Shown: positions 1 to 32,000 of the stretch, piece after piece
Numbering within the stretch: position 1 is the stretch's first letter
How the letters are laid out: each line of letters starts with the position of its first letter
Assembly (NCBI RefSeq): GCF_018336915.1
Contig: NZ_CP064923.1
Location: 1,140,001 to 1,172,000 of the forward strand
Length of the DNA stretch: 32,000 nucleotides
Source of the DNA: Acaryochloris marina S15
GTDB lineage: Bacteria; Cyanobacteriota; Cyanobacteriia; Thermosynechococcales; Thermosynechococcaceae
Direction: 5' to 3'
Position numbers and translations under genes: made by a program
The notes under the pieces: model-generated
The model's input: the letters and a program-made list of their open reading frames with translations, nothing else
Databases searched by the model: none
Told to the model about the DNA's origin: nothing

Positions 1-310
1 GGCAGCGCGTTTTGACACCGCATAGGGTTCGAGTCTTAACGCTGAAGTTAAAATCAGTCGCTTTTAACGTTGGCGGTGGATATTGGCGTGACTGGGTGAT
101 GAAGTTCAACAGCTGATTCATCTTCTCGTGAGACTCAGCGTCTTGGCAGTCCAGCCATTCTTGATGTAATCGGGCTTTTTTACGATTGAAGTGGAGAGAG
201 GTATAGCTCCCTGCTAGAAAAACGGTTTTCCCAGCTCCTCGAAACCCGATACTCAAGATGTTATGGGTGAGAGGAGGTTGCCTCGAAAAGAATTGAGCGA
301 CACGCTGCAT
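1..310 (-). CDS. P-loop NTPase-like protein, N-terminal part only (gene runs off the left edge)
   Basis: Absent from the ORF track because it is open-ended. Reverse-strand ATG at 308-310, then no stop to position 1. Hand translation: MQRVAQFFSRQPPLTHNILSIGFRGAGKTVFLAGSY..., with a Walker-A-like GFRGAGKT. It starts 9 nt after the stop of the upstream 319-1164 gene, so the two are probably co-transcribed. Confidence 0.5.
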   Translation of the reverse strand, partial: MQRVAQFFSRQPPLTHNILSIGFRGAGKTVFLAGSYTSLHFNRKKARLHQEWLDCQDAESHEKMNQLLNFITQSRQYPPPTLKATDFNFSVKTRTLCGVKTRC

Positions 311-318
311 TGTTGGGG

Positions 319-1164
319 CTAGATTAGTTCTGAAAATAAAGTGTTCCAATCAATGGTGCTAGGTCGAGCCCCCTCACTCATTATTTCAAAAACCTTGCCA
401 ACTGTGTGGGAATTCTGTAAACAGGCGACACAGGCAGTCGCCAAATCAATCCGACTGGTTTCTCCTGAGAGCTGATCTCCCGTGCCAACGACAATACCTA
501 ACTGACTTTCCGTTTTGGCTTTCAGCAGCGTATTCAAATCGTAGGAGGTATAGGGACCATCGATTAGTCGACCCGGACGCACAATCGTATAGGGCAAGCC
601 TGATTGACGGAGTGCTGTTTCGCCCACCAGCTTGGCATCCAACACGCCAAAGGTATTGAGAATACTGAAGGGCAGTTTATCTTTGCGCTCAATGCCACAA
701 GCAGAGACGAGCAGAAACCGCTTTAAATCCTGGGGAGCAGCATCCACCAGATTTTGCCCCCCCACGGCATCCACCTTTTCAGGGCTGTTATCCGCTTGCG
801 CTCGACAATAGCTCGGCTTGGCATATCGCTTAAACCATTCCCACCGAGTTGAAACTTCTCGAAATTCCCACCGGGCTGAGGGAAAGGCAGTGCTGCCAGT
901 GCAGGAAATAATATGGGTCACACCGGGCATCGCTGCTGGTAATGTGTCGGCCTTTCGGGTATCGCCCACCACAATCTCAACTTGATCGGCAAACATCTGT
1001 CGGGCTTTGTCGGCATTGCGGGCAAGAATGCGCACCTTGATGTTTTGGGCGAGGAGCTCTCCCACCGTCAATTGCCCCACCCCCCCTGTGGCTCCTACCA
1101 CTAAGACCAGATCAGACTCAGGATTTAATTCACCAGAATGGGACATAGGTTCGCGCCCAACCAC
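319..1164 (-). CDS. NAD(P)-binding Rossmann-fold protein (atypical SDR / NmrA-like family)
   Basis: 281-aa ORF. N-terminal dinucleotide-binding motif VVGATGGVGQ followed by ...VRILARN.... Length and layout are typical of NAD(P)H-binding atypical SDRs. Confidence 0.8.
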   Translation of the reverse strand: MVGREPMSHSGELNPESDLVLVVGATGGVGQLTVGELLAQNIKVRILARNADKARQMFADQVEIVVGDTRKADTLPAAMPGVTHIISCTGSTAFPSARWEFREVSTRWEWFKRYAKPSYCRAQADNSPEKVDAVGGQNLVDAAPQDLKRFLLVSACGIERKDKLPFSILNTFGVLDAKLVGETALRQSGLPYTIVRPGRLIDGPYTSYDLNTLLKAKTESQLGIVVGTGDQLSGETSRIDLATACVACLQNSHTVGKVFEIMSEGARPSTIDWNTLFSELI

Positions 1165-1213
1165 TCAAGACGTCCCCTTCAGCATACCCTTGAGCTGCTC
1201 TCCCAGAGCTGAT

Positions 1214-2311
1214 TTAGGCGACCAAGTCCGGGAACACTTGCTGGACTGCAGGGTGAACCAAACGGTGTTGGTATACATTCAATCCCTTCTGCAAGGCTAC
1301 GTCTTGTTCTAGGGCCTTTAAGCCCTGGTTGGCAAGTTTGGCCACAAATGGGAACGTACTATGATTCAAGGCTTGGGTCGCCGTCCATGGCACTGCCCCC
1401 GGCATATTGGGAACCCCATAATGGAGGACACCCTCGGCTTCATAGACTGGATCAGTATGGGAGGTGGTGTGTAGGGTTTCGATGCAGCCCCCCTGATCCA
1501 CGGCGACATCCACAATCACCGAACCTGCAACCATTTTCTGAACTAATCCACGAGACACCAGGATGGGTGCCCGCTTGCCGGGTACAAGGACTGCACCAAC
1601 CAATAGATCCGCCGTGGGTAATACCTGTTCTAGATGCCGAGAATTGCTGTACAGCAGCTCTATCCGAGAGCCAAACAGGGTCTCAAGATAAGAAAGCCGC
1701 TCCACATTAATATCCAAAATGGTCACATGAGCCCCCATGCCCACAGCGATGCGAGCCGCTTCTGTGCCCACCACGCCTCCACCAAGAATGACAACTTTGC
1801 CGGGTTTAACTCCTGGAATTCCCCCTAGCAAAACACCTCGTCCGCCTTGCTGTCGCTCAAGAAAGTGAGCCCCAAACTGGATGGAGAGACGACCCGCGAT
1901 CACACTCATGGGCGTCAGTAAAGGCAAAGAAATGCGATCTGGCAAGGTCACTTCTACAGTTTCATAGGCGATGGCACTCACGTTGGCCTTCATTAACTGC
2001 TCGGTTAATGTGCGATTCGCGGCCAAATGCAGATAGGTAAACAGAAGTTGTCCTGACTGCAGTAAGCCATACTCTGCGGGTAAGGGTTCTTTTACCTTGA
2101 CCACTAACTCACGGTTCCAAGCCTGATCGGCTGTGGCCACTATTTTGGCCCCAGCCTGCAGATAGTCACTATCTGGAAAGCCAGCACCGATGCCAGCCTG
2201 CGTTTCGACAAAGACTGAGTGACCTTGCTGTCCTAAAGATTGAACACTAGCAGGACTCAAACCAACGCGAAATTCTTGATCCTTAATTTCCTTCGGTAAA
2301 CCGACTTCCAT
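1214..2311 (-). CDS. ald: Alanine dehydrogenase
   Basis: 365-aa ORF. N-terminus [20 protein letters not shown] is characteristic of L-alanine dehydrogenase. Central NAD-binding glycine motif [17 protein letters not shown]. The size fits Ald. Confidence 0.9.
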
Positions 2312-2334
2312 ACCCCACCTCGCTAACCGCCTAT

Positions 2335-2739
2335 TTACACGGTAGACGATGCAACTGGGAAAAACAGTTGTTTAAACACCGAGAAACGCGAACAATCCCA
2401 ATAGTCAATATGGCTACAGACTAAACCGGCTTCGTTGAGCTTCAGTTCGCTGCGGCCCGTAATCGCCATCTGGGGTTTCCAGGGGAATGGTGCCTGCCAA
2501 TATAGGGTCCAGCGGGTGAGAATTTCGTTGTCTTGCTGATCAATGCCATGAACTTCCATGCGGGTATTGATAAACCACTTCTGGATAAAGCCAATCATTT
2601 CCTGATACTTGGCAACGCCGCGAAACTGGTTGAGGGGATCTTTGAAGTAAACATCCTCTGCATATAAGTCAAAAGACTGGTTCTCGGGGAAGCGGTCGTA
2701 GTCTGATTGAAGGCGCTCCAGAATGGTCATGGTTGTCAC
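2335..2739 (-). CDS. Conserved hypothetical protein, NTF2-like fold (DUF2358-like)
   Basis: 134-aa ORF with no signal peptide. The motif VYFKDPLNQFRGVAKY resembles the cyanobacterial/plant DUF2358 family. This assignment is from memory, not from a search. Confidence 0.55.
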   Translation of the reverse strand: MTTMTILERLQSDYDRFPENQSFDLYAEDVYFKDPLNQFRGVAKYQEMIGFIQKWFINTRMEVHGIDQQDNEILTRWTLYWQAPFPWKPQMAITGRSELKLNEAGLVCSHIDYWDCSRFSVFKQLFFPVASSTV

Positions 2740-2763
2740 AAATATCTGTATTCGAACCGTAAC

Positions 2764-3744
2764 TTATATTCGATAGGCTTGGGCAAACCGGGGAATACCG
2801 GCTAAATCTGGATGAATTTGAATCTGCGTGTACTGGCCTTGGTTCATGAGGAGTGCTTTAACGGCTTCATCTTGACCACACATCATCTCTAGAAGTAAGA
2901 CACCACCGGGCTGTAGGTATTGGGGTGCGATCGCAACTATCTCCCGCACCGCCTCTAATCCATCCCGGCCCCCATCCAAAGCCAGATGGGGCTCATGGTC
3001 AAACACTTCAGGCTGCAGGGTCGGTAAAACGTCCGTCGGGATATAGGGTGGATTACTGACAATCCCAGAAAACTGACCTTCAAGCCCTCCTAAAGGTTCA
3101 AACCACTGGCCTAAATGAAAGTGAATTTGCTGGTCTAAGCCATAGGTCTGGCTATTGCCTTGGGCAACCGCTAGGGCTGCCTGACTACAGTCCACGGCAT
3201 GCACTGTCCCTTGGGAAAAAGCCGTCGCCAACCCTAATGAAATGGCTCCACTTCCGGTACCCAGATCGGCCCATAAATGGGTCTGTTCTAGACGAGCAGA
3301 GTTTTGAGCTGCATCTACAGCCAAGTCAATCAGCAATTCCGTTTCTGGGCGAGGAATCAGGACATCTTTTGACACCTGCAGATGAAACTGCCGCCAATGG
3401 GAGGTTCCCGTTAAATGTTGGACAGGAATGTTTTCAGTTAGTCGCTGCTGCCAAAGCTGCTGTAATTCTGCCAAAGACACCTGCATGATCCGGGTCTCTG
3501 ATGGTGCTAGCTTCAAATCGAGAGGTTCTAGATCCGAGACTTCTAACAAAAGCCAGTCCAGTTCCTGCTTTAAATCAACACGCGATCGCCCCTGCCCTGG
3601 AGACAGATCTGCGATCGCGTGTTGATACCATTGCCAAAGTCTCTGACCCGAGACCTGGAAGGCGTTACTTTTTAGGGGTTGCCGCTGGGGTTGCACTAGG
3701 CTTCTGGGGCTGAGCGCCATTTTTCTTCTGCTGCTGAACAGCAT
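2764..3744 (-). CDS. prmC: Release-factor glutamine N5-methyltransferase (PrmC/HemK)
   Basis: SAM-binding motif DLGTGSGAI and catalytic NPPY (IVSNPPYIP). The longest ORF overlaps the 3' end of the upstream gene (3665-4471) by 80 nt, so the true start is probably internal (for example the Met at about 3720). Confidence 0.88.
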   Translation of the reverse strand: MLFSSRRKMALSPRSLVQPQRQPLKSNAFQVSGQRLWQWYQHAIADLSPGQGRSRVDLKQELDWLLLEVSDLEPLDLKLAPSETRIMQVSLAELQQLWQQRLTENIPVQHLTGTSHWRQFHLQVSKDVLIPRPETELLIDLAVDAAQNSARLEQTHLWADLGTGSGAISLGLATAFSQGTVHAVDCSQAALAVAQGNSQTYGLDQQIHFHLGQWFEPLGGLEGQFSGIVSNPPYIPTDVLPTLQPEVFDHEPHLALDGGRDGLEAVREIVAIAPQYLQPGGVLLLEMMCGQDEAVKALLMNQGQYTQIQIHPDLAGIPRFAQAYRI

Positions 3745-4471
3745 ACTCTAAGGCATCTCGGGACGGAATCAGCACAATTTGTTTGGCGGTAGCATCTTCA
3801 GACTTGAACAAAGAGCCCACCAGGCGATCCAAGGACGTCACCTGAATTTTGGTGGTGCCACTTAGGGGGTTATTTTGCTTCTTGAGCTGGTCGATCATGC
3901 CCTGCAAATCTTGCTTGCGAAAATAGAAGGGGATGATCTTCTCTTTACCCTGCTCAATCGTCAATAATCCCTTTTCTTTGCCGCCAATGGCGAAGAACAT
4001 GGGGACGCCCTGAAACTGCTTCACATCCTGGCCTTCCTGCTTCAGGATGGCCTTGGCAAGATCGACTTGCTCTTTATTCGGGATAAATTGGAACACCAAT
4101 TCATCCTGCTTATCCTTATTCTTCTTCGTGATTTCGTAGGCATCTCGCAGAGAAATCAGAGTCACGCGGGCGGACTTACCAATTTCTGGCTTGTTAGCCT
4201 TTAAGTTGTTGACCAAATTTTGAGCATCCGTTTGGCTCATAAAAAAGGTCGCCACTTGGATCTTTTTGGTCTTATCTTTCGGGTTCGGGACAGCTGCAAG
4301 AACAGGTGACCCTTTTGCGTCTGTTACTGCAAAAGTAGGAACCGTTTCAAGGCGCTTAACCGCTTCCGCTTCGGGAATTGCGATCGCAGCTTCTTGCTGC
4401 ACTAGAGAGGTACCGACAAAGCCACCTCCGGCCAGGCTAACTATCAGACCCCAGCGAATTAATCCTTTCAT
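3665..4471 (-). CDS. Tic22-like periplasmic protein
   Basis: 268-aa ORF with an N-terminal signal/anchor (MKGLIRWGLIVSLAGGGFVG). LETVPTFAVTDAKGSPVL and a later repeated half resemble the cyanobacterial Tic22-like family. Family call is from memory. Confidence 0.55.
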   Translation of the reverse strand: MKGLIRWGLIVSLAGGGFVGTSLVQQEAAIAIPEAEAVKRLETVPTFAVTDAKGSPVLAAVPNPKDKTKKIQVATFFMSQTDAQNLVNNLKANKPEIGKSARVTLISLRDAYEITKKNKDKQDELVFQFIPNKEQVDLAKAILKQEGQDVKQFQGVPMFFAIGGKEKGLLTIEQGKEKIIPFYFRKQDLQGMIDQLKKQNNPLSGTTKIQVTSLDRLVGSLFKSEDATAKQIVLIPSRDALEYAVQQQKKNGAQPQKPSATPAATPKK

Positions 4472-4658
4472 AGCTCCTCTCTAATTGCTCAAAATTTAGA
4501 TGTGCGTGAGTTCAAACAAACCCGATATTCGTGACCTCAAACCCATGCTCTTATGCCATGAGTATGCACATAGCAGAGTTAAACCTTAACACCGATCACT
4601 CGTCTGTCAAGTTATGTCTCGGGCGAATGAAATCTTCAAATCCCACGTTGATATTAAG

Positions 4659-4689
4659 ACGGCTGGAACCAAGGTATAGTTCCAGCCGT
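4659..4689 (-). terminator. Hairpin downstream of the PadR-like gene (candidate intrinsic terminator)
   Basis: Perfect 11-bp inverted repeat acggctggaac (4659-4669) / gttccagccgt (4679-4689) with a 9-nt loop. It lies 30 nt past the stop at 4720. The U-tract is weak. Confidence 0.35.
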
Positions 4690-4719
4690 AAGGTCATTCA
4701 ATTAAAGGTCTAAAGACGT

Positions 4720-5100
4720 TTAAGTCAACACTAAAGACTCCGTCAAGGCAGGATCCTTACCCAAAAACTTTAGCCACAGTTGGGACAGGTTCTGAGCATC
4801 CTTTTCTCGTCCCTCGGCCACTTGGTACATCCGTCGAGGTCGACCTCGGCCAGACTCATTTTGCCAGTACCCACTCAACATCTCCTCATCAATGAGGAAA
4901 TTAAGGGCAGCATACAGCACCGTGTCAGAAATTCGATACGGAGGGTGATTTGCTCGAATATGCTTCAGGAGAGCCGTGCCATAGGAATCTCCTTCTTCCA
5001 GCAGAACCGTCAGGATATAGCAGACAGCTACTTCCTTAGTAATGTATACGGGTGGCGGATTTTTGAAATACTGGTGGATGTCTTGGACGTTCATAGTCAT
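4720..5100 (-). CDS. PadR-family winged-helix transcriptional regulator (Pex-like)
   Basis: 126-aa ORF. ...GDSYGTALLKHI...SDTVLYAALNFL...GRGRPRRMYQV matches the PadR HTH plus wing pattern. The arrangement resembles cyanobacterial Pex. Confidence 0.75.
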   Translation of the reverse strand: MTMNVQDIHQYFKNPPPVYITKEVAVCYILTVLLEEGDSYGTALLKHIRANHPPYRISDTVLYAALNFLIDEEMLSGYWQNESGRGRPRRMYQVAEGREKDAQNLSQLWLKFLGKDPALTESLVLT

Positions 5101-5633
5101 ACCCCTTGGTCTTTATAAAATGAATTTAGGCATCGCCTCTTCACAGATCGACATGGGGATAAGCGATGGCCTGGTTATTACTCAAACCTTTGATTCACTT
5201 TTCCTAGCCTAGCAAAAATTTCTAAGGAAAAAAATTAGAGTTTTCTTAGAAAACTCAGAAACCACTCATCAATTTGCATTATGCAAGAATAAGGACTGCA
5301 AATTATTTATTTTTGTAAATGAAATCTGCTGTAGCGAGATTGATATATTGAATGATGCTTTGCTCGAATGCTGAGTCTACCAAGCTACTTAAACCCATTC
5401 GATCAAAGTCCGTCGCTTTTTAGCAGTAAAAAAAAGTAATCATTAAAAATCAAAGAATAAGTTTTTCTTTATTGAACAAAGGTATAGTCTCGTGGCCGAA
5501 AGATTAGACCTTTGTTCAGTAAAGATAGCTCACATAAACACCAGAGCCTTGAAAACAATCATGCTATCGGTTTGCACTCAAAGGCCAGAGAGAGTTCTCT
5601 AACTTTGTGAAGAAAACGTGAATGATAGGCAAA

Positions 5634-5674
5634 GATTATCAGAGTCTCAAACAATCGGCTTGACTCTGATAATC
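5634..5674 (-). terminator. Hairpin directly downstream of the 5683-6048 gene (candidate terminator)
   Basis: Perfect 13-bp inverted repeat gattatcagagtc (5634-5646) / gactctgataatc (5662-5674) with a 15-nt loop. It begins 9 nt after the reverse-strand stop and is followed on the minus strand by tttgcc. Confidence 0.45.
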
Positions 5675-5682
5675 ATGAGGGC

Positions 5683-6048
5683 TTACTTGACTCCAGGAGG
5701 AGAATTGACCTTCAACTGATGACAACCTGGGCGAACAGACATGGCAACACTCGCTGCACCATTGGGGCCACAGGTCACCAACTTAGCGCCATCTTCTGCA
5801 CCCCCAATATTGGCATCTGGCTCGGCACCTTCAGAGGGAGAAGCACTCTCAGGAGTGATGCTTTCTTCGGGAGGAGCGGCTTCGGTCTCGATAGGGGGCG
5901 CTGCCTCGGGGGGCGCTTCCGGTGTCATCGAACCATCAGGGGTCGGACTGATGGGCATAGAATCAGACTCAGATTGAGCCAAGGTCGAGGCGGTGGGTAA
6001 AAGCAAACACATGCCCAGACTAATAGCGGCAATCGCTTTCATTTTCAT
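5683..6048 (-). CDS. Small secreted Pro/Glu/Ala-rich protein (hypothetical)
   Basis: The signal peptide MKMKAIAAISLGMCLLLPTASTLAQS and the upstream GGAGG Shine-Dalgarno (rc of cctcc at 6055-6059) support the minus strand. Low-complexity EAPPEAAPPIETEAAPPEE region. Two Cys near the C-terminus. Confidence 0.7.
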   Translation of the reverse strand: MKMKAIAAISLGMCLLLPTASTLAQSESDSMPISPTPDGSMTPEAPPEAAPPIETEAAPPEESITPESASPSEGAEPDANIGGAEDGAKLVTCGPNGAASVAMSVRPGCHQLKVNSPPGVK

Positions 6049-6290
6049 GCTGATCCTCCGTGGGATATCCCAGTAAAAAACTGTGTATCACGATACAAAG
6101 TCCCAGTGAATATATGGTGAATGGGATCAAATTTGCACCGAGAGGGCTCCCAAAAGCTCTCGTCCCGCCTGGGTAAATTAAAGCTTTGTAGCAGGACTAG
6201 AAGAAGCGGAAGTGAGTCTACTAAGCTGGTTATTGGATTTTTCGGGTCCCATCAATTCATTGCTGATATTCGGTATTAGGGAGATTGGTT

Positions 6291-7577
6291 ATGCTTCGTC
6301 AACGTCTAGTTTCTGGGGCGGCTTTAGGTCTTTGCTATGCCATTGCAGGGTGTCAACTCTCCTCCCCGACCTCAACAGGAGACGGCCTCAAACTAGGAAC
6401 GCTACTCCCCATTACCGGCGACTTGGCGCAATATGGCACTCCCATGCAAGACACGGCTGATCTACTAGTGAAGACGGTGAATGCCTGTGATGGGGTATTG
6501 GGCAAACCCGTTACCTTAATCAGTGCGGACACCCAAACGGATCCGGCCCAAGGTACCCAAGCCATGACCAAACTCGTTGAAGCCGATGGAGTGGTGGGGG
6601 TAGTGGGAGCTGCCTCTAGCGCCTCATCCAGCGCCGCGATTCCTATTGCAGTACGGCGTCAAGTGGTGCAAATCTCTCCCGCTAGTACAAGCCCTGTTTT
6701 TACTGAACGGGCTGAAAAAGGCGAATTCAAAGGATTTTGGGCCCGAACGGCACCCCCTGACACCTTTCAAAGTCAGGCTCTCGCCCAACTAGCGAAACAA
6801 AAAGGGTTTAAGTCCATCGCTATTTTGGCCATCAATAATGACTATGGGAATGGCTTAGTTTCTGCCTTTATCCCCGCCTTTAAAGCAGTAGGGGGGACGG
6901 TGGTCAATGAAGCTCGGCCCACTTTCTACGATCCGAATACCTCCACCTTTGATACAGAAGTAAATCAGGTATTTAAAGGGCAGCCCGATGCGGTACTACT
7001 AGTGTCCTATCCCGAGACAGGCAGTTTAATCCTCAAGTCTGCCCAAGAACTCGGGTTTCTAGAGGGGAAAACGGCATTGATTACCACTGACGGCATGAAA
7101 GAGGCTAGCCTTGCCGATTTAGTGGGGAAAAATGACCAAGGGAAATATCTAGTGGCCGGGATGTTGGGGACAGCTCCCAGTGCAGGTGGCCCGGCATTAG
7201 CTGCCTTCCAGAAACGCTATCAAGAGGCTTTCGAGCGGGAGCCCGGCGTCTTTGACCCTAATACTTGGGATGCGACAGCCCTACTGGTTCTGGCTGCCGA
7301 GGCTGCTAAGGAGACCACAGGAACGGGGATTCGAGAGCAGTTAACCGAGGTTGCCAATGCACCCGGGGAAGAAGTAACAGATGTCTGTGAAGCCTTGGCC
7401 CTGTTACGGGACGGTAAAGCCATCAACTACCAGGGAGCCAGTGGCACGGTCGATCTGAACCCTCAGGGCGATGTCACCGGGAGTTATGACATTTGGAGCA
7501 TTGATGACCAGGGCAAACTCCAAGTCAATGACACCATCGATATCACGGGAGCAGATACTGCCACCACCCCAGAATAA
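6291..7577 (+). CDS. ABC-transporter substrate-binding lipoprotein, type-1 periplasmic binding fold (Leu/Ile/Val-binding-like)
   Basis: Lipobox-like LCYAIAGCQ. LKLGTLLPITGDLAQYG...VVGVVGAASSA...ISPASTSP is typical of Peripla_BP_6 / LivJ-like proteins. An ATG at 6291 follows GGGAG; the ORF track begins at TTG 6285. No permease or ATPase gene is adjacent. Confidence 0.85.
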   Translation: MLRQRLVSGAALGLCYAIAGCQLSSPTSTGDGLKLGTLLPITGDLAQYGTPMQDTADLLVKTVNACDGVLGKPVTLISADTQTDPAQGTQAMTKLVEADGVVGVVGAASSASSSAAIPIAVRRQVVQISPASTSPVFTERAEKGEFKGFWARTAPPDTFQSQALAQLAKQKGFKSIAILAINNDYGNGLVSAFIPAFKAVGGTVVNEARPTFYDPNTSTFDTEVNQVFKGQPDAVLLVSYPETGSLILKSAQELGFLEGKTALITTDGMKEASLADLVGKNDQGKYLVAGMLGTAPSAGGPALAAFQKRYQEAFEREPGVFDPNTWDATALLVLAAEAAKETTGTGIREQLTEVANAPGEEVTDVCEALALLRDGKAINYQGASGTVDLNPQGDVTGSYDIWSIDDQGKLQVNDTIDITGADTATTPE

Positions 7578-7580
7578 GTG

Positions 7581-9059
7581 TTAGCTCTCTTCCACTGCAG
7601 TACCGTCATCGGTAGGATCTAATTTTTCCTGCAGCTCGGTTTTGATGCGGTTCAAAATAGTGGCCTGATCTAGAGAAGAGAGAATCTCGTTGACCACGGT
7701 TTTGGGGCCATTGGGTCCCCAGGATGCCCCATTGATCAGGTACCGTTTGGTAACTTCACCAATCCCATAGGAAGAGACACCCGCTACAGCTGCTTGCGAG
7801 ATGGCAACAGAAACATAGGGCAACAGGGAGGCTCCCCCCGTCGCCGGAGCCGCTAGACTGAGTAGCCCTTTGAGGGAACTTAGTCCCAGGGTGGTGAGGA
7901 GTTCCGTAGCCCCAACGCCGCCCATGGTTAAGGCAATTTTGCGCAGTAAATCCACGGCCCCTTTTTGGGTCATGGAAATGCCGTAAAGCTTAGAGAGGGT
8001 CAGGATCATGGCAATGTCGATGGCGGCACTGCTGATCACATCCACAACGGTGACGGGATTGAGAGCAATGGCGACTGCTTTAGCCATTACCCCGCGCCAA
8101 ATGATCTGATTCGCACTGCGATCGCGGATCCGCATCTTCCGCTCAATCAGCTGCTCATTAATATCATCGGCATAGAGCATGGTGTTCAGGGCCACCAGGG
8201 ATTTACCTTCTCGCTCCAACACTTCTAAAATCTTCAGCTTTAGATCCTGGACTTGGGGTGGTCCTGGTACGAGTTCTGCTCCCAAGCGACCATCAGGATA
8301 TTGAATCGCTTGGGCCATCAGTGGGGCCGCCGAGGCCATGACAATCTCATCGGCAGACAGCAACTCTCGCACCCGTTCGTCTCGGATTTTCTCGTAAATG
8401 GCGTTGCGATCGGCTTCGGGATATTGGTCCACTTTATTGAACACCAGTAGGATCGGTTTACTGGCCTGCCGCAGCTCCGATAGAGCCTCAAACTCCACCT
8501 TGGTCATATCCCCAGCAATCACAAACAGAATCAAATCCGCCTGCTGGGCAATTTGGCGGGCCAGTCGTTCCCGCACCTCACCATCGACTTCATCGATGCC
8601 GGGGGTATCAATCAGCTCAATCCGGGACTGCCCCACCCCTTGCAACGACACCCGAATCGCATCTTCACCGGATTTTTGATCCACAAACCAGCTAGCCTGC
8701 TGACTCTGTTGGGTGACTCCATGCACCGGCCCGGTAGCAAAAATGGACTGTCCCAACAAAGCATTCAAGAGAGACGATTTCCCTCGACTGACCATGCCAA
8801 ACACGGCGATGTGCACCACCTGTTTTTCCAGCTTGTCGAGCATGGACTGCAGGGAGTTAATTTCGGTTTCCAAGCCTGCTCGTTCTCGGGGAGAGAGATC
8901 GAGTTTCTCCACTAAGGTTTCTAGGGCAGAATGGGCTTGCTGATACCCGAGTTCTGCCTGCATTTGCTCAAAATCTTGGATGGTCTGGTCCAGTTCAGCT
9001 TCTAAGGTTTCTGGATCAGAATGCTCAAAGGCGTAAGGATTGGGAAAACCGGAGGTCAT
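7581..9059 (-). CDS. GTP-binding protein with C-terminal membrane-associated DUF697-like domain
   Basis: G1 GMVSRGKSS, G3 DTPGIDE, G4 NKVD. The hydrophobic Gly/Ala-rich C-terminal half is as in YcjF/DUF697-type GTPases. Same strand as the kinase array and 105 bp downstream of it. Confidence 0.8.
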   Translation of the reverse strand: MTSGFPNPYAFEHSDPETLEAELDQTIQDFEQMQAELGYQQAHSALETLVEKLDLSPRERAGLETEINSLQSMLDKLEKQVVHIAVFGMVSRGKSSLLNALLGQSIFATGPVHGVTQQSQQASWFVDQKSGEDAIRVSLQGVGQSRIELIDTPGIDEVDGEVRERLARQIAQQADLILFVIAGDMTKVEFEALSELRQASKPILLVFNKVDQYPEADRNAIYEKIRDERVRELLSADEIVMASAAPLMAQAIQYPDGRLGAELVPGPPQVQDLKLKILEVLEREGKSLVALNTMLYADDINEQLIERKMRIRDRSANQIIWRGVMAKAVAIALNPVTVVDVISSAAIDIAMILTLSKLYGISMTQKGAVDLLRKIALTMGGVGATELLTTLGLSSLKGLLSLAAPATGGASLLPYVSVAISQAAVAGVSSYGIGEVTKRYLINGASWGPNGPKTVVNEILSSLDQATILNRIKTELQEKLDPTDDGTAVEES

Positions 9060-9164
9060 AAAGAATGCATGGAAGAAACGCTCCTAGCGTGATCTCTAGG
9101 GTAGCGTTATCCAGAAGATCTGCATCAGCAGGAATGCTGAACTCGCCCCTTCTAGCTAGCCCGA

Positions 9165-10586
9165 TCAACGCTCTGAGGTTGTTGGCTGCTGGCTTTGGTG
9201 CTGTTGCAACCATAAGAAATCACTGATTTCATGCACCAGCCATTCTTTCTCTGGCAGGCTGAGCATTGTGCCAAATGTATGGCGTTGGCCTCCTTCAATT
9301 AGAGTACAGAGTTTATCAGAATTGGCAGTAGCGGCCGTTAACCTAACCCCATTTAAGGCTTTGGTGTTGCCCAGTGTTTGACCATAACGGAGACCCAGAC
9401 GGTCAATGTACCAGCAGATCTGAAACTGTTGAGGATTAATCTGTACGTGAATTCTTCCTGCTAACCCGAACAAGATTGCTGCCATCAGTAGGGTTCCACC
9501 TATGAGTAAAGGGAGTACGAACGCGAATATCATCTCAACAGGGATGGGGCCTTCAATCATTTTGAACATGCTGATAAGACCACTAGCCATGAGCGCAAAC
9601 AGAAACCCTTCAGCAAACAAGGCAAGCATTTCCATGCCGAGGACCTTGCCCCGCCAACCACTAGGAGGAATATCCACCGTGATCTGGGAGGGGATTCTCT
9701 GGATCTGAACTTTACTGCCTTTGGGCTGATGCCTTTTTCGTTGGGAGAACGATTGACGACGAACAGATCTGGGAGAGGACTGGGTTAAGGCTGCCAGCGC
9801 AGCCTGGGCTGAGGGTAAGCGATCTTCCACCGCAGGTTCGAGTAGACGATCTAACCAAGTGGCAAAATCTGGCTGAAGTTGAACGGCTTTGCGAAAATCG
9901 ATCTTCAATCGCTGTTGGGGCAAATCTGCAGGAGAACAGTGAGTCAACAGGAATAGTAGAGTTGCCCCCAAAGAATAGAGATCCGTGGCCGGGCCAGCTT
10001 TCCCCTGAAAATGTTCGGGTGCCATATAGCCATAGGTGCCTACAACGGTACTGCCTGCCATCGTAGTTTGATAGACATGTTGGACCGCTCCAAAGTCCAC
10101 CAGATAAATCTGGCCATCGTCACTGCGAATAATATTTTGGGGTTTAATATCTCGGTGAATAATCGGTGGGGTTAAGTCATGCAAATACTTCAAGATATTC
10201 AAAACCTTCACCCCTAACTGTCGGACTTCAGCTTCAGAAGCTCGCCAACCCTCCTGCACTAAGTCAGCTAGAGAGCGACCAGGTGCTAGTTCCTGGACAA
10301 TATAAAAACAGCGGTTCTGCTCCGTATCCGTTTGGAAGTAATCGATGTAATTCGGTATCCCTGGATAATCGAGCTGAGACAAGACTTGGGCTTCGCGTTC
10401 AAATAATTCCAATTGCTTCCAATGGGTCATGCCTTTCAAAGACAGTTGTTTCAAAGCACACTGCTGATGGCTATCAAGATCTTCAGCCCCATAAGTGACT
10501 CCAGACCCACCTTGCCCCAGAATCGAGACAATACGGTATCGGTCGGCAACTCGATCACCGATCTGAAGATAAAGCGGTTCGTTCAA
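9165..10586 (-). CDS. Ser/Thr protein kinase with C-terminal 2-TM + beta-rich module (array copy K1)
   Basis: Hanks motifs are all present: GQGGSGVTY, ALKQL, HRDIKPQN, DFG, GTYGYMAPE. Two hydrophobic helices lie at about aa 315-375. C-terminal conserved block INPQQF...LT...CTL...FGTMLS.PEKEWLV.EI.DFL. Confidence 0.92.
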   Translation of the reverse strand: MNEPLYLQIGDRVADRYRIVSILGQGGSGVTYGAEDLDSHQQCALKQLSLKGMTHWKQLELFEREAQVLSQLDYPGIPNYIDYFQTDTEQNRCFYIVQELAPGRSLADLVQEGWRASEAEVRQLGVKVLNILKYLHDLTPPIIHRDIKPQNIIRSDDGQIYLVDFGAVQHVYQTTMAGSTVVGTYGYMAPEHFQGKAGPATDLYSLGATLLFLLTHCSPADLPQQRLKIDFRKAVQLQPDFATWLDRLLEPAVEDRLPSAQAALAALTQSSPRSVRRQSFSQRKRHQPKGSKVQIQRIPSQITVDIPPSGWRGKVLGMEMLALFAEGFLFALMASGLISMFKMIEGPIPVEMIFAFVLPLLIGGTLLMAAILFGLAGRIHVQINPQQFQICWYIDRLGLRYGQTLGNTKALNGVRLTAATANSDKLCTLIEGGQRHTFGTMLSLPEKEWLVHEISDFLWLQQHQSQQPTTSER

Positions 10587-10691
10587 AGTTGATCTGTTTA
10601 CGAGGAAAGCTATACTCCATTCTGCCCTCTCCCAGACTCGTACCTTATGATCACGGACCTCTAGTTCAGACTGAAGTCAATGGCCACAACC

Positions 10692-10950
10692 TCACGGTTG
10701 TTGTGTTTTCAAAAAATCACCAATTTCCTGTATTAGCCACGCTTTTTCACTAGGGCGAAGCTTCGTGCCGGCACTGTTTTGTTAAGGAGTGATAGGGATA
10801 TCAAACCTAAATCTAGAAAGACTTCTAGAAGTTTTCGCTTAAAATAGCTAGAACACTCTACTGGCAAGGGGTTTCGCGGGTTTATCACTCCTTAAGAGAG
10901 CAGTGCCTCAAAAAATAGGCTGGTCATCTAAAACAAGCATCAATTCTTTT
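10692..10950 (-). pseudogene. Remnant of a fifth kinase paralog (C-terminal end only), interrupted by a MITE-like element
   Basis: The reverse strand of 10692-10769 translates to GTKLRPSEKAWLIQEIGDFLKTQQP*, compared with GTMLSPSEKGWLVEEIGDFLMSQQR* at the end of K4. The piece beyond the insert (10908 to about 10950: KELMLVLDDQPIF) is only weakly similar. No kinase domain remains. Confidence 0.75.
10770..10907. mobile_element. MITE-like non-autonomous element (~138 bp) with ~25-bp terminal inverted repeats
   Basis: The left end GGCACTGTTTTGTTAAGGAGTGATA (10770-10794) matches the reverse complement of the right end, GGCACTGCTCTCTTAAGGAGTGATA (10883-10907), at 22 of 25 positions by hand. No ORF. 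It sits inside the kinase remnant. The target-site duplication could not be resolved. Confidence 0.65.
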
Positions 10951-10959
10951 GAAGCCCAC

Positions 10960-12342
10960 TCATCGCTGCTGAGATCTTAGAAAGTCACCAACCTCTTCGA
11001 CTAACCATGCTTGTTCCCGAGGACTAAGCCACGCCCCAAAGTGATAGTGAGAATCTTTAGTCATGAGAGTGCAGATTTTAACGGGAAGACCACTACTTGC
11101 ATAGGTGGTTGTCAACTTAATTCCTGATAAATCTACAGTTTGCCCACCTTGGCCATAGCGGCACCCTGGTAAATTAACCTGCCGGAATAACCGAAAATAC
11201 TCAGGATTAATCTCCAAGTATGTGTGTCCAACAATATAAAACAAAGCCGCTATTAACAGCCCAATCCCAATTCCCCCAACAAAAAAGATAGTGAACCCAA
11301 ACATCAGTGGGGATAAGCCGGCTCTAAAAACATTTAAAAGGACAACAAAAATCATTGCATTGACAAAGACCGTAAAACAGCCTGTGAGCACAGTGTCACT
11401 TCGCCAACCAATAGGCGGTATATGAACGAAAAGGCCTGTCTTCGTCTTCTGTAATTTAACCTTGCTATCATCTGGTTGATGATGGATGGTTAGAGATTCA
11501 GGTCCATTAAGAGTGAGTTGCTGTATGGCACTTGGCTGTCTTAGCACTGCAATCGCATCCTGAGCTGTAACAAACCGATCCTCTACCGCAGGCTCCAACA
11601 TGTGATCCAGCCAATCGGCAAAATCTGGATCGAGTTGTACGACTGAGCGAAAATCAATTTTGAGCCGTTTTTGAGGTACATCAGCAGGAGAGCAATGGGT
11701 TAAGAGAAAGATTAATGTCGCTCCCAAGGAGTAGAGATCAGTTGCAGGTACCGCTTTCCCCCGAAAATGTTCAGGGGCCATATAACCATAAGTACCGACA
11801 ATGGTGCTGCCCATCATCGTATGGTGATAAACAGTTTGCACAGCACCAAAATCGACCAAATAAATCTGACCTTTGTCGCTCCGAACAAGATTTTGAGGCT
11901 TAATATCCCGATGAATAATGGCAGGCGTTAGTTCATGCAGGTACGTCAAGATCTCCAGCACTTGCAACCCTATCTGTTGCACTTCAGATTGGTTTACTCG
12001 CCAACCTTGATTGACTAATGCAGCTAAAGATTTACCAGGGGCTAGTTCTTGGACAATATAGAACCATCGATCTTCCTCCGTATCCATTTGAAAGTAGTCA
12101 ATGTACCGAGGAATGGCTGGATGATCGAGCTGCGACAAAACCTGTGCTTCTCTGTCAAATAGTTCAAGCTGTTTCCAACCCCGTATTCCTTTAAGAGACA
12201 ATGCTTTAAGGGCATACTGCTGATGAGTATGAACATCTTCAACTGCGAAGGTTATACCACTGCTCCCCTGCCCCAAAACAGATTGCGTACGATACCGTCC
12301 AGCAATGAGGTCACCAATCTGGTGTAAGGGTTGCCTAAGCAT
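10960..12342 (-). CDS. Ser/Thr protein kinase with C-terminal 2-TM + beta-rich module (array copy K2)
   Basis: Same motifs as K1 (GQGSSGITF, ALKAL, HRDIKPQN, DFG, YMAPE). The start is placed at ATG 12340-12342 (MLRQPLHQIGDLIAGRY) because all four copies then have 9 residues before the conserved GD. The ORF-track start at 12414 reads through the conserved spacer. Confidence 0.9.
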   Translation of the reverse strand: MLRQPLHQIGDLIAGRYRTQSVLGQGSSGITFAVEDVHTHQQYALKALSLKGIRGWKQLELFDREAQVLSQLDHPAIPRYIDYFQMDTEEDRWFYIVQELAPGKSLAALVNQGWRVNQSEVQQIGLQVLEILTYLHELTPAIIHRDIKPQNLVRSDKGQIYLVDFGAVQTVYHHTMMGSTIVGTYGYMAPEHFRGKAVPATDLYSLGATLIFLLTHCSPADVPQKRLKIDFRSVVQLDPDFADWLDHMLEPAVEDRFVTAQDAIAVLRQPSAIQQLTLNGPESLTIHHQPDDSKVKLQKTKTGLFVHIPPIGWRSDTVLTGCFTVFVNAMIFVVLLNVFRAGLSPLMFGFTIFFVGGIGIGLLIAALFYIVGHTYLEINPEYFRLFRQVNLPGCRYGQGGQTVDLSGIKLTTTYASSGLPVKICTLMTKDSHYHFGAWLSPREQAWLVEEVGDFLRSQQR

Positions 12343-12446
12343 GGAGTGAATGGTTAAAAACGCAATATTCCTATTGTGTCTTGACCTGAGCAATGGGGCT
12401 GTGATCGAAGGCAATCAACTGTTTAAGCGTAGCCTCCTCATGCTTG
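12343..12446 (-). repeat. Conserved inter-kinase spacer, copy 1 (K3-K2)
   Basis: Shares a ~37-nt near-identical core (ttaaaaacgcaataTtCctattgtgtcttgacct) and a looser flank with 13803-13897. On the mRNA strand it forms a weak AT-rich hairpin followed by UUUUU just before the start codon. Confidence 0.7.
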
Positions 12447-13802
12447 TTAGGGCCTCAAAAAATGACCTATTGTCTCGACTAACCAGGCTTGTTCATGGGG
12501 ACTTAGATGTGTGCCAAAACTATATTGATGGTCTGTTGTGAAAAGAGTGCAGTATTTGACTTTACTCTTAGGAGATGTTGTTAACTTAATCCCGATCAAA
12601 TCTAAAGTACGCCCTTTACGAGAACATTGTAGGCCGGGTAAATGAACCCGCCAGGACAAACGAAAATGATGAGGATCTATTTTGAGATGAGTATGCCCCG
12701 CAATAGCGAAGAAAACGGAATTGAACATCCCAATGCCAATCATCCCCCCGAGACCCGCAGCAACCCCAAAGATCAATGGGGGCATGGCAGCTTTAAAAGC
12801 TAATAAAAACACAATCAGGATGCAGACATTGACCCAAAGCTGAAGACACTCTTGTTTCAAAGTTTCCCAGTGCCAGCCAACGGGGGGAATATGAACGGTC
12901 AGCGAAGCCTCCGTCTGATGCAATTTAATGTTGCTACCCATGGGCTGGGCTGGTACTACACCACTCACAAGCGAGCGTTTTGTTGTCATGCTGGGGTGTA
13001 TTAGGGTTGCGATCGCAACCTGTGCTGAACCAAACCGATCCTCTACCGCAGGCTCCAGCATGTGATCCAGCCAATCGGCAAACCCAGGGTCAAGCCTGAC
13101 GACTGAGCGAAAATCAATTTTCAGACGTTTTCGGGGTAAATCAGCAGGAGAACAATGGGTGAGTAGAGATAGCAGTGTTGCTCCCAGAGAATAGAGGTCG
13201 GTTGCAGGAACCGCCTTTCCTTGGAAATGCTCAGGAGCCATATACCCATAGGTACCCACCACTGTACTGCCCATCATCGTATTGTGATAGACATTTTGGA
13301 CCGCCCCAAAATCGACTAAAAAGACCTGGCCCTCATCGTTACGAATGATATTTTGGGGTTTAATATCTCGATGAATAATCGGTGGCGTTAGCTCATGCAG
13401 ATATTTCAGAATGTCTAGAATCTGCAAAGCCAACTGACGGACTTCGGCTTGGCTGGCCTGCCATCCGTCTTTCATCAAATCTGTGAGGGATTTACCGGGG
13501 GCTAATTCCTGAACAATATAGAACCATCGATCTTCTGCAGTGTCTGTTTGGAAGTAGTCGATGTAATGGGGAATCGCTGGATGATCCAGCCGGGATAAAA
13601 CCTGTGCTTCGCGCTCAAACAGCTCTAACTGTTTCCAATCCTGAATTCCCTTGAGGGATAAAGCTTTGAGAGCATACTGCTGATGAGTATCAACATCTTC
13701 CACAGCGAAGGTTATGCCAGTGCTACCCTGCCCCAACACGGATTGCACGCGATACCGTTCAGCAATGAGATCGCCAATTGGGTGTGAAGTCTGCAAAAGC
13801 AT
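12447..13802 (-). CDS. Ser/Thr protein kinase with C-terminal 2-TM + beta-rich module (array copy K3)
   Basis: 451-aa ORF with all Hanks motifs intact (ALKAL, HRDIKPQN, DFG, YMAPE). C-terminal block IDPHHF...LT...CTLF...FGTHLSPHEQAWLVETIGHFL. Confidence 0.92.
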   Translation of the reverse strand: MLLQTSHPIGDLIAERYRVQSVLGQGSTGITFAVEDVDTHQQYALKALSLKGIQDWKQLELFEREAQVLSRLDHPAIPHYIDYFQTDTAEDRWFYIVQELAPGKSLTDLMKDGWQASQAEVRQLALQILDILKYLHELTPPIIHRDIKPQNIIRNDEGQVFLVDFGAVQNVYHNTMMGSTVVGTYGYMAPEHFQGKAVPATDLYSLGATLLSLLTHCSPADLPRKRLKIDFRSVVRLDPGFADWLDHMLEPAVEDRFGSAQVAIATLIHPSMTTKRSLVSGVVPAQPMGSNIKLHQTEASLTVHIPPVGWHWETLKQECLQLWVNVCILIVFLLAFKAAMPPLIFGVAAGLGGMIGIGMFNSVFFAIAGHTHLKIDPHHFRLSWRVHLPGLQCSRKGRTLDLIGIKLTTSPKSKVKYCTLFTTDHQYSFGTHLSPHEQAWLVETIGHFLRP

Positions 13803-13897
13803 GAGGCGCTAAATTAAAAACGCAATACTTCTATTGTGTCTTGACCTCAACAATAGATTGGTGATCTAGAGCAATCAGCCGTTCTTCCTCCAGCCCT
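13803..13897 (-). repeat. Conserved inter-kinase spacer, copy 2 (K4-K3)
   Basis: Homologous to 12343-12446 (core ttaaaaacgcaataCtTctattgtgtcttgacct). This shows that the duplicated unit was gene plus spacer. Confidence 0.7.
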
Positions 13898-15280
13898 TCA
13901 ACGTTGCTGAGACATCAAAAAGTCACCGATTTCCTCGACTAGCCACCCTTTTTCACTAGGGCTGAGCATAGTCCCAAATTTGTGGGTGTTAACACCTTCT
14001 AATAAGGTGCAGCCTTTCACAGGGCGATCATTACTGGTATAGGCAACCGTTAGCTTAATCCCTTCAATATCTTCAGTACGGCCACTACGACGGTATCGAA
14101 ATCCCAAAGACTTTACTTGCCAGATTAATTCAAAGGTTTGAGGATTAATCTCCAAATGGGTGCGTCCTGCCATGCCAAAGATAGTCGCTCCTGCCATACC
14201 GAGACCGACAATCCAAAACGGAATAGAAAATAAGGGGAATATAAAAGGAGCGCCAGCCGCAATTGCTCCTGCAGTCCACACAAAAATAAACCCGTTCCAA
14301 AATACTGCAAAACACCCAATCCCAGCCGTTTCTCCTCGCAATCCGATGGGGGGAATATCAACTTTTAGGTCAGTCTTGGTGCGTTTTAAGGTTACTTTAC
14401 TGCCCATCGGTTGCCGACGCAGGTCTTTGGCGCTGGGTTGAGCTATCGCTGAGGGGGGCGAACGGCGGGGAGGAGCTGTAAGCATATCAATCGCATCCTG
14501 AGCGGAAGCTAACCGATCTTCCACGGCAGGTTCCAGCATTTGATCGAGCCAATCGGCAAAGTCCGGTTTGAGCTGGACAGCAGAGCGAAAGTCAATCTTC
14601 AGCCGTTTTTGAGGCAAATCTGCAGGGGAGCTGTGGGTAAGCAAAAATAGCAATGTTGCTCCAAGGGAATATAAGTCCGTAGCAGGAACCGCTTTTCCTC
14701 GGAAATGTTCGGGAGCCATATAGCCATAGGTACCGACGACAGTACTACCCACCATCGTATTTTGATAAACATTTTGGACTGCTCCAAAATCCACCAGGTA
14801 AATCTGACCGTCTTCGCTACGGATAATATTTTGCGGCTTAATATCTCGATGAATAATCGGTGGCGTTAGCTCATGCAAGTATTTCAAAATATCTAGAATT
14901 TGCAAGGCGAACTGGCGAACTTCAGTTTGGCTTGCTCGCCATCCCTCTTTCACTAGGTCTGCTAAGGACTGACCCGGCGCTAGTTCCTGAACAATATAGA
15001 ACCACCGATTTTCTTCGGTATCAGTTTGGAAATAGTCGATGTAGTTGGGGATGGCTGGATGATCCAGTTGGGATAAAACTTTGGCTTCTCGCTCAAACAG
15101 TTCGAGCTGCTTCCAATCTCCCATTCCCTTTAGGGATAGTTCTTTGAGGGCAAATTCTTGGTGAGAATAGATGTCTTCTGCGGCATAAGTAATGCCAGCC
15201 CCTCCCTTGCCGAGCACGGAAAGGAGACGGTATCGTTCCGCGATTAAATCTCCGGCCTGGCGATGGGAATGCTCAAACAT
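13898..15280 (-). CDS. Ser/Thr protein kinase with C-terminal 2-TM + beta-rich module (array copy K4, first gene of the array)
   Basis: Motifs GKGGAGITY, ALKEL, HRDIKPQN, DFG, YMAPE. The start is placed at ATG 15278-15280 (MFEHSHRQAGDLIAERY) by alignment with K1-K3. The ORF-track extension to 15370 translates a perfect palindrome. Confidence 0.9.
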   Translation of the reverse strand: MFEHSHRQAGDLIAERYRLLSVLGKGGAGITYAAEDIYSHQEFALKELSLKGMGDWKQLELFEREAKVLSQLDHPAIPNYIDYFQTDTEENRWFYIVQELAPGQSLADLVKEGWRASQTEVRQFALQILDILKYLHELTPPIIHRDIKPQNIIRSEDGQIYLVDFGAVQNVYQNTMVGSTVVGTYGYMAPEHFRGKAVPATDLYSLGATLLFLLTHSSPADLPQKRLKIDFRSAVQLKPDFADWLDQMLEPAVEDRLASAQDAIDMLTAPPRRSPPSAIAQPSAKDLRRQPMGSKVTLKRTKTDLKVDIPPIGLRGETAGIGCFAVFWNGFIFVWTAGAIAAGAPFIFPLFSIPFWIVGLGMAGATIFGMAGRTHLEINPQTFELIWQVKSLGFRYRRSGRTEDIEGIKLTVAYTSNDRPVKGCTLLEGVNTHKFGTMLSPSEKGWLVEEIGDFLMSQQR

Positions 15281-15335
15281 AACGTTGTTAGCTGACATAA
15301 CATCAGGTTGCCCGCATAGGTGCTCTCTCTTGCAG

Positions 15336-15372
15336 AGATGGAGCTTCAACATGATGAATTGAAGCTCCATCT
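15336..15372. promoter_or_regulatory. Perfect 14-bp inverted repeat upstream of the kinase array
   Basis: agatggagcttcaa (15336-15349) / ttgaagctccatct (15359-15372) with a 9-nt loop. It begins 56 nt upstream of the proposed K4 start, in the K4/pheT divergent region. Its function is unknown (operator or 5'-UTR hairpin). Confidence 0.4.
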
Positions 15373-15772
15373 ATTGCTGATTCTTCATACCTATAAATTC
15401 TGCTTCTTGCACCTATAAATTTAGAAGTTGAGGTTTTCTCATTCAGATAAATTGAGACAAGAATCACATCTCAACAGAGGTTAGCCCATTGACCTTCGCA
15501 ACATCGGCTTCGCCTTATCATCGGAAGTTAGAGAGTCAGCATCACAAGGTACTCCTTACCAAGAACTATGCCCTGAGATAGAAGAATGTTTGCACTCTGT
15601 GATTCGATTACCGCACAATAGAGACTGTGACAAAACGTCATGCTGATGAAATCTCTACGATGTTGATTTCAATCAGCTTATTTTTTTGCTCCGCAGTCGA
15701 TCATCACAGTTCATACACTTGACTGGGCCTTGATCTGAACTACCTCAATCTTATCCAAATAGCACCAAATCT

Positions 15773-18214
15773 ATGCGTATCTCTCTCAATTGGCTTAAGG
15801 ATCTAGTCGATATCGATCTGTCACCCGAAGACCTGGCAGAACAACTGACTCTAGCTGGTTTTGAAGTCGAGGATATTGAAGATTTACGCACTTGGGCGGA
15901 TGGCGTTGTGGTGGGAAAAGTTCTAACCTGTGAGTCCCATCCCAATGCTGATAAACTGCGGGTTTGCACCGTTGATATTGGTGAAGCAGAACCATCTCAA
16001 ATTGTCTGTGGTGCCCCCAACGTCAAGGCCGGACTGTTCGTTCCCGTTGCTACCTTGGGCACCTACTTACCCACACCTGACTTAAAAATTAAAAAAGCCA
16101 AACTCCGAGGCGTCCCCTCTGCGGGCATGATTTGCTCTCTTACCGAACTGGGTTTAGAAAGCGAGATTGACGGTATCCATAGCTTTGATGCGGATGGCGT
16201 AGCAGTTGGAGGGGATGTTCGTCCCCTCTTAGGACTGGATGACGTCATCTTAGATCTGACCTCCACTGCTAACCGTGCCGATGCCCTGAGCATGGTCGGG
16301 GTCGCCCGTGAAGTTACGGCGCTGACAGGAGCACAGCTGAAACTACCGACCACGCCCAAACTAGATATTCCGTCGGGCAAAGACATCAAAGTGGAATTGC
16401 CTGACTCTGAAGCCTGCCCTGCCTATATCGCCACTGTTCTAGAAGGCATCACCATCGCCCCTTCTCCAGACTGGCTGCAGCAACGACTGATTGCCGCTGG
16501 CACTCGCCCCATTAATAATGTGGTGGATATTACCAACTATATTTTGCTGGAGTGGGGACAGCCCCTCCATGCCTTTGATGCTGATGCCCTCGACGCTTTA
16601 GGGAAGAAACAGCCCCTAACTTTGAGTGTACGTCTAGCTAAAGCAGGTGAAACGCTTACGACCCTGGATAGCCAAAAGCGTGAGCTGCAAGAACAAACCC
16701 TGGTGATTACCGCTAATGATCAGCCTGTGGCATTAGGGGGCGTTATGGGAGGAGAAGATACGGAAGTTAAAGACACTAGCACCCGCTTGGTTCTTGAAGC
16801 TGCCCTATTCAACTCTCTGGTTATTCGGCGCTCAGCTCGTAGTCAAGGCTTGCGAAGTGAAGCCTCTGCTCGCTATGAACGTGGGGTGAATGAATCTCAG
16901 CTAGAAACCGCCTGCTTACATGCCCTGCAATTATTGGTAGATCTGACAGGAGCCAAGGTGGTGGCCCAACAGCGAGCCGACCATCGCAAATCCCTAGAAC
17001 GGTCGATTGAGCTGCGTCTGGATCGAGTCAATCATGTGTTGGGTAAAGTCAAAGGCAAGCAAGGTGAACCTACCGACTTAACGGACAAGGACATTCTACC
17101 AATCCTCAAATCCCTTAGTTTTGATACCACCCCGACCGATCGATCTGAGACTTGGACTGTCACAGTGCCGCCTCATCGTCATAGTGATATCGAACGGGAA
17201 ATCGACTTGGTGGAGGAAATTGCTCGACTGTATGGCTACGACAATTTCTGTGAAACCTTACCTGCTAAAACCGAGTTAGGAAGCCTATCCAGCCAGGATA
17301 CTTTGGCCCGTAAACTTAGAGAAGCCTTCCGAGCGGTGGGTCTCACGGAGTTGATCCATTATTCCTGGGTAAAGCCTGAAGGTGACGAGCAGGTGGTGGT
17401 GGTAAATCCATTGCTAGTAGAGTTCTCCGCTCTGCGCACAGAAATGCTCACTAGCCTGCTCAATGCCTGCCAGCGGAATTGGGAACAGGGTAATGGAGCC
17501 TTAAATGGCTTTGAAGTCGGTCAAGTGTTCTGGAAAGACGGCGAAAAGCTGAAAGAAGCTCGGGCCATTGCAGGCATTCTGGGGGGTGACCCTGCCCAAG
17601 GCAAATGGATGCGCACCGCAAATCAGGACTATGCCATGACTTGGTTCGAAGCCAAGGGCTTACTGGAGCGAGTGCTGAACCAGTTGGGATTGTCTGTGAC
17701 ATTTCAGTCAGATTGCCCTGATGAACGGTTACATCCTGGGCGAACAGCCGCCCTGCTCTCCCAGGGAGCGAAGTTAGGCTATTTTGGCCAAATTCATCCT
17801 CAGGTGCAGCAGGACCGGGATTTGCCAACAGTCTATGTGTTTGAGCTGAATTTAGATCTGCTGCTAGAACAACTCGCCCGACTGCAAACCAAGTCAACCC
17901 TGTTCTCCACCTATTCTACCTATCCAGCCGCCGATCGGGATTTGGCTTTCTTTATCCCCACGGATATCACCGTTGCGGAAATCGAAAAGGTGATTCGCAA
18001 GGCGGCAGGTGGCCGCAAGCAATCTCTGCTCACGGCCATTGAGCTATTTGATGAATATCAGGGGGAGCATGTGCCAGACGGGCAGCGGAGCTTGGCGTTT
18101 CGATTGCTGTATCAGGCCTGCGATCGCACCCTCACAGACGAAGAGGTCAACCCCATCCACCAAAAGGTACGTGACGCCCTCGAAAAACAGTTCAAGGTTA
18201 GCCTCAGAAGCTAA
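15773..18214 (+). CDS. pheT: Phenylalanine--tRNA ligase beta subunit
   Basis: 813-aa ORF. The canonical N-terminus [33 protein letters not shown], the tRNA-binding, B3/4 and B5 regions, and the length are all typical of PheT. Confidence 0.95.
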
Positions 18215-19536
18215 GTCAGCTGACTTTCCGCTTTCTCGGGAAGTTTCACAATAATTTGATTGCGGCCATTGACTTTGGCCTCATAGAGAGCTGCATCCGC
18301 AACCGCCACCAAGTTCGTCGGGTGATAAATCGGTTGGGGAACGGTACTAGCAACGCCAATACTCAAGGTGACGTGATCGGCCACCTCCGACTGCAAATGC
18401 TCAATCTGCAAATCGAGCATGGCCCGCTGGATTTTCTCTGCTACCAGGCAGGCCTGTTTATGATCTGTATTGGGCATGATTACTGCAAACTCTTCTCCCC
18501 CATACCGAGTCGCTAAGTCCCCCGTCCGCCTGACATTGGCATTAATCGCACGGGCAATTTTTTGGAGGCAGTGATCCCCCGCTTGATGGCCATAGGCATC
18601 ATTAAAAAGCTTGAAATAATCGGCATCACACATAATTAGGGCCAAAGGTCTCTGTTGGCGCTGCATCCGCCGCCATTCTTGCTCCAACACCTGATCAAAA
18701 CACCGCCGATTAGCTAGTTCAGTCAAGCCATCCAGATGGGCAAGGCGATTCAAGGCAGCGGTCTTGGCCTCGACCTTAGATTGCAAAATTTGATTGCTAT
18801 TTTGTAAATAACTAATCACCAGGATGAGACTTGTGACTGCCAGACAACCAATTACAATCAACGTGGTCCAGATACTCTTTAATCCTTCTTGAGCCTGGGC
18901 AACAAAGGCATCAATGGGCTGCGTGATTTCTATAACCCCGCGCACATCACCCACCTGCCAATCGGTTTTAGGACTACCCGGCCAAGTGTTATGACACTTG
19001 ACACAGCTCGGTTCCATTTGGACGGCTTCGGCATAGCGAAACAAGAGGTGCTCCTTCTCCTTCGCTTTTTGGTAGTAGAAGCCAGTCGGATCTTGCTGTA
19101 AATACTTCAGAGCCTTCTGTTCAAAGACATTTTGGGGCCCCCCTGATCCTTGACGATTGGGAAAAGGATAGTCACTAAATAAGCGAAAAGATAGACCGCT
19201 TTCCGATTGGCTGACCCGCTCTCCTAATTCAATCGTAAAAGTTGCGGGTACTGGGATGCCACCCGTTATTTGATGGTACTCAGGACTTGCCGTCACACTG
19301 TCTACATCGTCCAAACGCCCCACCACAGACTGGCTGTAAAGGAGCCACGCTTCCTTGACCGTATTCACAGAAACGCGCGCATGTTGAAGCGCTTGGGCAT
19401 CCACTAAATCTGCCGACAACTCAAAGGTGCCAGAGAGGGCAACCCCCGTCCCAATGCAGAGCAGTAGCACTAGGATTAGCGCTATCCGTTGATACAACCA
19501 GAGTGTTAGCTTCCGAAACCGCTGCAAATTAGACAA
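18211..19536 (-). CDS. Diguanylate cyclase (GGDEF) with N-terminal TM-flanked Tll0287-like/DUF3365 haem-c sensor domain
   Basis: GGEEF active site ([11 protein letters not shown]). Periplasmic-type domain between two TM helices with CXXCH (SCVKCHN) followed by GDVRGVIEI, as in DUF3365. Its 3' end overlaps pheT by 4 nt (convergent). Confidence 0.88.
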
Positions 19537-20002
19537 GCCCCCAAAAGTTCAGCCTGCAGAGATAGCAAAGACAAACCTCAACTTAGTGATGACACCGAAC
19601 TTTTCCGATTCACAGCAATCACTTAAGGGAAAATAATGCAGAGTATAACCAATCGTTTACTGCTAGATTAGACGTCTTCAAGATGTCTGTAGTCTTGGCT
19701 GTTACTGACTAAAAATAGCGGAATAACACCCAGACTAGGTATCAAACAGTTCCTCAATGGTTAGATATAAAGCTCACCTGTTAATACCCATTAATTATAA
19801 AGACCGATTCGCCCAAATGCCCCATCAAACAGAGAAATTAGCGAATAAATATATCCCTTTCTTTCTGTCTAGAAATTAAAATACTTGAAGATCGCAATTT
19901 ACTCTTGCAGTAAGAATTTGATCATAATCGAGCTCACAGACAGCTTTATCTTCGCCACGCTAGGCTAGAGACAGTATCCGCACCAGATATTTGGGAGACC
20001 AT

Positions 20003-20812
20003 ATGGCAGTGAAAACTAGCGTTTTTTCTCACGTCCTTTCACCTTCTACAAGGCGATATCGCATCTCTCGCCTCGTAACAGTGTTGGCAGGGCTATGGGT
20101 AATCGGTAGTGTCCTGTGGAGTCCAACGAGCCACTATGCAGAGGCTCTAGCAGGCGTTGCTTATACTGATCCCGCCATTTACCAAGAGAAGTCGGGATAT
20201 AGCCTAGATGGAATTAATAAAGTCTATATGGGGCGAGAAATTGCCCAAGTCATGGGCCATCAAGGAGCTGGATGGCTAGAGCGATCGGGGCGGGCCAGCA
20301 GTGAACAGCCTCGACGCTTAGTGGAAGCCCTCAACTTAAGCCCTAAGGATGTGGTGGCTGATATTGGGGCTGGGACAGGTTACATGAGTTTTCGGATGAC
20401 GCCCCTACTCCCGGAAGGCAAGGTGCTAGCCGTAGATCTCCAGCCAGAGATGGTGGAAATCCTCAACTATTTCAAGGAAGAACGCCAAATTGATAATTTA
20501 GAGGCAGTTTTGGGGGCCGAACAGAGCCCTAATTTGCCTGACAAGAGTGTCGATTTAGTACTGATGGTGGATGCCTATCACGAGTTTGCCTTTCCCAACG
20601 AAATGATGACCGGCATTGTTAAAGCTCTGAAGCCAGGGGGCAGAGTGGTATTAGCGGAGTATCGGGCTGAAAACCCGCTGGTGATGATTAAGCCGTTGCA
20701 CAAGATGACGCAAAAGCAGGTCCGCAAAGAGATGCTAAACGTGGGCTTAGTGTGGCAAGAAACTAAGAATCTATTGCCCCAACAACATCTGATGTTTTTT
20801 GAGGCGGCTTAG
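20003..20812 (+). CDS. Class I SAM-dependent methyltransferase with N-terminal membrane anchor/signal
   Basis: Motif I VADIGAGTGYMS, later DLVLMVDAYHEF and LKPGGRVV. ATG at 20003; the ORF track starts at TTG 19991. Confidence 0.85.
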   Translation: MAVKTSVFSHVLSPSTRRYRISRLVTVLAGLWVIGSVLWSPTSHYAEALAGVAYTDPAIYQEKSGYSLDGINKVYMGREIAQVMGHQGAGWLERSGRASSEQPRRLVEALNLSPKDVVADIGAGTGYMSFRMTPLLPEGKVLAVDLQPEMVEILNYFKEERQIDNLEAVLGAEQSPNLPDKSVDLVLMVDAYHEFAFPNEMMTGIVKALKPGGRVVLAEYRAENPLVMIKPLHKMTQKQVRKEMLNVGLVWQETKNLLPQQHLMFFEAA

Positions 20813-20852
20813 GGTCTGATCTGGGGGTGCGATCGCAAACCCAGATCAGACC
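20813..20852 (+). terminator. HIP1-centred hairpin immediately after the methyltransferase stop
   Basis: Perfect 13-bp arms ggtctgatctggg (20813-20825) / cccagatcagacc (20840-20852). The loop contains GCGATCGC. There is no clear U-tract. Confidence 0.4.
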
Positions 20853-20942
20853 ATCTCCACTGTTGAAGTGATCCCACTCATGACGTCTGAGAACGAACAT
20901 GCCAAGATAGGGCTGAGAGTCGGGCATTGGAGTCCACCATTT

Positions 20943-22259
20943 ATGCGTCTACAAGTTCAGGGTGTATGGGTCTGTATTGGGATCTTGCTAGGGGTACAAT
21001 CAGCATCTGCCCAGTCTGCTATCCCCAATAGTTCTGTATCGGTTTTGCAGCAGGACGAAACTGCAAACGCTCCTAAACATCCTGGTGTTGCCAAACTGAG
21101 GGCGCAAGGTCCGGCCGGACTACACCGTTTTTTGAAAGACCATGCCCAGGAATTGAAATCTACGGCTGAACTGCCTGCTCCATTCCTAAGGAGACAGCTC
21201 GATGCCCTCTGCCAGCAGAGAGACTGCCATGCATCCCAGCTCTATTGGCATAGGAATTTTGCCAAAGCTCAAGCAGAAGCCAAGACCAGCAATAAACCCA
21301 TATTGTCTTTGCGGTTATTGGGAAATTTGGATGAAGAACTGAGCTGTGCCAATAGCCGATTCTTCCGGGTGGCGCTGTATCCCAATGCCGAGGTTTCCCA
21401 ATATTTACGCGAACGGTTTGTGCTGCATTGGGAGTCTGTCCGCCCTGCCCCGGTTATGACCATCGATTTTGGAGATGGTCGCCAACTCAAGCGCACCGTC
21501 ACGGGCAACAGCATCCACTATGTGCTGGATGCCGAAGGTCGCCCCCTAGAAGCCTTACCTGGCCTCTATGGTCCCCAAGCCTTCCTGCAGCAATTACAGC
21601 GAGCTGACACTCTATGGCAGCAAACTGTAACCCTGACAGGGCAAGACCGCCAACAGGCCCTGCAAACCTATCATCAACAGCGACTGGAAACGATTCAAGC
21701 CGATTGGGTTCAAGATCTACAAACAGCGGGAATCAAAGATGTTCCGGTCCTGAGAAAGCTGCCAGATGGCACGACACCGACGGCAGTGGATGCTGCCCCC
21801 ATTGCCATCACCAAGTCCCTGGTGGAGATTCCCTTAGTGTCTTCGTCTATGAATCTCTCTATTTTGGCCAACCAAAATCGCACCCAACTCAGCGAAGCCA
21901 CTCAACCTCAGACCTGGGGGAAATTGGCGGCCTTCCAGGCCGATCGAGCACGGCTGGATCAGAATAGCAAAGTGCTAATGCAGAGCAAGAACAACGCCTA
22001 CCGTTCCCCTGAGCAGTTGGCCAAAACGGTACAAAGCTTTGAGCAAGCGATGGCTATCGATACGGTCCGCAACGAGTATCTACTGCATTCGCGCCTGCAT
22101 CAATGGTTTGTGGAGAGAAACCAAACAGAATCGATTTCACAACTGAATGAAAAGGTCTATGCCGAGTTATTTCTAACACCGAGTTCTGATCCCTGGTTGG
22201 GATTGGTATCACCGGATATCTACAGTGGAATTGAGGGGGATGGGATCGAGCTTCAGTAG
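20943..22259 (+). CDS. Secreted hypothetical protein
   Basis: Long ORF. The Met at 20943 gives a plausible signal peptide MRLQVQGVWVCIGILLGVQSASAQS; the ORF track starts at 20868. No motif I can assign. Confidence 0.7.
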   Translation: MRLQVQGVWVCIGILLGVQSASAQSAIPNSSVSVLQQDETANAPKHPGVAKLRAQGPAGLHRFLKDHAQELKSTAELPAPFLRRQLDALCQQRDCHASQLYWHRNFAKAQAEAKTSNKPILSLRLLGNLDEELSCANSRFFRVALYPNAEVSQYLRERFVLHWESVRPAPVMTIDFGDGRQLKRTVTGNSIHYVLDAEGRPLEALPGLYGPQAFLQQLQRADTLWQQTVTLTGQDRQQALQTYHQQRLETIQADWVQDLQTAGIKDVPVLRKLPDGTTPTAVDAAPIAITKSLVEIPLVSSSMNLSILANQNRTQLSEATQPQTWGKLAAFQADRARLDQNSKVLMQSKNNAYRSPEQLAKTVQSFEQAMAIDTVRNEYLLHSRLHQWFVERNQTESISQLNEKVYAELFLTPSSDPWLGLVSPDIYSGIEGDGIELQ

Positions 22260-22693
22260 TCTGCTTGAGACCGAGGCCACAGCATCGCCAACCCTCGCTG
22301 ACCGTATCCAAGGATGGCCAAGACGGTCTGTCTCATGCTGCGAGGATGGAAGCCTGCCCAAGCATTAAAGCCTAGGCACACCATGGCGATGGTGAACAGA
22401 ATATAGGTGGGAGCCATAATCACACCGATGATGAGCCAAGACAGATCGTGAAGCGCTAACAAGACTGCTGCCAAGCTAGAGAATCCAATACTGATGTGAA
22501 TGGATCGAGGCGAATGGTCTCGGCTCACCTTATAAACGCTTAAGGCTGTGGACAAAATATTGATGGGGACTAGGGATGCACAAATGCCAACACAGTTGCA
22601 TCGGGAGAAGTCGAGAAGAGCGTTAAAACTAAGCATGTTCATCGTTCTATCATGTTTAAGAGATCGATGCTGCGAATTGCAAAAGCTAAGCAA
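22253..22693 (-). CDS. Small integral membrane protein (hypothetical)
   Basis: 146-aa ORF with 3-4 hydrophobic segments. The start is uncertain (internal Met at MNMLSF). Convergent 7-nt overlap with the preceding gene. Confidence 0.5.
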   Translation of the reverse strand: MLSFCNSQHRSLKHDRTMNMLSFNALLDFSRCNCVGICASLVPINILSTALSVYKVSRDHSPRSIHISIGFSSLAAVLLALHDLSWLIIGVIMAPTYILFTIAMVCLGFNAWAGFHPRSMRQTVLAILGYGQRGLAMLWPRSQADY

Positions 22694-22749
22694 TAATACT
22701 TAATCTGCGTTGATTCCCATAGTCCTAGATTTCGGTGAGGTAATCCCTG

Positions 22750-23127
22750 ATGAGTTCGTCCCCAACCTTAGGCCCAATCCATCCCCTGGTTCCCGCTGGA
22801 GAGGATTTGGAGCCTGCGATTGCATTCTACGAACAGAAACTCGGATTCAAGGTCATCCACCGGGAAGGAGATCCCCTCAGACTGGCGGTGGTTCAACGGG
22901 ATATGTCCGTCATCTATCTGTGCAAAAACAGCTATCAAAATTTGGGCAGTCCCACCAGCTTAAGAATCCAGGTCAACGATATTGACCAACTGTTTGCTGA
23001 GTATGAAGCGAAAGATGAAAGCATCGTCCGGGAAAAACTGGCAGTCAAACCCTGGGGACCGAAAGAATTTGTGGTTTATGACCCAGTCGGTGGTTGCTTA
23101 ACATTTTTTGCCATGCCTGGTAATTAG
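22750..23127 (+). CDS. VOC-family protein (glyoxalase / bleomycin-resistance-like)
   Basis: 125 aa. The pattern AIAFYEQKLGFKVIH...RIQVNDIDQLFAEY...PWGPKEFVVYDPVGGCLTF is typical of the small bleomycin-resistance/glyoxalase fold. Confidence 0.75.
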   Translation: MSSSPTLGPIHPLVPAGEDLEPAIAFYEQKLGFKVIHREGDPLRLAVVQRDMSVIYLCKNSYQNLGSPTSLRIQVNDIDQLFAEYEAKDESIVREKLAVKPWGPKEFVVYDPVGGCLTFFAMPGN

Positions 23128-23256
23128 CCTTCCTAAAAAGGGCTTGGCATACAAAGCAAGATGGACACACCTGAATCATGAGGTGTGGGGGCAAACCACC
23201 CGACATGCCGCAAGACTGAGTTAAACAAGCTAGATTTCTAGAGGTAACAGTGCTGC

Positions 23257-23865
23257 ATGCTAGGTTTACCCTTCGTTCATTGGTTAGTCATCCTCAGTGT
23301 ACTGATCAGTACAGCCGGTGCCTTCGCCTATATTCGCGACACCTTATCAGGTAAGACCCAGCCGAACCGGGTGTCCTGGTCCATGTGGGCCTTGTCCCCT
23401 CTGATTAGTACCGCAGCGGCATTGTCAGCAGGCGCTGATGGTTGGGCCACTCTTCGCATTTTTATTGCTGGCTTACTGCCCCTGCTGATCTTTTTCGCTT
23501 CATTCATCAACCAGCGCAGCTACTGGAAAATGGGGGTCTTTGACTTGAGCTGTGGTGCGTTCTCACTGCTGGCGGTGATTTTATGGGCTGCGATCGCATC
23601 TCCGCAACTGGCAATTCTCTGTGCCATCATCGGCGATATTTTTGCCTCTTTTCCGACGTTAATTAAGACCTGGAAATACCCAAACACCGAGACAGGCGCT
23701 ATGTTTTTTGCCAGTCTCCTCAGCGTGTTATTGGTTCTGCCCTCAATTCCCGTGTGGAATATTGCGAATGCCGCCTTTCAGATTCACTTATTGATTATGA
23801 GTTCACTGCTGCTATTTGCTGTCTACCGCAAACCCATTCAGAGACGATTTCACTTTTCCAAATAA
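23257..23865 (+). CDS. Polytopic membrane protein (hypothetical, ~6 TM)
   Basis: 202-aa ORF that is hydrophobic throughout. No recognisable catalytic motif. Confidence 0.6.
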   Translation: MLGLPFVHWLVILSVLISTAGAFAYIRDTLSGKTQPNRVSWSMWALSPLISTAAALSAGADGWATLRIFIAGLLPLLIFFASFINQRSYWKMGVFDLSCGAFSLLAVILWAAIASPQLAILCAIIGDIFASFPTLIKTWKYPNTETGAMFFASLLSVLLVLPSIPVWNIANAAFQIHLLIMSSLLLFAVYRKPIQRRFHFSK

Positions 23866-24229
23866 TAGCTGTTTTACACCTTCCAGAATTATTGGTCCAT
23901 TTTTCAAAATTTATATCGAATAATTCTTGAGTTTCCAGTAAGGGAAGGTCTCGATTCTCTTGCAAGCTTTTTCTGTGAATGTGAATACAAAACACTATTT
24001 TAAGAGTAGGTGAGTTACGTTCTTTATCAGGAACCAGAGCTATCAAGATGAGAAGTATAACGCTAACTCTATGGCATTTTTGACTAACAGATACAGTTTC
24101 TGAATGACTTAACCTCCCTCAACCGAGTTAAACTTATTCGAAGTGGAAAAGGCAAATCAAAATGTCGATTTATGCCACAATTTGGGACGCCATCGTTATG
24201 CGACGATGCAAGCTAGGATTCAGAATAAA

Positions 24230-25351
24230 ATGACAAAACGTTTTCGCATCGCACTTTCATTTGCAGGAGAAAAAAGGGATTTTGTTGTCCGAATGGCGCA
24301 TGTCCTTGCAGATCGCTTTAGCGCAGACCAAATTCTTTATGATAAGTTTCACGAAGGAGAATTTGCCTGTAGTAATCTCGCCTTTCATCTTCCCTCGCTT
24401 TACCAGAATGAAGCCGATCTGGTCGTTGCTATCCTGTGCAATAACTACAGCGAAAAAGAGTGGTGTGGCCTTGAGTGGAACGCTATATATAGTCTGATCA
24501 AACAGGGTAATGTAAAACAAGTCATGCTTTTACGCTTTGACAGGGTCGAACCTGCAGAATTGTTCGGTCTTGCTGGTTTTGTTGATCTGGATGATAAGAC
24601 ACCAGAAGAAACAGCTGCACTTATTCTCAGTCGCCTTGCGATTAATAAAGGGCAAAAGAAGGATTACTATCTTTCGACAAACTCTATAGATCTTGATTGG
24701 CCTGATGTCACCCCTGTGCTTGACTGGCCTGTGGCAAATCATCGTGAAGCGAAGCTTGCTTTTGCAAAGCTAATTACGCATAGAGCACCATTCAGAATAC
24801 TTCCCATCTACGGTCCGACAGAAATAGGCAAGACTCACTTAACAAAGCAGTTTCTCCGACATGCATTTAAAATTCCGGGATTAACTTGCGGACGCCTAGA
24901 CTTCAAAGGCTCTACAGACATAGACACAGAACTGCGGATTTTTGCACAGAACCTCAAGGTTGAGACCCCATCTGGTAGTGTTGTCAGTCAACTTTCTCAA
25001 ATCTTTACTTCCCTCCAAAAGATAGCGCGTCCCACTCTCCTTATTTTCGACACGTTTGAGATGGCTGGAGAAGCAGAGAACTGGATGCAACAAAGTCTAC
25101 TCCTCTCCATCATTCGCGAAACTTGGCTACGTGTTATCGTAGTTGGCCAACAACCATTGAAAGTGCATGGAGAACCCTGGGATGGAGCAAGTGCCTCACC
25201 CATAAAGCTTAGCGTACCTAATCCAGAAGAATGGTTTGAGTTCGGCCAGACTTACAAGCCGAACCTCACGCTTGAGTTTGTTCGCCAAGCTCATGATTAC
25301 GCTGGCGGCAAGAGTGCGATACTTGCCCAACTGATAGGGCCTTCGGAGTAA
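24230..25351 (+). CDS. TIR-domain protein fused to a STAND-like P-loop NTPase domain
   Basis: N-terminal bacterial TIR pattern FRIALSFAGEKRDFV...ILYDKF...LVVAILCNNYSEKEWCGLEW, with the putative catalytic Glu codon at 24473-24475. Walker A GPTEIGKT (24812-24835). Walker B LLIFDTFE. STAND-like IKLSVPNPEEWFEF. The longest ORF starts at GTG 24143; ATG 24230 sits just before the TIR core. Confidence 0.85.
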   Translation: MTKRFRIALSFAGEKRDFVVRMAHVLADRFSADQILYDKFHEGEFACSNLAFHLPSLYQNEADLVVAILCNNYSEKEWCGLEWNAIYSLIKQGNVKQVMLLRFDRVEPAELFGLAGFVDLDDKTPEETAALILSRLAINKGQKKDYYLSTNSIDLDWPDVTPVLDWPVANHREAKLAFAKLITHRAPFRILPIYGPTEIGKTHLTKQFLRHAFKIPGLTCGRLDFKGSTDIDTELRIFAQNLKVETPSGSVVSQLSQIFTSLQKIARPTLLIFDTFEMAGEAENWMQQSLLLSIIRETWLRVIVVGQQPLKVHGEPWDGASASPIKLSVPNPEEWFEFGQTYKPNLTLEFVRQAHDYAGGKSAILAQLIGPSE

Positions 25352-25356
25352 CCCCC

Positions 25357-26958
25357 ATGAACTTCACTGAACAACTCCGTATTCTCAAAAATGCACAAGG
25401 TGACCCAGCAGCTCTCGTTCTTGCTAGTGTCGATATCGCCTATTTCACACTTACTGAGCCACAGCGTCAATCAATTAAACAGGCATTAATCGCTGCTGCT
25501 ATCCCGCACTGGTGTGATTCCGACCTGCTTGTGGCTCTGCTGGACACAACACCTGATAAGGGAGACATCTTATTCGATTATTTGCGCAAACTCACAGTTA
25601 TTGAACCCTTTCCTGCACGTGGAGAGAAAGCCATGAACGTTCACGAGTCTGCTCGCCTGACCTTGCGGGATTATTTGCGGAAGACAGACCCCGCTCGCTG
25701 GGTTCAACTTTCCACAAATGCCTGGAACTACTTAAACGAACACACTGAGACTCATGCTCGGATCGAAGCACTCTACCACTTGTTTGCGACCGATCAAATA
25801 GCTGCTGCAGCCGAATGCGAACTGCTAACTCAGGAAATCACACATTCTATGCAGCCTGAGAATACTACTGCACTCTCCCTTGCTCTGGAGGAACTAGCTA
25901 ATGCCAGCTGGCTCAAAGGAGCAGCCCGAGTGGAAGCACTACTAGCCACTTTTGAAGTTCGTAGTTTGCGCGGAGACACTGCCCAACTGGAGGATCAAGC
26001 GCTTCAAGTTATGAATCTTGCTCATGCAACATCCCGTCAATCAGGAATTTCCCGGGCACAGTGCCTTCTAGGAGACATCTACCAAACAAAAGGACGACTG
26101 GATGATGCGCTCAAAGCATTCAATGAATACCTCTCTATCTGTCAGAATCTGACTTCAGCCGATCCGTCTAACGCAAAATGGCAGCGTGATCTCGGCGTCG
26201 CGTATGCGAGGACCGGAGACATCTACCAAACAAAAGGACGACTAGATGATGCGCTCAAGGCATTCAATGAATACCTTTCTATCTGTCAGAATCTGATTTC
26301 AGCCGATCCGTCTAACGCAGTATGGCGGCGTGATCTCGGCGTCGCGTATGCGAGGACCGGAGACATTTACCAAACAAAAGGACGACTAGATGATGCGCTC
26401 AAGGCATTCAATGAATACCTTTCTATCTGTCAGAATCTGATTTCAGCCGATCCATCTAACGTAAAATGGCAACGTGATCTCGGCTTCGCGTATGTGAGAA
26501 CTGGAGACATCTACCAAACAACAGGACGATTGGATGATGCGCTCAAGGCATTCAATGAATATCTCTCTATCTTTCAGAATCTGACTTCAGCCGATCCGTC
26601 TAACGCAAAATGGCAGCGTGATCTCGGCGTCGCGTATTCGAGGACCGGAGACATCTACCAAACAATAGGACGACTGGATGATGCGCTCAAGGCATTCAAT
26701 GAATACCTTTCTATCTTTCAGAACCTGACTTCAGCCGATCCGTCTAACGCAGTATGGCAGCGTGAACTCGGCGTCGCGTATTCGAGGATCGGAGACATCT
26801 ACCAAACCCAAGGACGACTGGATGATGCACTCAAGGCATTCAATGAAGACCTCTCTATCTTTCAGAACCTGACTTCAGCCGATCCGTCTAACGCAGCATG
26901 GCAGCGTGAACTCGCTGTCGCGCATGCGAGGATCGGAGGCATCTATAAGGCCCTCTAA
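25357..26958 (+). CDS. Helical + TPR-repeat protein (sensor-arm half of the split STAND module)
   Basis: Starts 5 nt after the stop of the TIR-NTPase gene, with GGAG 9 nt upstream of the ATG. The N-terminal ~235 aa are helical. Six-plus 48-aa repeats follow (GDIYQTKGRLDDALKAFNEYLSICQNLTSADPSNAKWQRDLGVAYART), of the DPSN..WQRDL type common in bacterial NB-ARC/TPR proteins. Confidence 0.85.
   Translation: MNFTEQLRILKNAQGDPAALVLASVDIAYFTLTEPQRQSIKQALIAAAIPHWCDSDLLVALLDTTPDKGDILFDYLRKLTVIEPFPARGEKAMNVHESARLTLRDYLRKTDPARWVQLSTNAWNYLNEHTETHARIEALYHLFATDQIAAAAECELLTQEITHSMQPENTTALSLALEELANASWLKGAARVEALLATFEVRSLRGDTAQLEDQALQVMNLAHATSRQSGISRAQCLLGDIYQTKGRLDDALKAFNEYLSICQNLTSADPSNAKWQRDLGVAYARTGDIYQTKGRLDDALKAFNEYLSICQNLISADPSNAVWRRDLGVAYARTGDIYQTKGRLDDALKAFNEYLSICQNLISADPSNVKWQRDLGFAYVRTGDIYQTTGRLDDALKAFNEYLSIFQNLTSADPSNAKWQRDLGVAYSRTGDIYQTIGRLDDALKAFNEYLSIFQNLTSADPSNAVWQRELGVAYSRIGDIYQTQGRLDDALKAFNEDLSIFQNLTSADPSNAAWQRELAVAHARIGGIYKAL
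26071..26958 (+). repeat. Tandem 144-bp coding repeats (6 full units plus a partial one)
   Basis: Units start at 26071, 26215, 26359, 26503, 26647, 26791 and 26935. Units 1 and 2 differ at 7 of 144 nt by hand count. Confidence 0.9.
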
Positions 26959-27273
26959 TAGTATTACCTGTAGTTATAGAATCTGCGATTGAAGCTCTAA
27001 TAAATAATCCAGACTAACGCCAGCTATAAACTCTCGCTTTTACTGTTGATGACAACAACAGGATGGATCGAATCAACAGGATGACAATCCATCTACAGCA
27101 GATTTAAAGCTTTCAAACTCCGACGGGTCACTTCTGCCCGAGCGGGTAAATCTTTCTGATCATTGATATCGAGATTGGTGGCAAAAAAATAGACATTATC
27201 ATTTTGCTCTAAGTAACCGACATACCAACCAATGCCAGGCTGCAGTGCCCAACCCGTCTTCGCTCGGATGGTG

Positions 27274-27285
27274 TACTCAGGGGTT
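27274..27285. repeat. Target-site duplication, left copy (tactcaggggtt)
   Basis: Identical 12-mer at 28770-28781, directly abutting the IS inverted repeats. Confidence 0.85.
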
Positions 27286-28769
27286 CAATGTCACTGACTT
27301 AAGAAAGCAGAAAAGGGCTGCAAGTCTTGATAGATATAGAATCAAGACTTGCAATCCATCAATAATCTGCCTTCTACTATGTCTGAGTCAGCCGAAATTC
27401 TCAAGCATCAGTTTTCCCAAAGCCTGGGATTGCCCTGGACGGATATTCTTCCCGCTTCAAGGCTGACCGACATCCTAGCAGAGGAATCAATCTCCTATCG
27501 CAACCGTGTGTATACGCCCATCGTTACGTTGTGGGCCATGCTCTACCAAGCATTATCTGCAGACAAAAGCTTGCGCAACACAGTCAAATGCATCACCACC
27601 TGGCTCACTGCCGCAGGACTCCAACCCCCATCATCAGATACAGGAGCCTACAGTAAAGCCCGAGGAAGATTACCTGAGTCCCTGCTGCAACGGTTAATTC
27701 CCGAAACTGCTAATCACATAGAGCAAAGCATTCCCCAAGAACACCACTGGTGTAATCGAACAGTGAAAGTCTATGACGGCACGACAGTGCTGATGGCTGA
27801 TAGTGTGGCGAACCAAGGGGAGTATCCTCAACATGGCAATCAGGCTCCTGGCTGTGGATTCCCCATTGCCCGTTTAGTGGTGTTTTTTTGCTTAATCACA
27901 GGGGCAGTGGTCTCAGCCTGCATTGCCCCCTGGAGCATGAGTGAAATCGTCATCAGTCGGCTGCTTTATGAGGATCTGGAGGTTGATGATGTGGCCATAG
28001 CAGATCAAGCCTATGGCAGCTATGTTGATCTAGCCCTGATTCAACAACAAGGAGCCGATGGGGTTTTACGTAAACATCATGCCCGTCATACAGACTTCCG
28101 TAAAGGACGTAAGAACGGGATAGGAGACCACCAAGTTCAATGGCAAAAGCCCACACGGTGTCCCGCCCACATGAGTGCAACGGAGTTTGCAGAGATTCCC
28201 AAAACGTTGACAGTCAGGGAGGTATCGCTACGTCTATCGCGTCGAGGCTTTCGAGACCAGTTCATTATCGTCGTCACAACCTTACTGGATGCTCAGCGCT
28301 ATAGTGCTAAACAATTGACTCGCTTGTACGGATGGCGATGGCAGGCGGCTGAAGTCAATTTGAGACACCTCAAAACCACCTTAAAGATGGAAATGCTCAC
28401 AGCAAAGACACCTGAAATGGTGCGCAAGGATATTTGGTCTCATTTGCTAGGCTACAACTTATTGAGAAGTCTCATGGAACAGGCTGCCCCATGGGCAGAA
28501 TATGACCGCTCTCGACTCTCTTTACAAGGGGCTCGACAACACTTTAATCAGATGCTGGTTTTGTTAGCAACGGCCACACAAGCTATACGTCAACGGTTGT
28601 ATGCTCATCTGCTTGAAAATATTGCTACTGACCTTCTGCCTGTTCGACCCCATCGGCTCGAACCCAGGGTCGTTAAACGAAGACCTAAGCCCTTCCCCAG
28701 AATGCGACAACCGCGCTCTGTCCTCAAAGCCAATCTGGCTGCTTGATTAAGCTTATCTCAGTGCCATTG
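27286..28769 (+). mobile_element. IS4-family insertion sequence (1484 bp)
   Basis: Imperfect 18-bp terminal inverted repeats: CAATGTCACTGACTTAAG at 27286, and CAATGGCACTGAGATAAG as the reverse complement of the right end. A single DDE transposase ORF. A 12-bp direct duplication, which is within the size range known for IS4-type elements. Confidence 0.88.
27349..28746 (+). CDS. IS4-family DDE transposase
   Basis: 465-aa ORF filling the element. The N-terminal region (YRNRVYTPIVTLWAMLYQALS) and the DDE-type core resemble IS4-family transposases. A more likely ATG is at 27379. An 11-bp hairpin at 27321-27351 overlaps the TTG start. Confidence 0.85.
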   Translation: MQSINNLPSTMSESAEILKHQFSQSLGLPWTDILPASRLTDILAEESISYRNRVYTPIVTLWAMLYQALSADKSLRNTVKCITTWLTAAGLQPPSSDTGAYSKARGRLPESLLQRLIPETANHIEQSIPQEHHWCNRTVKVYDGTTVLMADSVANQGEYPQHGNQAPGCGFPIARLVVFFCLITGAVVSACIAPWSMSEIVISRLLYEDLEVDDVAIADQAYGSYVDLALIQQQGADGVLRKHHARHTDFRKGRKNGIGDHQVQWQKPTRCPAHMSATEFAEIPKTLTVREVSLRLSRRGFRDQFIIVVTTLLDAQRYSAKQLTRLYGWRWQAAEVNLRHLKTTLKMEMLTAKTPEMVRKDIWSHLLGYNLLRSLMEQAAPWAEYDRSRLSLQGARQHFNQMLVLLATATQAIRQRLYAHLLENIATDLLPVRPHRLEPRVVKRRPKPFPRMRQPRSVLKANLAA

Positions 28770-28781
28770 TACTCAGGGGTT
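28770..28781. repeat. Target-site duplication, right copy (tactcaggggtt)
   Basis: Identical to 27274-27285. Confidence 0.85.
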
Positions 28782-29582
28782 TGCTCCACAATCATGATCT
28801 CTTTCACCGTTGCGATCGCCCGGTCTGAAAAAGGCAGTTCATTGCGATACAAACGCTGAAGGAATTGAATCTGTTCCTTGGGTGAGATCCGTAAATCCCC
28901 TGTTAGCCAAAAGGTATCAATGTCATCGGCTTCTCCAATTAATTGGTTGCCATAGCCCACCGTGGTTACCCACTGCTGCATCTGCTGAAAGCCAATGCGA
29001 CGAGCTAACACCTGATAGAACCAGACCCCCGACACTTTAAAAGCCGTTTGCAGATTGAGGTCCCGATTCCAGGTGGGGATACTGCGTTCCACCCCATCCC
29101 AGGTCAAAATCGCCAGCTCATTGGCAATCACCCCTGTCTCTAACGCAATCAGAGAGTTGAGGATTTTAAAGGTAGACGCAGGCAAAAACGGCTGAGTATT
29201 GCGAGTCGAATTGTGCTGATAGGTTCGATTTCGTTTGAGGTCGTAAATCAGAATCGAGCCATTGACCTTTAGATCTTGAAAGGGTTGGGCCAGGGAAACA
29301 TTCTGCTGAACCAATTTAGGGGTGGCTGCTGCCGATGGCTCACCCAGGGGGATGGCGGTTAAATATAGACTTGCGATCGCATATCCAAAACATCGGGCAA
29401 CACAGTACCCTAGATTTTTATCGACATGATTAACCATATTCTCGATGACCTTCATTCAAACGGTTGTGGGGCTCGATCGGGGGGTGTTTATCGAGGTCGA
29501 TGCCTTGACCACCTTTTTAGGTTGCTCATCACTCAGTAAACAAGAGTTAGACTACTGCAGGAACTATTGCTACATACTAGGT

Positions 29583-29715
29583 TTACCGACTCGGTTGGCC
29601 TTTGTATTCAAGGGGTTTCAGCCCTTCAATCCCACCTTGTTGATACTGCCGAAGGGTTTTGGCTAAAGTGGGGCGACTAATCTGACAATTCCCACCTAAT
29701 TTTGCCGAATGATGG
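29583..29715 (-). pseudogene. IS630/Tc1-like transposase HTH remnant
   Basis: The reverse strand reads ...HHSAKLGGNCQISRPTLAKTLRQYQQGGIEGLKPLEYKGQPSR* with no start codon and a stop on each side. The pattern matches the N-terminal winged-HTH of IS630-family transposases. Identified from memory of the family. Confidence 0.4.
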
Positions 29716-29760
29716 ATTGAGTCTGGGGAACTCTAGGGGTATTCGAGCATTAGTGATCAG

Positions 29761-30435
29761 ATGCTTCTTCTGCAATTCCTTAAAAACTCAATCTCTATGG
29801 TAGAAAGACGAGAATATTGCTGCCGTTCTCCACTGACTTTTCTTTTGGGTGTGGGATTCAGCCTGTTGCTATCGCTAGCGTTCCTGGCTCCGAGTCAGGC
29901 CATTCATTGGGCTGATATCCCTAATCCACGTCAAGACAATAATTGGGTTATGGATAAAGGGGACATCCTCAGCCTTGAGAGTGAAGCTAAGCTCAATCAG
30001 ATGATCTCGGCCTTGGAAGCCAAGAACGGGATCGAGATGGTAGTGGTGACTGTGCCGGAGGTACATCCTTTGGGGGCCACCGAAGAGTTGGCTCAGGCGC
30101 TTTTCACCACTTGGAAATTGGGTAAGAGAGGGCAAAATAACGGCGTTATGTTATTGGCCTCTAAAAAGGAAGGTCGTGTAGCCATAGAAAAGGGATCTGG
30201 TTTACGGTCTGACCTGACTTATGAACAGGTAGATAACATTATTCAGACTCAGATCACTCCTCAGTTAGAGCGAGATAATTTTGATGCCGGTGTTGTCAAT
30301 GGTGCTCAGGCCATGATCCAAATTCTTGAGAATAAAAGCGAAGACTCGATTTCTTTTTTCCAGATCGTGCTGCTGATGTTAGGGGCTGTAATTTGGGCCT
30401 ATATCGCTAAAACCCTATGGAAAGTCTTTAGGTAA
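29761..30435 (+). CDS. TPM-domain protein (YgcG/Psb32-like) with C-terminal TM anchor
   Basis: Signal/anchor, then IPNPRQDNNWVMD...LNQMISALEAKNGIEMVVVTV...NNGVMLLASKKEGRVAIEKGSGL, which is typical of TPM (PF04536). C-terminal TM. An alternative start is at 29797. Confidence 0.85.
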   Translation: MLLLQFLKNSISMVERREYCCRSPLTFLLGVGFSLLLSLAFLAPSQAIHWADIPNPRQDNNWVMDKGDILSLESEAKLNQMISALEAKNGIEMVVVTVPEVHPLGATEELAQALFTTWKLGKRGQNNGVMLLASKKEGRVAIEKGSGLRSDLTYEQVDNIIQTQITPQLERDNFDAGVVNGAQAMIQILENKSEDSISFFQIVLLMLGAVIWAYIAKTLWKVFR

Positions 30436-30644
30436 TCCCTTGAATAGCCACCTTGATACAAAAATTCTGTCCAGTTGTATTGGAAGTTGGGGCGGTGCGA
30501 ACAACGGAAGGTTTTGAAGAGAGGCTAGAGATGTTGGGTAAGGGTGAGTAGATGTTCAGAATGACGGGGCTCGTTTGGGGAGTGATAGGAATATCCAGAC
30601 ATAACTGTTTAAAGGTCTGATCAAGACTCTATTTTGAGAGAAAT

Positions 30645-32000
30645 ATGCTGCTCAATCGTATAAAACGTCGTAGACATCAACTGCTGATATCCCTTTTTAC
30701 TCTGGTATGCGGCCTGCTACTATTTTTATCCTCACTGGCCCCAAGTCGGGCCATTCCCGTATCTGAAGTCCCTAATCCTCGCCAGAACAATAATTGGGTG
30801 ACGGATATGGCCGATTTGCTTAGTCCTGACAGCGAGACCAAGCTAAATCAGATGATTACGGCATTGGAAGAGACCAATGGTGCTGAAATTGCAGTGGTGA
30901 CGGTTCCCGATACTAAACCTTCCGCATCCCCCAAAGCGTTTGCGACAGAGCTATTTAACACTTGGGGGATTGGGGAAAAAGGCGTAGACAACGGTATCTT
31001 ATTTCTGGTCTCGAAGTATGAACGTCGTACAGAAATCGAGACAGGGTAAGGCCTAGAATCCATTCTTCCTGATGCGAAGGTGGGCAATATTCTCCGTACC
31101 CAGGTCACCCCTCACTTTAAGCAAGGCAATTTTGATGCAGGTATCGTTAATGGAACTCAGGCGATTATCCAGGTTCTAGAAGGTGGAACGATTGCATCTC
31201 AAGCGCCCTTGCCAGAAGAGAGCTTGCAACCATCAACATCGCTAACAAAGAGAGGGAAACCAGTATTTTGGTTAGGCTATTTGGCTGTTATTACAGTTGT
31301 GGTCGTTACTGTGATGGGGATATTGAAATATGTGAATCAAAGAAAGACGCAAGTCTATCGGATTTCTCCTAGGGGGCGTACCACTTTGGCCTCTCATATA
31401 TGGGTGTCTCTCTGGATTAAAAATCTTCGGAAATTATCCTTAGACGACTGTAGACAACGCCCCATCCAGCATGGTGTTGCCCTGAATTCAATCACGGTAT
31501 TTAAAACTTGGTGGGCTTGCTATGGCGTATCAGCTGGACTGCTGCTAATGGCTGATTCCATGGATTTCGAAGTAGTTTGGTGGCTCATCTTCGCACTCTT
31601 TATAATGTATGAGCTGTGGTGCTGTTTTAGGCGTGATGTAAGCAGCACAAAAGCTAGCTATGACTTATTCATGTTGAATGTGTTTATTTTCCTATTTATA
31701 GGTGGGGGCTTCTTTTTTATAGGCTTAATCAATCCTTCTATTCCTAGAGTTCTTATGCTACCGTTCCTAAGCTTTTTCCCCTGTGTACTCCGGGGCATGA
31801 GATTGCTGCCTCCAAGTGGCACGGTGTTCATCAATGCGTGGCTTTTGATGATGATAGGTGGGATTCTCTTTATTTATCCTTTTCTTTCTATCTTGCTGAT
31901 ACTGCCGTTTCTATATGCTTGTGCGGGTGCACTACGGTCAATGAGATTGTTATCCCAAAAGAAGACGATATGCCAGTGTCAGTCTTGTGGTGATGCGATG
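30645..32000 (+). pseudogene. TPM-domain paralog with an in-frame TAA (31047-31049) and a long polytopic C-terminal extension; continues past the window
   Basis: 30645-31046 encodes ...VPNPRQNNNWVTD...AEIAVVTVPD...NGILFLVSKYERRTEIETG, then TAA. The same frame continues GLESILPDAKVGNILRTQVTPHFKQGNFDAGIVNG..., which is the rest of the TPM fold, and stays open for 317 codons to position 32000. I checked this codon by codon. Confidence 0.75.

Follow-up and report, generated by a model that had tools for sequence, protein, structure and literature searches.

The window analyzed here is a 32,000-nucleotide stretch of Acaryochloris marina S15 (NZ_CP064923.1, positions 1,140,001 to 1,172,000), and its ORF listing contains four Hanks Ser/Thr kinase genes in a row, all intact and all on the minus strand, with the following features:

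13898..15280, minus strand: KA, 460 aa from M31, the likely start (M31 = 15280; ORF 13898-15370), with a Hanks kinase domain followed by a disordered linker and a predicted split-PH/TM-hairpin module
13898..14419, minus strand: C-terminal module of KA, 173 aa, modelled with AlphaFold2 and compared by Foldseek
12447..13802, minus strand: KB, a diverged paralogue of 451 aa, with its module at 12447-12950
10960..12342, minus strand: KC, a diverged paralogue of 460 aa counted from a conserved Met, the likely start (the ORF extends up to 12414)
10960-11484, minus strand: module of KC
10692..10781, minus strand: relic of a fifth copy, of which the last ~25 codons (GTKLRPSEKAWLIQEIGDFLKTQQP) and the stop survive
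9165..10586, minus strand: KD, 473 aa, the paralogue that has diverged furthest, with its module at 9165-9734
7581..9059, minus strand: GTPase carrying a DUF697 membrane domain, 105 bp downstream of KD and in the same orientation

All four copies match the Pkinase family PF00069 (E 1e-40 to 1e-43, 139-147 bits against a gathering score of 31.7; E 2e-42 for KA), and the alignment shows the catalytic columns to be invariant in every one of them, these being the Gly-loop, the VAIK Lys, the αC Glu, HRDxKxxN, DFG, APE and the Arg of subdomain XI. Their scores against the NCBIfam kinase models are far under the equivalog cut-offs (for NF033483, 134-155 with a cut-off of 450). Pairwise identity among the copies is 73-82% for the kinase domains and 31-49% for the C-terminal modules. 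The initial annotation, which had read the locus as four intact same-strand kinases with full Hanks motifs and a more diverged C-terminal third, agrees with these data, its estimate of roughly 80% kinase identity for the outermost pair being 79% for KA and KD, and the motifs that it quoted for the C-terminal third (KV.L...IPP.GWR, a hydrophobic stretch and GRTHLEINP...EK.WLVEEIGDFL) are present in the alignment. Each protein has a single hydrophobic region, at about residues 315-380, and a disordered linker of about 30 residues between the kinase domain and the module of about 170 aa. The activation loop is rich in Ser and Thr in the alignment and flexible in the predicted model. For KD, TTG is the sole start that the ORF allows, and the loop between its TM helices is longer than in the other copies. 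Rfam and tRNA scans of the window gave no matches.

The relic lies within the 373-bp spacer between KC and KD and was found by tblastn with KA residues 436-459 (71% identity, E 1.6e-6). A repeat search identified this 78-nt remnant of a fifth gene as the only repeated sequence of the spacers. The identity of the downstream gene as a DUF697-type GTPase on the same strand, as originally proposed, is correct (Pfam DUF697, E 2.4e-39; MMR_HSR1, E 4e-18), its score against the NCBIfam slr1306_fam model being under the cut-off. It is syntenic with, and 96% identical to, its counterpart in A. marina MBIC11017, and the kinase-GTPase linkage is kept in that strain and in bin.137, being confined to Acaryochloris and absent from other genera. 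Promoter and terminator scans at the array returned no more sites than in shuffled sequence. Also, a search across genera for a conserved non-kinase neighbour yielded no recurrent partner, the only neighbours retrieved being further kinases and GAF/GGDEF-like signalling proteins.

The module of KA was modelled by AlphaFold2 with a pLDDT of 97 and a pTM of 0.86. In this model, two strands (residues 10-13 and 18-22) are followed by two TM helices (29-54 and 60-84), six strands between residues 86 and 148, and a C-terminal helix (154-172) that carries an invariant Trp, conserved at 99-100% in sets of 47 and 145 modules. The top Foldseek match in the PDB is EROS/CYBC1 (PDB code: 8kei, chain D; E 3.3e-6), which aligns over 174 columns and the full length with a TM-score of 0.51-0.54 and an rmsd of 6.3 Å. 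The next matches are the PH domains of Sac2, Brag2, Exo84, DUF1696, Lam6, TBC1D23, MTMR2, SIN1 and BTK, many PH domains being returned at a probability of 0.8-1.0. The PH-like fold split by a TM hairpin that had been suggested from the sequence is thus reproduced as a prediction: a β-sandwich with a Trp-bearing C-terminal helix, interrupted after its first two strands by the hairpin, and with the whole PH domain predicted to be cytoplasmic. In the predicted topology the sole outward-facing part is the loop of 5-14 residues that joins the two TM helices; the model thus has no extracytoplasmic ligand-binding domain and places the rest of the sequence on the kinase side of the membrane. The sensor module of the initial annotation does not fit this arrangement, since the model puts the two halves of the PH domain in the cytoplasm. 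In the full-length KA model (pLDDT 90.7), kinase and module are both confident, the linker (residues 275-286) is disordered and no kinase-PH interface is predicted (pTM 0.63).

The module does not correspond to any named family at the thresholds of Pfam and NCBIfam, in line with the original description. Only sub-threshold matches to DUF2244 (PF10003) were obtained: KA scores 12.9 bits (E 0.095) against a gathering score of 27, with module residues 32-165 aligned to profile positions 10-135 of 138, that is, the TM hairpin and the post-TM domain, and the other three copies in the window have no match. Among relatives, 12 of 47 modules match at E<1 (best 3.6e-6), and P0015 reaches 23.9 bits. This suggests, from profile comparison, that DUF2244 is distantly related, yet that the module is not a member. 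No match to bPH_2 (YdbS/YdbT, PF03703) or to other bPH families of Pfam was found, whether with the window modules (E<=10) or with the 47 relatives (E<=1), and none of the 47 matches the DUF4564 or Ycf4 families at E<=1. Moreover, hhalign of the module profile with EROS, whose sequence was checked against 8kei_D, gave a probability of 0.5%, which is no signal. A PDB sequence search with the module profile returned TM2-TM3 of TolQ at an E of about 1e-3, the rest being noise, and this match was judged compositional.

Word-indexed protein searches retrieved only three matches with the KA module and five with the 47-sequence profile; it was the exhaustive profile search that exposed the family, with 2,670 representative clusters at E<=1e-3. 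Its members combine a kinase with one to three modules or a Zn-ribbon with one to three modules, or consist of the module standing alone, and many of them carry 2-4 modules in tandem. The module looks like a widespread, mobile bacterial domain without a name. The gene contexts of the proteins with Zn-ribbon and module were uninformative, and literature searches found nothing relevant on cyanobacterial Hanks kinases with PH domains or on kinase duplications in Acaryochloris; a search for Ycf4 and PH returned mostly Ycf48 and Ycf39.

A comparison with known systems places the module closest in structure to the human chaperone EROS. In EROS the PH domain is described as "separated by H1 and H2", six strands lead from H2 to the C-terminal helix, and both the TM helices and the PH domain touch NOX2 (PMC11161758). 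EROS is in turn reported to be homologous to Ycf4 (PMC5379978). The module shares with EROS the order of two strands, two TM helices, six strands and C-terminal helix, a TM hairpin that cuts the PH domain in two and the cytoplasmic location of both parts, this topology being a prediction for the module. However, no sequence similarity to EROS or Ycf4 is detectable and the TM-score stays at about 0.5. Furthermore, EROS and Ycf4, a photosystem I assembly factor, are standalone chaperones, whereas the module occurs joined to kinases or Zn-ribbons, or in tandem.

DUF2244, proposed to consist of two TM helices and a bacterial PH domain without β1 (Xu et al. 2010, PMC2817789), has the same TM-TM-PHb layout and is the sole recurring Pfam family for the module, although its profile omits the conserved pre-TM β-hairpin of the module (QPxGS...L.V.IPP.G) and KA and its paralogues remain under its gathering score. 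DUF2244 has no known function and no described kinase fusion. The families bPH_1 and bPH_2 (DUF1696, PF08000; YdbS/YdbT, PF03703) have a PH-like fold as well, and the Foldseek matches include 3dcx and 3hsa, both structures of DUF1696. Proteins of the YdbS type have TM helices and a cytoplasmic bPH domain. In these families, however, the TM helices precede the whole domain instead of splitting it, and the module has no bPH match in Pfam. Finally, the PASTA kinases PknB/Stk1 and PknD resemble the array kinases in their Hanks catalytic motifs and in a membrane anchor located C-terminal to the kinase, but they have one TM helix and a large external sensor, whereas in the array kinases the hairpin leads back to the cytoplasm with no external domain.

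At the syntenic locus, the complete genome of A. marina MBIC11017 carries six copies, so that the array is not an assembly artefact, an outcome against which the original proposal was to be checked. Other Acaryochloris have one or two copies and other cyanobacteria usually one, in a genome scan that used the kinase alignment and whose phyletic picture is biased toward cyanobacterial kinase fusions. The orthologue of KA is copy 1 of MBIC11017 (95% identity in the kinase and 92% in the module) and that of KB is copy 5 (88% and 87%). KC has no clear orthologue in that strain, and the positional counterparts of KD, copy 6 of MBIC11017 and copy 2 of bin.137, are 75-79% identical in the kinase and 59-60% in the module. 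With an independent family HMM, KA scores 218 bits, in the range of single-copy orthologues, and the extra copies 118-143 (KB 118, KC 143). Also, KA matches 27 of 27 family consensus positions and the extra copies 17-19. Most mismatches fall in the TM-hairpin block, being six in KB, six in KD and eight in KC, and the few that remain are isolated conservative changes or fall at two post-TM positions that the family conserves only weakly (about 62%). KB, KC and KD are without the conserved intramembrane motifs F..W.NxF...WT (TM1) and LFSxPFWxxGxG (TM2) and retain the PH core and catalytic residues. To judge from its sequence, KA is the ancestral (founder) copy.

Synonymous differences between the copies are saturated (pS of 0.6-0.8) and equal in kinase and module, and the duplications are old because of this saturation. 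Moreover, KB has an orthologue in MBIC11017, and therefore the copies arose before the two strains separated. The claim of recent duplications that included the spacer does not hold, the repeated spacer sequence being only the relic. Gene conversion was considered as a source of the similarity of the kinase domains and was ruled out, because pS is equal in both domains. The locus is an old, lineage-specific birth-and-death expansion of one cyanobacterial gene, whose product is a membrane-anchored Hanks Ser/Thr kinase with the kinase domain N-terminal and cytoplasmic. Between paralogues, dN of the module is 3-5 times that of the kinase domain. The orthologue pairs, on the other hand, are equally constrained in both domains: omega is 0.023 in the kinase and 0.040 in the module for KA and copy 1 of MBIC11017, and 0.071 and 0.062 for KB and copy 5, over a dS of about 1. 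In the KD lineage omega is 0.16-0.24 for the module compared with 0.08-0.10 for the kinase. Throughout the comparisons, omega stays far under 1 outside the linker, which is unconstrained. On these ratios, the KA and KB pairs are under strong purifying selection, with the module as constrained as the kinase, and the omega of 0.02-0.07 in both domains gives no support to an ongoing diversification.

The likely role of the module would be that of a membrane tether combined with docking or oligomerization. We lean towards a reading in which, after an old expansion, the module tethers the kinase and docks a partner, the hairpins of the paralogues addressing different partners or substrates. The module would anchor the kinase at the membrane; its TM hairpin and membrane-apposed PH domain may dock onto an integral-membrane partner, in the manner of EROS with NOX2 or Ycf4 with photosystem I; and the altered hairpins of the paralogues could direct their kinases to different membrane partners or substrates. 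It would not act as an extracytoplasmic ligand sensor. The sole basis for docking is structural analogy, at the EROS TM-score given above and with no sequence signal, and the lack of a conserved non-kinase neighbour that would point to a partner counts against it. Also, KB-KD may have lost their TM motifs under relaxed constraint and not through a gain of new specificity. A stronger version, which we consider rather unlikely, would make the module an unnamed, widespread prokaryotic counterpart of the TM-split PH client-binding fold of EROS and Ycf4. Its kinase fusions would then direct phosphorylation to particular integral-membrane complexes, plausibly those of photosynthesis or respiration in a cyanobacterium, and the array of 4-6 copies, with its altered TM hairpins, would be a kinase panel in which each member serves a different membrane client.

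As an alternative to docking, possible though somewhat doubtful, the module would mainly oligomerize, its packed split-PH/TM-hairpin units bringing kinases together for trans-autophosphorylation, in homo- or perhaps hetero-oligomers of the paralogues. The many members with tandem modules suggest module-module contact, and self-association fits such proteins at least as well as partner docking. Moreover, oligomeric rings are known for bacterial PH domains and oligomerization has been proposed for PHb families with a membrane anchor (PMC2817789), the small-residue GxG motif and aromatics of TM2 are typical of helix-helix packing, and the S/T-rich activation loop is predicted to be flexible. However, KB-KD have lost exactly these TM motifs while purifying selection persists, and EROS, the closest structure, is a monomeric client binder. 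It is less probable still that the module is a sensor of lipids or of membrane state, with the hairpin-held cytoplasmic PH domain binding head-groups or reading the bilayer and so regulating the kinase. The PH-like fold, the lipid-binding PH domains of Sac2, MTMR2, Lam6 and BTK among the Foldseek matches, and a passage of PMC9157124 that, citing Xu et al., calls InterPro-type bacterial PH domains lipid-binding would agree with this, but no conserved basic pocket was found, the conserved residues being hydrophobic, aromatic or the E/W pair of the C-terminal helix, and the full-length model lacks a kinase-PH contact.

Two further explanations concern the array itself. That KB-KD are redundant duplicates drifting to loss, with no specialized function beyond that of KA, is improbable: a deleted fifth copy has left its relic, the family's TM motifs are missing from the extra copies, KD starts at TTG and the strains differ in copy number, yet none of the four has lost a catalytic residue, the PH core has been retained, and KB has kept an omega of 0.06-0.07 over a dS of about 1. 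The least probable explanation, already largely refuted, is a family of diversifying sensors whose new specificities arise from recent duplications under positive selection. The excess of module dN between paralogues, the raised module omega of the KD lineage and a copy number from 1 to 6 among Acaryochloris genomes are compatible with it; however, saturated dS makes the duplications old, omega is far below 1 outside the linker with the KA and KB modules constrained like their kinases, and an extracytoplasmic domain is absent.

In place of rapidly diversifying sensors, the locus presents old duplications whose copies are under purifying selection, in a birth-and-death process with a visible relic. 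The kinases themselves are ordinary, and the point of interest is their tail, which appears to be a confident, unnamed domain family with thousands of representative clusters. If the analogy with EROS were true, the module would be a bacterial, modular means of bringing kinases and Zn-ribbon proteins to particular membrane-protein clients, and would offer a prokaryotic system for studying client recognition by the split-PH fold. On the question of specificity, the Acaryochloris array amounts to a natural experiment, with a conserved founder and paralogues that differ mainly in the intramembrane hairpin.

The minus strand carries four long ORFs within positions 9165-15370 of the window. Features of the array are as follows:

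7581-9059, minus strand: GTPase with DUF697 and MMR_HSR1 domains, the next same-strand gene after the array
9165-10586, minus strand: kinase KD, with TTG as its sole possible start
10692-10781, minus strand: relic of a fifth copy
10960-12414, minus strand: ORF of kinase KC, conserved start at 12342
12447-13802, minus strand: ORF of kinase KB
13898-15370, minus strand: ORF of kinase KA, start at M31 (15280) by conservation with orthologues

Each of KA-KD matches Pfam Pkinase (E 1e-40 to 1e-43) and the Hanks catalytic residues all fall in invariant columns of their alignment, which confirms the initial annotation of four intact same-strand Hanks kinases; Pfam also bears out the DUF697-type GTPase that it had placed after them on the same strand. 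Above threshold, nothing besides Pkinase was found by Pfam in KA-KD, and the NCBIfam scan gave generic kinase matches only, all sub-threshold, the kinase domain being an ordinary PF00069 member. In KD, no in-frame ATG or GTG precedes the Gly-rich loop, so the start must be the TTG at 10586; its counterparts in A. marina MBIC11017 and in bin.137, an Acaryochloris MAG, begin with Met-Leu. Identity among the four copies is 73-82% for the kinase domains (79% for KA-KD), 25-40% for the linkers, and 31-49% for the C-terminal modules of about 170 residues, so a conserved kinase domain is indeed joined to a more diverged tail, and the C-terminal motifs quoted earlier are found in the four-way alignment.

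A genome scan with kinase-subfamily motifs placed the window in Acaryochloris. In the related genomes the array has its place upstream of this GTPase, and in bin.137 between pheT and the GTPase. The genes flanking the array share 86-99% protein identity with those of A. marina MBIC11017 (dS 0.35-0.8), and at the syntenic site this strain (NC_009925, locus L001, 2596-11398) has six tandem kinase-plus-module genes, Am_1 to Am_6. Acaryochloris MAGs have two copies or one, and most other cyanobacteria (Microcoleus, Calothrix, Nostoc, Sphaerothrix, Chamaesiphon, and others) one. The six syntenic copies, together with the variable number elsewhere, indicate that the array is real and rule out an assembly artefact. 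Among Acaryochloris genomes with flanks more than 90% identical, copy number goes from 1 to 6, and orthology between strains holds for some of the copies only. Of the four copies, KA is the one nearest the single-copy orthologues found in other genera; its A. marina counterpart is copy 1 (95% identity in the kinase, 92% in the module), and that of KB is copy 5 (88% and 87%). For KC, no counterpart exists in A. marina MBIC11017, and KD is only loosely similar to the copies that come last, Am_6 and bin.137 copy 2 (75-79% in the kinase, about 60% in the module). Moreover, the 373-bp spacer between KC and KD retains the last 25 or so codons (24-28) and the stop of a fifth kinase copy, GTKLRPSEKAWLIQEIGDFLKTQQP*. 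The remainder of that gene is deleted, and what is left of it most resembles the KA/Am_1 type.

The linkage of kinase and GTPase is specific to Acaryochloris, and the neighbourhood comparison revealed no conserved neighbour of the kinase pointing to a partner. Elsewhere in the window, a GGDEF diguanylate cyclase with a Tll0287-like sensor domain (18211-19536, minus strand) lies just past pheT, and two adjoining TPM-domain genes (29761-31049, plus strand) lie close to the window end. Also, a TIR_2-domain protein (24143-25351) is directly followed by a large TPR protein (25357-26958), and next comes a DDE transposase (27349-28746) whose ORF overlaps that of a truncated penicillin-binding transpeptidase (28724-29455, minus strand) at the end of the latter; the region 24143-29455 may be a defence-like pair beside an insertion-sequence disruption.

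An AlphaFold2 model of the module, run on a 47-sequence alignment, is very confident (pLDDT 97, pTM 0.86) and predicts strands at residues 10-13 and 18-22, helices at 29-54 and 60-84, six strands within 86-148, and a helix at 154-172. Against the PDB, the sole Foldseek match below 1e-3 is EROS/CYBC1, the eukaryotic NOX2 chaperone, in the NOX2-p22phox complex (8kei chain D; E 3.3e-6, 174 aligned columns, TM-score 0.51/0.54), and after it comes a long run of PH domains (Sac2, Brag2, Exo84, bacterial DUF1696, Lam6, TBC1D23, MTMR2, SIN1, and BTK). The hallmark PH tryptophan of the C-terminal helix is invariant in the module family. Thus, the predicted structure and the Foldseek matches support the earlier guess of a PH-like fold split by a TM hairpin. 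In EROS, the PH domain is described as "separated by H1 and H2", H2 being followed by six strands and then the C-terminal helix (PMC11161758), and the module has the same arrangement of strands and helices, a PH domain cut by two helices. EROS is therefore the closest structure, with the same topology, although sequence homology is not detected: hhalign of the EROS sequence, checked to be identical to 8kei_D, against the module profile gave no link (probability 0.5%).

In the full-length model of KA both domains are confident (pLDDT 90.7, pTM 0.63), and disorder is predicted for the linker (residues 275-286) and for part of the activation loop; this pTM and the disordered linker mean that no fixed kinase-module interface is predicted. 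Because the N-terminal kinase lacks a signal sequence and is followed by two TM helices, both PH halves would be cytoplasmic. The external part of the chain is a single loop of 5-14 residues, and an extracytoplasmic sensor domain is absent from these kinases.

At the sequence level, the module is outside every named family at threshold. For the four modules, Pfam at E<=10 yields a single match, to DUF2244 in KA, weak and over nearly the full length (12.9 bits, gathering score 27). Among 47 diverse modules, DUF2244 is the sole recurrent Pfam match (12 of 47, best E 3.6e-6), and bPH, Ycf4, and DUF4564 gave none. Judged by these sub-threshold scores, DUF2244 appears to be the nearest sequence relative. 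DUF2244 has been proposed to comprise two TM helices and a bacterial PH domain without beta1 (Xu et al. 2010, PMC2817789), whereas the module family has a conserved pre-TM hairpin (QPxGS..L....L.V.IPP.G) that plausibly supplies the strands missing from a DUF2244-type PH domain. Residues 8-92 of the module profile, the pre-TM strand and TM hairpin, also match weakly (E about 1e-3) the TM2-TM3 region of TolQ in the PDB (9kpz_A, 8odt_A), the "IPxxG" lead-in being aligned too; this match probably reflects hydrophobic composition.

Searched exhaustively with the module profile, a set of 1.84 billion representative proteins yielded 2,670 that bear the module at E<=1e-3, 1,021 of them at E<=1e-10. 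Among the best 150 of the 2,670, one to three modules sit C-terminal to Pkinase or behind Zn-ribbons, and others are standalone or in tandem, settings which indicate an autonomous, mobile domain. Proteins such as P0003, P0014, and P0032, and the product of locus L079 (6001-6741), carry the module after N-terminal Zn-ribbons or as 2-4 tandem copies; they are encoded on metagenomic contigs where the neighbouring genes (sulfatase, DUF1501, and GFO_IDH_MocA) look Planctomycete-like. In the MAG Cyanobacteria bacterium P01_H01_bin.152 (locus L081, 369-1745), a kinase domain (256 residues) and a module (189 residues, P0002) are called as separate adjacent genes 36 bp apart, either by gene fission or by a frameshift or assembly error.

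Synonymous sites have reached saturation in comparisons of the paralogues (pS 0.6-0.8), so the duplications are old and not recent as had been proposed. Saturation is equal in kinase and module, and gene conversion as the cause of kinase-domain conservation was rejected on this ground. The per-domain comparison gave a divided answer. Among paralogues, the module exceeds the kinase in dN by a factor of 3-5 (0.41-0.72 versus 0.11-0.19), but both domains are under strong constraint in the orthologue pairs KA-Am_1 (omega 0.023 for the kinase, 0.040 for the module) and KB-Am_5 (0.071 and 0.062), module omega being raised only in the KD lineage (0.16-0.24; kinase 0.08-0.10). High paralogue dN with low orthologue omega indicates that divergence followed the ancient duplications and then froze.

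An HMM of the family, made from 145 unrelated modules, gives KA 218 bits, within the 205-223 range of the single-copy orthologues, and the extra copies KC, KD, and KB 143, 121, and 118 bits. Of 27 sites where the family shows at least 60% conservation, all are retained in KA, 18 in KB, 17 in KC, and 19 in KD. Most mismatches belong to the TM hairpin (TM1 residues F, W, F, and T; TM2 residues F, F, W, and G), where KB and KD each have six and KC has eight; the few others are two post-TM positions only about 62% conserved and isolated conservative changes. The strongly conserved PH-core positions (FG..L...E..WL) are retained in KB, KC, and KD. The array comprises one conserved founder and three old paralogues with rewired hairpins.

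The ongoing diversifying selection proposed by the initial annotation is difficult to reconcile with saturated dS and low omega, and a diversifying sensor family is further contradicted by the lack of an extracytoplasmic sensor domain. Intact catalytic motifs and an omega of about 0.06 speak against decay of redundant copies. Alternatively, the module could drive oligomerisation and trans-activation, consistent with the existence of tandem-module proteins and with the habit of bacterial PH domains of forming rings, or the PH domain could sense lipid or membrane state.

As computed here, each protein is a Hanks kinase anchored in the membrane, its catalytic domain joined by a flexible linker to a TM-split PH module on the cytoplasmic side. 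EROS touches NOX2 via its TM helices as well as its PH domain (PMC11161758), and Ycf4, a photosystem I assembly factor, is a reported homologue of EROS (PMC5379978). On the preferred reading, by analogy with both, the hairpin and a membrane-apposed PH domain would dock the kinase onto integral-membrane partners, and different paralogues would address different ones. A further, speculative reading, which we consider unlikely, sees the module as a prokaryotic, EROS/Ycf4-like device for addressing clients, one that directs kinases to membrane complexes. The literature search found no paper on the kinase-module fusion or the Acaryochloris array. These genes appear to encode Hanks kinases that carry a membrane module of the PH superfamily, and the specific claim is an unnamed, widespread, EROS-like split-PH domain.

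Follow-up and report, generated by a model that had tools for sequence, protein, structure and literature searches.

Two adjacent genes in an Acaryochloris genome, one encoding a TIR domain joined to a P-loop NTPase and the other a TPR array, raise the question of whether they form a genuine two-component variant of an otherwise single-chain receptor or the two pieces of a recently broken gene. A sequence-only reading of the window, the whole 32,000-nucleotide stretch of DNA that was analysed, had left this choice open. The features of the locus are listed in Table 1.

Domain content of the two genes

The stop codon of gene 1 (TAA, 25349-25351) and the ATG of gene 2 at 25357 are separated by a gap of 5 nt, and the two reading frames differ. 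The layout described in the sequence-only reading, with two ORFs and a second gene that follows 5 nt on in another frame with its own GGAG, was confirmed in the sequence, and every motif it had quoted (ALSFAGEKRDFV, EKEWCGLEW, GPTEIGKT, LLIFDTFE, LSVPNPEEWFEF and DPSN..WQRDL) is present. It had, however, begun gene 1 at the GTG at 24143, the start of the longest ORF (24143..25351, +; 402 aa). A homologue search with gene 1 found 296 proteins, with E values down to 6e-209 among the matches listed. Almost all of the 120 listed homologues (of the 296) have lengths of ~370-390 aa, ~93% of the 402-aa ORF is covered, and the homologues start with M[ST]KRFR. These lengths and starts point to the ATG at 24230 as the most likely true start of gene 1; it lies 87 nt beyond the GTG. 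With 296 gene 1 homologues, and with the pair recurring in many phyla, the gene pair is far beyond chance.

Table 1. Features of the two-gene locus, in positions of the window.
Feature	Position	Strand	Basis
Gene 1, 373 aa from the most likely start, with TIR, P-loop NTPase, and helical lid	24230..25351	+	ORF list and homologue starts
TIR domain, gene 1 aa 7-127	24248..24610	+	Pfam TIR_2 above cut-off
Glu82 codon, in WCGLEW	24473..24475	+	Catalytic-Glu position of TIR NADases, by motif
Walker A GPTEIGKT, aa 195-202	24812..24835	+	Paired with the MalT P-loop by hhalign
Walker B LLIFDTFE, aa 270-277	25037..25060	+	Paired with the Walker B strand of MalT by hhalign
Helical lid (HD1-like), three helices, aa 332-369	25223..25336	+	AF2 secondary structure
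GGAG ribosome-binding site of gene 2	25345..25348	+	Read from sequence; within the gene 1 end, with 8 nt between it and the ATG
Gene 2, 533 aa, with predicted winged helix, helical arm, and TPR array	25357..26958	+	ORF list and Pfam TPR matches
Predicted winged-helix domain, gene 2 aa 34-96	25456..25644	+	AF2 model and Foldseek
His96 codon, NVHE	25642..25644	+	Adjoins the end of the second wing strand (AF2 model)
Helical arm before the repeats, gene 2 aa 97-238	25645..26070	+	AF2 helices
TPR-like array, 6.1 near-identical 144-bp (48-aa) units	26071..26945	+	TRF

Gene 1 matched Pfam TIR_2 with 38.6-38.8 bits (cut-off, 28), and the same profile was found at E <= 0.01 in 32/32 aligned family members. 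In the 32-sequence alignment (A1), E82 is invariant together with W78 and W83, in line with the earlier proposal that a Glu of the catalytic type is kept in the TIR domain. From the known S/x-W-C-x-x-E pattern of TIR domains, we take E82 to be the catalytic Glu of TIR NADases. By this motif position, the TIR domain of gene 1 is assigned to the NADase type and would be expected to have that activity.

For the NTPase of gene 1, the alignment A1 exhibited invariant residues in Walker A (GxxxxGKT; G195, G200, and K201), in Walker B (hhhhD..E; L270, L271, F273, D274, F276, and E277), and at L327, P330, and W335. The hhalign comparison with residues 7-133 of E. coli MalT gave a probability of 79% and covered both Walker motifs and the helix ahead of the P-loop, so that gene 1 has the Walker A, the Walker B, and the conserved pre-P-loop helix of the STAND NTPases. 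None of the curated STAND profiles (NB-ARC, NACHT, AAA_16, and nSTAND1-6) scored above its cut-off on gene 1. The Pfam matches to the P-loop region (AAA_16, AAA_22, ATPase_2, NACHT, and nSTAND6) were sub-threshold, with 17.6-17.8 bits for AAA_16 (cut-off, 32.6), 12.6-13.1 bits for NACHT (cut-off, 26.7), and 12.6-12.7 bits for nSTAND6; AAA_16 was found at E <= 0.01 in 20/32 members, with the best listed scores below the cut-off, and nSTAND6 in 4/32 members. Membership of the NACHT clade was rejected, since the NACHT Walker B signature is D-[GAS]-h-D-E (bioRxiv 10.1101/2022.07.19.500537), whereas that of gene 1 reads D-T-F-E-M, with one acidic residue, and the profile score lies below the cut-off.

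The AF2 model of gene 1 (mean pLDDT 85.6) matched best, in a Foldseek search of the PDB, the plant TIR-NLR RPP1 (7dfv_B, E 2.8e-8) and Avs3 (8dgc_B); a wheat resistosome and NRC2 were also matched. The helical lid holds a PEEW motif and the C-terminal G.KS..LAQL.GP. The TIR_2 score, the invariant Walker motifs, and the alignment with MalT support the original description of gene 1 as a TIR domain fused to a STAND-like P-loop NTPase.

For gene 2, the AF2 model of the N-terminal 240 aa (mean pLDDT 92.9, pTM 0.88) contains a winged helix and then a helical arm, and the conserved N-terminal region comprises ~230 aa. The winged helix is built from three helices and a two-strand wing (H34-47, H55-62, H66-77, E82-84, and E93-95) and terminates in an invariant NVHE; in the 23-sequence alignment A3, E83, F85, A87, R88, V95, H96, and E97 are invariant. 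In STAND/NLR proteins, the His of the MHD motif contacts the bound ADP, and His96 may be its counterpart, judged by position. The longest high-probability Foldseek matches of the gene 2 N-terminus were the STAND-TPR protein PH0952 (6mfv), Apaf-1 (1z6t, 5juy, and 3shf), and MalT (8bob), and MarR winged helices were also matched; these matches are weak, with E values of 0.03-0.3 and TM scores of 0.39-0.47. In a profile comparison with MalT, the TPR part of gene 2 alone was aligned and nothing in the N-terminus, and the Pfam search of the N-terminus, including the helical arm, gave no family match. The helical arm is kept across phyla at 40-88% identity.

The TPR array was detected by TRF with a period of 144, 92% matches, and a score of 1428. 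When the units were extracted and compared, six were found here and 11 in A. marina. Gene 2 matched TPR_12 with 121 bits and TPR_MalT with 51.8 bits (cut-off, 45). These strong profile matches, together with the AF2 model, agree with the initial view of gene 2 as a helical region followed by TPR repeats, and the array is presumed to be the sensor.

Position and conservation of the cut

The sequence-only reading had placed the effector and the switch on one polypeptide and the sensor on the other. The division into two chains and the sensor part of gene 2 stand, whereas the switch itself appears to be divided. Gene 1 contains only the nucleotide-binding domain and the helical lid of the switch, and gene 2 carries the predicted winged helix with the invariant His96, for which the structural matches to STAND proteins are weak (E at least 0.03). 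Since gene 1 ends after the lid and gene 2 begins with the winged helix, the models place the cut within the nucleotide switch, at the border of lid and winged helix, and not between switch and sensor.

The position of the cut is conserved. Among the family representatives at 50% identity, 111/114 end within 14 aa of the lid, with a median of 1. In the metagenomes, the gene 2 module lies within 60 nt of the gene 1 stop in all 58 loci with enough downstream DNA to be informative, in relative frame 0 in 13, +1 in 30, and +2 in 15 of them. In the genomes, the module is immediately downstream of gene 1 in 8/10 loci, the two others being one without an obvious partner (L013) and a fragment (L015). 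The groups with the pair are Cyanobacteria, Burkholderiales, Nitrospirales, an alphaproteobacterium, Verrucomicrobia, and Planctomycetes, and the start of gene 2 in the other loci ranges from a few nt past the gene 1 stop to a short overlap. When the sequence across the junction was used as a query, 76 proteins matched, none of which covers both halves. The NTPase, the winged helix, and the repeat sensor therefore do not lie on one polypeptide, the stop after the lid being conserved.

Whether fused single-ORF versions exist at all, as the sequence-only reading had asked, was answered by three rare in-frame fusions with short linkers (P0186, P0235, and P0277). Two of these, P0235 and P0277, keep intact motifs. 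The existence of the fusions speaks for a system that can work without separation of its subunits. In addition, the two halves have diverged equally fast, with correlated pairwise identities (r = 0.86), a correlation that reflects co-inheritance and is not proof of contact.

These data decide between the two-component variant and the broken gene. A pseudogene left by a frameshift in the gene for a single-chain TIR-STAND-TPR protein would fit two observations: taken by themselves, the 5-nt gap and the change of frame suit a small indel, and the rare fusions supply fused relatives. The stop-and-restart, however, recurs in every informative metagenome locus and in the eight genome loci of six phyla, in all frames and down to ~33% identity, with the same end point in nearly all representatives and no protein across the junction. 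Both ORFs are intact, and all motifs are invariant. The pseudogene had been foreseen for the case that close homologues were all single fused ORFs, and the pair of A. marina MBIC11017 is also split. The frameshifted-pseudogene reading is thus refuted by the conservation data and has practically no probability left, and the pair is a real two-gene module that has been conserved.

Exchangeable heads, proposed mechanism, and alternatives

The same truncated NTPase carries different heads in different family members, namely TIR, SEFIR, DUF4062, SIR2, protein kinase, EAD1, and EAD8. The SEFIR head matched the PADLOC model bSEFIR (89.5 bits) and the SIR2 head ThsA (293 bits), and DUF4062 has been reported as a TIR-like NADase (bioRxiv 10.64898/2026.05.01.722283). 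The SIR2-headed member retains a gene 2 partner, with 40% identity over 240 aa, and the EAD8-headed locus has an EAD8-trypsin gene upstream. Gene 2 varies as well: the tail is either a TPR array, 383 to >1100 aa long, or a TIR, and there are variants in which the conserved His is absent and a TIR replaces the TPRs. The swappable heads are domains of NAD+-degrading or immune type, consistent with a role in conflict or defence.

The pair is patchily spread over phyla (10 loci in the genomes of 185,579 species), and no copy was found in phages, plasmids, or IMG/VR contigs. Over 79 loci, the only recurrent genes are gene 1, gene 2, and an accessory 157-aa gene in ~10 of them. Some other loci have defence-type neighbours, such as a HEC-01A/AbiLi/AriA-like ATPase, or a set made up of HigB, an AAA_15/21 ATPase, a further TIR protein, and an integrase. 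The proposed location in a mobile-element-rich island was not borne out: the pair here is surrounded by housekeeping genes (pheT, GGDEF, methyltransferase, and glyoxalase) in the same order as in A. marina MBIC11017, with one IS4-type transposase, downstream, as the sole mobile element nearby, and it lies outside a defence island both in this window and in A. marina. The C-terminus of gene 2 (GGIYKAL*) resembles that of the A. marina orthologue (VAIYEALQ*), indicating that gene 2 is not truncated by the IS.

The pair is best explained as the two halves of one NLR/STAND-type immune receptor, obligately two-chain, that would deplete NAD+ on activation, and we consider this rather likely. It would probably represent an undescribed two-chain variant of the bacterial anti-phage NLRs. 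The gene 1 product would provide the TIR executioner, the nucleotide-binding domain, and the helical lid, whereas gene 2, translated from the same mRNA, would provide possibly the last lid helix, the winged helix with the MHD-like His, the helical arm, and the TPR sensor. As the genomic data suggest, the two products would form an obligate heterodimer that rebuilds the complete nucleotide-binding oligomerisation module. In the resting state, the winged helix of gene 2 would clamp ADP on the P-loop of gene 1. Binding of a foreign ligand, most plausibly a phage protein, to the TPR array would turn the winged helix, together with the sensor, around the junction of lid and winged helix, ADP would be exchanged for ATP, and the heterodimers would oligomerise. 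The TIR heads, brought together and thereby activated, would deplete NAD+, and the infected cell would be halted (abortive infection).

A different role for gene 2 would be that of an antitoxin-like inhibitor, such that a ligand or a phage-driven loss of gene 2 frees gene 1, which has no winged helix, to oligomerise by itself and burn NAD+. The domain that the cut takes away is indeed the very one that holds STAND proteins in the closed state, tight translational coupling would match the level of an inhibitor, and the partner is plastic, as seen for the variants without the conserved His and with a TIR for the TPRs. However, the halves can remain covalently linked, as the fusions P0235 and P0277 demonstrate, and the equal conservation of both halves points to one folded module rather than to a toxin with a fast-evolving antidote. 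Moreover, the winged helix of known STAND oligomers belongs to the ring interface, and we regard release from an inhibitor as unlikely. Still less probable is a module with the same sensing in which the TIR does not kill by NAD+ depletion but, as in Thoeris and plant TNLs, produces a nucleotide signal for an effector whose gene lies elsewhere. Signalling nucleotides are products of many bacterial and plant TIRs, and the adaptor heads EAD1 and EAD8 of some relatives recruit a separate effector. On the other side, the operon has no conserved gene for a ThsA-like or other receptor, and the TIR slot swaps with terminal effectors, such as the ThsA-type SIR2 NADase and DUF4062.

The pair might also be a housekeeping switch unrelated to phages, for example in stress-induced or developmental cell death in cyanobacteria. 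Its housekeeping surroundings, syntenic between two Acaryochloris genomes, and the MalT-like NTPase, which points to a family that includes regulators, would fit such a role. Conversely, there is no DNA-binding or other output domain apart from the TIR, the heads are swapped among NADases, kinase, and protease adaptors, the distribution across phyla is patchy, the repeat copy number differs between strains, and other loci have defence-type neighbours, all of which makes a non-immune regulator very improbable.

NLR/STAND receptors of animals, plants, fungi, and bacteria are thought to be activated by a rotation of lid and winged helix against each other within one polypeptide. A family that is cut at or beside this hinge, and kept cut across phyla, would be a ready-made system for that step and, if the two-chain receptor is real, would give direct experimental access to it, because the split lets the part of each half be tested, in the clamping of the nucleotide by the MHD-like His as well as in auto-inhibition and oligomerisation. 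The split may also explain the shuffling of effector and sensor cassettes. More tentatively, we suggest a natural two-chain NLR with a switch assembled in trans, one cassette bringing the effector and the nucleotide-binding part and the other the winged helix and the sensor, representing a widespread, unnamed bacterial immune family in which either cassette is independently exchangeable. Such a family would have escaped sensor-centred surveys such as that of Lee et al. 2026, in which proteins with <400 aa after the NTPase were dropped from the sensor analysis, and the pair would add a candidate defence system that is so far absent from PADLOC.

Relation to known systems

The PADLOC search gave no match better than E 0.005 for gene 1 and a generic TPR match only for gene 2. 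No description of the two-gene system was found in PADLOC, Pfam, and the literature searched, and no family member was linked to a tested defence system. The Avs/AVAST, bNACHT, and TIR-NLR proteins have the same order of N-terminal effector, P-loop STAND switch, and C-terminal TPR-like sensor, and they also have swappable effector heads and a patchy distribution; Avs3 is among the best structural matches of gene 1. They are, however, single polypeptides, whereas in nearly all members of the present family two coupled genes share the switch. In addition, no PADLOC Avs, NLR, or bNACHT model matches the pair, and the gene 1 NTPase lies below every Pfam STAND threshold.

Among the plant TIR-NB-ARC-LRR receptors (RPP1 and ROQ1), RPP1 is the best structural match of gene 1, and the stretch ...L..L.VIEPF....(9)..NVHE.ARL of gene 2 may correspond by position to the ARC2/MHD region. 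The plant receptors, however, share no detectable sequence homology with the pair beyond the fold level and have an LRR sensor in place of the TPRs. Truncated plant TIR-NBS (TN) proteins, which pair with full TNLs (PMC4305288, PMC8069298), likewise consist of a TIR and a nucleotide-binding part without a sensor; their partners are complete NLRs, whereas the partner of gene 1 would instead supply the missing half of the switch.

For the STAND-TPR proteins MalT and PH0952, the N-terminus of the gene 1 NTPase aligns with MalT and the gene 2 N-terminus best matches PH0952. MalT, however, activates transcription as a single chain, carries a LuxR DNA-binding domain, and lacks a TIR, and its similarity to the pair is remote. 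Fragments of the plant NLR Rx supplied in trans reportedly reassemble a working, ligand-dependent receptor (Moffett et al. 2002; Rairdan and Moffett 2006; both are references of PMC4342346). The split Rx proteins were laboratory constructs with different cut sites (CC|NB-ARC-LRR or CC-NB-ARC|LRR), whereas the cut here is natural, conserved, and predicted to lie inside the nucleotide-binding module.

Kaur et al. (2020, PMC7159879; 2021, PMC8195603) described the "EAD principle" for conflict systems in multicellular bacteria that rely on EAD-coupled NTPases. These systems resemble the family in the EAD1 and EAD8 heads of some members and in the one EAD8-trypsin neighbour, and both share cyanobacterial hosts, TPR sensors, and TIR, SIR2, and kinase effectors. 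A search of the text of PMC7159879 and PMC8195603 found no split STAND of this kind, and the Pfam nSTAND families derived from the Kaur et al. papers match gene 1 weakly. Thoeris, in which a ThsB TIR is accompanied by a ThsA effector gene, was rejected because no ThsA-like gene is present in the operon or among the recurrent neighbours; the ThsA-type SIR2 occurs here only as an alternative head on the same NTPase.

Conservation of the two-gene split

The ATG of gene 2 lies 5 nt past the gene 1 stop codon in a different frame, and in the loci analysed gene 2 starts from a few nucleotides past that stop up to a short overlap. The GTG at 24143, taken as the gene 1 start in the sequence-only reading, is not upheld, because the best 120 of the 296 homologues are nearly all ~370–390 aa, covering ~93% of the longest ORF, and the homologues begin with M[ST]KRFR in the alignment; the true start is most likely the ATG at 24230, yielding 373 aa. 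A promoter and terminator scan gave nothing above shuffled sequence, with no signal between the two genes.

Positions of the gene pair, its predicted domains and nearby features
Feature	Position	Strand	Basis or remark
Gene 1, longest ORF	24143..25351	+	ORF list; 402 aa
Gene 1 stop codon TAA	25349-25351	+	read from sequence
GGAG before gene 2	25345-25348	+	read from sequence
Gene 2 ORF	25357..26958	+	ORF list
Flavodoxin-like TIR fold	gene 1 aa 5-139		AlphaFold2 model; linker follows
Five-stranded P-loop domain	gene 1 aa 172-306		AlphaFold2 model
Helical lid, three helices only	gene 1 aa 332-369		AlphaFold2 model
Gene 2 winged helix	H34-47, H55-62, H66-77, wing strands 82-84 and 93-95		AlphaFold2 model; after two helices, before helical arm
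TPR array	26071-26945		6 units
Ser/Thr protein kinase genes	9165-15370	-	four consecutive paralogues, 451-490 aa
IS4-type DDE transposase ORF	27349-28746		Pfam DDE_Tnp_1; between gene 2 and transpeptidase-like gene
Class-D beta-lactamase/transpeptidase-like gene	28724-29455		243 aa
TPM_phosphatase-domain protein genes	29761-31049		two, adjacent

When a profile built on the NTPase part was run against 1.84 billion representative proteins, it retrieved 789 relatives, of which 105 lay below 1e-30. Among the 114 listed representatives matched to the profile end, 111 terminate no more than 14 aa from it (median 1), and this end point is independent of the length of the N-terminus. The metagenome set comprised 66 loci, 58 of which were usable because gene 1 was complete at its end and at least 130 nt followed it; all 58 have a sequence homologous to the gene 2 N-terminus that begins no more than 60 nt from the gene 1 stop, in relative frame 0 (n = 13), +1 (n = 30) or +2 (n = 15). 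The NTPase is rare in species genomes, with 10 loci among 185,579 species. Eight carry a gene 2 partner (Acaryochloris, Burkholderiales, Nitrospirales, Vineibacter, Planctomycetes and three Verrucomicrobia, L010, L011 and L012), and the remaining two are an NTPase-only remnant in Polyangiales without an obvious partner (L013) and a short fragment (L015). In A. marina MBIC11017 the orthologues, with 83% identity for gene 1 and ~87% for the gene 2 N-terminus, are split too. A junction-spanning query retrieved 76 proteins, none covering both halves, and searches of plasmids, phages and IMG/VR viral contigs for the NTPase gave no match.

Because three relative frames occur across the loci, one ancestral frameshift cannot explain the split. 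These results refute a recently broken gene or pseudogene and bear out the genuine two-component variant, the two possibilities raised by the sequence-only reading. Apart from this, gene 1 of loci L026 and L027, apparently the same sequence, has an in-frame stop just ahead of the P-loop (..LLPI*GVSETGKSH..), possibly a pseudogene or a sequencing error.

Fused single-ORF homologues, whose existence had been raised as a question, do occur, as three in-frame natural fusions (P0186, P0235 and P0277), but close homologues are not all fused, as the MBIC11017 pair shows. At the junction, a short linker connects a C-terminus of gene 1 type (..LLEALTAGP) to an N-terminus of gene 2 type (..LQAAQGDP..IPHW..EPFPAR..NVHE). 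From these fusions it appears that the two halves make up a single unit, and that covalent joining is compatible with the mechanism. In addition, the NTPase half and the N-terminal half of gene 2 correlate in their pairwise identities (r = 0.86; 45 pairs from 10 loci) and diverge at an equal rate across these loci, which shows co-inheritance, not contact.

Several variants depart from the two-gene form. P0314, P0318 and P0186 are gene 2 variants with a C-terminal TIR domain instead of the TPR array, and have lost the His of NVHE (SVQGD, NVRE, VQRD). P0141 (304 aa, on a 2.4-kb contig) joins a TIR head straight to a gene 2 N-terminus, the entire NTPase being absent; either a deletion or an assembly error could account for it. 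P0177 (1376 aa, metagenome contig) runs from a ParA-like domain through a long TPR array and a TIR domain to the truncated NTPase; a resolvase gene follows instead of a gene 2 partner, TIR_2 genes lie on the flanks, and the protein may represent a rearrangement that puts the sensor ahead of the other parts.

Domains of the two products and position of the cut

For gene 1, Pfam TIR_2 scored 38.6 bits against a cut-off of 28, and P-loop matches in the second half (ATPase_2, AAA_22, AAA_16, NACHT, nSTAND6) were all sub-threshold. Across the 32 aligned relatives, Pfam detected TIR_2 in 32, AAA_16 in 20, nSTAND6 in four and NACHT in two. E82, in WCGLEW at what we take to be the catalytic Glu site of TIR NADases, is invariant in this alignment, as are G195, G200 and K201 of Walker A, D274 and E277 of Walker B, R301 and an L..P....W motif at 327–335. 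The TIR domain with a catalytic-type Glu, as read from the sequence, is confirmed, and all the motifs quoted in that reading are present in the window.

In Foldseek searches with the AlphaFold2 model of gene 1 (mean pLDDT 85.6), the top PDB match was the plant TIR-NLR RPP1 (E 2.8e-8) and the fourth was Avs3, followed by other NLR resistosomes and many AAA+ proteins. The NTPase profile aligned with residues 7–133 of E. coli MalT at an hhalign probability of 79%, over a stretch that takes in the helix ahead of the P-loop, which is typical of STAND proteins. The TIR_2 match, the model and the MalT alignment together indicate that gene 1 consists of a TIR domain, a nucleotide-binding domain and a helical lid, and ends there. 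Searches of PDB sequences gave nothing useful: RecA matches arose artefactually, since chains with several fused RecA copies collect weak P-loop matches repeatedly, and the gene 1 profile gave only E > 0.6. NCBIfam returned no meaningful family name.

For gene 2, no Pfam family was found in residues 1–230 of the window protein or in three orthologues, in a region conserved as strongly as the NTPase, with EPFPARG, NVHE, R100, R104 and H141 among its invariant positions. Its N-terminus was modelled at pLDDT 92.9 and pTM 0.88. Foldseek gave no match to this model below E 0.001; the long, high-probability matches, at weak E-values, were STAND proteins, namely the STAND-TPR protein PH0952 (6mfv; E 0.03, TM 0.47), Apaf-1 (1z6t, 5juy, 3shf) and MalT (8bob), and MarR-type winged helices were also matched. 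His96 directly follows the second wing strand in the model, and may be the counterpart of the NB-ARC MHD-motif His. By sequence profile, hhalign of this N-terminus against MalT aligned TPR-like helices alone, and TPR proteins were the sole matches of the gene 2 profile among PDB sequences.

The last 300 aa of gene 2 are six near-identical 48-aa TPR-like units (a 144-bp tandem array, 92% matches), and 11 units are present in MBIC11017 (7128–9452 of that locus). Unit position 15 is K in every window unit and Q in every MBIC11017 unit; therefore, the units have been homogenised within each genome by concerted evolution, a pattern reminiscent of fungal NLRs, whose internal repeats are highly conserved. 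Unit-to-unit differences are concentrated at positions 7, 24, 28 and 35–48.

The winged helix of a STAND switch normally closes over the nucleotide. Since gene 1 ends at the lid and gene 2 has a predicted winged helix in its N-terminal part, the models indicate that the nucleotide switch itself is divided, with the pocket and lid on gene 1 and the winged helix on gene 2. A canonical lid has four helices, and the one missing from the gene 1 model may be the first helix of gene 2. Thus, the TIR-NTPase with a helical/TPR partner proposed earlier stands, but the proposed cut between switch and sensor does not, since on these models it falls inside the switch.

Predicted mechanism and relation to known systems

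Most likely, the two products act as an obligate heterodimer that would rebuild the full NLR-type module. The gene 2 winged helix, with its His96, would clamp ADP in the gene 1 pocket; ligand binding to the TPR array would permit nucleotide exchange, followed by oligomerisation of heterodimers, and the clustered TIR heads would become active and deplete NAD+. The observed part of this scheme is anatomy and linkage only, and the rest is drawn from Apaf-1, plant TNL resistosomes and Avs proteins. In the main rival, a dissociative model, gene 2 would instead be a releasable inhibitor; this is less likely, as the natural in-frame fusions speak against it.

The systems closest to the pair are single-chain bacterial TIR-STAND/Avs proteins, plant TNLs and MalT/PH0952-type STAND-TPR proteins. 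STAND proteins are single polypeptides, a feature that this family fails, and it lies below every curated STAND profile threshold. The system is not recognised by PADLOC (2023) or Pfam, and no account of the lid/winged-helix split was found in Kaur et al. 2020 (PMC7159879), Kaur et al. 2021 (PMC8195603) or the bNACHT preprint (bioRxiv 10.1101/2022.07.19.500537). Nor was it found in a survey of 589 STAND clades, whose sensor analysis left out proteins with <400 aa after the NTPase (Lee et al. 2026), or in broader full-text searches for a split STAND; failure to find it in these sources does not prove that the literature lacks it. No literature mention of the A. marina accessions WP_012164613, ABW29287 and B0CDT5 was found. 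The architecture and the conserved two-gene split are confirmed. The pair is a two-gene split variant of a known NLR/STAND-type system, with a predicted function.

Heads, neighbours and genomic surroundings

Exchangeable heads and some neighbouring genes speak for a conflict or immune role. The truncated NTPase carries TIR_2, SEFIR (PADLOC bSEFIR, 89.5 bits), DUF4062, SIR2 (close to the Thoeris ThsA NADase, 293 bits), Ser/Thr kinase, EAD1 or EAD8 heads; DUF4062 is reported to be a TIR-like NADase (bioRxiv 10.64898/2026.05.01.722283). An EAD8-trypsin gene precedes the EAD8-headed gene, an arrangement called the EAD principle (Kaur et al. 2020). The SIR2-, kinase- and EAD8-headed genes each have another gene close behind, and the partner of the SIR2-headed gene shares 40% identity with gene 2 across 240 aa. 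Defence-type genes are found beside some loci: a HEC-01A/AbiLi/AriA-like ATPase gene in the Chthoniobacteraceae locus, and in L018 genes for HigB, an AAA_15/21 ATPase, a further TIR protein and an integrase. Other loci, including that of the window, have housekeeping surroundings.

Small genes upstream of gene 1 were also seen. In L019 (7314–7733) and L020 (9541–9957), two diverged loci from one sample, a SET-domain (lysine methyltransferase-like) gene lies 17–44 nt upstream, and may be an accessory component of a subclade. In ~10 metagenome loci of the 'KFLVAFSFAGEQRD' TIR subclade, a ~157-aa gene without a Pfam match (MKRRDFLEQWGLSSLKI...) lies just upstream (L057, 1140–1610; also L082, L046, L043, L051, L038, L036, L044, L040 and L081); several copies appear frameshifted or partial, and it is absent from the window.

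The mobile-element-rich island of the sequence-only reading is not supported, given the synteny with MBIC11017, both genomes having the order pheT, GGDEF protein, methyltransferase, hypothetical, glyoxalase, 202-aa membrane protein, pair and transpeptidase-like gene. The IS4-type transposase ORF is the sole mobile element near the pair, no inverted repeats were found flanking it, and the remaining window genes are of ordinary metabolism, plus four kinases. This ORF abuts and overlaps the 3' end of the transpeptidase-like gene, which the IS has probably truncated, because its product is 280 aa in MBIC11017. The corresponding gene is interrupted by an IS630-type element in another A. marina genome (L001). 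Each of the four kinases combines an N-terminal Pkinase domain with an uncharacterised C-terminal half.
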